In this document: positions 1 to 64,000 of the stretch, piece by piece
How the letters are laid out: every line of letters starts with the position of its first letter
Position numbering within the stretch: position 1 is the stretch's first letter
NCBI GenBank assembly: GCA_964563025.1
Contig: CAZLVK010000003.1
Span: forward strand, 84,061 to 148,060
Length of the DNA: 64,000 nt
Origin: an uncultured Bacteroidaceae bacterium
GTDB lineage: Bacteria > Bacillota > Clostridia > Christensenellales > CAG-917
Reading direction: 5' to 3'
Notes under the pieces: model-generated
The model's input: the letters and a program-made list of their open reading frames with translations, nothing else
Databases searched by the model: none
Told to the model about the DNA's origin: nothing
Position numbers and translations under genes: made by a program

Positions 1-129
1 CAGAGGAGTGCATTAGCACGACGTAGGAATCTCGCGGAAGCGAAACGACAGTTTAAGTCGTTGCGGTACCTTTCCAGGAGATTCCCACGCTTCGCTCGGA
101 ATGACAATATGGGTGCGGGTGTCCCGCCC
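1..129. repeat. Composite hairpin repeat: module X (1-51, cut by window edge), module Y (69-111), GC hairpin (111-129)
   Basis: X and Y recur at 37418-37528. Y plus the GGGTGCGGGTGTCCCGCCC hairpin recurs inverted at 51595-51663, and Y recurs inverted at 39894-39937. Stems differ between copies by compensatory changes. Confidence 0.7.
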
Positions 130-221
130 TTAAAAGGGGACGCGGTCACGAAGTGACCCTTGGGGGCAACTCATGCATGGTTTTGATGCTTGCCGTCAAA
201 ACTTGCCCCGTCCCCAAGTAG

Positions 222-254
222 AAAAACGATGCGAGGTTTCCGCATCGTTTTTTT
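222..254 (-). terminator. Rho-independent terminator after the ATPase gene (bidirectional shape)
   Basis: Stem acgatgcg/cgcatcgt, 7-nt loop, A-run on one side and T-run on the other. It starts 10 nt past the stop codon at 264. Confidence 0.75.
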
Positions 255-263
255 GCAAGCAAT

Positions 264-1493
264 CTAAAACTTCTCGTTGTTGCAGATGAACTCAGTCAAA
301 TTCATATGCTTGACTCCGCTACGCTTTTGCAACAAATAGTCCGTTGTTATCAAATACTTCGGATAATTGTCTCTGATGGATTCAAGCGGACGATATTCGC
401 GTTCCTCGGTTTCATTGCTTTGCGCTATCGTATACGCAACTTGAATATAGGCATATTGCATATCCGCCCCGCGAACGATAAAGTCACACTCGAATTTTCC
501 AAATCTCCCGACACTGACGTAATAATCCAATGATTTCGCATATGTGTATACTATGTTCTCAAGCACAGGACCATAGTTGATTTTGTTGTCGGTGTTCTCG
601 GCAAAGTAGAAACTCAAATCCGCAAGATAATACTTCTTCTCCCCCGACAGCGACCGCTTCGATTTCATATCGAATCGAGGACATTCGTACAAAATCTTTG
701 CGTCTATCAATGACTTTACGTATCGTGCAACGGTGGCTTTGCTAATCACTACTCCATTCTTATGCAAAGCGTCGCATATGCTGTTGAGGCTCGTTGTTGC
801 GCCAAAGTTGTTTATCACGTATCTCCTAATGACCTCAAACGTATCTTTGTTCTTGATTTTCAGGCGTTTGCGTATGTCCTTTTCAAAAATTTCGGAGACG
901 ACGCCTTGTACGTAACGCCTTTTGTCCGCCATATCATCAAACTGTATTGCGCGAGGAAACCCACCCTCGAGGATATAGTTCGTCAACTCAATCGCCGTAT
1001 TGGGATTGATTTCTTTTCCATAAAAACGCTTCATTCCCTCATATTCTTCAAAACTCAACGGAAAAATTTCAAATTCAATGTATCGTCCCGTCAGTTTGGT
1101 GACCAATTCCCCACTCAAAAGATACGAGTTCGAGCCCGTAATGAATATCGACCAATCTCCGTCCGTTCTAAATCCGTTTACGACTTCTTCAAAACCGCTG
1201 ACGTTCTGGACTTCGTCAATGAATAAATACTTCTTTTCTTGCGTCGCAGACTTCGACATAATCAATTCTTCCAGTTGAGACGCCGTTTTTACGTTCCTAT
1301 ATTCGCGTTTGTCAAGGTCGAGATATATAATATTCTCTTCAGACACTCCCGATGCCTTCAACTCATCGGCTATCATCTGCATCAGGCTCGATTTCCCGGA
1401 ACGCCGAACTCCCGTTATAACCTTAATAATATCGTCCGCATGGTAGAAACCACGAATTTTCGTCAAATAATTTTCTCTAACATATAAACTCAT
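264..1493 (-). CDS. AAA+ ATPase with C-terminal DUF4143-like region (COG1373 type)
   Basis: Walker A GVRRSGKSS and Walker B LFIDEVQ, with the overall layout of AAA_14+DUF4143 proteins. Start moved to ATG 1493 (MSLYVREN), which has an AAGGAG RBS 8 nt upstream. Confidence 0.8.
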   Translation of the reverse strand: MSLYVRENYLTKIRGFYHADDIIKVITGVRRSGKSSLMQMIADELKASGVSEENIIYLDLDKREYRNVKTASQLEELIMSKSATQEKKYLFIDEVQNVSGFEEVVNGFRTDGDWSIFITGSNSYLLSGELVTKLTGRYIEFEIFPLSFEEYEGMKRFYGKEINPNTAIELTNYILEGGFPRAIQFDDMADKRRYVQGVVSEIFEKDIRKRLKIKNKDTFEVIRRYVINNFGATTSLNSICDALHKNGVVISKATVARYVKSLIDAKILYECPRFDMKSKRSLSGEKKYYLADLSFYFAENTDNKINYGPVLENIVYTYAKSLDYYVSVGRFGKFECDFIVRGADMQYAYIQVAYTIAQSNETEEREYRPLESIRDNYPKYLITTDYLLQKRSGVKHMNLTEFICNNEKF

Positions 1494-1542
1494 ACGAAAG
1501 TCTCCTTTGATAATAAAATAGCAAAACAACCTCGAAATGTCA

Positions 1543-1591
1543 AGTTATCGTTACCGATTTTGTCATTTTTGCAAAATCGGTAACGATAACT
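1543..1591. repeat. Perfect 20-bp inverted repeat with 9-nt loop
   Basis: agttatcgttaccgattttg / caaaatcggtaacgataact, read directly. It lies 50 nt upstream of the ATPase start codon. Confidence 0.9.
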
Positions 1592-1610
1592 GCCATTTTA
1601 GGCGCCACTA

Positions 1611-1702
1611 AACTTGCCGTTAGGCAAATATAACTTCGGCAAAGCCGAAATATCACTGCCGTAGGCAATATCACTTTTTGCCAACGGCAAAAAATATCAC
1701 TC
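1611..1702 (+). repeat. AATAT[A/C]AC-core hairpin array (locus 1)
   Basis: Core aatataact/aatatcact alternates with short perfect hairpins: TGCC-gtta-GGCA, TCGGC-aaa-GCCGA, GCC-gta-GGC, TTTTGCC-aac-GGCAAAA. Confidence 0.8.
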
Positions 1703-1704
1703 TC

Positions 1705-1734
1705 AAAAAAAACGATGCGAGGTTTTCGCATCGT
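1705..1734 (-). terminator. Rho-independent terminator ending the MoxR-vWA operon
   Basis: The stem acgatgcg/cgcatcgt is identical to the 222-254 terminator and the loop differs by 1 nt. On the minus strand it is followed by a run of 7-8 T. Confidence 0.85.
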
Positions 1735-1742
1735 TTTGTGAG

Positions 1743-3950
1743 TTATTCATCTTCGGATTCGGCGACGTACATTATCGCACGCTCTTTTCCGCTTCCGAAG
1801 CCCGTAGGACTTGCAAGCACAAGTTTGTACGCTTCGTTCATTTCTATCGCCATACCGAGGCTCGCGCCGTCTACGTGGGTGGACACTATCGCTTTATATT
1901 CCTCGTTATAGGTCACTTTCAGCACTTCGTAGGAATCGTTCTTCCAAACGGTCGCCAATATCTCTCCGTCCTTTTCCTCGAACTCCACCCTTGCGGTGAA
2001 CTTCTTCATCGTTGCGGTGTACTCCCCTGTCATGAGTTCGGTCACCGACGGCGCCGAATTGACGGTTATCGTGACCGTTGCAACAACCGTTTTCATAAGC
2101 ACGGAGCGCATTTCGACAACGTATACGCCCGCCGTATCCGCCACAAAGCGCACGCTGTCGCTGTCCGCAATGGGCGCAACAGAAGCCGTCGCACCTTCGG
2201 GAGAACTCGTTATCTTGGCAATGTACGTTGCGTCGACGTAATCCTTTTTGTCATCGCTGACTCCCGCTCTCATCGTCAAGGATTGCCCTTCGTACACTTC
2301 CGCCGTCATCGTTTTTTTCGACGACTTCTTCCACGAGTAACCGACGTCCGAATATTCGTACACTTCGGGATAAAGCACGCTGGGCGAGGAATACTCTGCA
2401 TAAAGCGTAATCGTCTTCTCGCATCCGCTCTCGGTCAAGAACAGCAAACGAATATAGCCCGCGACTTTTGACCTTATGAAATACGAACTGTCTGTCCACA
2501 CCGGGTTGCTCGTCGTACCCGAGGACGTCAGCAAATACTTCCTACCGTCGTCCATAAGACGATAAACGCTCACCGGATCGTAGACGAAATCTCCCGTGGC
2601 GGAATCTACGTCTTTGAGACTCAACTGTATGCCGTAATTTCCGCCTCCAGTCGGGAAGGAAACCGTGTTTTCGTCCTTCTCGTCGGTGACGGGATAATAT
2701 TCTTTGTCGTTTGTGTTGTAGTAATATACCGTGAAGTCCGAAACCTTGAACGCAGACTCGGTGTATTCGTGCTCGGGCTCGTCGGGATAGTCCGCAATAA
2801 GTTCCTGCTTATACTCGACGACTTCGTTGTAGGTGGGATTCCCCGTCGCATTAGCCGTCGTTTCGTTCGTGTTGGGATTGAAAGACACCTCGAATTCGTC
2901 GTAGGAGTCCGTCGTCATTATGATGTATTTGATTGCGCCGCTGTCCGTCAGCATAAACCTGCAATTTATCTTGGCATAATATTGAGGTACGCTGTAATAG
3001 CCGAAACTGAACCAGTAGACCGTTTCGCCGTTCGGATTGATGATTTTTCCGCTCGTATCTTCCACTTCGGAGGTGGATTTGCCTTCCTTGAAGTCGTAGT
3101 TGGTGTTCTTCTTGCCCCAAATATAGGCGTTGTAGAGCAAACCCTCCGCACCGTAGAAGTCTTTGTCTATGCGGGATACCCTATAATGGAAACCGTTGAG
3201 GTCATACGTCGTTACTGCATACTTGATGATCTCCGTCCCGCTCGAATAAGAATATCTCGACACGCCGTACACCTCTCCGTCGTCGGTCAGAGATACCCAT
3301 ATGTCTTGCATCTCTCCCGCATTGTAGGAGTGCATATAGTCAACGCCGTATTCGTAATTGAAGGACGCATAGTTGTGTTCTCCGGGACTGTTCCAGCCGA
3401 TGTCGTAGACTCCGCTACCCTTTCTTATCAAGTCCTTGTTGGACGAGCCGAGCAATACCGCATCCTCGACGGATTCGGGATCGAATTCCTTCTTGGGAAT
3501 CGCTACCGTGAAAGATACGTTGCCGTATTCGCTCGCAATGACCGCCGACAACTGACCTTCGCTGACAACGGTCGGCTCTTTGTAAATTTCGTATTCCTCG
3601 TAGCCCGCGCCGTTTTGAGTCAATTTGGGCAGAGTTATCGTCTGCTTATGCTCCGCGTTTTCACGGCATACTCTCGTAAGTTCGCCTTTGCCGTCGCGGT
3701 AGAAGGACGGAGCGACGGTGACTTCCCATTCTCCCCATACGTGATTGTCCTGAACGGTTGCGATAGGTCTCTCGACGACCTCTCCGCAATCCACGCACGA
3801 GCCTCTCTCGACGCCCTCCGTGGTGCACGTAGGCTCTTGCACCGTCTTCCATCTCAATATTTCGTGCTCTTCGTTACACGCCGTCAGCAACGTCGCCAAA
3901 AGGAGTACGAGAACTGCCACGCTTATTATCAATAATCTGTTTCTTTTCAT
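1743..3950 (-). CDS. Large secreted lipoprotein, unknown family (735 aa)
   Basis: RBS aggaggagga before ATG 3950. Signal peptide plus lipobox LLTAC. Cys/His-rich N-terminal module (CTTEG..C..CG...H.W). Last gene of the operon. Confidence 0.75.
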   Translation of the reverse strand: MKRNRLLIISVAVLVLLLATLLTACNEEHEILRWKTVQEPTCTTEGVERGSCVDCGEVVERPIATVQDNHVWGEWEVTVAPSFYRDGKGELTRVCRENAEHKQTITLPKLTQNGAGYEEYEIYKEPTVVSEGQLSAVIASEYGNVSFTVAIPKKEFDPESVEDAVLLGSSNKDLIRKGSGVYDIGWNSPGEHNYASFNYEYGVDYMHSYNAGEMQDIWVSLTDDGEVYGVSRYSYSSGTEIIKYAVTTYDLNGFHYRVSRIDKDFYGAEGLLYNAYIWGKKNTNYDFKEGKSTSEVEDTSGKIINPNGETVYWFSFGYYSVPQYYAKINCRFMLTDSGAIKYIIMTTDSYDEFEVSFNPNTNETTANATGNPTYNEVVEYKQELIADYPDEPEHEYTESAFKVSDFTVYYYNTNDKEYYPVTDEKDENTVSFPTGGGNYGIQLSLKDVDSATGDFVYDPVSVYRLMDDGRKYLLTSSGTTSNPVWTDSSYFIRSKVAGYIRLLFLTESGCEKTITLYAEYSSPSVLYPEVYEYSDVGYSWKKSSKKTMTAEVYEGQSLTMRAGVSDDKKDYVDATYIAKITSSPEGATASVAPIADSDSVRFVADTAGVYVVEMRSVLMKTVVATVTITVNSAPSVTELMTGEYTATMKKFTARVEFEEKDGEILATVWKNDSYEVLKVTYNEEYKAIVSTHVDGASLGMAIEMNEAYKLVLASPTGFGSGKERAIMYVAESEDE

Positions 3951-3962
3951 TCTCCTCCTCCT

Positions 3963-5456
3963 TTATTTGAACACTAAGCATGCGAACAGCCATTGGTTTT
4001 TCTCGGACGACATAAATATTAAATTGCCGTCCATGTCGTATTCCGCTATGCCTTGGCCGTCTTTGAAAAGCATGCTCGAAGTGCTATACCGTTGCAGGAA
4101 AAGTTTCAATTCGGCTGTCACGGGATAGTAGCCGTCTTCTGCATAACTTGCATATTTCTCTATGAAAGATACATAGTTATAATATTTTACGTTGCCTTCG
4201 TCGTCCGTGCCTTTGATTGTTCTCGGCTTGTTCAGCGGGTGCATAAATCCGCCCGAACCGACGGGAGACGCAGATTCGTTTTCACTCGTGTCGATGACGA
4301 GATTATCCCTTGAAATCGTTGCGTAAAGCATCTTTCTCACGCCGTTTTCCATCACGTAATAGTAGTCGAGGTCGGCGTCGTAGAGGATATTGCTGTCATC
4401 GAGTAGTCCGCTATAACTGCCGTAATAGCCATAGTACGTGTAAGGCTTGTCCTTCTCCGATGCAGACTCGGACGGATCATATTTCGCGTAAGCGGCGTTT
4501 AGGTCGTTGAACGCTATGCTCGCAAGTGCGTCGAAATCGTGCGTCGATTCGACTTCTTCGGTCTCAACCGAACTGCTTCCGCCCGAAAACTCTCCGTCTC
4601 GTTCGAGGAGGAAGTCGACGTATATCGGGAACACGTTCTTATCGAGCGTGGTCGCATATATGTGGAAACAATATCGGTTGCCTATTTTCTCGCCTGCGAT
4701 TTGCGCTTCCCAACGGAAGTTCTTCGTGTAAGTGTTCTCCTCACCGCCGCCTCTGACTTCTTCGTCGGGGTCATCGTAATTCACGTATCCGCCTGCATTC
4801 GCGGCGTGCTGGTCGAGCAACGGATTGAGTTTGTTCGCGGTGACGTCAATCATCGATTCGAGAGAATAGTTGCCCGCATACGTAGGTATGAAAGAGAACC
4901 ACAAACCGTTTTCATAATTATCTTTGGTGAGGACCGCTCTGTACGCACCCGTGGTCGAAATCTTGAAACTGTCGATTCCTGTCAAACCCGTCGCGGTGGG
5001 ATTGTTCACCTCGCACAACTTGAAGAGTTTGATTTCAACGTTCTTGTCCTTCGACTCGGAGTTCACGTAGTAAATATTGGGATTATAGGTGTAGCCCTCG
5101 GGAATTTTGGACAACGTGACCCTATAGTCGCCGTCGAGTCCCGTAACCGTTGCCACACCGTTTTTGTCGAAATTTGCCGAATAATAAGCGCCGTTTCCGC
5201 TCTCGACGTCCGTCCAAATCGCCTTCACGTCTACGAGATACGCCTTGGGCAGAGTTACGCTGAGAGTGACGGTATATGCGTCGTCGGGCGAACCGCTGCC
5301 GCTCGAACCTTGGTCTACGCCGGTATTCCCGGCATTACCGCTCCCCGTTACGTCGTCGGTGGCGGGATTATAATTGCACGCAACCATAAGTACGGTAAGG
5401 ACGAAAATAATCACCGCAACCAAAATCTTTTTCAATTTTCCGTCTGCAATTCTCAT
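3963..5456 (-). CDS. Secreted lipoprotein, unknown family (497 aa)
   Basis: The ORF track starts at 5567, but that overlaps the upstream gene. ATG 5456 (MRIADGKLKK) has a GGAAGGAAG RBS and gives a signal peptide plus lipobox LMVAC. Confidence 0.75.
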   Translation of the reverse strand: MRIADGKLKKILVAVIIFVLTVLMVACNYNPATDDVTGSGNAGNTGVDQGSSGSGSPDDAYTVTLSVTLPKAYLVDVKAIWTDVESGNGAYYSANFDKNGVATVTGLDGDYRVTLSKIPEGYTYNPNIYYVNSESKDKNVEIKLFKLCEVNNPTATGLTGIDSFKISTTGAYRAVLTKDNYENGLWFSFIPTYAGNYSLESMIDVTANKLNPLLDQHAANAGGYVNYDDPDEEVRGGGEENTYTKNFRWEAQIAGEKIGNRYCFHIYATTLDKNVFPIYVDFLLERDGEFSGGSSSVETEEVESTHDFDALASIAFNDLNAAYAKYDPSESASEKDKPYTYYGYYGSYSGLLDDSNILYDADLDYYYVMENGVRKMLYATISRDNLVIDTSENESASPVGSGGFMHPLNKPRTIKGTDDEGNVKYYNYVSFIEKYASYAEDGYYPVTAELKLFLQRYSTSSMLFKDGQGIAEYDMDGNLIFMSSEKNQWLFACLVFK

Positions 5457-5457
5457 A

Positions 5458-8172
5458 TTACTTCCTTCCTTTGCCGAAGAGGCTTCGTATGTCTTCCCAC
5501 TTAATCTTGCGCACGATGACGTCCGCGACGAACAGCACCACCGCGATGATGAGAAGAACAAGTGCAAGATTGACCACGTAACTCGAAATCATACTCTCGT
5601 CGTTTTCAATCTTGATGAGATCGTCCTCGTTCATTACCGTGCCCTCGGAGCCTATCATCTTGTGAAGTACCGCTTCGTCGTAAACGGCGAAACTGTCGTA
5701 TTCGGGCAGATATGACACGTAGTAGGTATAGTTTGCGGAGTACGATTCTCTCCCCGGCGCGACGTAGTCGATGACGACTTCGTATTTGCCGAGGTTATAG
5801 GTCGCGAAACTATACTTGTAGCAAGACGTCACAAAGGTCATATCGGTTTCTACGGTCACTCTCTCAGCATTTTCGGTTTCGCCGGGAGAGGTCAACTTAA
5901 TCCTGACGCTTGCGTCGCTCGACACTTTCGAGGGGGTCACGACAAGGTTGATATAGCCGTCCTCGTCGACGGTTTCGAGAGTGAACGGATAGTTTGCTTT
6001 TTCGGCGGGAATATTCGTCGAAAGAAGATTCTCGAGGAAAGGTTCTCTCAGTCGCGAATTATCCCATTCCTTAATATTCGACAGCGAAGTCGCAAGAGAC
6101 GCTACCCTACCGCTACCGTAATTCCAATAGCCGTAAAGCGGAAGCGTCGTCTCGGTGTTGCCGTTGTCGTAAAGAAGGGAAAGCACCGTCGTCGTGCCGG
6201 ATTTTGCTTTGTTGTATATAAATCCGGTGACGTAGTCGCTGGAGACGAATTCCACTCCCGTCAAAGCGGAGTCGGTGGAACGCGTAACCACTACGTTCGC
6301 GTTGTCGTTTATTACCACTTCGGTAAGGTCGTCGATGATGCCGTCGCCGAATACCGCGTCGTTAAGTCCCGCGAGCGTGTTCACGAAAGTGTATTTGCCC
6401 TCGCCCTTTGACGCAATCTCTTTAAGCAGGGCCTCTGCGTCCAATGCCGTTTGCGAGGTATCCGCTCCTCTGCCGACGTCGATAACGGACGTGGAAATAC
6501 GCTTTTTCTTCATGTTTTCCAAGATTTCGATAATCTTAGTTTCTTCGCTCGTTCCGTCTCCTCCGACGTTTTCTACAGTCATACCGTCGCTTATCAGCAT
6601 AACTTGTTTCTCGTTTTGAGGCATTTTTACAATTCTGTTGTACGCCTCTTTCAAGCCCATACTGATTACCGTACCGTGTTCGAGTCCGATATTGTCTATG
6701 GCGTTGAGTGCTTCTTGACGGGAGGAATTTTGTTGTCCCTCCTTCTTCTCGTCGGATATTTCTTTGGCGGAGAATACGATGCGGAAGTCTCCGTTGAAAG
6801 AAACGATGCACAAATTATCTCCTACGCTGAGTTTGGAAACGAGTTGCTTGCTTACCGCCTTTGCAATATCGAATTTTGAAGTGTCGAGCATACTCAGCGA
6901 CGCGTCGACGACTATCGTATACAATTTGGAATCCTTGTCCGTATTGCCGTATCTGAAAGGCAACATACTTGCAAGCGCGTCGAGGTCTTCGTTGTCCTGC
7001 GTATAAACGTTGCCGTAGGTCACGAGACTCTTTCCGAATTTGGAAACGACGGTATTGAGATTGTCGAGCAATAGCGTGTAGTTGCTCACTTTTGTGAGAT
7101 CGACGTCGCTTAATACGATTTCATCGTAACCGCACAACTCCTCTATCGTCAACGGTACGTCGTCCGTAGGCGCGAACGCCGTTACGGTTGCTTTGCCCGA
7201 ATATCTCTCTTCGAGGTTGTACGTATCCTCTTCGCTTTCGGAAATCAAAAGTACATTCACGGAATCCGAAACCGTTTGAGAGAAGGTTGCGTTATTGTTG
7301 AATTGGTTTTCGTCTCCCTCTGCGTTGACGACGACTTCGTATTCAAACGAGCCTTTCACATCGGTTGCGAGGTCGAAAGATACCGTATTATTACCTTTTT
7401 CAAGATTGAGAACTTTATCCGCAATTTTCAAATTTCCTTTATACAAGGACACGGTAGCCTTCGTTTCAAAACTACTGCGAACGGTGACGATTGCCTCTTC
7501 GGATTTGCCGAAATAGGTGTTCCCTGTGGCTGAAACCGCCATCATCTGCACTTCTTTTGCATCCGCGGAAATATTATTGTCGATATAGACGGCGTCGACG
7601 AAAATATTTTCCGAGCGCAATTCGTCTACCGCTCTCTTGAGTGCGTTGGAATCCTTGACGTGCGTTTGCTTTCCGTCCGTCATAAGAACAATCCTCTTTA
7701 TGACTCCGTCTTTGAACAAACCGCTTGCGTAGTCGAGCGCACCCTCTATGTCCGTTTCACCGGTATCGAGCAAATCGGTATCCGCCGCCTTTACGCTCTT
7801 GACGGACTTGCCGAGAGGAACGAGAAGTTGCTGGTCCTTTGCAAAGCAAACTATACCGAGTTTGGAGTTTTTGGGAAGATTTGCTTCGAGTTCTTCGATA
7901 TAATTATCAATCGTGTCGAGGTTCTTTTCGGAGGAATAGGAAACGTCCGCGAGTACATATACGTCGGTTTCGGTAACCGTGGTTTCCACCGTCGTCCCCG
8001 CAAGCGCGAAAGCAAGGCACAGCCCCATGAGAACGTGCAAAACTCCCGACGCGATATTGTGCGCGTTGGCGTTGTCCTTTTTGACAGCCAAAAAGAACGG
8101 TACTGCGAGCAATACCGCGATGGGAATCGCGATTAACAACAGATAGGCGTTATCGAAGTTGATACTGCTCAT
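5458..8172 (-). CDS. Membrane protein with two vWA domains (BatB-like), 904 aa
   Basis: Two N-terminal TM helices and one C-terminal TM helix. Two MIDAS-type motif sets: DVSYS...TDIEGAL...MTDG and DASLS...GTVISMGL...ISDG. Overlaps the upstream gene by 23 nt. Confidence 0.8.
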   Translation of the reverse strand: MSSINFDNAYLLLIAIPIAVLLAVPFFLAVKKDNANAHNIASGVLHVLMGLCLAFALAGTTVETTVTETDVYVLADVSYSSEKNLDTIDNYIEELEANLPKNSKLGIVCFAKDQQLLVPLGKSVKSVKAADTDLLDTGETDIEGALDYASGLFKDGVIKRIVLMTDGKQTHVKDSNALKRAVDELRSENIFVDAVYIDNNISADAKEVQMMAVSATGNTYFGKSEEAIVTVRSSFETKATVSLYKGNLKIADKVLNLEKGNNTVSFDLATDVKGSFEYEVVVNAEGDENQFNNNATFSQTVSDSVNVLLISESEEDTYNLEERYSGKATVTAFAPTDDVPLTIEELCGYDEIVLSDVDLTKVSNYTLLLDNLNTVVSKFGKSLVTYGNVYTQDNEDLDALASMLPFRYGNTDKDSKLYTIVVDASLSMLDTSKFDIAKAVSKQLVSKLSVGDNLCIVSFNGDFRIVFSAKEISDEKKEGQQNSSRQEALNAIDNIGLEHGTVISMGLKEAYNRIVKMPQNEKQVMLISDGMTVENVGGDGTSEETKIIEILENMKKKRISTSVIDVGRGADTSQTALDAEALLKEIASKGEGKYTFVNTLAGLNDAVFGDGIIDDLTEVVINDNANVVVTRSTDSALTGVEFVSSDYVTGFIYNKAKSGTTTVLSLLYDNGNTETTLPLYGYWNYGSGRVASLATSLSNIKEWDNSRLREPFLENLLSTNIPAEKANYPFTLETVDEDGYINLVVTPSKVSSDASVRIKLTSPGETENAERVTVETDMTFVTSCYKYSFATYNLGKYEVVIDYVAPGRESYSANYTYYVSYLPEYDSFAVYDEAVLHKMIGSEGTVMNEDDLIKIENDESMISSYVVNLALVLLIIAVVLFVADVIVRKIKWEDIRSLFGKGRK

Positions 8173-10075
8173 AACAATACACCATCCAATCCGCGAGGAA
8201 AATCACGGCAAGAACTATAAACAAGGCGAGTAGATTGTCGTAAACGCCGTCACGACCTCCGCCGACTGCGGTTCCCGTTATCGAGAACGTTTCCGCTTGT
8301 GCTATCGTCGCACTCTCCGAGTACGGCATTTCGGAATACATATACAAAGTGCGTTCCGCGACGTTGTTTCCGCTACCAACGCGAATTTTTATCGTATACA
8401 AACCGACTTCTTCGAGGGTATACGTACATTCCGAAGACTCCGTGGAAAGGTATTCCTCTTCTCCCGACGGAGTTACGAGCATAAGGCTTTGCGTGTTTGA
8501 AAGCACGTTCAGCGTGACTATGTCCCCGCAAAAATAGTTCGAGTCGTCGATGACTTGCGGGAACGTGTATCTCAAAAGGTTGTCGAACAGTTTGATATAG
8601 TTATACGTGAGAGGTACGTCCGAGTCGTTGAGGCTGAACGCAAACACCACTTCTCTGTTGTTGTAGCCGTTGCTACCCGCAAACACTACGGGATTGCCTT
8701 CGCAAGTGAGCACGGTATAGAAATCCGCGCTTTGGCTGTATCTCGTATATTTGGTCAAATACATAACCTCGTCGGTATTCAAGCCTTCGAGGAGTTTTTT
8801 CGCCTCGGTTTTTGAAGACGTGCCGTAACCGAGTGTTTTCTCGGAATGGTCTCCCGAGTCCGTCTGATATGCAAATCCCGAGTTGGGAACGGTTTTTTCC
8901 GGAGCGAAGAACCACACCGCACCGCCCGACGGCATTTCTTCGGGTGCAAAGCCGTCGAATACGTACAAGCCGTAACTAATTCCCGTGGCGGCGGCCTTGT
9001 CGTAATCCTCGGGTGCCATAACCTCTATCTGTCTATGACCGAGTGCCGTCAACATGGATTTCAGGAAGAACGGCTTTTCGCTGACGATGAGGGTATCGAA
9101 CGAAGTGTCGTGCTTGACGTTGTAAACGATGATTTCGTTGTCCGCGCTTATAGCGTCCTCTTTTTCGATGACGACTCTGACCGATTGATAATCGCCGACG
9201 GAATCGCATTCCACCGTGTAATCGGTGCCGTTTTTGAGGGTATCGTCCGCAAGCGCATCCGACGAAACGTTCACTTTGTCCGCCGTCTTTGCGACCGAAA
9301 CCGTATTGCGTCCCGCGGGATTTTCGCTATCGTCCACGTAGACTAAGACCTTCACGTCGCCGTCCGCGCCGTATGCCGCGATCTTGCCCGTGACTATCAA
9401 TTTGGAATCTTGAATTTTGCAATCCGCACTCAAAAGCGCATAATTGACTTCGCTCGTCGCGACGTTGACTATTTCCACGTTGTCGTGCACGTCGTAGTCG
9501 CAATCGGTCATGAAGTAGATTTTTGAAGAGGGGATTTCGTCGAAATACTCTTGTGCGCTCGAAAGTGCTGTTTCAAAGTCCGCCTGCGCTCCCGAAATCT
9601 CCGCATCGGCAAGTAGTTTGACCGCTTGTTCTTTGTCCTTGACGTCGCGATAAACGACGGAAGACGGCTCCCCTGCGCAAATAAGCGTATAGGTGCTACC
9701 GTTTTCGGAGTCGAGAATGATATTTTCGATATTCTTTTTCGCTCTGTCGAAACGGGATTCTCCGTTCGTGACGGCGGACATACTTCCGGACGCGTCGAGA
9801 ACGAAACAATAGTCGTTCGCTTTGCCCGGCAAAGCAATCGTCGGGTGCGCTATCGCAACGGATATGCAAACGACCGCCAAAATTTGCAAAACGAGACTTA
9901 TCCAATTTTGCAATTTGTTTATGGGGTTTTTACGCTTCAGGAATTTTTCGCTGAGCGTCCATATATAAGTAGACGTAACCGTCTGTTCGGTATATTTGTT
10001 TTTGATGATATAGATGATTATCAAGACGGGTACGCCGATGAGTCCCAACAATCCGAGAGGATATAACAAGTTCAT
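8150..10075 (-). CDS. BatA-like vWA membrane protein (aerotolerance-regulator N-terminal type), 641 aa
   Basis: N-terminus MNLLYPLGLLGLIGVPVLIIIYII resembles the BatA_N double-TM region. MIDAS motif DASGS. C-terminal TM helix. ATGA start/stop overlap with the DUF58 gene. Confidence 0.8.
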   Translation of the reverse strand: MNLLYPLGLLGLIGVPVLIIIYIIKNKYTEQTVTSTYIWTLSEKFLKRKNPINKLQNWISLVLQILAVVCISVAIAHPTIALPGKANDYCFVLDASGSMSAVTNGESRFDRAKKNIENIILDSENGSTYTLICAGEPSSVVYRDVKDKEQAVKLLADAEISGAQADFETALSSAQEYFDEIPSSKIYFMTDCDYDVHDNVEIVNVATSEVNYALLSADCKIQDSKLIVTGKIAAYGADGDVKVLVYVDDSENPAGRNTVSVAKTADKVNVSSDALADDTLKNGTDYTVECDSVGDYQSVRVVIEKEDAISADNEIIVYNVKHDTSFDTLIVSEKPFFLKSMLTALGHRQIEVMAPEDYDKAAATGISYGLYVFDGFAPEEMPSGGAVWFFAPEKTVPNSGFAYQTDSGDHSEKTLGYGTSSKTEAKKLLEGLNTDEVMYLTKYTRYSQSADFYTVLTCEGNPVVFAGSNGYNNREVVFAFSLNDSDVPLTYNYIKLFDNLLRYTFPQVIDDSNYFCGDIVTLNVLSNTQSLMLVTPSGEEEYLSTESSECTYTLEEVGLYTIKIRVGSGNNVAERTLYMYSEMPYSESATIAQAETFSITGTAVGGGRDGVYDNLLALFIVLAVIFLADWMVYCYEQYQLR

Positions 10076-10956
10076 TTCAGCACCCCCATGTCCGTAAGCG
10101 TTTCAAAGAATACCTTGCCCACGGAGTCCTCGTCGGACACGAGCAAATAGTCCGCTCCCCTTGCGTTGCAGAAGTCCTTAATTCTCGTCTGCACGTAATC
10201 GAGAGCCGCTTTGTACGCGTTGATAACGTCTCTATTGATATTTTTGCGATAATATTTGTTCAAATTTTCGGAGTCGAAGAGGTGCATTTTGCCTCTGACT
10301 TTCGGGTTGAGTTCTTCTGTAGACAAAACTTGCACGCAAAGGACGTCCCTCTTTTTCGAGATGATATAGTCAAGTCCCGCCTCGTAATCGTTGTCGGTGA
10401 GGAAGTCGGAAATGACGACGGACATACCGTTGCCGAAACCGACTTTCGTAGGCAAAATCGCTTCGCTGAAACTGCTGTCGCGGTCAAATTCTATATCGTT
10501 GAGTTTGCCTATCGAATTGAGATAGGACTCCTTCCCCGCCATATTGACCACGACTTCTTCCACGCTCGTACCGTGCACCGCGTATATGGAGACCTTGTCC
10601 ATTGCGATAATCGAGAGATAGGCAAGAACGGCTGCAATTTTGAGGGCTTGTTCCGCCTTATGCGCCTTGCCGAAATCCATAGATCTGCTTGCGTCGATAT
10701 AGATGACGGTGTGAAGTCTGCGTTCGTCGAGGTATTGCTTGGTGTAAAGTTTGTCAAAGCGCGCGAAAGCGTTCCAATCTATCTTGGTAACGTCGTCGCC
10801 GGGCATATATTCTCTGAAATCGGCAAATTCACAAGAGGAGCCGAAGGTCTTGCTCTTGTGATTTCCGCCGAACATGCCGGCAACGTTATTTTTTACGAGT
10901 ATCTCGAGAAGTTCTACCTCTTTGAGGAACTCGTCCGTTATCGCTAATTTGCTCAT
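10072..10956 (-). CDS. DUF58 domain protein
   Basis: Hallmark FREYMPGDDVTKIDWNAFARFDKLYTKQY...IYIDASRSM. It sits immediately downstream of MoxR, as in MoxR-DUF58 operons. Confidence 0.85.
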   Translation of the reverse strand: MSKLAITDEFLKEVELLEILVKNNVAGMFGGNHKSKTFGSSCEFADFREYMPGDDVTKIDWNAFARFDKLYTKQYLDERRLHTVIYIDASRSMDFGKAHKAEQALKIAAVLAYLSIIAMDKVSIYAVHGTSVEEVVVNMAGKESYLNSIGKLNDIEFDRDSSFSEAILPTKVGFGNGMSVVISDFLTDNDYEAGLDYIISKKRDVLCVQVLSTEELNPKVRGKMHLFDSENLNKYYRKNINRDVINAYKAALDYVQTRIKDFCNARGADYLLVSDEDSVGKVFFETLTDMGVLK

Positions 10957-10977
10957 AAAACGCTTCCGATAAAATTT

Positions 10978-11967
10978 TTATTTGCAGAGTTTTTTGTTTT
11001 CTTCCACGAGACGGTCGATGACGTCGTCCACGGTGAGTTTCTCGTTGATTGCTGTATAGTTGATTTTGACTCTGTGTCTGAGGACGGGGTGCGCGAGGGC
11101 ATCTATATCCTCGTAGGACACGTTGTAATTTCCTCTCATCAAGGCTCTGACCTTTGCGCAAGTTATAAGTGCTTGTGCCGCTCTCGGAGACGCGCCGTAT
11201 TTGAGATATTTCTTCGCAACAGCGGACGTGGAATCGAGTTCGGGGTGAGAGTTCGCGACGAGGCTGACCGCATAATGCAATACGTCGTCGATGACGGGCA
11301 TTTGTTTTGCGATTTCTCTCATTTCGAGGACGGTTGCGCCGTCTACGACTGCGTCTGCGTTTTCGTCCATGGTTATTTGCGTCATGTTGACGATGTCTTT
11401 AAGTTCGTCGGTTGACGGGAAACTCATGATGAGTTTGAGCATAAAGCGGTCCATTTGCGCTTCGGGAAGCGGATAGGTGCCGTCTTGTTCGATGGGGTTC
11501 TCGGTTGCAAGCACGAAGAAAGGTTCACTGAGTTCGTAAGTCTTTTTCGCAACGGTGATTTTGTGCTCTTGCATAACCTCGAGCATTGCGGATTGCGTCT
11601 TAGGCGTTGCACGGTTGATTTCGTCCGCAAGCACCAGATTTGCAAATATAGGACCTCTTTGGAACACGGAATTGAGTTTGCCGTTTTCGTCCTTTTCGAT
11701 GACGTTTGTACCCGTTACGTCCGAAGGCATAAGGTCGGGAGTGAACTGGATTCTCGAAAAAGGAAGTCCGAGCGTTTTGCCGAGAGAGCGAACGAGACGA
11801 GTCTTGCCTACTCCGGGAACGCCTTCGAGTAGCACGTTACCGCCCGCGATGATTGCAATGATAACGTTGTCGATAATATCGTCTTGACCGACGACGTCTT
11901 TGTGGAGTTCGTCTCTGATGCGGTTGATGACGCTACTGAATTCCTTTACTTTCACTTCGTTTTCCAT
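10978..11967 (-). CDS. MoxR-family AAA+ ATPase
   Basis: Walker A GVPGVGKT, Walker B LADEINR, and ATENPIEQDGTYPLPEAQMDRF, which is typical of the AAA_3/MoxR family. GGAGA RBS. Confidence 0.9.
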   Translation of the reverse strand: MENEVKVKEFSSVINRIRDELHKDVVGQDDIIDNVIIAIIAGGNVLLEGVPGVGKTRLVRSLGKTLGLPFSRIQFTPDLMPSDVTGTNVIEKDENGKLNSVFQRGPIFANLVLADEINRATPKTQSAMLEVMQEHKITVAKKTYELSEPFFVLATENPIEQDGTYPLPEAQMDRFMLKLIMSFPSTDELKDIVNMTQITMDENADAVVDGATVLEMREIAKQMPVIDDVLHYAVSLVANSHPELDSTSAVAKKYLKYGASPRAAQALITCAKVRALMRGNYNVSYEDIDALAHPVLRHRVKINYTAINEKLTVDDVIDRLVEENKKLCK

Positions 11968-12006
11968 GTTTATATCTCCATGCTTTTATTTTTATAATCG
12001 AGACGT

Positions 12007-13521
12007 TCAGTTCTCCCCTTCCGTATTGGAGGCACTGCCGTCGAGAATATCGATATAGTTTTGTATATACACTTTCATTTCCTCGCTCAAACCCGATTCT
12101 TTATCGTTGAGGAGTTCGTTGAGTCTGGCTACGTAATCCGACCATACTTCGCCGTAAGCCACGTGTTCCTTGCTTTCGGGATCGTAGACCGCATCGTCAC
12201 CGCCGTAGATGACGTTGCCGTCGCCGGTACCGCCGCCGTGCATACCGTTGTCGTCGTCGGAGTTGTTACCGCTACTCGAAATACCCGGCAAATCGAGAGT
12301 GGATTGAGTGAGAGTCACGCCGAAAATTTCTTCGAGGGAATTGAAAATCATATCGTTCATCATACGATTGTAGACTTGTTTGACCAAAACCTTGGACGCA
12401 GAAGTCACGAAATCGGTGCATGCATTAGACACGATACTCTTCAAGTCGTCTCTGAACATATATTCGTCCAACACGATGCCGAAAGACGTCGAAAAATCGG
12501 AAAGCGCGGAATACAATTCGTCCCCGCCGAGTTGTTCCTGAACTTCATCCGTTCCCAAGCAATCGTTCAAAGGTTCTACGAAACCTTCTACCGCATCTTT
12601 TATTTCGACCATTTCGGTGAGACTTTTGACTTTTGCGACGAGCGTATTCGTGAAAACGCCGATGGCATCGCGGATTTTGCCTTCCGAAGTCTTCTGCTCC
12701 GTTCTGACCACGCTCAAAGAGTTGATGACGGTATCGCTCTTGTAGGAGTCCGCCGCATTAATCAACGCCGTCGTGAAACTCTTGAGGTCTGCGGAAGTGC
12801 TCATAACTTTGGCGACTTCGCGATAAGAGTTTGCCTCGTTGACCGCCGTATCTATCGCCGTCGCGCAATTCTTGACAGCGGTACGCATACCCGAGTTGGT
12901 TTTAGTATTGCCGAGGTCCTCTTTGAGAAGTTCGAGAGCGGAGACTACGGGAAGCATAACGCGCTCTTCGAGGTCGGAGGCTTGGACGTCCGCAATAAGT
13001 TGGTCGAGGGACTTCAAATCCCATTCGTTGACGACGTACTCGTCGGGGACGACGGGTGCGACGTATCTCGACGGCACGATGACGCCGACAAGGAAAAAGG
13101 ACAAGCCGAGAACGGTTATCACGATATATTGCCAAATCTTTGAGAACTTGATTTTTTGTTTGGGAAGATTTTTGAGGGTTTCTTCGGTATCCGCTCTTTG
13201 AAGATTGAGAATATCCCCGTCCTGCCCCGCAAACTCGACCATAGTCTGAACTTTTTCGTTGAGACCGTATTCACCGTCGAGGAGTTTTGCAAGGGACTTG
13301 TCAGAGTGACGAGTAAGCAAGAAGGTTACGACGAAAGAGACCGCGAACGTGCCGAGGGCTATGACGAGATAGTAATACCACGAAAGATACGCCTCGCCGA
13401 GTTTGAAGCCGAGCATAACCGTACCGACCGCAAACAACGCGAAAAAGACGCCTGCGATAAGGCTCTTCGATATCGCAATCGTCAAATATTTCTTTTTCAG
13501 TTTGAGGAAGGTTTCGGTCAT
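12007..13521 (-). CDS. Membrane protein, unknown function (504 aa), first gene of the MoxR operon
   Basis: Three predicted TM helices in the first ~160 aa, then a long helical-looking and acidic Gly/Asp-rich tail. No family recognised. Confidence 0.7.
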   Translation of the reverse strand: MTETFLKLKKKYLTIAISKSLIAGVFFALFAVGTVMLGFKLGEAYLSWYYYLVIALGTFAVSFVVTFLLTRHSDKSLAKLLDGEYGLNEKVQTMVEFAGQDGDILNLQRADTEETLKNLPKQKIKFSKIWQYIVITVLGLSFFLVGVIVPSRYVAPVVPDEYVVNEWDLKSLDQLIADVQASDLEERVMLPVVSALELLKEDLGNTKTNSGMRTAVKNCATAIDTAVNEANSYREVAKVMSTSADLKSFTTALINAADSYKSDTVINSLSVVRTEQKTSEGKIRDAIGVFTNTLVAKVKSLTEMVEIKDAVEGFVEPLNDCLGTDEVQEQLGGDELYSALSDFSTSFGIVLDEYMFRDDLKSIVSNACTDFVTSASKVLVKQVYNRMMNDMIFNSLEEIFGVTLTQSTLDLPGISSSGNNSDDDNGMHGGGTGDGNVIYGGDDAVYDPESKEHVAYGEVWSDYVARLNELLNDKESGLSEEMKVYIQNYIDILDGSASNTEGEN

Positions 13522-13620
13522 AGCGTTCCGTACTGCACGATTTTGAAAATATGCAATTTCGTTTGAATTATACCGTTCTCAAATGCATAAACGCATAAAA
13601 ATACGGTATTCGTAGTAAAA

Positions 13621-13649
13621 ATTTTACCACACCGAGAATAGTATGTCAA
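13621..13649 (-). promoter_or_regulatory. Candidate sigma-70-type promoter of the MoxR-vWA operon
   Basis: On the minus strand: TTGACA, 17 nt, TAAAAT. About 100 nt upstream of ATG 13521. Confidence 0.5.
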
Positions 13650-13870
13650 ATAATATTTGGGGGTATTCTTCATCTTAAAACAACCGCCGTTTCGAGAGCC
13701 GAAAACCGACGTCTCTGAATGAATAAAAATGCGTGATTTTTCGCATAGCGGGGCCGTCGTCCTCCTATCTTAACACGAGGCAAAAATCCCTAAATAACGC
13801 CGTCGTTTTGTGTCGATTTTTGTCGTATGTCAAAAATCTTGTTTTTGGGAAAACAACCGCTTATACGACG

Positions 13871-13894
13871 AAACCGCCCGTTTATGGGCGGTTT
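13871..13894 (-). terminator. Hairpin downstream of the PI-PLC-like gene (weak terminator)
   Basis: Stem aaaccgccc/gggcggttt. On the minus strand the U-tract is mostly inside the stem. Confidence 0.4.
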
Positions 13895-13932
13895 TCGATG
13901 ACTTTATCCGTCGTTTCGGGAAAATTTGCCGA

Positions 13933-15120
13933 TTACTTCCCGAGAATTTCGTTCACGGTCGCTTGGTTATGTGCGATGATAAGAGCGTTCACGCGGTTGT
14001 TGAAATCACCGTTGTCGCTGTTGCAGAAGTCCACTTGGAATACGGGCATATAGGTGAGCCATCTCTCGAAGTTTTCGTTCTCGATGAGGGACACGTTGTA
14101 GTCCTTTGCAAAGCGAAGCAATGACCAAGAACCGATAATCTCGAAAAACTCTTTCGCGGAGCCTACCGCAAAAGACGCTTGCGTTTGGTTCATACGGAGT
14201 TTGCTTTGATACTTTTCGTCGCTTGCTATTCTGTCGCAAGTTTCGTTGATTTTGCCGATGAGTTTTTCTTCCCCGATACTGCTATGCCATTCGTGGTCCG
14301 CGCAGGAGTCCATATCGTAGCAACGAGAGGTGAGCGCGCTTGTGCCTTCCCAGTCCGCCTCGAACAGTCCTTCTTCTCTTCTATCGAAGATGACGACGCC
14401 GGGAGCGGTACCGTTCTTGGTGAGGTCGTTGTAGGTGAGTTCCCCTATTCTCACACCGCCGTTGCCGTTGTCGAAGGTGTCGGCTTTGTCGATATAGACG
14501 TAGTCGAAAATGGATTTGCCGTTGTAGCGGACGCTGTTCAGAGCGTCGTGGAGTGAGTCGAGAGTGACGCCGTCACCCATATACATAGGTTGGAACAAAA
14601 GTCCGACGATTTCCCCTTTCGCCGCGTCGCTTGCGAGGTATTCGAGGACTTCGAGAATATGATCTGTTAGTTTGCCGGTGAGATGCGCGTGAGTGCCGTA
14701 CCATTCTCCGTCATAGTCGGTGCATTTGATATGGAAAAAGCGCGCGCCTTGCAAAAGTTGCGCTCCGAGACCTACCGCCTGCGTCTTGCCGAAACGATAT
14801 TGAATGCCCGACGAAATGGGATCCACCTTGCCGAGAATGCTGTTTGCGTCGTGATAATCGAGCGGAGTCTCGTCGGTGAGAGTGGACGTGACCGCGTCGT
14901 GAGAGCCGAGCATGGCTATATCCACGTAGCGGGGATTTGCCTCGACTATGCCGTCGATATTGGCAAGGACGGTGGCGTATTTCCCGTTGAGGTTGCCCTC
15001 CCCTACGTTTATCGTGGTGTCGTTGCACACGACCGCAAGGAACATGGTGAAAATCACGACCGGCACGAGAATGCCGATGAAAACTTTGATGCCGTTTTTC
15101 TTGGATTTGTCTTTCTTCAT
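13933..15120 (-). CDS. Membrane-anchored PI-PLC X-domain-like phosphodiesterase
   Basis: N-terminal TM helix. MLGSHDA resembles the PLC X-box HD motif, followed by GARFFHIKC...YGTHAH. GGGAGA RBS. Confidence 0.55.
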   Translation of the reverse strand: MKKDKSKKNGIKVFIGILVPVVIFTMFLAVVCNDTTINVGEGNLNGKYATVLANIDGIVEANPRYVDIAMLGSHDAVTSTLTDETPLDYHDANSILGKVDPISSGIQYRFGKTQAVGLGAQLLQGARFFHIKCTDYDGEWYGTHAHLTGKLTDHILEVLEYLASDAAKGEIVGLLFQPMYMGDGVTLDSLHDALNSVRYNGKSIFDYVYIDKADTFDNGNGGVRIGELTYNDLTKNGTAPGVVIFDRREEGLFEADWEGTSALTSRCYDMDSCADHEWHSSIGEEKLIGKINETCDRIASDEKYQSKLRMNQTQASFAVGSAKEFFEIIGSWSLLRFAKDYNVSLIENENFERWLTYMPVFQVDFCNSDNGDFNNRVNALIIAHNQATVNEILGK

Positions 15121-15142
15121 AATATCTCCCGTTTACCGCAAT

Positions 15143-15171
15143 ATTGTAACATATGTGCATAAATTAGGCAA
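15143..15171 (-). promoter_or_regulatory. Candidate promoter of the PI-PLC-like gene
   Basis: On the minus strand: TTGCCT, 17 nt, TACAAT, with TGT immediately upstream (extended -10). Confidence 0.45.
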
Positions 15172-15193
15172 TAAGAAACCACGCTTTGCGTGG
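15172..15193 (-). terminator. Hairpin ending the giant-adhesin operon (weak terminator)
   Basis: Stem ccacgc/gcgtgg followed on the minus strand by tttcttatt. It is the first hairpin after the stop at 15217. Confidence 0.4.
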
Positions 15194-15216
15194 CGATATG
15201 TAGATAAGTGCAAGTA

Positions 15217-15846
15217 TTACTCAAACGTTATCTTGGTCGAGGACGGAAGCCCTACGTAGGCCTTGAACGTTTCTACGATATTCTCGTCTTTGGTGTTCTT
15301 GGACAACTGCTGATTCGTGCCGAAAGTTATATTGGAGTCCGCGCCGACGATGAACTCGGTCACGGCGTTGCTACCCATAAACGCACCCGCGCCTAAAACG
15401 CACTGCGAACCGCTCTCGAACGTGACGGTAGTCAGTCTCGTCATACCCGAAAACGCACCCGCCTCGATGGACGTTATAGTGTTTGGAACAGTGAGTGTTG
15501 CGGGAATACTCTTGTTCGTCGTGTCCGCATAAAGAGAATTTGACACGGCTCTCACCGTTAGCGATTTGGTAGTGCCGTCTTGTTCGACGTCTATTGATTT
15601 GGGCAGAACGACGTCCTCGATAGCGGCGGCTTGTTTGAAGCCCGTAAGACGAGCACCGTCACTATAAGAGTCGGCGGTCATATACTTTGCGTAGACGTTC
15701 CAATCCGTCACTCCCACCTGCGGAGCGACCGTACTGTCCCCCTCTCCCGACGACCAACGAGAAAGAGTCACGCCGAGCACCGAGCCTAAACATGCAAGGA
15801 GCATAACGGAGACGAGTATTATTAAGATTTTCTTCTTGTTTTTCAT
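15217..15846 (-). CDS. Secreted BspA-type leucine-rich-repeat protein (209 aa)
   Basis: N-terminal signal/anchor helix. The LRR_5-like segment TLTVPNTITSIEAGAFSGMTRLTTVTFESGSQCVLGAGAF. AAGGAA RBS. 9-nt gap to the upstream gene. Confidence 0.7.
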   Translation of the reverse strand: MKNKKKILIILVSVMLLACLGSVLGVTLSRWSSGEGDSTVAPQVGVTDWNVYAKYMTADSYSDGARLTGFKQAAAIEDVVLPKSIDVEQDGTTKSLTVRAVSNSLYADTTNKSIPATLTVPNTITSIEAGAFSGMTRLTTVTFESGSQCVLGAGAFMGSNAVTEFIVGADSNITFGTNQQLSKNTKDENIVETFKAYVGLPSSTKITFE

Positions 15847-15855
15847 ACGCGTTCC

Positions 15856-16695
15856 TTACTCCGCTTCTGTTTGTTGCACGAGGCTGATTTCAAAGTTGAA
15901 GAAGAGGTTTACGTCCATAAGTTCGGGCGGAGTTTCCTCGTCCACGTTTTTGAAGTATACTGTGATGACGATCGTATGTTCCGAGCCCGAGAAAATATTT
16001 GCCTTAAGCGTCGTCGAAACGTCTTTATTATTTTCATTCGGCACATAAACCGTCGCTTTCTCTATCGTCTCGAAAGTGCCGTCGTCATTTTTGACTTTTA
16101 TCGTTTTCTCTTTGCTCGTGTACGCGTTATCCCCGCTGTTTTGCGTGAGGTTGAAAGCGTCCTGATCGCGGGTATACGAAGTCATCGCAACGACGAATTG
16201 TTCCTTGTAATCGGTGAGTGAATCGTTCACCGTTACGTTGCCGTTCTCGTCCGTAGAACGAGGATTTTCAAGGGTAACGGACTCGAGGGTGATTGCCACC
16301 TCCGAAGTGAGACCGTCCTGAGGTGCGCCCGAATATTGGAAATCGAAGGAGATATCCACTTGATTTGCAACGGATTTGAGAGTGCCGTTCTCACCTACGA
16401 TTGCTTCCGCGTCGGGTCCGATGACGGGGATCTTTGCAAGGCTTCCCGTGTGGTCGGCGAGAAGTACGCCCGGATTGATGATGGCGGGATGCAATTTAGA
16501 ACTGGTGTCGTCCGTCGAACTCGACTCACTGCCCGCAACTATCGTTGCGTTGCCCGAAGGTTGTTCGGATGAAATCGTGACGGTATTGTTCGCGCTCTTT
16601 ATATCGCCGAACCACGCCGCCGTCATACCGACTATGCCCACGATGACCGCAAGGAGCATAACCGCCGAAATCAAAATCAAACTTGACTTTTTCAT
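15856..16695 (-). CDS. TasA/camelysin-like protein with SipW-dependent-type signal peptide (279 aa)
   Basis: MKKSSLILISAVMLLAVIVGIVGMTAAWFGDIKSANNTVT compares with B. subtilis TasA ...GTWAAFNDIKSKDATFA. The C-terminus has an alternating beta pattern (LFFNFEISLV). GGAGG RBS. Confidence 0.7.
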   Translation of the reverse strand: MKKSSLILISAVMLLAVIVGIVGMTAAWFGDIKSANNTVTISSEQPSGNATIVAGSESSSTDDTSSKLHPAIINPGVLLADHTGSLAKIPVIGPDAEAIVGENGTLKSVANQVDISFDFQYSGAPQDGLTSEVAITLESVTLENPRSTDENGNVTVNDSLTDYKEQFVVAMTSYTRDQDAFNLTQNSGDNAYTSKEKTIKVKNDDGTFETIEKATVYVPNENNKDVSTTLKANIFSGSEHTIVITVYFKNVDEETPPELMDVNLFFNFEISLVQQTEAE

Positions 16696-16707
16696 AGGTT
16701 ACCTCCC

Positions 16708-17628
16708 CTAACTCTCGCTAATCGACACGACTTCGATTTGTATCTCGAAGGTGAAGGTTGCGCCGGCGTACGCGATTGCCGAATATTTGTTTATATCCGT
16801 CCACTTTGCTTTGAAAGTGCCGTCCTCTGCCGAATAATCATCATAAACTTGCGAAACCGTCTTTTCCCAATCGGTATCGCTATACTGCAACCAATAAAGT
16901 TTTTCGGGAGCAAAAACGATTGTAAACGTTGCATTCGTTTCGTTTGTTTCAAGGTTTGCCGAGGTTGCGGACAAGTTTATAGTGCTCGTAGTGTCAAAAC
17001 CGCTTGAAAGAGTTTTCGAGGATAACGAGGGAATTTCGCCGTAAGGAGTATAGGTCGTTCCGCCGTAACTGAGATACCAGGTGAAGCCGTAGGCAATATC
17101 CGACACTTCGTAACCGTTGCTATTCGGAATTTGTATGGTGAGAGAGGGGGCATCCGTTTTCGTTACGGTGACGGAGGAAAGGGAAATTCTGAGTTCTACC
17201 GTTTTGCCGTCGGTATCGAGACGGAGCGGAAGGCGTGCGCCCTTATTGGTCTCGTCTACATACGGTCCGAAAGCCTCGTCCTGCATATAGATGTTGTAAA
17301 GGGATGCGTCCTTTTCCAATTTCAAAACGTCGGTAGCGTATTTCGAGGTGACGAGATGTCCGCCGTCATCCCCTATCGGGAATTGGTTGTTGACCGTTTC
17401 GGAGCCCAAAACCGCTTTTTGTCCTTCGTACTTATTCGCTTCTTCGTTTATTACGAATTCGAGAGTGAAGATTTCGGCGGTTGACAAGTGGATTGTCGAA
17501 ATTTCGGACGTCACGGAATCCGAGAACCAAGCATAAGAAATCCCCGCCGCCGAGAGGGCGACTACCATAACCATTATCGGCACGAAAATGCCGTAAAAGT
17601 ATTTTTTGTAGGATTTCTTCTTTTCCAT
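16708..17628 (-). CDS. TasA/camelysin-like protein with SipW-dependent-type signal peptide (306 aa)
   Basis: Basic n-region, hydrophobic core, then ISYAWFSDSVTSE. C-terminal TFTFEIQIEVV. AAGGA RBS inside the end of the giant gene. 4-nt gap to that gene. Confidence 0.65.
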   Translation of the reverse strand: MEKKKSYKKYFYGIFVPIMVMVVALSAAGISYAWFSDSVTSEISTIHLSTAEIFTLEFVINEEANKYEGQKAVLGSETVNNQFPIGDDGGHLVTSKYATDVLKLEKDASLYNIYMQDEAFGPYVDETNKGARLPLRLDTDGKTVELRISLSSVTVTKTDAPSLTIQIPNSNGYEVSDIAYGFTWYLSYGGTTYTPYGEIPSLSSKTLSSGFDTTSTINLSATSANLETNETNATFTIVFAPEKLYWLQYSDTDWEKTVSQVYDDYSAEDGTFKAKWTDINKYSAIAYAGATFTFEIQIEVVSISES

Positions 17629-17632
17629 AGTT

Positions 17633-20600
17633 CTATCCTTGCGTTACGCTGTCCAACGTCGTAATCCAGTTGATGCTTTCATCGCTATATTTGAACGGCG
17701 TCGGAGTGGTTTCGCTTGCCGTAGCCGTGCGCACGTTGACAAAGTAGCCGTTCGAGGTCATAGAGCCGATGAACGCCTCGGGAGAGGACTTGAGTTCGTA
17801 ACCCGTGTACATAACGATATGTTTCTTCAACTCGAAGTTCATATAGTTGAACGCGTATATCAGGCTCAAATGTTGCTGATGCGCGATTCCTATACGGCTA
17901 TCCGTCGTGCCGTTTGCGTTGCCGACAAGTTCGCTGACGGTCGCCTTTTGGTAGGCGGTGGCTGTCTTGTTGGTATCTACGGTGATATTGGTCGTAGAGA
18001 GTTTGTAACCGAGCACGTGAGTGTCGATTATATCCGCGAGACGCATACTCTCTCTGGGTGCTACGTCTGCGGTTTCGCTTGCGCTTGCCTGAGGTTGAAC
18101 GTCCGAGACGAAGTCGTAAGTGCCATTCTGGTTAGCGGTTTCGCCCATAACACCGTTATTATAATTCGTATTGCTTCCGTTGTAAAGTTCGTCGTAGGAT
18201 TTTGCGGTGCCGTAAGCGTTGGACTTCGAGACGTAAGTGCCGTTGTTCACGCCGTAAATCGCTTTTTGGAGGTAGTAGCCGTCGGTGACCGTCGCACTGC
18301 CCGTATTTACCGCTCCGAGAATACCGCCCGCGTTTGCAGTAGAAGCGGTGACGTAGATTTCGCTGACGGAAACCACTCCGCTATAGGTATTGCCCGTATA
18401 CGCAAGACCGACTATACCGCCGACGTTAGCAGTAGAAGCGATGACCGTAATCGTCGCAATGACGGTTCCGCCGTAGACGGGAGTGTTCGATACGGTGGTT
18501 TCACCTATGGTGAAATCAGCAACGGACGCCTCGTCTTTGCCGACGAGACCGCCCGCGTTCACGGTTGCGCCGGACGTGACGGTTATCGTGCCGTGGAAGG
18601 TGCAATCGCTGAGGACGTTAACCGATTGGTTGTAACCGACGATACCGCCGACGTTGAGGGTACCGCTCGTGCGAGTGTCGTATACTTGGATATTCGCATT
18701 GCGGAGGTTGACGGATTTCACGGTGCTGACGTTCTCTACGCCGTCCGAAGTGCCGAGGTGCGCGAACATGCCGATATTCGCCGTATCCCCGCTCGTTACG
18801 GTTGCAAGAATGGTGAGATGGTTTATTGTGTACCCTGCGCCGTCGTAGGAGCCGTTGAAGTCGCCCGTGAAGACGGAGTCGCTGAGTATGACCACACTGC
18901 CGACCTTGAACAAGATTACGTTTGTGAGATAACCACTGCTTTCCCAATTTTCGCCGAACGCCTCTTTGATGATTTGAGCGTCTAAGTCGGTGACAATCAT
19001 ATCGAAATCGTTGACTTGCACGAAGTCGGTATAAGTAGGCACTTCGACCTCGATAGGTTGCCAGTAGTAGTAACCGTGTTTCTCTATGACATTTCCTTTT
19101 TCGTCTTCGATGAAGTAGTCGCCGTAAGCGGGTTCTTCGAGGTCGAGACCGGTGTCTTTCTTATATTGCTCGGCTATAGATTGATAAGTCGGATACGCGG
19201 AGTGCTTGGTTATGTCATAAGACTCGTTATACTTCGTATAGTACGCTTCGAGGAAGTCTTCCCACGTGGTCGGATAAGTCGTTACGTCGAGTTCTACGTC
19301 CGTAGGCACCGCCATAGGCACGACGACAAAGTTGTATGCTTTCTCGTCATCACCGCTCGTTTCGTCCGTTTCGTTCTTGAAGTTGCCCTTGTAGTACTCC
19401 GTTGCGATGAGCAAGCCCGCCGCAGAGCCGACTTGGTAACTGCCGTCTTTCACCACGAAGTAGCCGATGATGAGAGTGGGCTGGTTGCGGAGAGTGATAC
19501 AGAGGTCCTTGCCTGTTGCGGACGAGAGAGTCGCGCCGAGGTCGGATTTGGTCGTGCTACCGACGATACGAGTATACTTGGTGTATTCTTTTGCGGTGCC
19601 GTCGCTGTTCTTCATCCAGCCGTTGGCGACTTTCACCTCGACGTCAAGGTTCCAGCTCGAAGGCACGCGGAGAGTGCCCGAAACCTCAACCCAATCGGTG
19701 TTGTAGGTGTTGTCCGCATTTGCGTAACTCTGCGAAGTGTTGGAGTAATTCGCTTTTGCGGTGTACTTGGTGATTTCGATAGTGAGGTTAGACGTGTATG
19801 CACGGACGGAGTTTATCGTGCTACCGTTGGTGACTTCGGAACCGTTGCACAACACGTAAATTTGGGTGTTCTTGTACGTGTCGCCGATAGTGACGTTCGC
19901 AGAACCGCTCTTGCGATTGACGTACGCAATATAGTAGTTGAGATAACTACTGTTATCCGAAGACGAAAGTGCGACTTCGAGCATCTTGTTGTACGCACCG
20001 CCCGACTTATAGGTTTCGCCGTCCTTGAAGATTCCGTTGACGTATTCGTCGAAGCCCGCACGATTGGTTCTGTCCTCTTCTCTGAAGTTGACGGTGACTG
20101 TGATGCTCGCTTGATTTGCAACGAAACCGCTCACGGTGATACCCTTGCCGGTGCGTTGAGACTTGCTCTTGGCGGAAGTCGCCCCGCTCGATTCGACGGA
20201 TGCATATTCGTAGTTGTTGTCGAAGGACTTATACGCCCTACCGTTCGAATCGTTGAGAGTGACGGTGAGTCCCTTGGGCGTGATATGCGCAGTCGCGGAC
20301 GTCGTATAGGTATTGCCCGATGCCCACTCGTAATTCTTCGTGTCTTTAAGACTTGCGGTAAAGCGAACGGTGTATGCGTTTACGCCCGTCTTTGCGTTGG
20401 TGTCCGAAACGGCGGTTGAACCGTTCATATAAACCGCACTCGAAAGAGAAATTGCGCTCTTCGAGGTGTCGCCTTCGTTCGTCGTGGAAACTCTATAACT
20501 GGTCGTGCCGAAATTGCTATACGTCGAAGTGCCGTCGTATACTTTATCCCCGACCGTTCCCGTATAGGTGAACTCAATCTTGGATTTTGCAATGCTGTAG

Positions 20601-23600
20601 GCTTGAGTTAGACCGGTGCCGAGTTCGTAGTTGCCGACGACGGTATCGCTTCCGGTGGCATTGGTGCCGGACACGCTCGAAATTACGGTGACCTTTGCGG
20701 TGTAATCACCGGCATCCTTTTTTCTGAAATTGGTTGCGGTTAGTTCTACGGTTTCATTGTTGTCGAAGATATTCGATATGGTGAGCACACCGTTCGAGTA
20801 AGAAATATTGCCCGACGAAATGGTCTCTCCGCCGACGGTTGCGCCTGTGACGGACGGACCTTGTTCCTTGTTCAAGTATACGTAACTGCCGACGTCCCAA
20901 CTCGTGAGGTTGATTTTTGCAGGTTCTATCGTGAGGGTTGCGGTGCCCGAAGTCAGCCCGGTGAACACGATATCGTAGTTGTCAAGCCGATTTTCCGCCT
21001 TGGACAGACAGTCCGTTAAACGGTCGACGGTACCCGTACCGCTACCGCCGCCATCCGTTGCGAGAGTCGCGGTATAATTGCCTGCGTTGACTGCGACGTT
21101 GTTCGACACTCCGTCACCAGAATAAGTGACGTTGACTCTGAACGTGACTGTTTCTTTGCCGACGTCTTCGGTGTTGGTACTGCTCGTACCTTCCCCTGCC
21201 GAGGTATCGATATAGTGCGCCTTGCCGTCGTAGGTGACGGTGGTTGTTTTGAGCGTCACGCCCGACTTGGAAATTATATACTTGTCGATAGTCCAAGTAA
21301 ACGTGCCTGCGCCCGAAACGACGTAGTTCTTAGCGGCGCCCGTAGCCGAGGACGGTGCTTCTACCGTGACGGTATAAGTCGCGGCGTCGGTTGCTTGTAT
21401 GTCATAGTAAACCGAACTCGTTCCCTGCGACGTCATCTCGCCGACGGTGATGAGTTTGTCATTTGTACTACTGCCCACTTTAGCGGTTGCAGTGATAGTA
21501 AATGTGACGGATTGTGCATCGTTTCCGACAAAGCCCTCGTTGGTTCCGTTTCCGCCTATGGTTATCTTCGTGACGCCTTGATAAGAAGCACCGCCGTTGA
21601 ATTCGTACTCACCATCATTATTCTTTTCCGACCAAGTAGCCGTTACGGTGAGTTTACGTCTATTGACTTGGACGGTGAGAGTGGTTTCTGCAAGGGAGTA
21701 GTTTTTGCCTATATTGCTATCGTTGGTCGTGACGCCGACGCTGTGAGAGCCCGCGCCACAGAAGTAGACTCTGACGGTGTAGGTGTACGTTTGGACGGAC
21801 TCCGCCTTGCCGTATGCGCCGTCACTAAGGACGGTATAACCGCAATCGTTAACGTCTTTTGAACTCTCGCCGTCTTTATAAGAATAGTATGCCGTAGTGC
21901 TGTTTGTGCCGACGGTGGGCATACTACTGCTCTTTTCAACGGCTGTTACGGTCACGTTTTCCGCGGTCAAGCCGAGTATATTCTTCAAATCGTCGTTGTT
22001 TATGCATTCGTAGACGGAGTTTTCGACGATGAACTCGACGTAGTGCTTATATGTGCCGTCATATGTGCCGACAGTAGTGTTTGTGTTGTCGGTGAGCACG
22101 AGGTCGCGCTTGTTTATCGTCCACTTGTATTCGTTGTTTTTGGTGGAATCGACGGAACCGATTGTTATCTTGTTGCCTGCGGAGTCTACGAACCAGATAT
22201 TCGCCTTGACGTCGTAAGTGCCCGCGTCGGTGGCGGTGTTGACGGAGCCGTCCGCCGTGCCGTCGAAGTAGTAGTAGGATTGGTTCATCTTCGCGGAAGA
22301 GTCCACGGTTTCCGACGTCGTATTATAGGTCATACCGGTGATAGGCGCGTAGCGTTGCTGTCCGTTATACACAAGACCGGATTCCATAGTGGTCTTCTTG
22401 TAGTAGATGAGGACGTTGCCGACCGCGCCGTACTTGGTATTGTTGCCGTTTGCGTCCTTTTCGTATTGAGTGGTGTCCCAATCGAAGTAGATAGTACCGG
22501 TCGCACCGCTACTCGTCTTGCCGTGGACGGAGAGTGCGGAGTAGTCGGATTCGGCGTCGCTGTCGCCGGGGTTAGGCGTTGTGCCGTAGAAGTAGACGTA
22601 GTAGCCGGTGCCGTCGGGGACGGTGGCGGTCGTGTAGATATGACCGGTCTCGATTGCGCCACTGTTATAGGTCATCTGAGAGTCATTTATCTCGCCTTTG
22701 ACGGGAGTGTTCGCGATGATATTCCACTGTGCGAGTTCGCTACCCTGAATATCCACTTTGATACTGCCTACGTCGGTGGCATAGACGTAGAAGAAGCCGT
22801 GTTGTATATCCCCTGTCGTGTAGACGATATTACCGGCAGCGCCGTATGAGCCGTAGCCGAGAGCGGAGTTGTAGACAAGTTCGCTGTTATATGTCGTGGC
22901 GAGTTCAGCCCAACTTGTATATCCGAGAGCGGAAGGCTCGTCGGGGTGCGCGGACATATACGCCAACGAGAAGTTGAGTGTGTTCGCGGGAGTGCCGATA
23001 ATAGCGGTATATTTATACGAAGTCGAGGACGTAGTAGTCCACTCTGATTCATTGCTATCGTAGGTGGACGTCGTAGTGACGGTGGTAGTCTTGTAGTAGA
23101 GCGTGGTGCTCATACCCGCTTTGTTATTTGCGTTTATAGCGGTGCCGTTGTCGTCGCTATATAATTGACCGTATTTGGTGGTGGATATAGTCTTAATTTC
23201 GGTATCGGTATTTGTGACCGTTTCAAACGTAGTTTCAGCGTCCAAATACGTGCCATAGCCCGACTTATCTTCTTCACCCGCAACGTTGAAAGCCGCGTCG
23301 AGAGTACCGCTGATATTGTCGGGATCCACCTTGTTGAGGGTGTTGTTGTCGGACTCTTTAATCCAATAGGAGCCGTCGGTGTAGGTGTAAGAGTCGTCGG
23401 CGTAGGTAGCCGCGTATCCGACGATACCGCCGTAAGTGGATTTGCCGTTTTTCAGAGAGCCGATGACTTCGCCTTTGACGTTGAAACAGTTGACGATTGA
23501 CGCCTCGTCGGTGACCGATGAGCCGTTGTAGCCGACGATACCGCCGACGTTATAGCGACCGCTGACGGTGGAGAGATAGACGAGCATATTGTCGATGATG

Positions 23601-26600
23601 ACTTTTGCGCCGTTTATCGCGCCCACGAAACCGCCGACGCCGTCGACACCCGTGCCGTATACGCTACCGTTGACGTAGTAGGAGTTACCGCTCCAATCCG
23701 CCTTGTCGTCTATATCGCTTGCGTCGATGACGCCGATGACTCCGCCGAGACCGCCCGCGTAATTTTTGTTGTTTATTGTGTAAGGCGTATCGGGAGTCGT
23801 ACCGGTTGCGGTGACGGAGACCGTATTGCCTTCGGTGGCGGGTTCGTATGCGAAGTAGGAGTCGGTTATATGAGTGGATTGATTGTTGTCCGCATATTTA
23901 GGAACGGTACTGCTGACGCTCTCGCCGAGAGTTGTGGTCGGATAGTAATCGTTGCCGTAACCGGTGGTGATGAGGCCGATAGCACCGCCCATAGCGGTGT
24001 TGCCGCCGAAGGTCATGCTAGCCGAGTAGTTGGTGAAGGACGCGTAGTTGACAAGTCCGTCCACGACGCCGATGATACCGCCCGCGAAACTGTTTGCGTT
24101 GACTTCGCCGTAGTTTGCAAACGTGACTTTATTGGCTGAAGTGCCCTCGATTTTGCCGTACATAAGGCCGATGATACCGCCTGCGTTGGATATATCCGCG
24201 GTGGCGGTGACTTTGCCGTAGTTGTAAAGTTCGGTCGTGGCGGTGGTTGCGGTGATTGACGCTCCTCCGAGCATTGCGCCTATGACACCGCCGACGTTGC
24301 TGACCGCCGTGACGCTTGCGTTGCCTGTGGTGGAATCGGTGCAAGCGAGAGCGTCGGAGTCCATAGCGAACGCGGTTCCGTCCGCCTTAACGCCGTTTGC
24401 GAGTTTACCGCTGATATTACCGCTGATGAGGAGACCGATTGCACCGCCGACGTACTCGTAGCCGTAAACGCTACCCGTATTGACGAGGGTACCGCTGTTT
24501 GCGAACGCACCCGCGTTTGCGCCGAGGATACCGCCGACGAACTTCTGATATGCGGTTTTGTACGTAGAGTTGCCGACTTGACCGTCGTTCTGGAAGGTGG
24601 CGTCGGTGCCGAAACTGATTTTCGCACTGCCACCGTTGGAGCCGACGATACCGCCGATGATTTCGACATAATTCGACGAAGTTCCCGTGCTGGACGCACC
24701 GACCTGACCGTAGTTGTTGACCTGACAGTATTCGCCGTAGAGATTACCCTCGTTTCTGCCGAGGAATCCGCCTATATACGCCTTGCCGTCAACGGACGAA
24801 TAGAGTTCGATGATAGCAAAGTCACCGTCGGAGCCGTAACTTGCGCCGAGGAATTCCTTTGCGCCGATATAGAGGCCGTTGTCGCCGGATGCGGTGTTTC
24901 CGCCGATGAACCCACCGACGTAGTATTTACCGGTGATTGCACCGCCCTTCGTAGAGGCTTTACCCGAAGTGCCGTCTTCTTTTGCGGTGTAGATTTCGGA
25001 CGTTCTGGTGATAGCGGTGTTGCCCCCGTTGAGGCCGATGAAACCGCCGACGTAGTTCGCGTTTGCGCAAGAAAGCGTAGGTGCGACGAAGAAGGTGCCG
25101 TCGAGGGTACCGCCCGCGCCGTAGCCCGCAAATCCGCCGACATTCTCAACCGTGCCCGAAGTGGGCGTGTTGATTTTGCCGTAGATATGGACGTCGATGG
25201 AGTCGAATACCGCCGACGTGCCCATATAGCCGACCGCACCGCCGATATTGTAAACTTTCTCGGTGCTTGCGAGGGTTGCGTCAATCGTGCCGTGGAAGCC
25301 GAGGGTACCGCGGAAGAGGGAGAACGCCGTAGCATCGTTGGAGATATAGCCGACGATACCGCCGATTGCGGTGCCGAACGTGCCGTCGTTGGTCGTGCCG
25401 ATACGTTGAATGAGAACGTCGCCGTAGACGGTGCAGTCGATGAACGCCATATTGGAATTGGCGTTTGCGACAGCGTTGCCGGCAATTCCGCCGATTGAGT
25501 AACTGCCGTAAATCTTGACTTTTTGGTTGTCTGTCGAAGTCGTCGTAGTGCCTATCGAGCCGACCGAGGAGCCGGTGACGGTGAGGGAGCCTACATCGTC
25601 GCACTTGCCGACGATACCGCCGACGAGAGTGCCGACGGCTTTATCCGAGTTGACCTCCGCGCTTCTGACGTTGCAGTTCTCGACAATTACCTGCGCGCTT
25701 GCGTCCGCTGCGACTTCGTCTTTCGTACGAGAGGACGACACGCCGATGATACCGCCGATATTGGGACCGAAGCCGATGATTTTGGTGTCCCCTACGACGT
25801 TTGCACTTCCGACGATACAGTTCTTGATTGTTATGGTTTCTTCTTTGGCGGGTTCGGCAACGCCGAGAATACCGCCGACCGCATTGGTGCGTGTATTGCC
25901 TGTCTTATTTATCGCTTGAATGGTGAGAGATGCGGTTTCAAGGCCGTCGAGAACGGATTCACCCATTGCGTAGCCGACCAAGCCTGCGTGGACGTTTTTA
26001 CCCGACGAAATCGCTCTGCCGGTGATGGTGCCCGAAACCTTGATATTCGCGACGGTTGCGTCCTCTATGAACGCGAAGAGTCCCGCGTAAATATCCGCGG
26101 AGTGCCCTATCGTTCTGTCGAGTTTGAGTCCTCTGACCTCCGCTTTCGAGGTGCCGTCCCAATCGGTTTGGTGGATGTTGTTTGCGTTTATGGTTTTAAG
26201 GCTGCCGTTTATCGTGCCTTTGAAGGTGCGGTCTGCCGAGTTGCCGAACATACCGACGGGATAATAGTTGACAGCGGAAATAGGTGCTGTCGCAGTGGAT
26301 GCCGTGAAAGCGGAACTGCTTTCGTCGTAATAGGTATTTCTATTTTTCCATTGCGTATAGGAGTTCGTGCCCGTTTCGTAGTAGTTCTTCTTCCGTTGAA
26401 TTACCGCGCCGTACTTGTATATATGATAACTCTTGCCCTCGGTGAGCGTTCCGCCGTTGTTTGCGAACTTGTATGCGTTTGCAAGGCCGTTTTCGTCGGT
26501 AGGCAAGTTGATATAGGTGCATATATCCCCTGCGAGGTTGTTGGTGCTGTCCGCAAACTCTATGTATTCTCCGTCAAAGTCGTAATGGGAGGGATTCGGT

Positions 26601-29600
26601 TGCGTGATAGCGGTCAGACTCATGAGGTCTATGCCGTCTTTGATGATATACGGATTGTGCTCACCGCCTGCAGGTTGCAAGACGTATTGCTCGTTGACCT
26701 CGTCGTAGCCGTAGCCCATGGAAGTCATTGCAAGACCGTTCTTGGTGTCGAGTGCAAAGCACGCGAGTTGCGGGAGACAGCCATAGACATAGATATATCC
26801 GCCGAGGGAGCCATTTTCGATACCTGTGTTGACGCCGGTTGCCGTAACTGTGGTGGCACCGCCATAAGTCTTTGTGCCTTTCGTATTCATAACCGCCGCA
26901 CTGCCGGTAGCTCCGAACGTAACGGTGGAATTGGACTCGTCGTTTGCGGTGCAACTATTATAATTGCGATTTGCCGTAAGCGGAACTATACGCTCGCTAC
27001 TACCGCTAAAATACGCCGCCGTCAAGTCCGCAATCGACGGAAGAATAGTACCACTGTACGAGTAATTCGTTTCATATTCGCAATAAGTCTGCCATTTATA
27101 GTTCTTATAGTTGGTTCCTGATTTGCCGCCGTCAGGCTTATTGCCCGTACCCGAACTTTTATTAGGTCTATATACTTGCCACTTAAGCGAGAAATTATGG
27201 TCACCTATCGTCACGTTGCTGTTGTAGAAATTACCGGTAATCAATCCGATGATGCCCGCGCCGTAGTCCGCTTCGTTCTTCTCTTCGTTAAACCAAGTAG
27301 TATCTAAGTTTGCACCGATAACTATAAGTCCGACGTTGTAGCAGTAGTCCATTTTGATTTTTGCTCCAGACGAAGAATAACCCGCAATACCGCCGACACG
27401 CGCTTCCGGTTGAGTGTTTGCTCCAAGATAAACAATGCCGTTTGCGGTAATCGTGCCTACGTTGTAGCAATATTGGATGTCGACGTCAGTCATCGTGCCG
27501 ATGATACCGCCCGCTTGGACGCCAACACCGCCCTTTGTTCTTGCGGTAAGACCACCGGTATAGACGGAACCGGTATTGTAGCAATAGTATATACATGTGG
27601 TACCGCTGGCGGACGTATATTCACTATCACCGCCGAGTATACCGCCCGCTTTGTTACCCTGTGCAACAACTTGTCCGCTGTTGTAACTTGCGTAAATGTT
27701 AAGCGAGCCTGCTTCTGTACCTATTCCCGCGATACCGCCTACGCAAGTATCGTCGGTGTCGTCGGTACCGATTATATTGCCCGTGTTACCACAATTCCTG
27801 ATTATGCATTCGTTTGCCGACACGCCAAGGATACCGCCAACGTTTGCATCCGAAGCAACTGCCGCCGCGTTACGGCAACTTTCAAAAGTTACTTCGCTTC
27901 CAATATCGCTACCGGTAGTACCCATGATACCACCCACTCCGAAAGACACCTCGCCTTTGGAGCCGTAGTTGCCCGCACTGATAACAGTACCTTCGTTGAC
28001 GCAGTCGACGAATGTGACGTTGTAGGTGAGTGGTCCAGCAGTACCATCATCATCGTTGTCATCGTGCGCCGTGCCGACAAGACCGCCGGTGTTGTGACCG
28101 AGACCACCGCTGACGTACGCTTGGTTTTTGCAGTTGAGGAAGGTGAGGTCGCCGCGTGCTATACCGACGAACGCGCCGATGTCGTTGCCGGATGCGGATG
28201 CGTCCGCCGTGGGATTGTTGTTTTCATCCAACTTCACCACGCCGACGGAACCTGCAATGGTGAGGTTCTTGAAGGTTGCACCCGCCGCTTGCGGGAACAA
28301 GCCGATTTCGTTGTTAGAACCCAAGGCGGAAGCCCACAATCTTACGGTAATCGTATAGCCGTTGCCGTCGAAAGTACCGCCGAAACGGAATTTGTTCACG
28401 TCGGAAGTGGAGTTATAGCCGGCGGGCAACGTGACCGGGTTGCTCGTCGTGCCGATATTTGCGGTGAGTTTGACGTAGCCGGTGTAAGTGCCGTCAGTAC
28501 CTCTCACCGCATTCGCAAAGGAAGTCCAATCGTCCATATCGTTGATGATGAGAGGAGCGACTTCGGTGTTATTTTTGTAACTGAACGAGACGTTTCTGCT
28601 GACGAAAACCGCCGTGCCCGTAACCGTCGAGCCCGACACGGTGTAGTTCGCGATGAAACTGATTTTGAAGGTGCCTGCGTACGGTCCCGCAGTGTTCGTG
28701 AGAGTCACGTCCGCGGTGTACTGTTTTTCTCTGTTTTGGATAGGCTTGGTGAGGGACAGATAAGCGTTCTCCCAAGCGGTTTCGCTGGTGTAGTCCGAGA
28801 CGTTGTTGAAGACCACTTGTCTTGCGCACACGGACATGGACTCTGCGTCCACGCCGAGGTAGATATAAATCATCGACGCGCTCGCGGAGTCGTTCTCCGC
28901 ATCGAACTTGTTGTCGGTGGCGGTTTCGGTACCGCTCGCGTCGTAGAACACGATTTGCGCCTTCGTGGTAGCGTCGGAGAGAGTTCCGGGGGTCGGCAAA
29001 GTCACTCCGAGAGGGATGATACCCTTGCCGAGATAAGAGGTGTTCGTCTTACCGGCGCTGTATTGAGCGGTGGACGTCAGAAGTCCCGCAAAAATCGCCA
29101 TTTCGTAGATATTTGCGGTAGAGGTCGCAAAGTTGCTGTCCGCAATGATATATTTGCCGTTTGCGTTCGGGGAAACGGTGGTATAGTCGGCGCCGTCCGC
29201 AAGGTACAACGCCCACGAATTTTCAAATTTAACCGTCGAGGACGCGTAGCCCGCGACACCGCCCGAACTTGCCGACACTCTGCTCCAATTGAAGCCTTGA
29301 ACGTAGCAATCGGTGAAGGAGACGTTCGCGCCGTCCGCAGAGCCTGCAAGACCGCCCGCGTATTGGGTATTTGCATTGACTTTATCCGTCCCCGCCTCGA
29401 CTGTCTTAGTCCCCGGTTCGGAGACGAAGCAAGAGACGAAACTACCGCCTTTCACTTGTCCGACAAGACCGCCGACGAAACTTCCGCCACTGACTGTTGC
29501 AGTTGAAAACACTCTCGTGAAGAGGTTGTTGCCCGCGCCGAGGTAGCCGGCAATTCCGCCGATATTGTCCGTACCGGCAACTGTATAGACGTCGTCACCC

Positions 29601-32600
29601 GAATACGTGCCGTTATACGACCAAGTATCCGCATCGGAGTTTTCCGCGTTTTCGAGTGCGATAACGTTCGAGCCCCAGACTGCGCCCACGATACCGCCGA
29701 TATAGTTTTGTCCGCTGATATTCGACAAATTTCGCGCTATTTCGGGAGCGAATTTGGTTATGTTCGTCGAAGACGTATCGGTATCCTTGCCGATTGCGCC
29801 CACGATACCGCCGACGTATTCGCTATCCGTGTTTGTCGAAATCGTGGCGTAGTTGACGAGTTTCAGCACCTTGTCGCCGTTGTTGCCGACGACGTACGTG
29901 CTACCGCCCGCGTCGTAGCCCGCGCCTTGCTCGATTGCGCCGATGAACCCGCCGACGTAGTTCGCACCCGCAACGGTGAGGTATGAAGAACTGCTGATAT
30001 TGCCGTATAGTTCACTGCCCTTGCCGAGATAGCCGACTATCGAGCCGACGTAATCATTTCCGCCAACGGTGTATGCTGTTGTGCCCGATGCGTTCACGTA
30101 GCAAGAGTCGATGACTGCGTTATTTGCGTATCCGACGACACCGCCGACGTAGTCTCCGCCACCCGAATTGACGTTGCCGAGCACCGCGATATTCTTGACG
30201 CCCGCCTTGCTACTATTGCCGTAGACGTAACCGAACAAGCCCAAGAAATGGCGGTTTGTTCCGTCTGCATAATTGAGGTGGTCGCCTATCGTGATACTTC
30301 TGGTAGTCGTCGAAATGTCGCTTTCGATATTACCGCCGAAGTAACTGACTGAGGTGCTCTTCGGAGAGGTTGCGGAAGTCACGCCTTGGTTATACGACGT
30401 CGCACTGCCTATCGCATACCCGCCGATCGGGTTGAAGATTATGCCGTCGGGTATCGCTATATCCGCCGTCACCACGAAGTAACAGCCGTCGTAGAAAATC
30501 GTCTTTGCGTTGGTATCTGCGCTCGTGAGTTTCGAGTAGTTCTTGACCGAGTCAATCGGTTGCATAGTGCCGTTGACTATGTCGCTGAGTCTTTGGAGAT
30601 AAATCCAGTTGCTGATGACGAACGGATTGCTTTCGCTACCCCAGGTCTTATCCCTCGTCTTTCCGTCGAGGACGCCGAAATCCGAGTCGATGAGCGTGTA
30701 GTAGAGAGTGACTTCACCGGTGAAGTTTCCGCTACCCTCGAATTTCGTCCATTGTTTTTTCTGCAATCTGTCCACAAGGACGCCGTCCGAAGTGGCGGGC
30801 GTGGAGTGCGTGACGGTAATCGTAGCATAAGTGTAGCCGGAACCGTACATATAAGCATTGCTGACGTTTGTCAAATAGCCGTTTGCATCTCTCGCCTTTC
30901 TATCGCTGACGATATAGAATTTCGTCTTATATCCGCTCCAAGTGTTGCTATCGTATTCTATAACGCCGATTTCGGTATTATCCTTAAACGATGTGATATT
31001 GTAAAGGAAACTATACTTTGACATTCCGTATGCAGATCCGCTGTATCCGTAGACCGCATCCGACGAAGATATGTCGTAAGGCTGTATCGTCACGCCTTGA
31101 TTGTTGAGTTTTTGACCGAAAATTTGACTGCTTGCTTTGATTTCGACCTTATACTTAAATCCGCCGGTGCTGACGTTTACGTCGTCACCGCTTGTTGTCG
31201 TGAAAACAGCAGAGTACCCGGTTATATTCCCATTCCAATTATAATACTTGATTTTGCTTTCGTGTTCATATATAAGGTTCACATTGTCGGTGCCGTTATT
31301 GTATGTGATATTTTCTATCGCAGCGAAACGCACGTCGATATTGCCCGCAAAATCGGATTTATATTTGATTTTGCCGAACGTCACCGAGCCGTCAGAGTTG
31401 GCGGTAGTATTCTCCAAAGAATTCGGAGTCGCATAAGCACCGAGCGACAGAGTACCCGAAATCACGTTGCTTGCCTTACGTAAAGACAAGTAGTTGCCGT
31501 TTTCCGTCTTTACACCGCTCGCTATATAGAAACCGTTTATATCCTTAGTTTTGATATTATCCCACGAAGAACAATCCGTAAACGTACTTCCGCTCACCGT
31601 GCAGGGATAGACCTTTTGACTAATATTCGAGTATATAAGCACGTATTTGCCCGTCGAGGCTGTTGTACCGGTATTGTGATCGGTGTAGACCGAGCCGTAG
31701 TAGAACGCCCAACTGTCCGTCGTCGTGCCCGCCGTCGTGCCGACAATACCGCCGACGTTAGAGCCACTGGTTGCTTCAATTTTGCTCGAACTGTCTATCT
31801 CGACGTAGCAATTCGTGATAGTGTTTCCACTGCCCCCGCCGACTATACCGCCGACGTATTGGTAGCCGGAAATTACACTCTTATTGTAGCAATACGTGAA
31901 CGCAACGTTATTTGCGGAACCGATTATACCGCCCGTGTAGTTTCCATAGGCGGTGACCTTCCCCGTATTCACAAGGTGTGCGAAAGTCCCTCTGGTCGTA
32001 GCATTGCCCACAAAACCGCCCGTGTAGTCACCGTTGCTACGCTCACCGGTGTTTGTGTTGTAACTTCCGCCCGTAATGACACCGGTGTTGACGTTTGAAC
32101 CGGTAAACACAACTTCCGTGCCTTCGCCTATGAAACCGCCTACGCGATTGCCCGTGCCGACTATCGTGCCGGAGTTAGTGCAATTATTGAACGTGGTCTT
32201 TTGGGTTGCATACCCGACGAAACCGCCGACATAACTACCCCATGCACTGATTGACTTTGTATAGGTCAGTCCGCTGAAAGTGAACTCTACCGCACTGTGA
32301 CCGATATAACCGCCGATTTGGCTGTAACCGTAAATGTTGGAATCTGCATAAATACCCGACACGTCCGCGCTCGAATTGTAGCCGATGACGCCACCGGTGT
32401 AATTTGCACGATATAAGTTCCCGCCGATAGTGGTAACGCCCGAACGACAATTCTTAATCGTGCCGGTATTGTAGCCGACGACACCGCCGACGTAACCGCC
32501 GTTTACGACGTTGAATATGCTACCTGTGCTAATAATATTTATATCTGCTTTTCCTATAAGCGTACCGCTATTATATCCGACGACACCGCCGAGCATACCG

Positions 32601-35600
32601 ATACTCTTATATTCCGTGCCGTTTATGGTGACGTCTTGTGCGGTTCTGCCGATGATATTTGAGGTGATAGGAGTGGTCGAGCAATTCGAGAAATCGAGCG
32701 TAACGTCTATATTTGCGCCGACCGCACCGCCGAGAACAACGCCGGTATCGCGAGTACTGCCCGCTATATTGCCTTCGTTAGCGTCGAGTTCGCCGGCGAC
32801 GAGAGTGCCGTCACTGAACGTAATCGTCGCGCCACCCGTCGTATAGCCGAAAATACCACCGCCGAATGCACCGATATGCGAAACGACTTCTTTATTGTCG
32901 TAATGCCAAACCTCTTTATCATCTTGATAGTCTTGCGTGTAATATGTATCATCGTACATATAGCCAACCTTGAAAATACCGGTGAGGTTTTTGCCGTTGG
33001 TGTCGAGTTGCCCGGCGATACCGCCTACGTAACTGCTACCCGCGACCGTGCCGTAATGTTCGAGAGTGACGTTGGTTGTGTCCGCATTGAGCGTCCACTT
33101 GCCGACGATACCGCCGATATAGTCGTTACCGCTGACGATTGCGGTATTGCGCAGATTTGCCCCGCTTGCGATAGCGTTTTGTACATTGCTGATTTCACCG
33201 ACAATACCGCCAACGTAGTCGTGACCGATTATTCTGCCCGAGTTGTTGCCGTTTATGGTTCCGTATTCGATTCTTCCTGCTATACCGCCCGTATAATTAT
33301 AGCCCGTGACGGCGCCCGTGTTTGAAGTAGTGCTCGGGAGAGTGCTGCCGTACAAAAAACCTGCAATGCCACCGACGTAAGATACATTTTCGGCAGAGAT
33401 TTCTCCTTCGTTCGATACGGTTCCGCCGTTGATTTTGGTATCTTGCGAGAAGCCAAAAATACCGCCCGCGTAATTGCCCGAGCCGTTTGCGGTGATTTTC
33501 CCCGTATTCTTGACGGAAGTGGTGCTTGTGTCAAAGATGACTTGACCTTTGATAGTGGTTGTTGTCTTGCCATCAACTGTAGTAGTATATTTATAGACCG
33601 CCGAATAGCCGATGATACCGCCGACTTGATAACTGCCGGTGACTGCACTTTGGTTTTCTACGGTGCCGGTGAAGTTTGCAAAGCAAAGGTAGCCCGCCAC
33701 ACCGCCGACCGAATGACCTGTTGCGGAGATAGTGCCTTTGTTTGTGACGGTATTGAACGAAATTGTAGTAGCCCAAGAAGAGTTTGTGTCGTCGGAATAT
33801 CCGGTTGCGTAGCCGACGAAACCGCCGACGTAGTTCACGCCCTCGACGGAACCGCTGTTCGTGCAATTCGAGAACGAAAGTGTGTCGTCCGCAGTCGCGC
33901 TCTTGAAGTAGCCGACGTAACCGCCTGCGTAATCACCCGTAGCCTTAACGGCAGCGGAGTGGTTGTTGCTCGTGCTGAACGACTTCGTCGTATATCCGAA
34001 ATATCCGCCGACGTAACTCACGCCGTAAACCGCGGAATGGACGTATGCTCCCGTAACGGTGCCTACGTTATATCCCGCAATACCGCCCGTATAATTCTCC
34101 CAATAATTTGAGGTGCCGACCTGAATGCTGGTTTCGCAATTTTTTATTGTTCCGGCGCTCGCGTTGTAGCCGACGATACCGCCGACGTAGTCTCCGCGCG
34201 TGCCTTTGAATTTGAGTATAACCGAGAAAAATTCCGGTTTGACGTCATATATCGTTACCAAATCGACGCCACTTTTGCCTGTGATAGTACCGGCGTTGTA
34301 TCCGACGACACCACCAAGCATTGCGACGTTTGAAAATGTGGTGTCACCGATTGTTTGCGTTCTGGAAATTCTACTAATTATGCTTATATTGAGAGGCGTG
34401 GTCGAGCAATTCGAGAAATCGAGCGTAACGCCTATATTTGCGCCGACCGCACCGCCGACAAAGTTACCCGTATCTTTTCCTATACTTTCACATGCGTCTA
34501 TTTGTCCCGTAACGATGGTGCCGTTCTCGAACGTAATCTTCGCACCACCCGTCGTATAGCCGAAAATACCGCCGGCAAACGAGCCCGTGTGCGCAACTAT
34601 TTCTTGACTATTATTCCCAGAACTGTCGAGAGCCGTGTAATTCGTTCCGCCGTACGTCGTGCCGACCTTGAAAGTGCCGGTGAGGTTTTTGCCGTTGGTG
34701 TTGAGGTTGCCGACTATTCCGCCGACGTAACTGACACCCGCGACCGTTCCGTAATGTTCGAGAGTGCCGGCTGTGGTATCCGCATCGAGTGTCCAGTTGC
34801 CGACGACACCGCCTACGTTTTCACTATAGAGGAAGTCAAACTCTGAAAATTGGAGTTTACCGCTACCATGAGTGCCGTTGTCTATATAGACATAATAATA
34901 TATATAATCGTAAGTTTTATCGAGGTTATAATTTTTCCTATAATAATTGGTTGAACCAAGCCCTATATCTTCGCTTGAATAAATCTTCGTCCACTTGTAC
35001 CCGTCAGTATTATAATCTTCTTTGTCGGGGTATTCGTAGTTACCGCCACCCGTTGGATACGTAGTTTTGAAATTGTTTGTATAAGCGCCCCAAATGTATA
35101 TGCGTTTAGGCATACGGTTGGTTTGGGAAGCCGTATCGTTAGCGTTCGTTATGCTGAAACCGCTGATTAGCGTACCCGACGCGACTTGCATTACGAAACT
35201 CATCGAGCCTTTTTCTTCGGAGTAATACTTCGTCCCTGTGCTTCCGTCGTTGATTTTATCGATAGTCTGATCCGAGTACCCGTAGGCGTCGTATTGAACA
35301 ATAGAATAATCCTTGTCCCCACCATAAGTCGCAGAGCCGATAACGGAGCCGGTGTTTCTTGCGTTTATAACCGAGCCTTTCGCCATATAACCGACGATAC
35401 CGCCGACGTTTATACCGCCGTTGATCGTCCCGCTGTTTTCGCAAGCCGACGTGTTCCCTATCGTAAGAGTTGAGTAACTGAACCCGACAAGACCGCCTAT
35501 GCCCCTCTGTCCCGTTATAGCACCGCTGTTGCTACTGCCGTTTATCGTGACCGTACTTGTCGCATTTGCGTATCCGACAAGACCACCTACGCACGAACGA

Positions 35601-37396
35601 GTATTGCCAGAGCTATCCGTAGTAATGCTTGTGCCCGTGACGGTTGCTTCGTTTCTGCAACCCGAAATGGTGAGTGTTGCGCCATCCGCAAAACCTACGA
35701 GACCGCCGACCTGAATGCCCGCGGTGACTGAACCTTTGGTGGTGCAATTCGTAATCGTGACCGTACCCGAGACGTGCCCAGCGAGCACTGCGTGGGAGTT
35801 TGTCGAAGTCCCCGAGCAAGTGCCGTTGACTGTGAGGTCGTATATATTAGCCCCGCTGCCGAGGTTTCCGAACAACCCCGAATATTTCTGATCGGGAATG
35901 ACCAACCCGCTGATTGTACAGCCGTTGCCATTTATCGACCCTTTGAATTGACTTAATTCTGTGCCTATGGGTGTGAACGACGGACCAATGAAATCCAACT
36001 CAGCCATTTGGATTGTACTTCCGCTATTACACTCTGCGGTAATATTAAAATATCGATAGCAACCTAAATTCGATAGCGTGCCGGTGAAATATTGACTGCT
36101 TGACTTATCGTATTCGTCGGGCAGTGAGGTCGTAAGCGTAACCCAATTTATATTGTCGTTTGAGCCTTTTATCGTGATGCTTTTGAATCTACGGTCATTG
36201 TATTTTGATTCTGTATCGGCACCGTTGTATAGTCGGTACTTTCGGACCGATATTGCGTAGCCGTAGTCTATCTTGACGTCCAGTTTGCCATTCGTACTCT
36301 GGCAATACTTTGTGCTTATGTCTCCGTCAAATAACTTAGCAATTTCTTCACCCGAATTACCTTCGGTTGCGACAGATAAAACCTCTGCTTCTTTCATGCT
36401 ATAGATTCTATCCGAATCATCGCTTAGCATATCGATTGTGCGCCCGCCGGCTGAATATGCGGTTTGTCCGTTAGCCGAATTAGGTTCTACGATATAATAC
36501 GCCGAAACAAAGTCTGAATCTCCGCGATTTACCTTGTCCGAGAATAAATCGAAGTCCGAACGATTGCGGAGTTTATACGGATCTGCTTCCGTTCCGCTTC
36601 CCGGCAAAGAATACGTGCCCTCTATAGAGATTGAAATATCTCTGACTTGTGCAAGGTGTCTTACCTTGTTCTGGTATGAGCCCGATTTCCTTGTAAAACT
36701 ACCGGTAAGTCTAATCTGAATACTTCCACTGCTGTCAACCGTAGCTGTAAGAGAATTTGAACCCGAACTTGTTTCTTTCTTGTCTCTGTTTCCGTACTCA
36801 CTTGCCTTAACCGAAGCGACATTCACAGACGATGAACCGGCTATTACCGAAAGAGTTGCCGTTGATGTGTGTGTCTTATTGTTAGAACTATTACTACCTG
36901 CCGTCTTTGCATAAATATAACCGGTACTGACGTTAATTTTCGTAATGGTCAAACCCTCTTCGGGAACGAGCGTCAAATATGAATATCCACTATACGAATA
37001 TTCGGCTTTATCAGCGCTGTTTGCTTCTATACCCGCGCCGTCGCCGTCCAAAATCGTTGTATATTTAATAGTAGGGCTGGATTGATCAGTGCATACGTAA
37101 GTCCAATAGCCTATTGCAGCCTCTTTTGTGCTGTCATCTGTGTTGTCCCAAGTTTCGTCGAGAGAAAAAGTCGTGCCGTCGATGGCGGAGGCAGAAATAA
37201 TGATTTTGTTGCTACTGTCGATGGAGTAGTATTTGCCAGCGGTAGCGTCGGCGGTTTGGGAACCGCTCTCATTGATTACGTCAGTGTAGAGAATTGCGGA
37301 GAGAGTGACTCCGAGGACGAGGGTGAAGAGCAAAGCAAAAACAGCGAGACGAGTCGCTTTGGTGATGAATGAAGTTTTTGCGCTTGCTGATTTCAT
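17633..37396 (-). CDS. Giant surface protein (6,587 aa): N-terminal signal-anchor, GLUG-motif beta-helix arrays, two discoidin-like domains, YDG/MBG-like repeat region
   Basis: One uninterrupted ORF. Very many GG[IVLF][VAIF]G...(N/S)C repeats typical of GLUG-motif beta-helices. Start set at ATG 37396 (MKSASAKTSF, AAGGA RBS) because the first 22 codons of the tracked ORF lie inside an intergenic repeat. Confidence 0.85.
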   Translation of the reverse strand: MKSASAKTSFITKATRLAVFALLFTLVLGVTLSAILYTDVINESGSQTADATAGKYYSIDSSNKIIISASAIDGTTFSLDETWDNTDDSTKEAAIGYWTYVCTDQSSPTIKYTTILDGDGAGIEANSADKAEYSYSGYSYLTLVPEEGLTITKINVSTGYIYAKTAGSNSSNNKTHTSTATLSVIAGSSSVNVASVKASEYGNRDKKETSSGSNSLTATVDSSGSIQIRLTGSFTRKSGSYQNKVRHLAQVRDISISIEGTYSLPGSGTEADPYKLRNRSDFDLFSDKVNRGDSDFVSAYYIVEPNSANGQTAYSAGGRTIDMLSDDSDRIYSMKEAEVLSVATEGNSGEEIAKLFDGDISTKYCQSTNGKLDVKIDYGYAISVRKYRLYNGADTESKYNDRRFKSITIKGSNDNINWVTLTTSLPDEYDKSSSQYFTGTLSNLGCYRYFNITAECNSGSTIQMAELDFIGPSFTPIGTELSQFKGSINGNGCTISGLVIPDQKYSGLFGNLGSGANIYDLTVNGTCSGTSTNSHAVLAGHVSGTVTITNCTTKGSVTAGIQVGGLVGFADGATLTISGCRNEATVTGTSITTDSSGNTRSCVGGLVGYANATSTVTINGSSNSGAITGQRGIGGLVGFSYSTLTIGNTSACENSGTINGGINVGGIVGYMAKGSVINARNTGSVIGSATYGGDKDYSIVQYDAYGYSDQTIDKINDGSTGTKYYSEEKGSMSFVMQVASGTLISGFSITNANDTASQTNRMPKRIYIWGAYTNNFKTTYPTGGGNYEYPDKEDYNTDGYKWTKIYSSEDIGLGSTNYYRKNYNLDKTYDYIYYYVYIDNGTHGSGKLQFSEFDFLYSENVGGVVGNWTLDADTTAGTLEHYGTVAGVSYVGGIVGNLNTNGKNLTGTFKVGTTYGGTNYTALDSSGNNSQEIVAHTGSFAGGIFGYTTGGAKITFENGTIVTGQIDACESIGKDTGNFVGGAVGANIGVTLDFSNCSTTPLNISIISRISRTQTIGDTTFSNVAMLGGVVGYNAGTITGKSGVDLVTIYDVKPEFFSVILKFKGTRGDYVGGIVGYNASAGTIKNCETSIQVGTSNYWENYTGGIAGYNVGTVTGAYVHSAVYGVSYVGGYFGYTTKSFSTSNNHSAAVKATGDYAGGYVGYFKSATADDTLSFSNCTNSGSVEGVNYVGGFVGYATGYSDDTNSSWATTISFNTVTNKGTISATGHSVGGVAGYLCFANFTGTVENQSAVTGSYQVGGIIGYSAVYKYTTTVDGKTTTTIKGQVIFDTSTTSVKNTGKITANGSGNYAGGIFGFSQDTKINGGTVSNEGEISAENVSYVGGIAGFLYGSTLPSTTSNTGAVTGYNYTGGIAGRIEYGTINGNNSGRIIGHDYVGGIVGEISNVQNAIASGANLRNTAIVSGNDYIGGIVGKWTLNADTTNVTLEHYGTVAGSSYVGGIAGQLDTNGKNLTGIFKVGYMYDDTYYTQDYQDDKEVWHYDNKEVVSHIGAFGGGIFGYTTGGATITFSDGTLVAGELDANEGNIAGSTRDTGVVLGGAVGANIDVTLDFSNCSTTPITSNIIGRTAQDVTINGTEYKSIGMLGGVVGYNSGTLIGKADINIISTGSIFNVVNGGYVGGVVGYNTGTIKNCRSGVTTIGGNLYRANYTGGVIGYNSSADVSGIYADSNIYGYSQIGGYIGHSAVEFTFSGLTYTKSISAWGSYVGGFVGYATQKTTFNNCTNSGTIVGTGNRVGGFIGEGTEVVFTGSNVNTGVITGGSYNTNTGERSNGDYTGGFVGNATTRGTFAHLVNTGKVTAYGNYTGGIIGSANNVAFTYCYNKSVISGYQYVGGIVGGGSGNTITNCYVEIDSSSKIEATSGSNVGGIVGTTAGTTTDSWAFYYGSVYTDHNTGTTASTGKYVLIYSNISQKVYPCTVSGSTFTDCSSWDNIKTKDINGFYIASGVKTENGNYLSLRKASNVISGTLSLGAYATPNSLENTTANSDGSVTFGKIKYKSDFAGNIDVRFAAIENITYNNGTDNVNLIYEHESKIKYYNWNGNITGYSAVFTTTSGDDVNVSTGGFKYKVEIKASSQIFGQKLNNQGVTIQPYDISSSDAVYGYSGSAYGMSKYSFLYNITSFKDNTEIGVIEYDSNTWSGYKTKFYIVSDRKARDANGYLTNVSNAYMYGSGYTYATITVTHSTPATSDGVLVDRLQKKQWTKFEGSGNFTGEVTLYYTLIDSDFGVLDGKTRDKTWGSESNPFVISNWIYLQRLSDIVNGTMQPIDSVKNYSKLTSADTNAKTIFYDGCYFVVTADIAIPDGIIFNPIGGYAIGSATSYNQGVTSATSPKSTSVSYFGGNIESDISTTTRSITIGDHLNYADGTNRHFLGLFGYVYGNSSKAGVKNIAVLGNVNSGGGDYVGGVVGYANNAVIDSCYVNASGTTAYTVGGNDYVGSIVGYLGKGSELYGNISSSSYLTVAGANYVGGFIGAIEQGAGYDAGGSTYVVGNNGDKVLKLVNYATISTNTDSEYVGGIVGAIGKDTDTSSTNITKFAPEIARNLSNISGQNYIGGIVGAVWGSNVIALENAENSDADTWSYNGTYSGDDVYTVAGTDNIGGIAGYLGAGNNLFTRVFSTATVSGGSFVGGLVGQVKGGSFVSCFVSEPGTKTVEAGTDKVNANTQYAGGLAGSADGANVSFTDCYVQGFNWSRVSASSGGVAGYASSTVKFENSWALYLADGADYTTVSPNANGKYIIADSNFATSTANIYEMAIFAGLLTSTAQYSAGKTNTSYLGKGIIPLGVTLPTPGTLSDATTKAQIVFYDASGTETATDNKFDAENDSASASMIYIYLGVDAESMSVCARQVVFNNVSDYTSETAWENAYLSLTKPIQNREKQYTADVTLTNTAGPYAGTFKISFIANYTVSGSTVTGTAVFVSRNVSFSYKNNTEVAPLIINDMDDWTSFANAVRGTDGTYTGYVKLTANIGTTSNPVTLPAGYNSTSDVNKFRFGGTFDGNGYTITVRLWASALGSNNEIGLFPQAAGATFKNLTIAGSVGVVKLDENNNPTADASASGNDIGAFVGIARGDLTFLNCKNQAYVSGGLGHNTGGLVGTAHDDNDDDGTAGPLTYNVTFVDCVNEGTVISAGNYGSKGEVSFGVGGIMGTTGSDIGSEVTFESCRNAAAVASDANVGGILGVSANECIIRNCGNTGNIIGTDDTDDTCVGGIAGIGTEAGSLNIYASYNSGQVVAQGNKAGGILGGDSEYTSASGTTCIYYCYNTGSVYTGGLTARTKGGVGVQAGGIIGTMTDVDIQYCYNVGTITANGIVYLGANTQPEARVGGIAGYSSSGAKIKMDYCYNVGLIVIGANLDTTWFNEEKNEADYGAGIIGLITGNFYNSNVTIGDHNFSLKWQVYRPNKSSGTGNKPDGGKSGTNYKNYKWQTYCEYETNYSYSGTILPSIADLTAAYFSGSSERIVPLTANRNYNSCTANDESNSTVTFGATGSAAVMNTKGTKTYGGATTVTATGVNTGIENGSLGGYIYVYGCLPQLACFALDTKNGLAMTSMGYGYDEVNEQYVLQPAGGEHNPYIIKDGIDLMSLTAITQPNPSHYDFDGEYIEFADSTNNLAGDICTYINLPTDENGLANAYKFANNGGTLTEGKSYHIYKYGAVIQRKKNYYETGTNSYTQWKNRNTYYDESSSAFTASTATAPISAVNYYPVGMFGNSADRTFKGTINGSLKTINANNIHQTDWDGTSKAEVRGLKLDRTIGHSADIYAGLFAFIEDATVANIKVSGTITGRAISSGKNVHAGLVGYAMGESVLDGLETASLTIQAINKTGNTRTNAVGGILGVAEPAKEETITIKNCIVGSANVVGDTKIIGFGPNIGGIIGVSSSRTKDEVAADASAQVIVENCNVRSAEVNSDKAVGTLVGGIVGKCDDVGSLTVTGSSVGSIGTTTTSTDNQKVKIYGSYSIGGIAGNAVANANSNMAFIDCTVYGDVLIQRIGTTNDGTFGTAIGGIVGYISNDATAFSLFRGTLGFHGTIDATLASTEKVYNIGGAVGYMGTSAVFDSIDVHIYGKINTPTSGTVENVGGFAGYGAGGTLDGTFFVAPTLSCANANYVGGFIGLNGGNTAITRTSEIYTAKEDGTSGKASTKGGAITGKYYVGGFIGGNTASGDNGLYIGAKEFLGASYGSDGDFAIIELYSSVDGKAYIGGFLGRNEGNLYGEYCQVNNYGQVGASSTGTSSNYVEIIGGIVGSNGGSAKISFGTDATFQNDGQVGNSTYKTAYQKFVGGILGANAGAFANSGTLVNTGSVYGYEYVGGAIGLLISGNISGKLANGVKADGTAFAMDSDALACTDSTTGNASVTAVSNVGGVIGAMLGGASITATTATTELYNYGKVTATADISNAGGIIGLMYGKIEGTSANKVTFANYGEVNANSFAGGIIGVVDGLVNYASFTNYSASMTFGGNTAMGGAIGLITTGYGNDYYPTTTLGESVSSTVPKYADNNQSTHITDSYFAYEPATEGNTVSVTATGTTPDTPYTINNKNYAGGLGGVIGVIDASDIDDKADWSGNSYYVNGSVYGTGVDGVGGFVGAINGAKVIIDNMLVYLSTVSGRYNVGGIVGYNGSSVTDEASIVNCFNVKGEVIGSLKNGKSTYGGIVGYAATYADDSYTYTDGSYWIKESDNNTLNKVDPDNISGTLDAAFNVAGEEDKSGYGTYLDAETTFETVTNTDTEIKTISTTKYGQLYSDDNGTAINANNKAGMSTTLYYKTTTVTTTSTYDSNESEWTTTSSTSYKYTAIIGTPANTLNFSLAYMSAHPDEPSALGYTSWAELATTYNSELVYNSALGYGSYGAAGNIVYTTGDIQHGFFYVYATDVGSIKVDIQGSELAQWNIIANTPVKGEINDSQMTYNSGAIETGHIYTTATVPDGTGYYVYFYGTTPNPGDSDAESDYSALSVHGKTSSGATGTIYFDWDTTQYEKDANGNNTKYGAVGNVLIYYKKTTMESGLVYNGQQRYAPITGMTYNTTSETVDSSAKMNQSYYYFDGTADGSVNTATDAGTYDVKANIWFVDSAGNKITIGSVDSTKNNEYKWTINKRDLVLTDNTNTTVGTYDGTYKHYVEFIVENSVYECINNDDLKNILGLTAENVTVTAVEKSSSMPTVGTNSTTAYYSYKDGESSKDVNDCGYTVLSDGAYGKAESVQTYTYTVRVYFCGAGSHSVGVTTNDSNIGKNYSLAETTLTVQVNRRKLTVTATWSEKNNDGEYEFNGGASYQGVTKITIGGNGTNEGFVGNDAQSVTFTITATAKVGSSTNDKLITVGEMTSQGTSSVYYDIQATDAATYTVTVEAPSSATGAAKNYVVSGAGTFTWTIDKYIISKSGVTLKTTTVTYDGKAHYIDTSAGEGTSSTNTEDVGKETVTFRVNVTYSGDGVSNNVAVNAGNYTATLATDGGGSGTGTVDRLTDCLSKAENRLDNYDIVFTGLTSGTATLTIEPAKINLTSWDVGSYVYLNKEQGPSVTGATVGGETISSGNISYSNGVLTISNIFDNNETVELTATNFRKKDAGDYTAKVTVISSVSGTNATGSDTVVGNYELGTGLTQAYSIAKSKIEFTYTGTVGDKVYDGTSTYSNFGTTSYRVSTTNEGDTSKSAISLSSAVYMNGSTAVSDTNAKTGVNAYTVRFTASLKDTKNYEWASGNTYTTSATAHITPKGLTVTLNDSNGRAYKSFDNNYEYASVESSGATSAKSKSQRTGKGITVSGFVANQASITVTVNFREEDRTNRAGFDEYVNGIFKDGETYKSGGAYNKMLEVALSSSDNSSYLNYYIAYVNRKSGSANVTIGDTYKNTQIYVLCNGSEVTNGSTINSVRAYTSNLTIEITKYTAKANYSNTSQSYANADNTYNTDWVEVSGTLRVPSSWNLDVEVKVANGWMKNSDGTAKEYTKYTRIVGSTTKSDLGATLSSATGKDLCITLRNQPTLIIGYFVVKDGSYQVGSAAGLLIATEYYKGNFKNETDETSGDDEKAYNFVVVPMAVPTDVELDVTTYPTTWEDFLEAYYTKYNESYDITKHSAYPTYQSIAEQYKKDTGLDLEEPAYGDYFIEDEKGNVIEKHGYYYWQPIEVEVPTYTDFVQVNDFDMIVTDLDAQIIKEAFGENWESSGYLTNVILFKVGSVVILSDSVFTGDFNGSYDGAGYTINHLTILATVTSGDTANIGMFAHLGTSDGVENVSTVKSVNLRNANIQVYDTRTSGTLNVGGIVGYNQSVNVLSDCTFHGTITVTSGATVNAGGLVGKDEASVADFTIGETTVSNTPVYGGTVIATITVIASTANVGGIVGLAYTGNTYSGVVSVSEIYVTASTANAGGILGAVNTGSATVTDGYYLQKAIYGVNNGTYVSKSNAYGTAKSYDELYNGSNTNYNNGVMGETANQNGTYDFVSDVQPQASASETADVAPRESMRLADIIDTHVLGYKLSTTNITVDTNKTATAYQKATVSELVGNANGTTDSRIGIAHQQHLSLIYAFNYMNFELKKHIVMYTGYELKSSPEAFIGSMTSNGYFVNVRTATASETTPTPFKYSDESINWITTLDSVTQG
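32110..33130 (-). repeat. Intragenic duplication, copy B (~340 codons)
   Basis: The protein segment NDYIGGIVGKWTLNADTT...TTFNNCTNSGTIVGTGNRVGGFIG is collinear with copy A. A 59-nt stretch (32675-32733) matches 34400-34458 with 1 mismatch. Confidence 0.8.
33800..34820 (-). repeat. Intragenic duplication, copy A (~340 codons)
   Basis: ENVGGVVGNWTLDADTT...LSFSNCTNSGSVEGVNYVGGFVG is collinear with copy B. They also share ccacccgtcgtatagccgaaaatacc (34546-34571 and 32831-32856). Confidence 0.8.
34825..35290 (-). other. Discoidin (F5/8 type C)-like domain 2 inside the giant protein
   Basis: TIDKINDGSTGTKYYSEEKGSMSFVMQVASGTLISGFSITNANDTASQTNRMPKRIYIWGA...LQFSEFDF resembles the carbohydrate-binding discoidin pattern. 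Confidence 0.55.
35985..36400 (-). other. Discoidin (F5/8 type C)-like domain 1 inside the giant protein
   Basis: EIAKLFDGDISTKYCQSTNGKLDVKIDYGYAISVRKYRLYNGADTESKYNDRRFKSITIKGSNDNINWVTL...IQMAELDF. Confidence 0.6.
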
Positions 37397-37417
37397 GATT
37401 TGTCCTTTATCGGTTAT

Positions 37418-37528
37418 CCTTTCCAGGAGATTGCCACGCAACTCCGTTGCTCGCAATGACAATATGAGTTTGTCATTCAGAGGAGTACGTTAGTACGACG
37501 AAGGAATCTCCCGGAAGGGAAACGGCAG
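37418..37528. repeat. Composite hairpin repeat (module Y 37418-37466, module X 37472-37528) inside the giant-gene leader
   Basis: Same modules as 1-111 but in the order Y then X. Stem positions co-vary between copies (attGc/gCaat vs attCc/gGaat; gtAc/gTac vs gtGc/gCac; cCc/gGg vs cGc/gCg). Confidence 0.8.
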
Positions 37529-37583
37529 TCGATTAGTGCACTTATGCGCATACGCTACGCATACACGCGATTATCACACTATC

Positions 37584-37612
37584 ATTTTATAACGAGAATA
37601 TATGTTTGGCAA
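37584..37612 (-). promoter_or_regulatory. Candidate promoter of the giant-adhesin operon
   Basis: On the minus strand: TTGCCA, 17 nt, TAAAAT, then gatag. Its architecture and downstream leader parallel the promoter at 37972-38000. Confidence 0.5.
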
Positions 37613-37623
37613 GTGTTTTCTTT

Positions 37624-37664
37624 GAAAAAAGCGCAAAAAACTATATTTTTCCAAGGGTAAACTC
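37624..37664. repeat. Left arm of ~40-nt inverted repeat in the divergent promoter region
   Basis: gaaaaaagcgcaaaaaactatatttttccaagggtaaactc versus the reverse complement of 37900-37940, caaaaaagtgcaaaaaaccgtattttttcgggggtaattc. Confidence 0.75.
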
Positions 37665-37899
37665 TGTTCCTCGTAGGGTGTTTAAGAATGTAAAAACCTC
37701 AAAAAGCCCGCTTTTTCTGGGGGTAAATCCTTTTTTGCGCGTCGAGGGCGCATAAGCACGCGCAAGAAAAAATTTTCGACGAGGAAAGCAAAATTTCTCT
37801 CGTTCGAGAAGAAAAACGGTGCGCCAGCCAATCGTTCAACGCTGAACTTTACCCCTCGAAAAACATAACTTTTTTCGCACTCCGAAAAAATTATTTTTT

Positions 37900-37940
37900 T
37901 GAATTACCCCCGAAAAAATACGGTTTTTTGCACTTTTTTG
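37900..37940. repeat. Right arm of ~40-nt inverted repeat in the divergent promoter region
   Basis: See 37624-37664. A second, weaker GGGGTAAA-containing pair lies at 37705-37730 and 37844-37882. Confidence 0.75.
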
Positions 37941-37971
37941 AATTTTTTCCGACAAAAATCAAAAAAATCGC

Positions 37972-38000
37972 TTTACACATTAAGTTTTCAATAGTAGAAT
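37972..38000 (+). promoter_or_regulatory. Candidate promoter of the truncated adhesin paralog
   Basis: TTTACA, 17 nt, TAGAAT, then gatag. Preceded by A/T tracts phased at about 10 bp. Confidence 0.55.
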
Positions 38001-38080
38001 GATAGAAGAAAATCGTGTGTGCGTGTATGTGCATATGAGTTGAGTACCAGAGGCACCGCCGAACAGCATAAGGACAGACT

Positions 38081-39874
38081 ATGACAAAACGCAATGCAAA
38101 ACTCAATCTCACTTCCAAAGTGGCACGCGCCACCGTCTTTGCGCTACTTTTTGTCCTCGTCCTCGGCATATGCTTAGTAACCGCTTTTGACGTAGACCTC
38201 GGCGGTTCCGACGTCGCCTATGCCTCAAAAAATGATAATGTCAGTTCTTCAACTTACGGCTCGATTTCATCCGTCAATTCAAACAATCAAATTACCCTCA
38301 ATGACATTGGTAATGATTTTGCTTACAGTTGGTACACTTATACTAGTTTTGGGTGGGGCGCCGGCTTAACAGGAAATGACTCAAAAGACGGCAAGGTGTC
38401 CATTGAACTTACTTGTGACGGTAGCAATAACTATTCAAATTTGACTTATAGCAAACGTTATAATTTTTCAAGCACAGTTCTCTCATACGTCCAACAGGGA
38501 TATTTTGTTTCAGTTAGTATTTCGGCATCTACAAGTGGTGGCGAAGGACAAGATTACGGCATAAAAGCTATTACGACTACGAGCGGAACTTATAATTCCG
38601 TTCAATCAACACAAGGTCATATTGATGTGAGCGCTGCTGGAATCAATACGGCAAAAACAGCAACGCTTTCTACTTCTACAACAGGAATTGAGATTGAATT
38701 TGCAGGTGCCGACAAAAACGATCCAACATTTGTATTTCAAAACGTAGTCTTAACCTTTAATTACGCTCAATACACCGTAGCTTATAATGCAAACGTACCG
38801 GCCGGCGTTTCACTTTCCGCAACGGGTACGACGAGTAATTCGACGCATACAATTTTTACAGCAAAAAATCTCACCAAAAACGGTTACTCTTTGGTCGGTT
38901 ATAAATTCTTGGGTTGGACGAAGACTCAATATACTACGGCACAGAGTTCTCTTCCGAGCGGTGGTTACACCGACCAACAGTCTGTTACCAACCTCACCAC
39001 GACGAACGGCGCGACCGTGACTTTGTATGCGGTGTGGCAACCGTTGTTCGGCTTGATATACCACGAGAACGGCGACAATGACGATACCACCTCTGTCACC
39101 GTCGAGCAGGGCACTTCAATTACACTACTTACGGCGTCAGGCTTGCCGTCAAACTTCACGAAAGCGGGGCACTATTTCGCAGGGTGGGCGGGCTCAGCCT
39201 CGTCAAAGACGAATATAGGTTCTTCGATTACGGCGGGCGCGAACGGCACGCAACGTCATATCTACGCCATTTGGTTGCCCATCTCGTACACTATCACATT
39301 CAACAAGAACGACAGTAGCGCATCGGGCAGTATGTCAAATATGATCGGCACCTATTCGGGTGCGGTAACTCTCACTGCAAACGCTTTCACAAAACAGGAC
39401 TCTTTCTTCAAAAATTGGTATCTTTCCACAAGTTCCGCAACGCTTGCGGATAAAGCAACTATTGCGGCAAGCACCTTTGCGGGATATTTGACCGCCGCGC
39501 AGTCAAGCATTGATACGTCGAGCGTTACACTCTCACTCACCGCACAATGGACTACCGAAACGTTTGAGTTCGGCAAGTCGGCTAAGGGCACGGGGAAATG
39601 GGGCTCCGCAAATAATCCCTATATCATCCGCACGACGACGCATTGGAACAACCTCGCAACTATCATCAATAATAATTGCCCTACGTCGGGGAGCAACGTG
39701 GTCGGTTCAATCGTCGGTTCCTCACTTGCAAGTTACTCCAATCCTATCGCGACCGCAAACAGCGGCTACTACGGCGCAACGTTCCTCATCGAAAACAACT
39801 TGACTTTCAGCGGAACCTACACCACGGTAGGAAACGTAAACTATCAATTCAAAGGGTCGTTTGTTCTGTCATAG
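38081..39874 (+). CDS. Truncated paralog of the giant adhesin: shared N-terminal anchor and domain, Listeria-Bacteroides (Flg_new) repeats, ends at the start of a beta-helix module (597 aa)
   Basis: N-terminus ARATVFALLFVLVLGICL parallels the giant protein. GYKFLGW / GHYFAGW repeat signatures. The ORF stops at YQFKGSFVLS*, inside the F-x-G-x-F-D-G-N-G motif, 20 nt before repeat module Y. It could equally be called a pseudogene. Confidence 0.6.
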   Translation: MTKRNAKLNLTSKVARATVFALLFVLVLGICLVTAFDVDLGGSDVAYASKNDNVSSSTYGSISSVNSNNQITLNDIGNDFAYSWYTYTSFGWGAGLTGNDSKDGKVSIELTCDGSNNYSNLTYSKRYNFSSTVLSYVQQGYFVSVSISASTSGGEGQDYGIKAITTTSGTYNSVQSTQGHIDVSAAGINTAKTATLSTSTTGIEIEFAGADKNDPTFVFQNVVLTFNYAQYTVAYNANVPAGVSLSATGTTSNSTHTIFTAKNLTKNGYSLVGYKFLGWTKTQYTTAQSSLPSGGYTDQQSVTNLTTTNGATVTLYAVWQPLFGLIYHENGDNDDTTSVTVEQGTSITLLTASGLPSNFTKAGHYFAGWAGSASSKTNIGSSITAGANGTQRHIYAIWLPISYTITFNKNDSSASGSMSNMIGTYSGAVTLTANAFTKQDSFFKNWYLSTSSATLADKATIAASTFAGYLTAAQSSIDTSSVTLSLTAQWTTETFEFGKSAKGTGKWGSANNPYIIRTTTHWNNLATIINNNCPTSGSNVVGSIVGSSLASYSNPIATANSGYYGATFLIENNLTFSGTYTTVGNVNYQFKGSFVLS

Positions 39875-39893
39875 TCGCTTACGCAAAATCTAA

Positions 39894-39937
39894 CTGTCAT
39901 TACGAGCAACGAAGTTGCGTGGCAATCTCCGGGAACG
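39894..39937. repeat. Module Y (inverted copy)
   Basis: ctgtcattacgagcaacgaagttgcgtggcaatctccgggaacgg matches 51615-51663 and the reverse complement of 37418-37466. Confidence 0.8.
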
Positions 39938-39956
39938 GCACCGCTGAACCTCCATA

Positions 39957-40030
39957 GGCACTATCACTCCGACAAAGTCGGAATATAACTTTGCGCAAGC
40001 AAAATATCACTTCTCGAAGAGAAATATCAC
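39957..40030 (+). repeat. AATAT[A/C]AC-core hairpin array (locus 2)
   Basis: Cores separated by CCGAC-aaa-GTCGG, TTGC-gcaa-GCAA and TCTC-gaa-GAGA. The array overlaps the stop codon of the TrpB2 ORF. Confidence 0.8.
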
Positions 40031-41370
40031 CGCGACGGCAATGTCACGGTGCCGGCGCACCGTGACATTGCGCCGCTTAACGCCCTCTCGTAGCCTGCAA
40101 GGTCGAAGTAGCCCGTTCCCGTGAGTCCGAATAGGATAACCTTCTTAACGCCCGTTTCTCGACATTTGACGGCTTCGTCCACCGCAATCTTTATGGCGTG
40201 TGCGCTTTCGGGCGCAGGCAATATCCCCTCTACTCTTGCAAACTTAATCGCAGTGTCGAACACTTCGTTCTGTCCCACCCTTCTCACTTCGTCGAGATAG
40301 CCGTCGTGATACAACTTGCTGACGACCGGACTCATTCCGTGATACCTAAGCCCGCCCGCATGGCTTGACGGCGGAATAAATTCGCAACCGAGGGTATACA
40401 TTTTCGCCATCGGCGTAATCTTCCCCGTATCGCAATAGTCGTATCTATATTCCCCTTTGCTCATACTCGGACAACTCTCGGGCTCCACGGCGATGAAATG
40501 CGGATTTGCCGTTCCTTTCAACTTGTCCCGCACGAACGGCGCGATAAGTCCCGCCAAATTACTCCCTCCGCCGGCGCAACCTATGACGACGTCGGGATAC
40601 GTATCGTGTTTCTCCATTGCGATTTTGCACTCCAAACCTATCACTGATTGGTGCAAAGCGACTTGATTTAGCACACTTCCAAGCACGTATCGTGTACTTT
40701 TCGTCGTTGTCGCAAGTTCGACCGCTTCCGAAATCGCGGTGCCCAGAGAACCGCTGTTGTTCGGATTTTCGGCAAGCATTTTGCGTCCGACCGCCGTCGT
40801 ATCGCTCGGAGACGGTATCACGTTTGCGCCGTATACGCGCATAAGGCTTTTGCGTTGCGGTTTGAGTTCATAACTGCACCGCACCATAAACACCGTGAGG
40901 TCGAGCCCGAAATATCCGCACGCCATACTTAGCGCCGTTCCCCATTGTCCCGCGCCCGTTTCCGTCGTCACGCCTTTGAGACCTTGTTCCTTTGCGTAGT
41001 ACGCTTGCGCTATCGCGCTGTTCAGTTTGTGGCTTCCGCTCGTGTTGTTGCCCTCGAATTTGTAATATATCTCCGCAGGCGTAGCGAGTGCCTTTTCAAG
41101 GCAGTACGCACGCACAAGCGGGGACGGACGATACATTTTGTAAAAGTCGCGTATCCCTTTCGGAATTTCGATATAGGCGTCCTCGTCGTTAAGTTCCTGT
41201 TTCGCAAGTTCGGTGCAAAATATCCTTTCAAGGTCCGAGAGCGTCACCGCTTTGCCTGTCGCGGGATTTATCAGCGGTTCACACTTGTCCTTCATATCCG
41301 CCCGCACGTTATACCACTCCTTAGGCATTTCGTTTTCGCTGAGATAAATTTTGTACGGTATTTCTTTCAT
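40027..41370 (-). CDS. trpB: TrpB-like PLP-dependent enzyme (TrpB2 class tryptophan synthase beta)
   Basis: The long N-terminal extension MKEIPYKIYLSENEMPKEWYN is typical of TrpB2. PLP-lysine context NTSGSHKLN. GCAGGGSNLAG loop. The last ~15 codons run through a repeat hairpin. Confidence 0.85.
   Translation of the reverse strand: MKEIPYKIYLSENEMPKEWYNVRADMKDKCEPLINPATGKAVTLSDLERIFCTELAKQELNDEDAYIEIPKGIRDFYKMYRPSPLVRAYCLEKALATPAEIYYKFEGNNTSGSHKLNSAIAQAYYAKEQGLKGVTTETGAGQWGTALSMACGYFGLDLTVFMVRCSYELKPQRKSLMRVYGANVIPSPSDTTAVGRKMLAENPNNSGSLGTAISEAVELATTTKSTRYVLGSVLNQVALHQSVIGLECKIAMEKHDTYPDVVIGCAGGGSNLAGLIAPFVRDKLKGTANPHFIAVEPESCPSMSKGEYRYDYCDTGKITPMAKMYTLGCEFIPPSSHAGGLRYHGMSPVVSKLYHDGYLDEVRRVGQNEVFDTAIKFARVEGILPAPESAHAIKIAVDEAVKCRETGVKKVILFGLTGTGYFDLAGYERALSGAMSRCAGTVTLPSR
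40038..40071. repeat. Perfect 15-bp inverted repeat (4-nt loop) inside the last codons of the TrpB2 ORF
   Basis: gcaatgtcacggtgc cggc gcaccgtgacattgc, read directly. Confidence 0.9.
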
Positions 41371-41431
41371 ATCGTCCTCCGTGTGCTATATTAGTCTTTT
41401 CTTATTTTATTATTCGTCATCTTTACTCAAT

Positions 41432-41696
41432 AAAAAATCCGCGTGAAACAGATTCCTGCTTCACGCGGACAAAACTCATCGTCTTGCGGTGCCACCGCGC
41501 TTGACGTAACGTCACCGTCACGACCTCTCAAAACTGCAATCACAGTCCGTCCTTTTACGCAGACGTGCGTGCCCGACTACTCGTTTCCTTTCGCCGCGCC
41601 CCTCGGGGGCCCATAACTTCGACTCGTTTGCTATCCGCATTCCACCGCCGCAGACTCTCTTTAGCGCGTTTGTCTCGTCTCTTCCCTTCATCGGTT
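41432..41696 (-). promoter_or_regulatory. T-box riboswitch leader (candidate Trp specifier) upstream of trpB2
   Basis: On the minus strand: GAUGA (K-turn), AGAGAG bulge, GGUGGAA distal loop, T-box sequence GCGGUGGCACCGCAAG, then the terminator ccgcgtgaa/ttcacgcgg plus a U-run. UGG (plus-strand cca at 41611-41613) sits where the specifier is expected. Confidence 0.7.
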
Positions 41697-41702
41697 TATT
41701 TC

Positions 41703-41731
41703 ACTTTATCACGCTAAAGTCATAATGTCAA
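41703..41731 (-). promoter_or_regulatory. Candidate promoter of the T-box leader
   Basis: On the minus strand: TTGACA, 17 nt, TAAAGT. It would place the transcription start just before the Stem I GAUGA. Confidence 0.5.
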
Positions 41732-41895
41732 CCGTTATTTTCAGCCTTAGAAAAATACAAACTCTATTTTTCACTCGACCGCGACAACGCCCGCATTCCA
41801 TCGGATTATATCCCGATTTGAAAACTGACGCCTCATATTGATTTTGTCCGAAACCCGAATCCTTAAAATATTTTTGAAAACTTTCGTCAAATCGC

Positions 41896-41924
41896 TTTAC
41901 ATTTGCCCATACGCCGTATATAAT
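41896..41924 (+). promoter_or_regulatory. Candidate promoter of the amino-acid ABC transporter operon
   Basis: TTTACA, 17 nt, TATAAT. Confidence 0.6.
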
Positions 41925-41990
41925 GCAAGTAGTTTAACGCTTTAATGCGCTAAACTGCTAAATCAAAATCACCTCGCAAGGAGATTCACT

Positions 41991-42803
41991 ATGAAAAAAA
42001 TAATCTGCGCTATCCTAATCGTATCGCTACTCGCCGTCGGCGCGTTCACTCTCGTCGCTTGCAACGGCGGTTCCGATGAAAAAATCGTCACCATAGGTTA
42101 CACCCTCTACGAGCCTATGAACTACGAGGACGAAAACGGCAACCTCATCGGCTTCGATACCGACCTTGCAAAAGCCGTATTTGAAAAACTCGGCTACACC
42201 GTCGTTTTCAAAATCATCGACTGGAACAATAAGTATATCGACCTCAATACCGGTAGCGTGGATTGCCTCTGGAACGGCTTCACCGCCAACTCCGCGGACG
42301 ACGACGGCATACAACGCAGCGAAAAAGTCGACTTCTCTTTTAACTATATGCTCAACGCACAAGCGGTCGTAGTCAAGACGGATTCCACGATTGCATCCGC
42401 ATCCGACCTCGTCGGCAAGACCGGCTACGCCGAGAACGGCTCCGCAGGTGAGGCGTACGCAAACGAACTTCTCGCAGATAACGGTTCGGTCAGCACCGCA
42501 ACCAAACAAACGGACGCAATCCTTCAAGTCAAAACGGGCGCGGCAGAATACGCCGTAGTCGATTATCAACTCGCAAAGAGCATCGTAGGCAAGGGTGACT
42601 TTGCCAACCTCAAAATGATCGACTCCCTCAAATCCGAATCCGAATATTACGCTATCGGCTTCAAGAAAGGCAGTGACCTCACGGCAAAAGTCAATCAAGC
42701 CCTCATAGAACTTGCCGCCGACGGAACCATTCGGGAAATTGCGGAACGTTACGGCGTCGAGACTTCCGTCATCACCGACTTCAGCGACCAAATCAACGGT
42801 TAA
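41991..42803 (+). CDS. Amino-acid ABC transporter substrate-binding lipoprotein (SBP_bac_3 type)
   Basis: AAGGAG RBS. Signal peptide plus lipobox TLVAC. Polar amino-acid SBP pattern (GFDTDLAKAVFEKLG, DCLWNGFT). Confidence 0.85.
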   Translation: MKKIICAILIVSLLAVGAFTLVACNGGSDEKIVTIGYTLYEPMNYEDENGNLIGFDTDLAKAVFEKLGYTVVFKIIDWNNKYIDLNTGSVDCLWNGFTANSADDDGIQRSEKVDFSFNYMLNAQAVVVKTDSTIASASDLVGKTGYAENGSAGEAYANELLADNGSVSTATKQTDAILQVKTGAAEYAVVDYQLAKSIVGKGDFANLKMIDSLKSESEYYAIGFKKGSDLTAKVNQALIELAADGTIREIAERYGVETSVITDFSDQING

Positions 42804-42828
42804 TACATTCAAATCAGCGAGATAAACT

Positions 42829-43518
42829 ATGACTTTCGGCGAAGTAACATTATATTTATTGGACGGGTTCAAAATCACGTGTTTGCTTTTTGCACTCACG
42901 TTGATTTTCTCCCTTCCCCTCGGACTCATCATTTCGTTTTGTTCGATGAGCAAGTTCAAACCGCTCTCGTTCATCACGAAAATTGTGGTTTGGATTGTCC
43001 GCGGAATCCCCCTCATGCTCCAAATTTTCATCATCTACTACGTGCCCGGATTCCTCGACTATAATATCTTCGCATCGGTCGACACCTACTTCATTCTTAA
43101 TTACGGATTGCAGGATATGGGGCGATTCATTGCGGTAGTCATAGCGTTCTCGTTCAACTACGCTTGCTACTTCTCCGAGATATTCAGAGGTGGCATACAA
43201 AGCATCTCCGTCGGTCAACACGAGGCGGCTTGGGTGCTGGGTATGACCAAAACGCAAACCTTCTTCTACGTCATCTTCCCGCAAGTTTTCAAGCGCATAA
43301 TGCCCCCTATGTCCAACGAAGTGATTACCCTCGTCAAAGATACGGCGCTGTCAAGAGTTATACTCGTCGGCGAACTCATCATGAAAGCGGAACAACTCAT
43401 GGCGTCCGCACTCATATGGCCGTTATTTTACTCGGGCGCGTTTTACCTCATCTTCGTAGGGCTCCTCACCGTCCTCTTCAATTGGATTGAGAAAAAACTC
43501 AGTTATTATAAGGTGTGA
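42829..43518 (+). CDS. Amino-acid ABC transporter permease (His/Glu/Gln/Arg/opine family)
   Basis: Multi-TM protein. EAA-like loop EAAWVLGMTKTQTFFYVIFPQ. Positioned between the SBP and ATPase genes. Confidence 0.85.
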   Translation: MTFGEVTLYLLDGFKITCLLFALTLIFSLPLGLIISFCSMSKFKPLSFITKIVVWIVRGIPLMLQIFIIYYVPGFLDYNIFASVDTYFILNYGLQDMGRFIAVVIAFSFNYACYFSEIFRGGIQSISVGQHEAAWVLGMTKTQTFFYVIFPQVFKRIMPPMSNEVITLVKDTALSRVILVGELIMKAEQLMASALIWPLFYSGAFYLIFVGLLTVLFNWIEKKLSYYKV

Positions 43519-43519
43519 T

Positions 43520-44365
43520 ATGTCTATACTCGAAGTCAAAAACTTAAAGAAAAATTTCGGAGACGCAGAGGTTTTGAAAGGTATAGACTTCACCGTCGAA
43601 AAGGGGGAAGTCGTCGTGATAATCGGCTCGTCGGGAAGCGGTAAAACCACCCTACTCCGTTGCCTTAATTTCCTCGAAACGGCGGACGAAGGACAAATCC
43701 TAGTGAACGGCGAAGTGCTGTTCGACGGCGCACAAAAAGCGAAAAAAGAAAACGCAAAAACCGCCCGCGAAAAACGACTCCGCTTCGGACTCGTATTCCA
43801 GTCTTTCAATCTATTCCCGCATATGACGGCGTTCAAGAACGTAAGGCTCGCATCCGGACTTCTCGCCAAAGAAAACATAGACGCCGTCGTCAAGGAAGCG
43901 CGCAAAAACGGAGTTAAAGGTGCGGAACTTAGAGCATTAAAGTCCGATTTGCGCAAAAAGTCAAATTCCGAACTCGACGAAAAGGCGTATGCGCTCCTTG
44001 AAAAAGTCGGGCTTCGCGACCGCGCGAACGCCTATCCTTGCGAACTCAGCGGAGGGCAACAACAGCGTATCGCAATAGCCCGTGCACTTGCTTTGTCTCC
44101 CGATATTCTATGTTTCGACGAACCGACTTCCGCCCTCGATCCCGAACTCACCGGAGAGGTCCTCAAAGTCATCAGAGGGCTGAAAGGTGCGGACAATACG
44201 ATGATTATCGTCACGCACGAAATGGATTTTGCACGCAACGTCGCGGACAAAGTCATCTTCATGGCGGACGGCGTTATCGAGGAAACCGGTACGCCCTATC
44301 AAATCTTTGAAAATCCGCAGAGCGAAAAAACAAGAAATTTTTTGTCCCGTCCGAACGATTTTTAG
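43520..44365 (+). CDS. Amino-acid ABC transporter ATP-binding protein
   Basis: Start at ATG 43520 (MSILEVKNL). Walker [10 protein letters not shown], signature LSGGQQQR, Walker [13 protein letters not shown]. Carries an extra ~30-aa helical insert. Confidence 0.9.
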
Positions 44366-44442
44366 CACTCATATTGTTGTGCATCTCGAATATTTGTTGT
44401 ATAATTCTCCTGAAATCAAAATTTTTACAGGAGAATTTTCTT

Positions 44443-45390
44443 ATGGACAAAAACTTCATCGAGAAGCAACTTGAAGAACTTTCTGCGAAACTCAAAGGCA
44501 AACGCGTCCTCCTCGCTCTTTCTGGCGGTGTAGACAGTTCGGTTTGCGCGGCACTCATTCACAAGGCGGCGCCCGAATCCCTCGTTTGCGTATTCGTCAA
44601 TCACGGACTCCTCCGCAAAGGCGAATTTGAACAAGTACAAGAAGTTTTCAAAGGTCAGTTCGGTATGAACCTCATCGCGGTCGACGCGGTGGATAGATTC
44701 CTTGACAGACTCAAGGGCGTCACCGATCCCGAACAAAAACGTAAGATAATCGGCGACGAATTTATCCGCGTCTTCCAAGACGAAGCCAAGAAACTCGGTC
44801 AAATCGAATTCCTCGCGCAAGGCACCATTCTCCCCGACATCATCGAGAGCGGTACGGACGGCAAGAACAAACTCGTCAAATCCCACCACAACGTCGGCGG
44901 ACTCCCCGAAAACATCGGTTTCGAGGGACTTATCGAACCCGTACGCGACCTCTACAAATACGAAGTCCGCGAAGTCGGCAGAGCGCTCGGTCTCCCCGAT
45001 TTCATCGTTGACCGTCAACCCTTCCCCGGTCCCGGTCTCGGCGTGCGTTGCGTAGGCGAAATCACTCGCGAAAAACTCGAAATATTGAGAGAAGCGGACG
45101 CAATCTTCCGCGAAGAAATCGAAAATGCGGGACTCGGCGATAAGATCTGGCAATACTTCGCAATCATCAACGACTCCCTCACCACCGGCGTCAAGGACGG
45201 CGAAAGACTGTACGGACATATGATAGCACTTCGCGCAATCAACACCCACGACGCAGTCACGGCGGACTGGGCGGAAATTCCCTACCCCGTCATTCGCGCG
45301 GCAAGCAATCGTATCAGCCAAATCGACGGCGTCAACCGCGTCGTATACGACTGCACCACCAAACCCCCCGCGACCATCGAATGGGAATAA
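44443..45390 (+). CDS. guaA: GMP synthase ATP-pyrophosphatase/dimerisation portion only (no GATase domain), 315 aa
   Basis: PP-loop SGGVDSS near the N-terminus. Canonical GuaA C-terminus [17 protein letters not shown] before ATG 44443. No glutamine amidotransferase domain upstream. Confidence 0.85.
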
Positions 45391-45413
45391 AAACCAACCT
45401 CTGAATAAACACA

Positions 45414-45441
45414 AAATCCCGACGTCGGTCGGGATTTTTTA
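45414..45441 (+). terminator. Rho-independent terminator after guaA
   Basis: Stem atcccgac/gtcgggat, loop gtcg, T6 run. Confidence 0.85.
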
Positions 45442-45453
45442 TATGTTTTTTCG

Positions 45454-45526
45454 CATATAACTTCTCAAAGAGAAATATAACTGCGTAGCAATATCAGTTT
45501 GTGGCAATGTCAAAAAATATCACTCA
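45454..45526 (+). repeat. AATAT[A/C]AC-core hairpin array (locus 3, partly degenerate)
   Basis: catataact TCTC-aaa-GAGA aatataact GC-gta-GC aatatcag ... aaaatatcact. Confidence 0.7.
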
Positions 45527-45555
45527 AAAAGAGCACTCCGAAGAGTGCCCTTTTT
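45526..45555 (-). terminator. Rho-independent terminator after the LRR lipoprotein gene (bidirectional shape)
   Basis: Stem gcactc/gagtgc, loop cgaa, flanked by A5 and T5. Confidence 0.65.
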
Positions 45556-45594
45556 ATCTTTGTTTCAGCCCGTACGATTATCTAATCTCACCTT

Positions 45595-46095
45595 TTACAA
45601 CTTGTACCAATAGTACTTTTCATAACTGCCAGTAAAATACTTTGCGTTTACAGATGAATCTGTTACGTCAATCTGTGTTCCGCCAGTTTTGTTTTCCCAA
45701 TCGGAAGCGTTTTCCGTTATGTACCAAGTCGTCGTATCTTCAAACGTTACACTCTCTATAGTGCTACATTTATAGAAGACGTGATGACCTATACTATTCA
45801 CGCTGTCGGGTATTGTCACGCTTGTGAGTCCGATACAATCATAAAAAGCGGAGATACCTATGCTCGTCACGGGAAGATTATTATTCATGGCGGGAATAAT
45901 CAAATCGGTTCCGCTATAATTTCCGATGTAAGTAATCTCATAAGCGTTCTTTTCATCGTTTAGTCCATAATATAATCCCTCCTCTCCATAACTGTATTTG
46001 CTTTCATCATCGTCGTCGTTGCAAGCGACGAACGTGAAAACAAGTGTCAAAACAAGGACGATTGATACAATGGACAAAATGCTTTTTCTTTTCAT
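45595..46095 (-). CDS. BspA-type LRR lipoprotein (166 aa)
   Basis: Start at ATG 46095 (MKRKSILSIV) with a GGAGG RBS. Lipobox FVAC. LRR_5-like PVTSIGISAFYDCIGLTSVTIPDSVNSIGHHVFYKC. Confidence 0.75.
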   Translation of the reverse strand: MKRKSILSIVSIVLVLTLVFTFVACNDDDDESKYSYGEEGLYYGLNDEKNAYEITYIGNYSGTDLIIPAMNNNLPVTSIGISAFYDCIGLTSVTIPDSVNSIGHHVFYKCSTIESVTFEDTTTWYITENASDWENKTGGTQIDVTDSSVNAKYFTGSYEKYYWYKL

Positions 46096-46373
46096 ATTTG
46101 TTCCTCCAAAAAAAATATTAGGTGCAGAAACAACACCCAATAAAAAATATAACAAGTGCATTTCCGCTGATTCTGCGACAAACCACATGCTAATTCCATT
46201 ACGAAAGCTATGTTACGCGAAAAATACACCTGTTACCGAAAAGTAAACAGACTTTCGTAAATGGATATGAAGTTTGTCGCACCTACAGTATACAACTTGA
46301 AGAGCCGAAATGTCAATATTTAGTTGTTTTTTGTGATTACAATATAGGATTTATATACTACATGGGCTAAAAT

Positions 46374-46415
46374 AGCAAAAAAAAGATAAACCGCTCCCCA
46401 TTTGAGAGCGGTTTT
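46374..46415 (-). terminator. Rho-independent terminator after the ABC exporter pair
   Basis: Stem aaaccgctc/gagcggttt, followed on the minus strand by a long T-run. Confidence 0.8.
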
Positions 46416-46435
46416 ACATTTGATTGATTTTCGGT

Positions 46436-48346
46436 TTATTCGAGTTCAAAGGAACCGGTGTAAAGGCGATAATATCTGCCTTTTTGCGCGATGAGTTCGT
46501 CGTGGTTTCCGCGCTCGATGATTTCGCCGTGTTCGATGACGAGTATCATATCCGCGTTGCGAACGGTGGACAGTCTGTGCGCAATGACGAATACCGTTCT
46601 GCCTTGCATGAGTTGGTCCATACCCTGCTCGATGAGTTTCTCGGTGTGCGTGTCGATAGAGGACGTTGCCTCGTCAAGGATAAGCACGGGAGGATTTGCG
46701 ACCGCCGCCCTTGCGATTGCAAGGAGTTGGCGTTGTCCTTGAGAGAGGTTTGCGCCGTCGCCCGTGAGGACGGTGTCGTAGCCGTTGGGCAAGTGGGAGA
46801 TAAAGTAGTCCGCATTTGCAAGTTTTGCCGCGGCATAGATTTCCTCGTCGGTGGCGTCGAGTTTCCCGAAACGGATATTATCCTTGACCGTACCCGTAAA
46901 GAGGTGGGTATCCTGCAACACCATTGCCATAGAGTGGCGCAAATCGTCCTTGTTTATCTTGGTTATATTGATATTGTCGTAGCGGATTTTGCCGTCGTTG
47001 ATATCGTAGAAGCGGTTGATGAGGTTGGTTATCGTTGTCTTGCCCGCGCCGGTAGAGCCGACGAGTGCTATCTTCTGACCGGGTTTCGCGACGAGGTTGA
47101 TATTCTTCAAAACCGTCTTTTCGGGCACGTAGCCGAAAGTCACATCCTCGAATTCGACTTCGCCTTGCCATTTGACGTAGGTGGTCGTATCCGTCGCCTT
47201 GTGGAAGTGTTTCCACGCCCATTTGCCCGTGTACTCTTCGCATTCGATAATATTGCCGTCCTCGTCCTCTCTGGCGTTGACGAGGGTTACGTAGCCGTCG
47301 TCCTCTTCGGGAGTTTGGTCGATGAGTTCGAATATACGCTTTCCGCCCGCTATCGCCTGGAGAATGGTATTCGCTTGTTGCGCCATTTGTCCGAGAGGAT
47401 TGCTGAATTGCTTGGTCAGTTGCACGTAGCCGATGAGTTTGCCGACCGTCATCGCAAGGAAAGACGGTATTCCGATGGGAGAACAGAATATCGTGCCGAC
47501 AATCGCTACGATTGCGTAGTTCGCGTAGCCGAGGTTGTTCATCGTAGGCATAAGTACGTTCGCATACGTGTGACCTTTGCGGTTTGAATAGGTGAGTTGG
47601 CTGTTGAATTTGTCGAAATCCTCGATTTCGGCATCTTCGTGACAGAATACCTTGACGACTTTCAAACCGTCCACGTGCTCCTCGACGAAGCCGACGAGTG
47701 CGCCGTAATCGCGGTGTTGGTTCATAAAGTGCTTGCCCGACTTGCCCGAAATGTACTTGACGAGTATTGACATAAGGCTTATGGATACGAGAAGTATCAG
47801 CGTGAGGAGCCAAGAATAATACATCATCACGCAGAATACCGCAAGCATCGTGAGTGCGTTTGAAATGAGGTTGGGCACCGCGTTTGACAAAAGTTCGCGC
47901 AAGGTGTCCGTGTCGTTGGTGTAGCAACTCATCAAATCGCCGTGGGTGTGGGTGTCGAAGAATTTGACGGGAAGATTCTCCATCTTCGCAAACATATCGT
48001 CACGCACACCTTGCATAATTTGAGTCGTAACCTTCACGCCGATGAAGTTGAACACGTAATGAAGTCCCGCGGCGCATGCGTAAATGACAGCCATAACGCC
48101 GAGCATCGTGGCAAATCCGCCCATGGTGACTTCGGTGGAGCCGTTCATCAACGGTTCGATATAGGTGTCGATAATCAAGGTGAGCATGAGCGTCCCCGCA
48201 ACCGTTGCGATAGTGCTGAGTATAAGGCACACGAGTGCAATCGAAACTTTCGCCTTATAAGGCTTATACAGTTTGAGTATTCTTACGAATATCTCCATAG
48301 GATTTTCGACCTGAGTTCTGCTGAGCAAACTTTTCTTCTTACTCAT
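46436..48346 (-). CDS. ABC transporter ATP-binding/permease (exporter, heterodimer partner 2)
   Basis: Six-TM domain plus NBD. Walker A GSTGAGKTT, signature LSQGQRQ, ILDEATS. ATG 48346 overlaps the upstream stop by 8 nt. Confidence 0.9.
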   Translation of the reverse strand: MSKKKSLLSRTQVENPMEIFVRILKLYKPYKAKVSIALVCLILSTIATVAGTLMLTLIIDTYIEPLMNGSTEVTMGGFATMLGVMAVIYACAAGLHYVFNFIGVKVTTQIMQGVRDDMFAKMENLPVKFFDTHTHGDLMSCYTNDTDTLRELLSNAVPNLISNALTMLAVFCVMMYYSWLLTLILLVSISLMSILVKYISGKSGKHFMNQHRDYGALVGFVEEHVDGLKVVKVFCHEDAEIEDFDKFNSQLTYSNRKGHTYANVLMPTMNNLGYANYAIVAIVGTIFCSPIGIPSFLAMTVGKLIGYVQLTKQFSNPLGQMAQQANTILQAIAGGKRIFELIDQTPEEDDGYVTLVNAREDEDGNIIECEEYTGKWAWKHFHKATDTTTYVKWQGEVEFEDVTFGYVPEKTVLKNINLVAKPGQKIALVGSTGAGKTTITNLINRFYDINDGKIRYDNINITKINKDDLRHSMAMVLQDTHLFTGTVKDNIRFGKLDATDEEIYAAAKLANADYFISHLPNGYDTVLTGDGANLSQGQRQLLAIARAAVANPPVLILDEATSSIDTHTEKLIEQGMDQLMQGRTVFVIAHRLSTVRNADMILVIEHGEIIERGNHDELIAQKGRYYRLYTGSFELE

Positions 48347-50219
48347 TGTCGGCACCTCCTTTCACCGCGGAGTCCGCTTCGACGTCGAAGTCGCCGCCAC
48401 CCTTTTGTTGGGAGTTGTATATATCGCTATAAGTTTCGCTCGTTGCAAGGAGTTCCTCGTGTGAACCTATCGCCTTGATTTTGCCGTTTTCCATAACGAT
48501 AATTCTATCCGCATCCTCGACGGAAGCAATACGTTGCGCAATTATGATGACCGTAGTATCCCCGAATTCGTTCTTGAGTCCCGCGCGAATAGATGCGTCG
48601 GTAGCGGTATCGACGGCGGACGTGGAATCGTCCATAATCATCACTTTCGGGTGTTTAAGCAACGCTCTTGCTATGCTTAACCTTTGTTTTTGTCCGCCGG
48701 ACACGTTTACACCGCCTTGTCCGAGTTCGGTTTCGTAGCCGTTCGGGAAGGACGTGATGAAGTCGTGTGCTTGTGCGACTTTGGTGGCGTGTTCGATTTG
48801 TTCCTGCGTAGCGTTAGGATTGCCCCACAAGAGGTTTTCTTTTATCGTACCGCTGAACAAGACGTTCTTCTGGAGCACCATTGCGACGGCGTCTCTGAGT
48901 TTTTCGATTTTGTATTCTTTGACGTTTCTACCGCCTACTTTGACCTCTCCGTCAAGCACGTCGTAAAGACGAGGTATGAGTTGCACGAGGGTGGTTTTAC
49001 CCGAACCCGTCGCGCCGATGATACCTATTCTCTCTCCCGATTTTATGTGGAGATCGATATTCTCGACGTTGAGATTGTCCGCGTTTTTGCTGTACGAGAA
49101 GTTGACGTTTTCAAAGTCGATGGAGCCGTCCGCTACTTCGTCGTCGGTGGCGTCGTCGGCGTCAACTATGTCTATTTCCTCGTCGAACACTTCGACGATA
49201 CGCTGTACGCTTGCACGCGACATAACTATGGTCACGAACACCACCGCTACCATCGCAAGAGACATAAACACTTGCATAACGTAGGTGAGGAAGGAACTGA
49301 GATAACCTATCTTCATATTGCCGTCGATGATTTCGTTACCGCCCACCCATACGAGGATAATAATGCTTGCATAAATGACGACTTGAAGGAAGGGCATCGC
49401 GATGACGAGCCACTTCTCCGCGTCGAATTGGAGTTTCTGCACTCTTGCGCTGACCTTGCGGAATTTCTCGGTTTCGTGGTCCTCTCTGACGAACGCCTTA
49501 ACCGCGCGAATACCCGTGAGGTTCTCTTGAGTGGACTCGTTCATCCCGTCGTATTCGTCGAGCATTTTCATGAACTTCGGGAAAATCAACTTCACGCCGA
49601 AGGGAAGCACTATCAAAATGACGGGCAACGTCACCGCAAATACTATGGACATACGCGGATTGATGGTGATTGCCGAAGTGAGCGCAAGCACGAGCATTAT
49701 AGGCGAACGCACCAACGTGCGGATTATCGTCATGTACGCCATAAGCACGAAGCCGACGTCGGTGGTCAGTCTCGTGACGATACTTGCGGTGTTGAAGTGG
49801 TCGAGGTTGGCGAAACTGAATCTTTCGATTTTGTTTATCATCTTCACGCGGACGTTGTAGGCAAATCCCGCGGACGCTACCGCCGCAAACTTGCCGGCAA
49901 GAATACCGCAAGCAAGGGAAATCACTGCCATAACGATGATTATCGCTCCGCATAAGCAGATGAATTCCACTCTGTCGTACACCGTGAAAATCGGAGCGTT
50001 AAGGCTTCCGAATTCAAACACGAAAGTGAATTCAGTCGCATTCTCGACGAGACCTACGTTGATAACTTGCGCCATAACGAGAGGTATCAGCACTTCGAGA
50101 ATAACTTCAAATACGACGAGAACGGAGCACAGTATAGACGGAGTTTTGTACTCCCCTATACAGGACGCCAGTTTTCTTATCGCACCCTGAGGTTTTTTTG
50201 CTTGTTGAGTCTTTTCCAT
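48339..50219 (-). CDS. ABC transporter ATP-binding/permease (exporter, heterodimer partner 1)
   Basis: TM domain plus NBD. Walker A GATGSGKTT, signature VSGGQKQR, IMDDSTSAVD. Confidence 0.9.
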   Translation of the reverse strand: MEKTQQAKKPQGAIRKLASCIGEYKTPSILCSVLVVFEVILEVLIPLVMAQVINVGLVENATEFTFVFEFGSLNAPIFTVYDRVEFICLCGAIIIVMAVISLACGILAGKFAAVASAGFAYNVRVKMINKIERFSFANLDHFNTASIVTRLTTDVGFVLMAYMTIIRTLVRSPIMLVLALTSAITINPRMSIVFAVTLPVILIVLPFGVKLIFPKFMKMLDEYDGMNESTQENLTGIRAVKAFVREDHETEKFRKVSARVQKLQFDAEKWLVIAMPFLQVVIYASIIILVWVGGNEIIDGNMKIGYLSSFLTYVMQVFMSLAMVAVVFVTIVMSRASVQRIVEVFDEEIDIVDADDATDDEVADGSIDFENVNFSYSKNADNLNVENIDLHIKSGERIGIIGATGSGKTTLVQLIPRLYDVLDGEVKVGGRNVKEYKIEKLRDAVAMVLQKNVLFSGTIKENLLWGNPNATQEQIEHATKVAQAHDFITSFPNGYETELGQGGVNVSGGQKQRLSIARALLKHPKVMIMDDSTSAVDTATDASIRAGLKNEFGDTTVIIIAQRIASVEDADRIIVMENGKIKAIGSHEELLATSETYSDIYNSQQKGGGDFDVEADSAVKGGADNE

Positions 50220-50256
50220 AATTATTCCTTTTTCTGCGCGACGCGCGAAATTAATA

Positions 50257-50700
50257 TTACTCTATTCTTTGCGATATATTGGACTTCATCTTGTCTATGA
50301 CCTTAAAAAAGACATTGAGGTCTTTTTCGGGGATGCCGTCCGTCAGCGTTTTTTCCGTCTCTTCAAACTGAGCGTCTATCATTTGACAAAGTTCTCTTGC
50401 CTTGTCCGTCAACACGATTTTTCTGAGTCTGCCGTCGTAGTCGACGTTCTCGCGCACGATAAGCCCGTTTTTCTCCATAAGGTTGAGAATTTCGCTTGCG
50501 GTGCTTTTGCGAATGTCGAATCTCTTCTCAATATCCTTTTGGAAAACGTCTCTTTCTCCGTCTGCTTCGCAAAGGAATCCGAGAATGAATCCGTGCATAC
50601 CGGTGAGATTTTCGCACTCGCGCATCAGTTGCGAAGAGCAATGATAACGCTTGATAAGATTGTTCAGGCATTTGACTTCCATGCCTACTATTTTGTCCAT
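50257..50700 (-). CDS. MarR-family transcriptional regulator
   Basis: Winged-HTH pattern (QKDIEKRFDIRKSTASEILNLMEKNGLIVRE...DGRLRKIVLTDKA). Start at ATG 50700 (MDKIVGME). It sits upstream of the ABC exporter pair. Confidence 0.85.
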   Translation of the reverse strand: MDKIVGMEVKCLNNLIKRYHCSSQLMRECENLTGMHGFILGFLCEADGERDVFQKDIEKRFDIRKSTASEILNLMEKNGLIVRENVDYDGRLRKIVLTDKARELCQMIDAQFEETEKTLTDGIPEKDLNVFFKVIDKMKSNISQRIE

Positions 50701-50734
50701 GGACACCGTCCTTTCACGCGCCCGCAAGCGCGTT

Positions 50735-50782
50735 TAGTTAGTACACGAACTATATATTATTCAAATAACAATATAATGTCAA
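50735..50782 (-). promoter_or_regulatory. Candidate marR promoter plus imperfect 18-bp palindrome (putative MarR operator)
   Basis: On the minus strand: TTGACA (50782-50777), 17 nt, TAATAT (50759-50754). The palindrome tagttagtacacgaacta (50735-50752) lies at the predicted transcription start. Confidence 0.5.
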
Positions 50783-50876
50783 TCGTTTGACGCGAAAAAA
50801 GTTCGTTGCCGAACGATTTTTTTCATGTATTTTTATCGTAAGTTTTCGGATATAATCAAACCCTCTCGAAAGCACG

Positions 50877-50902
50877 AAAAAACGGCGCAATTTCGCGCCG
50901 TT
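50877..50902 (-). terminator. Orphan rho-independent terminator
   Basis: Stem aacggcgc/gcgccgtt, followed on the minus strand by T6. No CDS lies between it and the terminator at 51016-51046. Confidence 0.55.
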
Positions 50903-51015
50903 CTATACTATTGCGTTTTTCTATTTGCAACGGCTGTCTATAAAGTTGCGTGCATCGAGAAAAGAGGAAAATACTCCCTCTTCTTCCCCCGCCTTAACCA
51001 CCACGGGATAATGAC

Positions 51016-51046
51016 AAAAAGCAAGCCAAGTCAAGGCTTGCTTTTT
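51016..51046. terminator. Bidirectional-shaped terminator after the small membrane protein gene
   Basis: Stem gcaagcc/ggcttgc, flanked by A5 and T5. Confidence 0.7.
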
Positions 51047-51088
51047 ATCTTCAAATCGTTTGTTTTCTATTTCTATTATCATTAGGAT

Positions 51089-51301
51089 TTAGAGGAGACG
51101 CCAGATACTGTGTTTGGTGATCATAAAGATGAGGTCGAGAACCCAAATCAACCAGCCGCCGAAGATACGGATGATACCCGCAACGATTTTGCCTTCGGAA
51201 AAACGAGTGATGACGCCGAGAATCCATGCGGTGAAAGGAATGATTGCAAGGATAAGGCTGACGATGTAACTAAGACCAAAATAATCTTTTTTTGCTGCCA
51301 T
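51089..51301 (-). CDS. Small hydrophobic membrane protein (70 aa, two predicted TM helices)
   Basis: GGAGG RBS 7 nt before the ATG. Two hydrophobic stretches. Candidate promoter TTTACT, 17 nt, TATAAT at 51358-51330. Confidence 0.6.
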   Translation of the reverse strand: MAAKKDYFGLSYIVSLILAIIPFTAWILGVITRFSEGKIVAGIIRIFGGWLIWVLDLIFMITKHSIWRLL

Positions 51302-51594
51302 AATTATACCTCCGAAACTTTCTAAAATTATTATATCATCAATCGTTTACAAAGTAAACATTAATTTTTTATTTTTTTGAAATTTCGTCCCGACTTACCG
51401 CAATCGACGGTTTATGCGTCCTATACGAACGTTTAACGTTGCTTATGCGGCGAAACCGTCAATGATTTTCTGCGAAAATCGTTCTGACGGCACTTGCAAC
51501 GCAACTTCTCCGCAACGAAAATTTTTTGCTACAACTCAGACTCACTGCGTAACTCAATTTATAGTTCCGCAAAATTTTCGTTTTGATTAAATAA

Positions 51595-51663
51595 GGGCGG
51601 GACACACCCGCACCCGATTGTCATTGCGAGCAACGGAGTTGCGTGGCAATCTCCTTGAAAGGA
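51595..51663. repeat. GC hairpin plus module Y (inverted copy)
   Basis: gggcgggacacacccgcaccc followed by cgattgtcattgcgagcaacggagttgcgtggcaatctcc. This is the reverse complement of the 69-129 arrangement. Confidence 0.8.
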
Positions 51664-51665
51664 AC

Positions 51666-51756
51666 CGCTAATCTTGCCGTAGGCAAATATAACTGCTCGT
51701 TAGGGCAATATCACTCCGACTTGTCGGAATATCACTTCTCGAAGAGAAATATAACT
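51666..51756 (+). repeat. AATAT[A/C]AC-core hairpin array (locus 4)
   Basis: TGCC-gta-GGCA aatataact GCTC-gtta-GGGC aatatcact CCGAC-tt-GTCGG aatatcact TCTC-gaa-GAGA aatataact. Confidence 0.8.
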
Positions 51757-51757
51757 C

Positions 51758-51789
51758 AAAAAAAAGCACCGCGGATACGGTGCTTTTTT
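51758..51789 (-). terminator. Rho-independent terminator ending the glycine-cleavage operon
   Basis: Stem gcaccg/cggtgc, with A8 and T6 flanks. About 15 nt past the gcvPB stop. Confidence 0.85.
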
Positions 51790-51804
51790 CGTGCGTTAAT
51801 TCTT

Positions 51805-53229
51805 TTAGCCTCTCAGTATCGGCTGTCTTGCGGCGCGGACCTCGTCGGGACGAGAGATGACCGCATTGTGCGGTGCGGTATGCAACGCTTCCGGATTATC
51901 GAATGCTTGTTTATGCAGTCCGAGGAGCAACTCCGCGACTTCGTCGAGGGTGTCTTTGCTTTCGGTTTCGGTGGGTTCAAACATAAGCGCTTCATGGACG
52001 ATGAGAGGGAAATACATCGTAGGCGGGTGTATTCCGCCGTCTATCATCGCTTTTGCAATATCCATTGCGCTGACGCCTGTTTCCTCTTTGAGTTTTTCGA
52101 GGGACACGACGAATTCGTGCATACAACGTCTACCCTTTTCGGTGGGATACGCATCCTCGATTTTCGCTTTGAGGTAGTTTGCGTTGAGGACCGCCGTTTC
52201 GGACGCTTCTTTTAAGCCTTCTCCGCCGAGAGTAACGATATAGGCAAGTGCCTTTGCGTATACGCCGAAGTTGCCGTAGAAAGCAGTGACCTTGCCGATG
52301 CTTTCCTCGCTATAATCGAAGTCGTAACCGTTCTCGGTCTTGACGACGCTCGGGTTGGGAAGATACGGCACGAGGGCTTTCTTGCAACCGACGGGACCGC
52401 TACCGGGACCGCCACCGCCGTGAGGAGTGGAGAACGTCTTGTGAAGATTGAGGTGCACGACGTCGAAGCCCATATCGCCGGGACGAACGATACCCATAAC
52501 GGCGTTGAGGTTTGCGCCGTCGTAGTAGAGCAATCCGCCCGCCTCGTGGACGATTTTGTCGATGGCTTCGATATTCTTTTCAAAAAGACCGAGAGTAGTA
52601 GGATTGGTGAGCATGAGCGCGGCGGTATCTTCACCGACGACCTTTCTGAGTTCGTCGAGATCAACGCCTTTTTCGTCGTTGGACTTCACTGCGACAATCT
52701 CGAAGCCCGCCATAGCGGCGGAGGCGGGATTGGTGCCGTGTGCGCTGTCGGGAACAATGATTTTGGTGCGCTTGTTATCCCCTCTTTGCTCGTGGTATTT
52801 CTTGATGAGTTGAAGTCCCGTGTACTCGCCGTGTGCACCCGCACAAGGTTGGAGAGTAACAGCATCCATACCCGTGATTTCGCACAAATCGGCACTTAAA
52901 ACCTCGATAAGTTCAAGTGAACCCTGTATATCTGCGATTTTCTGACGAGGATGAACGGCGGTGAAGCCTTCGAGGCTTGCCACTTCTTCGTTGATTTTAG
53001 GGTTGTATTTCATCGTGCAAGAACCGAGAGGATAGAACCCGTCGTCAACGCCGAATGCACGCTTTGAAAGCGCGGTATAATGACGAACGAGATCGACTTC
53101 CGCGACCGACGGAAGGACGGGTGCGGACTCTCTTTTAAGGCTTGCATCGAACTTGTATTCGGGCACGCCGAGAGGTGCGAACGTTACCGCTCTTTTGCCG
53201 TCTTTGGAAATTTCAAACAAAGTTTTCAC
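51805..53229 (-). CDS. gcvPB: Glycine dehydrogenase (aminomethyl-transferring) subunit 2
   Basis: [11 protein letters not shown], the PLP-lysine region [18 protein letters not shown], and a length typical of GcvPB. Start/stop overlap with gcvPA. Confidence 0.92.
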
Positions 53230-54521
53230 AGCACGCCTCCTACTATTTCGATGACTTTATCCATACTCTCTTTGGTCGCCTTTTCGGTACAGCACCAAAG
53301 GATAGTGTCGTTGTCGAGCACAAGACCGCCGAGAATATTTTCCTTTTCGAGAGCGGAAATTATCTCGTATGCTTTGCCCTCGGTTATGGTTGCAAACTCG
53401 TGGAAGAACTCGCCGCCGAACGCAAGTTTCGCGCCCTTACAAACAAGACCGCTTGCAAGGTAATGAGCGTTCGATGCACAAGCGGTCGCGACTTCTTTGA
53501 GTCCCGTCGCGCCTACCGCGGCAAGATATACGGACACCGTGAGTGCGCAAAGAGCCTCGTTGGAGCAAATGTTACTCGTCGCCTTTTCGCGACGGATATG
53601 TTGTTCCCTTGCTTGCAAAGTGAGCACGTACGCACGATTGCCGTCGTGGTCGACGGTTTCGCCGACGATACGACCCGGCATTCTGCGCATTTCCTTTGCG
53701 GTGGTCGCCATATAACCGATATACGGACCGCCGAAACTCATAGGAAGTCCGAGGGGTTGCGCCTCTCCTACCGCCACGTCCGCGCCTTGTTCGCGAGGAG
53801 TGCGAAGTATACCGAGAGAAACGGGATTTGCGCCGAGAACGAATTTTCCGCCGTTTGCGTGGCAAATTTCAGAAATCGCCGTCGTATCTTCGATGAGTCC
53901 GTAGAAGTTAGGATTTTCGACGTACACCGCGCCGACCGCGCCTATATCGTCCGGCAAAATCGCTTTGCCGTCTACGCTGTCGATGACGTCGAGAGTTATT
54001 CCTCTTGCGGTGAGATAGGTCGTGAGCACGTCCATAACGTCGGGATTGATATTGTCGAACGTGACCACTCTTTTCACTTTATCCGCGCACATAATACATC
54101 CCTCGGCAGCCGCCGTCGCGCCCGAATAGTGAGAGGCGTTGCTGACGTCCATACCGGTGAGGTTGCAAATCATGGTTTGATACTCGAATATCGCTTGGAG
54201 TATGCCTTGGGAGAGTTCCGCCTGATAGGGAGTATACGCGGTCACGAACTCGGAGCGCGAACATATGGACTTCACGACCGACGGGATATAGTGGTCGTAA
54301 GAGCCGGCGCCGAGGAAGATGCTGTCGTATACCCTGTTTTTCTTGGCAAGAGCCTTCATGAAATCGAAGGTTTCCTGCTGAGATTTACCCTCGGGCAAAT
54401 TCAGTTTTCGGGCGCGAAGAGAACGAGGAATATCCTCAAAAAGATCGTCGACGTTTTCAACGCCGATGACTTTGAGCATTTCCCGCCTTTCCGCGTCGGT
54501 CAGGGAAAGATAGTCTGCCAT
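53226..54521 (-). CDS. gcvPA: Glycine dehydrogenase (aminomethyl-transferring) subunit 1
   Basis: N-terminus [32 protein letters not shown] and [13 protein letters not shown] are typical of GcvPA. Confidence 0.92.
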
Positions 54522-54531
54522 AATTCACCTA

Positions 54532-54885
54532 TTATTTTTCGAGTGCCTCGTATTCTTCTTCGCTCATGAGGTCGGAAGGAATTTCGGTGGCTTCGATTTT
54601 GCAAATCCACGCATTCATAGCGTCGTCGTTGATGAGTTCGGGCTCGTCTTCGAGGGCGGAATTGACTTCCACTACGGTGCCCGAAACGGGTGCGTTGATT
54701 TCGCTGACCGCCTTGACGGATTCGACTTCGCACATACTCTCACCCGCCGTAACGGTTGCGCCGACTTCGGGCAAGGAAATGTAAACGATGTCGCCGAGTT
54801 CTTCGGCTGCGAACTTGCTGATACCGACGGTTACGTCGTTTCCGTTGATGTCTGCCCACTCGTGGGTTTTGGAATACTTAGTCAT
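54532..54885 (-). CDS. gcvH: Glycine cleavage system protein H
   Basis: KYSKTHEW...VESVKAVSEINAPVSG (lipoyl-lysine motif). Start at ATG 54885 with an AGGAGA RBS. Confidence 0.92.
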   Translation of the reverse strand: MTKYSKTHEWADINGNDVTVGISKFAAEELGDIVYISLPEVGATVTAGESMCEVESVKAVSEINAPVSGTVVEVNSALEDEPELINDDAMNAWICKIEATEIPSDLMSEEEYEALEK

Positions 54886-54939
54886 AATTATCTCCTGCTC
54901 TATGCTTTGCATAGAATATATTTTTCGTTTTGATTTTTC

Positions 54940-56016
54940 TTATTTTGCTCTCTTATAGAAAGGCATAGGCACGATTTCGAGTTCGATACGTCTACCTCTC
55001 ACGTCCGCGGTCAATTGCTTGTCCGCATATTCTTTCTTTATTCTCAACATACAGACGGGATAGCCGAGGGTGGGACAATGAGTACCGCTCGTGGATATAC
55101 CGACTTTTTCGTCCCCGCTGTACACGTCGCAATGCTCGCGAACGATGCCTTTGCCGACGACTTTCGCGCCCACTCTGACGTATTCGGGAGTATGGTTTTC
55201 AAGAGCGGTTTTGCCGATGAAATTCTCTTTGCCCATCTTGATTGCGAATCCGAGACCGACTTCGTTGACGGGAATATCGTCGCCGAGTTCGTGTCCGTAT
55301 AGAGGCATAGACGCTTCGAGACGCAATGTATCGCGCGCGCCGAGTCCGCAAGGAATACAGCCGAACTCTTCCCCCGCTTCGAGGAGAATATCGTAAAGTT
55401 TTTCGGCATCCTCGTTTTTGCAATACACCTCGAAACCGTCTTCTCCGGTATAGCCCGTGCGGGAAAGATAGGTGCAAATTCCGTCGATGACGACGTTTGC
55501 CTTGAAGGAATAATTCTTCATAGGAATATTCTCTTCTGCAACGAGTTTCGATATGAGGGAAATCGCCTTGGGGCCTTGAACGGCAATCTGTGCGATTTCG
55601 TAGGATTTATTTTCAAAAGTAACGTAATCGGGCAAGTGTTTTTCCACCCAATCCGCATCCTTTTCTACGTTTGCGCCGTTGACGACGATCCAGAACTTTT
55701 CTCCGTTTTCGCGATACACGAGAATATCGTCCACCGCACCGCCGTTTTCGTTGGGAAGAAGGGAGTAGCGAACCTGTCCGTCGTACATACCGCGAATATC
55801 GTTGGTGAGGATAGCGTTGACGGCATCCTCCGCTTTTGCGCCCGTCACGAGCAATTCGCCCATATGCGAAACGTCGAACAGACCGACCGCTTGGCGTACT
55901 GCGTTATGCTCCGCGATAACTCCCGAATATTGCACGGGAAGGTCGTAGCCCGCAAACTCGACGATTTTTCCGCCGAGAGCGACGTGCTTGTTATAAAGAG
56001 GTGTTTTCTTGCCCAT
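54940..56016 (-). CDS. gcvT: Aminomethyltransferase (glycine cleavage T protein)
   Basis: TPLYNKHVALGGKIVEFAGYDLPVQY...GLFDVSHMGE is the GcvT signature. Confidence 0.92.
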   Translation of the reverse strand: MGKKTPLYNKHVALGGKIVEFAGYDLPVQYSGVIAEHNAVRQAVGLFDVSHMGELLVTGAKAEDAVNAILTNDIRGMYDGQVRYSLLPNENGGAVDDILVYRENGEKFWIVVNGANVEKDADWVEKHLPDYVTFENKSYEIAQIAVQGPKAISLISKLVAEENIPMKNYSFKANVVIDGICTYLSRTGYTGEDGFEVYCKNEDAEKLYDILLEAGEEFGCIPCGLGARDTLRLEASMPLYGHELGDDIPVNEVGLGFAIKMGKENFIGKTALENHTPEYVRVGAKVVGKGIVREHCDVYSGDEKVGISTSGTHCPTLGYPVCMLRIKKEYADKQLTADVRGRRIELEIVPMPFYKRAK

Positions 56017-56042
56017 ATGTTCTCCTTTGCGGAAGTACCCGC

Positions 56043-57356
56043 TTAAAACTTGATTTTTTGTGCCGCCTCGAAAATGCTTTCGTACATAGTCGGGTGTGCG
56101 TGTATAGTGGTTGCAATATCCTCTGCGGTGAGATGATTTTTGACGGCAAGCGCGATTTCGGCAACGAGTTCGGTCACGCCGTATCCGAAGAGTTCACCGC
56201 CTCGAACAATGCCTTTATCGTCGCAAATCAGTTTGATAAACCCTCTGTTTGAGCCGTTGATGAGGGATTTACCGTTCCCGCCGAGCAAGAACTTGCCGAC
56301 CTTTGCGCCCTCGAAATCCGTCTCTCCGACCATTGCGACTTCGGGGGAAGTATAGACGCACGACGGCACGACCGAGAGGTCTATATCGCAATTATATCCG
56401 TACATATCCGCAAGCGCCACGTATGCGGATGCGGTCGCGAAGTGCGCAAGTTGCACTTTGCCGTTGCAATCTCCGACGGCGTATACGCCCGCCGCGGACG
56501 TGCGCATTTTCTCATCCGTGCATATGAAACGGCCGTCTGTTTCTACGCCTGCGTTTTCAAGTCCTATATCTTTTATATTCGCTTTTCTGCCTATTGCCAC
56601 TATAACCGCGTCGCAAGGGATTGTTTCTGCACTGCCGTTCTTCTCGTAGGTCACGGAAGTCTCGGAAATTTCGACGACCTTTGCGGACGTGACGAAACTC
56701 ACCCCTTTCTTCTTCATGACAGAGGAGAGTTGCACGCTGATTTCCTTGCCGAACATAGGCAAAATTCTATCCGTCGCCTCAACGACGGTTACGGTCTTAC
56801 CGAGTCCCGCGAAGTAGGACGTAAATTCCATTCCGATAACTCCACCGCCGATGACGACGATATTGTTACCCTCGACGGGTGCGGACAGCACGTCGTCCGA
56901 ATTGAGGGCGTATTCGATGCCTTTTATCGGGAGTTTTGCGGGAGAAGAACCGACGGCAACGAGGATATTATCCCCTTCGACGATTTCCTCTCCGATCGCT
57001 ATACTGTGAGGAGATACGAATTTGCCCTCGCCCTCGATATACGCGACCTTGCCCGCTTTCAGCATAGAGCGGATGCCCGAACGCAGAGTTTCTACGATTT
57101 TGTCCTTGTGTGCGTAAATCGCGCCCTCGTCAAACGTTGCGTCAGCGTTTACGCCGAGTTCCGCCCACTCCGTGCGAGAGGAATAAAGGTCGGCGGAATG
57201 CAAAAGCGCCTTAGTCGGGATACAACCGCGATTAAGGCAAGTTCCGCCTACGAAAGACTTTTCTATGAGAGCGACGGATTTGCCGAGTTCCGCCGCCTTG
57301 AGCGCGGCGGGATAGCCCGCGGGACCACCGCCTAAAATCACCAAATCATACTTCAT
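56043..57356 (-). CDS. lpdA: Dihydrolipoyl dehydrogenase
   Basis: YDLVILGGGPAGY (FAD-binding), the redox-active GGTCLNRGCIPTK, and C-terminal HAHPT. Start at ATG 57356. Confidence 0.9.
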   Translation of the reverse strand: MKYDLVILGGGPAGYPAALKAAELGKSVALIEKSFVGGTCLNRGCIPTKALLHSADLYSSRTEWAELGVNADATFDEGAIYAHKDKIVETLRSGIRSMLKAGKVAYIEGEGKFVSPHSIAIGEEIVEGDNILVAVGSSPAKLPIKGIEYALNSDDVLSAPVEGNNIVVIGGGVIGMEFTSYFAGLGKTVTVVEATDRILPMFGKEISVQLSSVMKKKGVSFVTSAKVVEISETSVTYEKNGSAETIPCDAVIVAIGRKANIKDIGLENAGVETDGRFICTDEKMRTSAAGVYAVGDCNGKVQLAHFATASAYVALADMYGYNCDIDLSVVPSCVYTSPEVAMVGETDFEGAKVGKFLLGGNGKSLINGSNRGFIKLICDDKGIVRGGELFGYGVTELVAEIALAVKNHLTAEDIATTIHAHPTMYESIFEAAQKIKF

Positions 57357-58296
57357 ACCACACCTTCTTGATTTCGTCGAGATATTCACCGCTATCGGTT
57401 TTGAGGTTTTTGCCGAGAATTTGATTTTCGAGGAATTCGGACGTTTCGACGTCGAGGCTGTCCGTATACGCCCTAACCGCCGTGACGACGTCGTCTTTGA
57501 CCGTCACCGCGACTTCGACCTTTATTCCGTTTGCGGTCATAGGTATGCGCATATCGTACTCTTCTTTTTTGCCGTAACGCCAATCGTCTGATGCGAAAAT
57601 CATAGTACCGCCCATAATTGCGTTCCCGCCGAGTGCGAAAGGTTGCATTTCTTCGCACGGTATGCCGTCGTATTCCTCTTTGAAAGCGTCTATGAGTGCG
57701 TCGGCAAACCTCTCTTTCGTGATATTTTCGTCGAAAGCGGTGAGAGAGGATACCCGACTCTTCACACTCCTGACCTTCTTTCCGACGAATTTTGTTTCGG
57801 GCGGAGTGAGATAGCGTGCGACCTTATCCGACGGCGAAGTCACGAGCATAGTGCCGTGATGATATTCGTGTCCGTCCTTGCGATAATATGCGTTTCCGCT
57901 GACCTTGAAACCGTCGATTTCGACGTCGTTTCTGCCCGTGAGCGTCGGATTGAGTCCGAAGGAAGACAGAGCGGACAAAAGTATTTTGCGATTTCGGTCG
58001 AGATCGAAGTCCCCCGTACGTCCGAAAAACGTGAAGTTGATATTGCCGAGGTCGTGATAGACCGCACCGCCACCCGACAAACGACGAGCAAGAAGCCCGC
58101 CCTCGGATTCGAGCAAATCGACGTTGACCTCTTGGTAAGCGTCTTGATTGCGTCCGATTACGACGGTGTTCTCGTTCGTCCAAAGATACAAAATAGCCTC
58201 CCCTTCTTCGACCTTGTCAAAGAGGGCGAGTTCGATACCTTGATTGACGAACACGTTCGTGCTTTCGGATTTTACTATCGTGAGTTTTGTTATCAT
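57346..58296 (-). CDS. lplA: Lipoate-protein ligase
   Basis: RRLSGGGAVYHDLGNINFTF and KVSGNAYY are typical of LplA. Its end overlaps the lpdA start by 11 nt. Confidence 0.88.
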   Translation of the reverse strand: MITKLTIVKSESTNVFVNQGIELALFDKVEEGEAILYLWTNENTVVIGRNQDAYQEVNVDLLESEGGLLARRLSGGGAVYHDLGNINFTFFGRTGDFDLDRNRKILLSALSSFGLNPTLTGRNDVEIDGFKVSGNAYYRKDGHEYHHGTMLVTSPSDKVARYLTPPETKFVGKKVRSVKSRVSSLTAFDENITKERFADALIDAFKEEYDGIPCEEMQPFALGGNAIMGGTMIFASDDWRYGKKEEYDMRIPMTANGIKVEVAVTVKDDVVTAVRAYTDSLDVETSEFLENQILGKNLKTDSGEYLDEIKKVWYEV

Positions 58297-58353
58297 AGAT
58301 AACAGTATAGCAAACTACGCACCAATTATCAAGAGCAAATGTAAATAATTAAA

Positions 58354-58388
58354 CGAAAAAACCGCGGAATGATTTTCCGCGGTTTTTC
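58354..58388. terminator. Bidirectional-shaped terminator after the 210-aa lipoprotein gene
   Basis: Stem accgcggaa/ttccgcggt, with A and T runs on the two sides. Confidence 0.8.
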
Positions 58389-58401
58389 TTCCAATCTATC
58401 G

Positions 58402-59034
58402 TCAATGTATATCGTAGCCGAATGATGTTCCGATTTCGAAATCCTCGTAATCGGGGAAATTTTCCAAGGATAAAGTCGTTTCATTAAAATCGTAAAGAGT
58501 ATAAACGCCAATTTCTCCATCGCTGAAATTTCGAGTAAATATTATCTTTCCGTCCTCAATGCGCATAGTTGCGTTGTCATTGTCAACGTCCGTTATGAAT
58601 TCTTCAAGCGTTTCACGCCCATAGTTTTCGCAGAATTCTTTTATTGATCTTTCAAGTTCAAGTACCTCAACCTGAATATAACTTTCGTCGGACATATTTA
58701 ATGCAAAATATTTATTCCCCTCGTAAAAGCATGCACTCCTTGACGACTCGCTTTCTTCGTCGTAATCTATTGCGGTATATCCTGTTTCACACATATTAAT
58801 TATAATCTTATATTGAATCGAATCATTATGAATACTCTCGTAAATCATTTTATAATTCGTCACTTCTGCAAATATGGTTTTGATTTCGTCCAAACTCATG
58901 CCGTCCGATAATTCTATAGCGGACGAGTTGTTCGCCGTACCCGAATTTTCTTCTTTTTCATCGCACGCTACGAATATACAAAAAAGCATACAAAGCGCAA
59001 TCAAAGTTGCCACGATTTTGATTTTTTTGTTCAT
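58402..59034 (-). CDS. Lipoprotein, unknown function (210 aa)
   Basis: Signal peptide plus lipobox FVAC. AGGAGG RBS. No family recognised. Confidence 0.7.
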   Translation of the reverse strand: MNKKIKIVATLIALCMLFCIFVACDEKEENSGTANNSSAIELSDGMSLDEIKTIFAEVTNYKMIYESIHNDSIQYKIIINMCETGYTAIDYDEESESSRSACFYEGNKYFALNMSDESYIQVEVLELERSIKEFCENYGRETLEEFITDVDNDNATMRIEDGKIIFTRNFSDGEIGVYTLYDFNETTLSLENFPDYEDFEIGTSFGYDIH

Positions 59035-59070
59035 GATTTATCCTCCTAAATCTTTTTACAACTAAATTAT

Positions 59071-59119
59071 AATCACCTAATGTGCGATTGTCAAGACTAA
59101 AATCACCCGATATGCGATT
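59071..59119. promoter_or_regulatory. Two dyad-symmetric direct repeats (putative XRE operators)
   Basis: aatcacctaatgtgcgatt (59071-59089) and aatcacccgatatgcgatt (59101-59119), 30 bp apart. Each is AATCAC-N7-GCGATT. Confidence 0.5.
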
Positions 59120-59143
59120 ATTTATTCGCAAAGAGGTGAGTTT

Positions 59144-59353
59144 ATGGAACTTAAAGATATTCAAGAAAGACTGAGAAAGGCAATCAAAGAAAGCGGTATC
59201 GAACAAAAAGAATTAGCCAAAACGGTTGGTGTGTCCCCTCAAACAATTTCAAAATATATGCGTAGAAATATATTTCCCGCCCTCGACACGTTTGCAAAAC
59301 TGTGTCGCGCTCTCGATGTTTCCGCAGACTCGATTTTAGGCGTTTCAGAATGA
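59144..59353 (+). CDS. XRE-family helix-turn-helix transcriptional regulator (69 aa)
   Basis: HTH_3 pattern GIEQKELAKTVGVSPQTISKYMRRNIFPALDTFAKLCRAL. GAGGTG RBS. Confidence 0.85.
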   Translation: MELKDIQERLRKAIKESGIEQKELAKTVGVSPQTISKYMRRNIFPALDTFAKLCRALDVSADSILGVSE

Positions 59354-59395
59354 TTTTACGCTAACCGTATTTCTAACAATCAAAACCATTCCCTT

Positions 59396-59427
59396 AAAAA
59401 GAAAAGCGCACTGTAAGTGCGCTTTTT
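59396..59427. terminator. Bidirectional terminator between the XRE gene and upp
   Basis: Stem gcgcact/agtgcgc, loop gta, with A-rich and T5 flanks. Confidence 0.8.
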
Positions 59428-59452
59428 GTGTTTTGTTTTCTGTTTACTATGA

Positions 59453-60091
59453 TTATTTGGTTCCGAAGAGACGGTCGCCCGCATCGCCGAGTCCGGGAAG
59501 GATGTAACCGACGTCGTTGAGTTGACGATCGAGCGTGGAGACGTAGATTTTCACGTCGGGGTGTGCTTCCGCAACCGCTTCGACACCTTCGGGTACGCCG
59601 ATTATGTTCATGAGACGAATATCCTTGCAACCACGATCTTTGAGGAATTTGATTGCCGCAACTGCGCTACCGCCCGTTGCGAGCATCGGATCGAGAAGAA
59701 TTGCTATGCTGTCTTCGATGCCTTGGGGAAGTTTGCAATAATATTCGTGAGGAATGAGGGTTTCTTCGTCGCGGTAGAGACCGATATGTCCGACGTGTGC
59801 GGTGGGGAACAGAGTATGAACGCCGTTCACCATGCCGAGACCTGCGCGAAGGATAGGAACGATAGAGACCGCATTGTCCGCGACCATGGTTTGTTCGGTT
59901 TCTTCGAGAGGAGTTTTGACCATAACTTTCTTGGTGGGAACGTCTTTGAACGCTTCGTAGACCATGAGAGTGGTGATTTCTTCGACGAGTTCGCGGAACT
60001 CTTTCATACCGGTTTTTTCATCGCGAAGGATTGCGACTTTGTGTTGAATAAGGGGGTGATTGAAAATCGTTACGTTTTTATAGTCTTTCAT
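59453..60091 (-). CDS. upp: Uracil phosphoribosyltransferase
   Basis: VTIFNHPLIQHKVAILRDEKTG...LLDPMLATGGSA...YILPGLGDAGDRLFGTK is the Upp signature. Confidence 0.93.
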   Translation of the reverse strand: MKDYKNVTIFNHPLIQHKVAILRDEKTGMKEFRELVEEITTLMVYEAFKDVPTKKVMVKTPLEETEQTMVADNAVSIVPILRAGLGMVNGVHTLFPTAHVGHIGLYRDEETLIPHEYYCKLPQGIEDSIAILLDPMLATGGSAVAAIKFLKDRGCKDIRLMNIIGVPEGVEAVAEAHPDVKIYVSTLDRQLNDVGYILPGLGDAGDRLFGTK

Positions 60092-60151
60092 TTTTTACCT
60101 CATTTCGTTAGAAACCGCCCTATTATTCATAGAGCGGTTTCGTATTACTGA

Positions 60152-61759
60152 TTATTCTGCGTCGCTTGCGTTGTCGGATGCGACTTCTTCTTGTGCTTCT
60201 TCTGCGTTTTCTTCTTTGACGACGGAGACGCCGACTTCAAAGTGCGCTTCGGTCGCTACCGCACCGGTGATAAGGCTATCGGTTTCACCTTCTTCGAGTT
60301 CGATACCCTTGTCTTCTTGACCTTTTTCAATCTTGGTGATGATGGTGTAGACCAAAATTCCGAGGATGAGTGCGGTTGCGATGGAAGTGATGGTGATGGT
60401 CTTGGAGACGGTGCCGTCGTTTTCAAGCGCATAGGGGATTTGGATAGAGAGTCCGCCGATACCCGCGATGAGGATAGTGCTGACGGTGAAGAGGTTCTTG
60501 TTGTCGCCGAGGTCGATGTCTTTGAACATCTTGAGACCGCTGACTGCGATGAATCCGTAAAGCGTGAGGCAGACGCCGCCCATTACGCAAGAAGGAATGG
60601 TTTGAAGCAAGGACATAATCGGAGTGACAAAACTCAGGACTATGCACATGACCGCCGCTGCGAAAATGGTGGTTATGGATGCGTTCTTGGTGATTGCTAC
60701 ACAACCAACGGATTCGCCGTAAGTGGTGTTGGGGCAAATACCGAACACGGTACCGACCATGGAGCCGACGCCGTCGCCGAGGAGGGTTCTTTCAAGTCCG
60801 GGTTCGCCTTCGACGAGGTCACGACCGATAATGGAGCCGAGGTTCTTGTGGTCTGCGATATGTTCCGCAAAGACGACGAATGCAACGGGGATGAACGCGA
60901 GTGCGATTTCCGCTACGCCTGCGCCGGTGATAACGGTTGCCGCGCCGTTGGTCGCTGCTTGAACCGCTTCGTTGACGTTGCCGTGGACGAGTTCTTTGAT
61001 TGCTTCGATGAGTGCGAAGTCAGGATAATTGAGGAATGCGGTGACGCCGGTGAATTGACCGTCGACCACGAAGTTTTGAACGAGAGGAGTCCAGTTGACT
61101 ATCTTGAGATATTCAACGTCGAAGCAGTAGCCGAAAATCGAGAAGAAGGATGCGACTACGTAGCCTGCGCCGATACCGATAATGAACGGAATAAGTCTAC
61201 CCATTTTGAATTTCTTTTGGGTGGAGCAAATGCAGATGGTGACGAGAGTCACGAGGCCGCAGAAGAGTGCGACGAGGTTGTAACTTGCATTGACGGTTGC
61301 GCCGCTTGCTTTGACGATGTCACCCATTGCAGAGCCTGCAAGAGAGAGTCCGATAAGCGCGACGGTCGGTCCGATGACGACGGGAGGCATGAGTTTGGAT
61401 ACCCATTTGGTGCCGACGAAGTGAATCACGAGTGCGATGATAACGTACACGAGACCTGCGAGGATACCGCCGATGATGATTCCGCAATAACCGAACATAA
61501 GCGCGGTAGAAAGGGAACTGAGGAATGCAAATGACGACGATACGATGACCGGGCTCTTAAACTTCGTGAAAAGAAGATAAGTGATAGTGCCGAGACCTGC
61601 GCCGAGAATTGCCGCGGGGATTTGAGTGGGCAAACCGATAATCGTAGGCACCGCGATGGTTGCCGCCATGATGGCGAGAACTTGTTGGAGCGCGAAAATC
61701 AAGAGTTTCCCGAACTTAGGTTTGTCTTCAACGTCATAGATAAGACCGTTTTTGTTCAT
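60152..61759 (-). CDS. pyrP: Uracil/nucleobase permease (NCS2 family) with acidic C-terminal extension
   Basis: Multi-TM protein with NCS2-like motifs (FALQQVLAIMAATIAVP, EHIADHK, GICPNTTYGESVG). Start at the second ATG, 61759 (GGAG RBS). Sits between pyrR and upp. Confidence 0.85.
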   Translation of the reverse strand: MNKNGLIYDVEDKPKFGKLLIFALQQVLAIMAATIAVPTIIGLPTQIPAAILGAGLGTITYLLFTKFKSPVIVSSSFAFLSSLSTALMFGYCGIIIGGILAGLVYVIIALVIHFVGTKWVSKLMPPVVIGPTVALIGLSLAGSAMGDIVKASGATVNASYNLVALFCGLVTLVTICICSTQKKFKMGRLIPFIIGIGAGYVVASFFSIFGYCFDVEYLKIVNWTPLVQNFVVDGQFTGVTAFLNYPDFALIEAIKELVHGNVNEAVQAATNGAATVITGAGVAEIALAFIPVAFVVFAEHIADHKNLGSIIGRDLVEGEPGLERTLLGDGVGSMVGTVFGICPNTTYGESVGCVAITKNASITTIFAAAVMCIVLSFVTPIMSLLQTIPSCVMGGVCLTLYGFIAVSGLKMFKDIDLGDNKNLFTVSTILIAGIGGLSIQIPYALENDGTVSKTITITSIATALILGILVYTIITKIEKGQEDKGIELEEGETDSLITGAVATEAHFEVGVSVVKEENAEEAQEEVASDNASDAE

Positions 61760-61813
61760 AGTGTTACTCTCCATTTTTAATTTTCTTGTGTTTTATGCTT
61801 TTTGTTGATACCT

Positions 61814-61848
61814 ATAAAAAAACCTTGTCGGCGCAGAATACGGACAAG
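61814..61848 (-). terminator. Leader terminator (candidate PyrR-dependent attenuator) upstream of the uracil permease
   Basis: Stem ccttgtc/gacaagg plus U7 on the minus strand. An upstream gacaaga could pair with the 5' arm as an antiterminator. Confidence 0.55.
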
Positions 61849-61923
61849 GCAAAACGAATAATTTCAATATGGTTTTGTCAATCTTGTCTATATCCCGTAT
61901 AGCCCTTAAAGATTTATCATAGT

Positions 61924-61953
61924 GATGATAGCACATTGCCTTTGCGGGTGTCA
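61924..61953 (-). promoter_or_regulatory. Candidate promoter between pyrR and the uracil permease
   Basis: On the minus strand: TTGACA, 18 nt, TATCAT. Confidence 0.5.
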
Positions 61954-61991
61954 ACCGTTTTGACTTAATTGCTACAAAGTGTTTTTGCGTT

Positions 61992-62531
61992 TTACGAATA
62001 CAACTCCACGCAGTTTGCGCCGACGCCGTCCGTCTCCTCGAAACGCACCGCAATCGTCTCCTTTGCGGAAGTCGGAATATTCTTGCCGACATAGTCGGCA
62101 CGTATGGGAAGTTCCCTATGCCCGCGGTCGATAATCACCGCAAGTTGTATGGTTTTCGGGCGTCCGAAGTGCAAAATCGCGTCTATTGCCACCCTTGCCG
62201 TTCTGCCCGTATAAAGCACGTCGTCGCAGAGTATGACGTTCTTGTCGGATATGTCGAAAGGTATATCCGTGCTCTTGACGTCCGCCACTTCTCCTATTTC
62301 GGACAAGTCGTCGCGGTAAAGGGTTATATCTATGATGCCTAAATCCACCTTTTTACCCTCTATATTTTCGACGTTTCTTTGAATACGCTTTGCCATAGGC
62401 ACTCCCCTCGTGTGTATGCCGACGAGCACGACGTCGTCGATGCCGTCGTTCTTTTCGACTATTTCGTGAGAGATGCGCAAAAGCGCGCGACTGAGCGCGG
62501 TTTCGTCAAGCAAAACTTTTTTGAGTTCCAT
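61992..62531 (-). CDS. pyrR: Bifunctional pyr operon regulator / uracil phosphoribosyltransferase PyrR
   Basis: [22 protein letters not shown]...[13 protein letters not shown]...[12 protein letters not shown] is the PyrR signature. AAGGTGA RBS. Confidence 0.92.
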
Positions 62532-62572
62532 ATATCACCTTATATTCACGCGCACGAGCGCGTTACGCTCGA

Positions 62573-63412
62573 TTACTGTCCTGAGATTATCTTCTTCAAC
62601 TCTTCCAAATCGAAGTCGGGAACGTATTCCTCTTTCGCACTGTCGAGTTCTTGAGAAAAGCCGTTCGTAAGTCCCGCGTCGAAAAAAGCGTTTACGGCGG
62701 TGTTGTATTCGAGTTCGTTCAGCCGTCTGCCGAGGGCGGGATGTCCCTCTACCGCGGGAACGGGGAAATACTGCCCCATCACGCTGACGAACATACCCTT
62801 GTCGATTTCCGCTATCGCACTCATGACTCCCCTCGTGTTGCGAAGTCCGCGCGGGAGCACGAGATGGCGCACAATGACTCCCTTCACCATCATTCCGTCG
62901 TCGTCGAAGATATTTCTCGGTTGCTGACGACGCATTTCGGCTATCGCCTTTTTCGCGACTTCAAAATATCCCGGCGCATTCGAGTATTCGACCGCGAGTT
63001 TGTCGTCGCTGTACTTGAAATCGGGGAGCCATACGTCCACGAGCCCTTCGAGTTTTTGGAGATTAGCCACCGTTTCGTAACCGTTGGAATTCCAAACGAT
63101 AGGTATATGCAAAGTCGGCTTGACTATCCGCAAAGTGTCCGCAAGCAAATTGACATTGGGCGGCGGTGTCACGAGGTTTATATTTTCCGCGCCAAGGTCT
63201 TGAAGATAGAGCATTGCACCGATAAGTTGTTCGGGGGTTACGTCAAGCCCCTTCCCCTCGTGCGAAATCTCGTAATTCTGGCAAAACTTGCACCTGAGGT
63301 TGCACCCCGAAAAGAAGATGGTTCCGCTACCTCCCGTACCCGAAATGCACGGTTCCTCGAAACGATGAAGTCCTACCCTTGCAATCTTGAAAGTTCCGTC
63401 TTTCCCCGACAT
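62573..63412 (-). CDS. Radical SAM protein, PflX-like (COG1313 type)
   Basis: HRFEEPCISGTGGSGTIFFSGCNLRCKFCQNYEIS (CxxxCxxC), VDVWLPDFKYSDDKLA, VRHLVLP. Confidence 0.8.
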   Translation of the reverse strand: MSGKDGTFKIARVGLHRFEEPCISGTGGSGTIFFSGCNLRCKFCQNYEISHEGKGLDVTPEQLIGAMLYLQDLGAENINLVTPPPNVNLLADTLRIVKPTLHIPIVWNSNGYETVANLQKLEGLVDVWLPDFKYSDDKLAVEYSNAPGYFEVAKKAIAEMRRQQPRNIFDDDGMMVKGVIVRHLVLPRGLRNTRGVMSAIAEIDKGMFVSVMGQYFPVPAVEGHPALGRRLNELEYNTAVNAFFDAGLTNGFSQELDSAKEEYVPDFDLEELKKIISGQ

Positions 63413-63415
63413 AGG

Positions 63416-64000
63416 CTACCTCTCGATTTTGGCAATAATGCCGTCGTACTTTTTCGCCCACTTGACGACTTTGCCTCGATTATACTTTTTGGGTATGCGT
63501 TTCGCTATCCTCTTTCCACCGAGGGCTTTAACGAGCCACTTAACCGCTTGGCAAACGAGAGAGGGCTTTCTGAGAATAATCAACGCCTTTTTCAGCACGT
63601 CGAGAGCGGAAATTTTTGCGGGATTTTCGCTGTCCGTAGACAACAACGCCATATCGTCATTCGTCACCACTCCGCAACCGAAAAGCCAGTTTATCATAGC
63701 GGGATTGATATTTAAAGCCCATCTTTTGATAATGTCGATGAACATATAATCCGCACCGAGTTCCTCGATGAACTTAAGTTCGTATCCCCAAAGTTCCTTT
63801 GCCGAAAAGTCCGTTTTGCCGTTGAGAGTTTCCGCAAGCCATACCCCCGCTTTCATGGACGCTTCTATACCGCTACCCATAATTGGCATGGTCATAAACG
63901 CACTGTCGCCGACCGCCACGTAGCCGTCCGCAACCATAACCGACAACGGACGACGAACGCCTATATCCACCTTGCGCGGAGAGCGGATTTCTTCTTCGGT
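63416..64000 (-). CDS. FAD/NAD(P)-dependent oxidoreductase, C-terminal part (runs off the window)
   Basis: VAVGDSAFMTMPIMGSGIEASMKAG resembles the GD-motif of FAD-dependent (geranylgeranyl-reductase-like) enzymes. The reading frame stays open to 64000. Confidence 0.55.
   Translation of the reverse strand, partial: TEEEIRSPRKVDIGVRRPLSVMVADGYVAVGDSAFMTMPIMGSGIEASMKAGVWLAETLNGKTDFSAKELWGYELKFIEELGADYMFIDIIKRWALNINPAMINWLFGCGVVTNDDMALLSTDSENPAKISALDVLKKALIILRKPSLVCQAVKWLVKALGGKRIAKRIPKKYNRGKVVKWAKKYDGIIAKIER

What the first reader, a model, noticed from the sequence alone, without database searches (positions are those of the whole stretch)
51666..51756. Unusual interspersed repeat family: constant AATAT[A/C]AC core alternating with variable perfect hairpins
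Seen:
- At four loci (1611-1702, 39957-40030, 45454-45526, 51666-51756) an 8-9-nt core (aatatcact / aatataact) alternates with short hairpins whose stems all differ.
- The hairpins are TCGGC-aaa-GCCGA, GCC-gta-GGC, TTTTGCC-aac-GGCAAAA, CCGAC-aaa-GTCGG, CCGAC-tt-GTCGG, TTGC-gcaa-GCAA, TCTC-gaa-GAGA, TCTC-aaa-GAGA, TGCC-gta-GGCA and GCTC-gtta-GGGC.
- There are 2-5 units per locus, and cores are about 18-26 nt apart.
- All four arrays have the core in the same orientation.
- Each is followed on its high-coordinate side by a terminator or long hairpin and then by the 3' end of a minus-strand gene.
- Two arrays are preceded by module Y.

The conserved-linker, variable-stem logic is the reverse of a normal repeat, where the stem is conserved. 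I do not recognise it as a described element.

Inference: this is either a REP/BIME-like element mobilised as single-stranded DNA, which would explain the uniform orientation, or a 3'-UTR RNA-stability or processing array.
Basis: partly seen in the sequence, partly recalled or inferred. Interest (0 to 1): 0.6.

Follow-up and report, generated by a model that had tools for sequence, protein, structure and literature searches.

The report
Gut-1-type hairpin-and-linker repeat arrays
The four "constant linker, variable hairpin" arrays are real, but they are copies of an already catalogued and still unexplained gut-bacterial repeat (Rfam "Gut-1 RNA"); in related genomes this repeat forms the two inverted arms next to a small four-helix-bundle gene, which gives both orphans a testable partner.

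Summary
AATATMAC occurs 23 times in the window against 4.3 expected. The draft genome (1.97 Mb) carries about 35 such arrays of 2-10 units, and 61 of 62 distinct spacers are hairpins.

The element is described. Three of the four window arrays match Rfam RF01706 (Gut-1 RNA, Weinberg 2010) at 46.0, 39.7 and 39.5 bits, on the opposite strand. Same-class arrays elsewhere in the genome pass the 50-bit threshold, and the published seed alignment holds GUGAUAU-linker members with the same flanks.

New context:
- In other gut Clostridia the unit is bipartite: two inward-facing arms whose linkers are reverse complements, usually just after a terminator or tRNA gene.
- All 18 PF05635 (23S-rRNA-IVS/Avd-like) genes I examined in relatives are preceded or flanked by paired repeat arms (17 of the hairpin-and-linker kind); each has its own linker, and linker class follows protein clade.
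- Loops are strongly strand-specific (GNA/GNNA) relative to the linker.
- A RAYT-type transposase does not co-occur with the arrays.

The window copies are gene-less single arms, two of them fused to a second repeat module (Y), and they are absent or different at the same sites in sister species.

The parts
1614..1701 (+). Array 1: five hairpins (the first is TTGCCGTTAGGCAA) and four AATATMACT linkers at 1627, 1649, 1667 and 1693. It is preceded by GGCGCCACTAAAC (1600-1613), which resembles the end of module Y.
   Evidence: RF01706 hit at 1623-1702 on the minus strand, 39.5 bits, E 3e-4. At the orthologous site G008 carries an arm of another linker class (ATGATATA) and G004 carries none.
1705..1737 (.). 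Two-way intrinsic terminator (A8, stem CGATGCGA/TCGCATCG, T4 on the + strand and T8 on the - strand). It ends the minus-strand 735-aa gene (1743-3950) and abuts the last linker.
   Evidence: Terminator-like hairpins sit just 3' of arrays in 26 of 115 cases in other genomes, against 5 of 115 on the other side.
39895..39949 (+). Module Y (TGTCATTACGAGCAACGAAGTTGCGTGGCAATCTCCGGGAACGGCACCGCTGAAC). It forms two small hairpins that show compensatory changes between copies. Elsewhere in the genome it occurs as inverted pairs around arrays.
   Evidence: 70 GTCATTNYGAG pattern matches in the genome, about 16 of them chance hits inside ORFs. At the orthologous site G004 has Y without an array and G008 has neither.
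39950..40030 (+). Array 3: one degenerate unit (CTCCATAGGC + ACTATCACT), then TCCGACAAAGTCGGA, TTTGCGCAAGCAAA and TTCTCGAAGAGAA with linkers at 39982, 40003 and 40023.
   Evidence: RF01706 hit at 39978-40049 on the minus strand, 46.0 bits, E 7e-6.
40032..40077 (.). A 21-bp near-perfect hairpin after array 3. It is translated as the extended C-terminus of TrpB2.
   Evidence: TrpB2 ends ...ALSGAMSRCAGTVTLPSR* here, against ...ALNGNL* in G004 and G008.
45454..45524 (+). Array 2: four units, two of them with degenerate cores (CATATAACT, AATATCAGT). It lies between two convergent terminators (45413-45440 for guaA and 45526-45555 for the LRR gene).
   Evidence: No RF01706 hit at E<=5. The guaA terminator is conserved in G004 and G008, but the array is present only in this genome.
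51595..51615 (+). Module V (GGGCGGGACACACCCGCACCC), another recurrent repeat module found upstream of Y in several copies.
51619..51673 (+). Module Y (TGTCATTGCGAGCAACGGAGTTGCGTGGCAATCTCCTTGAAAGGAACCGCTAATC).
51674..51756 (+). Array 4, the finding's own interval. Hairpins are TTGCCGTAGGCAA, TGCTCGTTAGGGCA, TCCGACTTGTCGGA and TTCTCGAAGAGAA, with linkers at 51686, 51707, 51728 and 51748.
   Evidence: RF01706 hit at 51703-51793 on the minus strand, 39.7 bits, E 2.8e-4. Absent from the gcvPB 3' region of G004 and G008.
51758..51789 (.). Two-way terminator (A8, GCACCGCGG/CGGTGC, T6) for gcvPB (51805-53229, minus strand).
   Evidence: GCAC-type terminators are generic in this genome: 20 copies, of which 4 lie next to arrays.

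Best explanation
The arrays are gene-less, single-arm copies of the Gut-1-type hairpin-and-linker repeat (Rfam RF01706).

In its complete form this repeat has two arms of 3-5 units. A clade-specific 7-9-nt linker is separated by short hairpins of free sequence, and the linkers of the two arms are reverse complements. The complete form sits beside or around a small PF05635 gene (23S-rRNA-intervening-sequence protein, Avd-like four-helix bundle), typically just downstream of a terminator or a tRNA gene.

Proposed mechanism (inferred):
- In a single-stranded form (RNA or DNA) each GNA/GNRA-capped hairpin folds on itself.
- Successive linkers are then displayed side by side at constant spacing, whatever the hairpin length.
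- They serve as the reading units for an oligomeric partner, most plausibly the cognate PF05635 protein.

In this genus the AATATMACT class has multiplied to about 35 copies. It sits mostly next to terminators and is partly embedded between inverted copies of a second module (Y). It turns over between species, and no cognate-clade PF05635 gene is in the 71%-complete assembly.

Shown: family identity, hairpin constraint, strand-specific loops, patchy distribution and site turnover, physical and phyletic link to PF05635, and linker class following protein clade.
Inferred: protein binding, the single-stranded form, and how copies spread.

My odds: Gut-1-type repeat 0.9; arms of a PF05635-linked element family 0.65; linker read by the PF05635 protein 0.35.
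For: Family identity:
- RF01706 matches three of the four window arrays (46.0, 39.7 and 39.5 bits).
- Same-class arrays elsewhere in the genome are above the 50-bit threshold (C4:13173 at 64.0; C2:92819 at 56.4).
- Weinberg's seed alignment has GUGAUAU-linker members with an upstream terminator or tRNA, a CAGUUAUAUU start, a UGCC..GGCA-GUUU end and an inverted AAUAUCAC array downstream.

Hairpins and strand:
- 61 of 62 distinct spacers are hairpins.
- On the AATATMACT strand, loops are GNA in 52 of 87 triloops (2 TNC) and GNNA in 55 of 75 tetraloops (0 TNNC). This holds in both arms.

Two-arm structure:
- RF01706 hits come as inward-facing pairs (+ then -). In L149 the pair scores 59.2 and 52.0 bits, and the pairs flank the PF05635 gene in G006:C5 and G054:C3.

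Link to PF05635:
- All 18 PF05635 genes I inspected have upstream or flanking arms, 17 of the hairpin-and-linker kind and one of tandem heptamers. There are about 11 different linkers, always reverse-complementary between arms.
- An exact 7-mer test scores 10 of 18 against 5 of 1400 control genes, p = 1e-17.
- Seven AATATMACT arrays in other taxa are followed by a PF05635 gene.
- In a tree of 23 such proteins, linker classes need the minimum of 12 changes (0 of 200 shuffles as low). The AATATMACT class from at least five taxa groups together, while same-genome paralogues with other linkers fall elsewhere.
- Across 61 related genomes: Gut-1 and PF05635 together in 10, Gut-1 only in 7, PF05635 only in 3, neither in 41 (Fisher p = 4e-5).

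Turnover and spread:
- Arrays are absent from, or of another linker class at, orthologous sites in G004 and G008.
- A near-identical ATGATATA arm sits at non-orthologous sites in G004 and G008.
- At least 119 stretches in named gut Clostridia MAGs carry the exact linker.
Against: - No PF05635 gene of the AATATMACT clade is in this assembly. Its two PF05635 genes have GTGAAG and RTGAAAT linkers.
- Seven related genomes have Gut-1-type arrays and no PF05635 at all, including G004 at 99% completeness. Arrays can therefore persist without the gene.
- Most arrays are gene-less (about 88 of 95).
- No transposase, target duplication or excision footprint was found.
- The variable linker base does not covary significantly between arms: 60 of 86 complementary against about 52 expected.
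- Stem mismatches show no wobble excess: 20 G.T against 15 A.C. The RNA form is therefore not supported by that test.
- The AATATMACT clade has only moderate tree support (63/65).
- The phyletic association is not corrected for phylogeny.
- PF05635 has no demonstrated biochemical activity outside DGR Avd (my knowledge).
- There are no expression data.
Confidence: 0.6

Rival explanations
1. Stand-alone small non-coding RNA genes, as Rfam annotates Gut-1. Each array would be transcribed on one strand as a structured sRNA, for example a protein sponge that presents repeated single-stranded linkers, and would end at the adjacent terminator.
For: - Weinberg 2010 rated Gut-1 'RNA: Y' on covariation.
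- Read on the AATATMACT strand, 10 of 33 arrays in this genome and 26 of 115 elsewhere end at a hairpin plus T-run.
- GNRA tetraloops (GCAA, GTAA, GAAA) are common on that strand.
- On the other strand, A-U and G.U pairs extend every stem and lower the folding energy.
Against: - RF01706 hits occur as inward-facing pairs on opposite strands. One transcript therefore cannot carry both arms in the modelled orientation.
- Unit number varies from 2 to 10.
- No conserved promoter lies upstream of the window copies.
- There is no G.U excess in stems.
- Copies are gained and lost between sister species.
Confidence: 0.15
2. Host-useful terminator accessories. Runs of stable hairpins placed after terminators would act as back-up terminators or insulators, or as barriers to 3' exonucleases, much as REP/BIME stabilise upstream mRNA.
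For: - In 23 of 35 arrays an opposite-strand gene end lies just downstream, and 14 of 35 lie between convergent genes.
- Arrays abut the T-run of terminators of genes and tRNAs.
- One element is conserved at the same locus in two Acutalibacteraceae species, L152 and L173.
Against: - The arrays lie after the U-tract, so they would be transcribed only by read-through.
- Close relatives do without them at the same sites.
- This reading does not explain the conserved linker, the inverted second arm, or the link to PF05635.
Confidence: 0.12
3. REP/BIME-like repeats mobilised as single-stranded DNA by a RAYT/IS200-type Y1 HUH transposase.
For: - The logic of linear motif plus hairpin resembles REP with its GTAG.
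- C-(GNA)-G triloops are the classic very stable DNA mini-hairpins (my knowledge).
- Orientation is biased with respect to GC skew: 27 of 35.
- One weak PF01797-like ORF is present at C1:134945-135277.
Against: - PF01797 is absent from G002, G006 and G054 (17, 28 and 83 matches of the three-linker AATATMACT pattern). It is present in many genomes without AATATMACT arrays, including G004.
- The AATATMACT strand lies on the C-rich strand. That strand is the leading-strand template, not the exposed lagging-strand template, if the usual Firmicutes skew holds.
- REP stems are conserved; here they are not.
Confidence: 0.04
4. Arrays of double-stranded DNA binding sites (iteron- or centromere-like) for a sequence-specific DNA-binding protein.
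For: - The repeated 9-mer is conserved across bacterial families.
- The inverted arrangement of the two arms resembles transposon ends or parC-type sites.
Against: - Linker spacing varies from 16 to 27 bp with no helical phasing.
- The spacers are constrained to be palindromes with strand-specific loops. Binding to B-form DNA does not require that.
Confidence: 0.05

Closest known systems
Gut-1 RNA motif (Rfam RF01706; Weinberg et al. 2010, Genome Biol 11:R31, PMC2864571)
   Same: - Same architecture: short hairpins of free sequence joined by an RUGAnAU linker.
- Same habitat (gut Clostridia) and same flanks (terminator or tRNA upstream).
- Covariance-model hits on three of the four window arrays.
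- The published seed alignment contains the GUGAUAU linker seen here.
   Different: - The Rfam model is a fixed three-hairpin RNA on one strand. Here unit number is 2-10.
- The window copies score below the gathering threshold.
- Loops argue for the opposite strand, and the motif is one arm of a two-armed inverted element.
- The paper says only that the motif occurs in human-gut sequences. No function or gene partner is given.
ORF-bearing 23S rRNA intervening sequences (Coxiella burnetii IVS with S23p; Warrier et al. 2016, PMC4990558; Leptospira, from memory)
   Same: A PF05635-family gene is enclosed by inverted repeat arms that can form a stem. The element is regarded as selfish and horizontally acquired.
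   Different: - Those sit inside 23S rRNA helix 45 and are excised by RNase III.
- Here the elements are intergenic, their arms are interrupted by local hairpins, and the window copies carry no gene.
REP/BIME elements with RAYT transposases (Enterobacteria, Pseudomonas)
   Same: High-copy extragenic hairpin repeats near gene 3' ends, in modular mosaics with other motifs, with copy number that varies between relatives.
   Different: - In REP the palindrome is conserved. Here the linker is conserved and the palindromes vary.
- No RAYT co-occurs with the arrays.
Pneumococcal BOX elements (boxA-boxB(n)-boxC), from memory
   Same: A modular intergenic repeat with terminal modules around a variable number of tandem internal units. 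Compare Y-array-Y' copies such as C9:183-366.
   Different: boxB units are 45-nt copies of conserved sequence, not hairpins of free sequence. There is no sequence relationship.
Intergenic heptamer repeat arrays (GGGNATC in Xanthomonas and Nostoc; Rehm et al. 2015, PMC4692102)
   Same: Short (7-nt) repeat units with a preferred number of about four. They lie between co-directional genes, within about 50 bp of stop codons, and are mostly transcribed.
   Different: Those are contiguous G-rich repeats proposed to form quadruplexes. They have no interleaved hairpins and no named gene partner.

Membership tests
Rfam RF01706 Gut-1 | Arrays of this linker class reach the family's gathering score (50 bits). 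| tested here: met
   AATATMACT arrays in the same genome score 64.0 (C4:13173-13244), 56.4, 52.1 and 50.1 (C2:92701-93236). In other taxa, L173 scores 63.0 and L149 scores 59.2 and 52.0.
Rfam RF01706 Gut-1 | Each of the four window arrays individually reaches 50 bits. | tested here: not met
   Scores are 46.0 (39978-40049), 39.7 (51703-51793) and 39.5 (1623-1702), with E-values of 7e-6 to 3e-4. The 45454 array gives no hit. These are sub-threshold copies of a class that does pass.
Rfam RF01706 Gut-1 | Three or more short hairpins with covarying stems joined by an RUGAnAU linker; terminator or tRNA just upstream in model orientation. | tested here: met
   The linker is AGUKAUAUU on the model strand. 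61 of 62 spacers are hairpins. Flanks are identical to those of seed members such as BAAZ01025322.
PF05635-armed (IVS-like) cassette | A PF05635 gene lies between or directly beside the arms. | tested here: not met
   No PF05635 gene is in the window. The genome's two copies (C3:152528, C13:607) have other linkers, and tblastn finds no AATATMACT-clade gene. The window arrays are therefore orphan arms, not cassettes.
PF05635-armed (IVS-like) cassette | Two inverted arms whose repeat units are reverse complements. | tested here: not met
   The window arrays are single arms, all reading AATATMACT on the + strand. Where the second arm would be there is module Y or unrelated sequence.
PF05635-armed (IVS-like) cassette | The same linker class serves as arms of PF05635 genes elsewhere. 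| tested here: met
   Seen at G006:C5, G054:C3 and G054:C52b and at L145, L158, L169, L171, L212, L214 and L220. The proteins form one group in the tree.
REP/BIME with RAYT | Conserved imperfect palindrome with a short conserved 5' motif. | tested here: not met
   The palindromes vary (62 distinct spacers) and the linker is constant.
REP/BIME with RAYT | A Y1 HUH (PF01797) gene co-occurs with the repeats. | tested here: not met
   PF01797 is absent in G002, G006 and G054 and present in G004, which lacks AATATMACT arrays, and in many genomes without any arrays.
MITE (terminal inverted repeats plus target-site duplication) | Terminal inverted repeats. | tested here: inconclusive
   Some copies in this genome are bounded by Y and inverted Y (C9:183-366, C2:61068-61249, C4:20905-21079). 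The window copies have one Y (two loci) or none.
MITE (terminal inverted repeats plus target-site duplication) | Target-site duplication and a matching autonomous transposase element. | not tested
   The flanks are themselves other repeat modules (U, V, W), so boundaries could not be set. No transposase with Y-type ends was sought.

The most novel reading that the evidence does not exclude
Gut-1-type arrays and PF05635 four-helix-bundle proteins would form one two-component system. An Avd-like oligomer (PDB 2RLD has five chains) would read a clade-specific 7-9-nt linker that is displayed at constant pitch between free-sequence, GNA/GNRA-capped hairpins in single-stranded nucleic acid. Gene plus arms would travel together as a cassette that settles behind terminators and tRNA genes. 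In this genus one arm class has escaped its gene and spread, partly as the passenger of a second inverted-repeat module (Y). The Rfam entry would then describe one arm of this element, possibly on the wrong strand.
Probability: 0.35. Interest if true: 0.75.

Novelty: new member of a known kind. Interest (0 to 1): 0.45.

Why it matters
Gut-1 has sat in Rfam since 2010 as an orphan 'RNA' known only from gut metagenomes. PF05635 (the 23S-rRNA-IVS/Avd-like family) is a widespread protein family with no assigned function outside diversity-generating retroelements.

Three results turn the two orphans into one concrete binding experiment:
- Gut-1 is one arm of a two-armed element.
- The element sits beside PF05635 genes.
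- Linker sequence tracks protein clade.

The result also warns that the Rfam model (a fixed three hairpins on one strand) misdescribes a variable-length, two-fold symmetric repeat.

For this window alone the result is modest. The arrays are further, sub-threshold, gene-less copies of a known repeat.

Tried and rejected
1. RAYT/IS200 hypothesis. A PF01797 search over 61 genomes shows no co-occurrence with arrays.

2. Ladder model, in which linkers of the two arms pair.
   - The minimum-free-energy fold of L149 does zip the linkers together.
   - The variable linker base does not covary between arms: 60 of 86 against about 52 expected. In L150 all four pairs mismatch.
   - The model is left open, not adopted.

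3. Choosing the strand by wobble pairs. Counts are 20 G.T against 15 A.C, which is uninformative.

4. The terminator as part of the element. GCACTC-type terminators are generic in the genome: 20 copies, only 4 beside arrays.

5. Clean empty-versus-filled alignment at the gcvPB site. The intergenic DNA is too diverged between species.

6. Strain-level variants.
   - Exact-protein look-ups found nothing for gcvPB.
   - They found one 1-kb contig that breaks inside the repeats.

7. Transcription evidence.

8. Rfam at gathering threshold on the window finds nothing. The match appears only in E-value mode or on other parts of the genome.

Full report
**1. Observation**

- AATATMAC occurs 23 times in the window against 4.29 +/- 1.96 in dinucleotide-preserving shuffles. 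No shuffle reached 23, and 15 of the hits lie in the four arrays.
- The window is C3:84061-148060 of a 146-contig, 1.97-Mb, 46% G+C draft genome that is 71% complete. That genome carries about 35 arrays of 2-10 units.
- The unit is a hairpin that always opens with T and closes with A, followed by ATATMAC.
- 61 of 62 distinct spacers fold this way, with 306 of 320 stem positions Watson-Crick.
- The stems are not all different. About a dozen stem types recur in shuffled order, and the loop varies more than the stem.

**2. Identity**

Rfam at gathering threshold finds nothing in the window. In E-value mode three arrays match RF01706, 'Gut-1 RNA', on the minus strand:
- 39978-40049: 46.0 bits
- 51703-51793: 39.7 bits
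- 1623-1702: 39.5 bits

Arrays of the same linker class elsewhere in the genome pass the 50-bit threshold: 64.0, 56.4, 52.1 and 50.1 bits.

[quoted passage not shown] I found no follow-up literature. Its seed alignment contains GUGAUAU-linker members with these features:
- an upstream terminator or tRNA
- a CAGUUAUAUU start
- a UGCC..GGCA-GUUU end
- an inverted AAUAUCAC array downstream

That is the architecture seen here. The element is therefore described, though unexplained.

**3. Distribution**

- The exact pattern of three AATATMACT linkers occurs in 9 of 61 related genomes, patchily. Within the genus that is this genome and four of its eleven sister genomes. One genome of another family (G054) has 83 matches.
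- It also occurs in at least 119 stretches of named gut Clostridia MAGs from people, ruminants and rabbits: Acutalibacteraceae, Oscillospiraceae, Ruminococcus, Christensenellaceae and a few Lachnospiraceae.
- RF01706 itself hits 17 of the 61 relatives.

**4. Full anatomy**

In those MAGs the complete element reads, in order:
1. gene or tRNA
2. two-way terminator
3. C-AGTTATATT, then hairpin-AGTGATATT repeated 3-4 times
4. a short centre (AGTTT..GGCGAATAT)
5. AATATCACT-hairpin repeated 3-4 times
6. the next promoter

The two arms carry reverse-complementary linkers but unrelated hairpins. Accordingly, RF01706 hits come as inward-facing pairs on opposite strands. In L149 the pair scores 59.2 and 52.0 bits. 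A single-strand sRNA model cannot account for that.

The window arrays correspond to the terminator-proximal arm only. Where the second arm would be there is module Y or other sequence.

Orthologous elements in two Acutalibacteraceae species (L152, L173) keep the linkers and one arm but have swapped two hairpins of the other arm.

**5. Strand**

Relative to the AATATMACT reading:
- Triloops are GNA in 52 of 87 cases (2 TNC).
- Tetraloops are GNNA in 55 of 75 cases (0 TNNC).
- In this genome the counts are 13 of 40 and 9 of 12, with no TNC or TNNC.

This asymmetry follows the linker in both arms, so the element has two-fold symmetry. The favoured strand is opposite to the Rfam model.

Two observations pull the other way or are neutral:
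- The Rfam strand gains an A-U and a G.U pair per hairpin and folds 2.5-9 kcal/mol better.
- Stem mismatches show no wobble excess: 20 G.T against 15 A.C.

C-(GNA)-G is the classic stable DNA mini-hairpin, and GNRA is the classic RNA tetraloop (my knowledge). RNA versus ssDNA therefore stays open.

**6. Gene partner**

- Seven AATATMACT arrays in other taxa are followed directly by a roughly 118-aa gene. It matches PF05635 at 99 bits. Its closest solved relative is PDB 2RLD, which has five chains.
- Among the 61 relatives PF05635 occurs in 13. Gut-1 and PF05635 occur together in 10, Gut-1 alone in 7, PF05635 alone in 3, neither in 41 (Fisher p = 4e-5, not corrected for phylogeny).
- I inspected 18 PF05635 loci. 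Seventeen have hairpin-and-linker arms upstream or on both sides of the gene, and one has tandem-heptamer arms.
- The linker differs from locus to locus, but the two arms always stay reverse complements. The pairs seen were:
  - AGTGATATT / AATATCACT
  - GATGAAATC / GATTTCATC
  - ATGATATA / TATATCAT
  - ACACAGTTT / AAACTGTGT
  - GCGATAT / ATATCGC
  - GTATGTAATC / GATTYCATAC
  - ATGAATTG / CAATTCAT
  - GTGAAG / CTTCAC
  - RTGAAAT / ATTTCACT
  - AATTATGT / ACATAAYA
  - GTGATGTG / ACATCRCT
- An exact 7-mer test scores 10 of 18 against 5 of 1400 control genes (p = 1e-17).
- In a tree of 23 of these proteins the linker classes need the minimum possible number of changes (12; 0 of 200 shuffles as low). 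The AATATMACT class from at least five taxa groups together (support 63/65), while paralogues from the same genomes with other linkers fall elsewhere.

Gene and arms are thus inherited together. This genome has no AATATMACT-clade gene.

**7. Turnover**

Sister species G004 and G008 are syntenic over the window, with 82-86% nucleotide identity in genes.

| Site | This genome | G004 | G008 |
|---|---|---|---|
| guaA 3' end | gene terminator conserved; array present | terminator conserved; no array | terminator conserved; no array |
| TrpB2 3' end | Y plus array | Y only | a V-like module only |
| lipoprotein 3' end | AGTKATATT arm | none | arm of the ATGATATA class at the same spot |
| gcvPB 3' end | V + Y + array | absent | absent |

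A near-identical ATGATATA arm sits at non-orthologous sites in G004 (C3:95137) and G008 (C9:56877).

Sites just behind terminators are therefore repeatedly occupied and vacated. No transposase, target duplication or footprint was identified. PF01797 (RAYT-type) does not track the arrays.

**8. Position statistics**

- In this genome 23 of 35 arrays face the 3' end of an opposite-strand gene, and 14 lie between convergent genes.
- The AATATMACT strand is the C-rich strand in 27 of 35 arrays (p = 0.002). This is confounded with gene orientation.
- In other genomes a terminator-like hairpin follows the array in 26 of 115 cases, against 5 of 115 on the other side.
- A convergent tRNA gene lies within 120 nt in 15 of 115 cases.

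**9. Interpretation**

The window arrays are sub-threshold, gene-less, single-arm members of the Gut-1 family.

The most economical mechanism is inferred, not shown:
- The hairpins are spacers that fold locally in a single strand.
- They present the linkers at a fixed pitch to an oligomeric reader.

Rivals and their odds are listed separately.

Earlier notes from this scan reached the same Gut-1/PF05635 link in other genomes. I treated them as leads and re-derived the link here from this genome's own relatives.

Noticed in passing
window 41462-41700 (-): A T-box leader match (RF00230, 73.3 bits, below the 93-bit gathering score, E 6e-14) lies directly upstream of the TrpB2-like PALP gene (40027-41370). 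It is probably a tryptophan T-box.
   Followed up: no
window 40027-40079 (-): The TrpB2-like ORF ends ...ALSGAMSRCAGTVTLPSR*, whereas G004 and G008 end ...ALNGNL*. The 12-residue-longer tail is encoded by the 21-bp hairpin next to array 3, and the stop lies inside the last linker. Repeat material has remodelled the gene's 3' end.
   Followed up: partly
window 1541-1592: A perfect 19-bp inverted repeat (AGTTATCGTTACCGATTTT ... AAAATCGGTAACGATAACT) lies between array 1 and the start of the AAA_14/DUF4143 ATPase gene (264-1529, -). It could be an operator or a terminator.
   Followed up: no
whole genome; e.g. window 39895, 51619; C3:83998, C3:153064, C5:126108, C18:2622: The genome is a mosaic of further repeat modules.
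- The pattern GTCATTNYGAG gives 70 matches, about 16 of them chance hits inside ORFs. The real heads (GTCATTSCGAG) are often arranged head-to-head around a 26-nt spacer (AAAAGCAAGTGCAAAC...).
- Modules V (GGGCGGGACACCCGCACCC), U (GAGTGAGTGCTTGTAC..CTCATAC) and Z (TTCCTCTTGGGGACGGGG) recur.
- A roughly 100-nt module (GGGGTATCCCCACCGTGAAAATAAG...CACGGAAGGGGAAAGAGG) occurs in at least 7 copies and has no Rfam match.
   Followed up: partly
G000:C3:151724-152833 (outside the window): The tmRNA gene (RF00023, 140 bits) is followed by a GTGAAG/CTTCAC hairpin-linker element and then a PF05635 gene. This mirrors the tRNA-adjacent placement seen elsewhere. A run of N interrupts the element in the copy held.
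   Followed up: partly
G000:C1:134945-135277 (-): A 264-aa ORF has a weak Y1_Tnp match (PF01797, 36 bits). It is conserved at similar size in many relatives whether or not they carry arrays. It is about twice the length of IS200 TnpA (from memory), and its role is unknown.
   Followed up: no
window 17633-37462 (-): A 6609-aa ORF (a giant adhesin-like protein) faces a 597-aa paralogue with Listeria-Bacteroides repeats (38081-39874, +). The paralogue stops 20 nt before module Y.
   Followed up: no
PMC2864571 supplement, seed contig BAAZ01000130.1: Four Gut-1 seed members lie at exact 240-nt offsets on one metagenome contig. The element can therefore also occur as a higher-order tandem repeat.
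   Followed up: no
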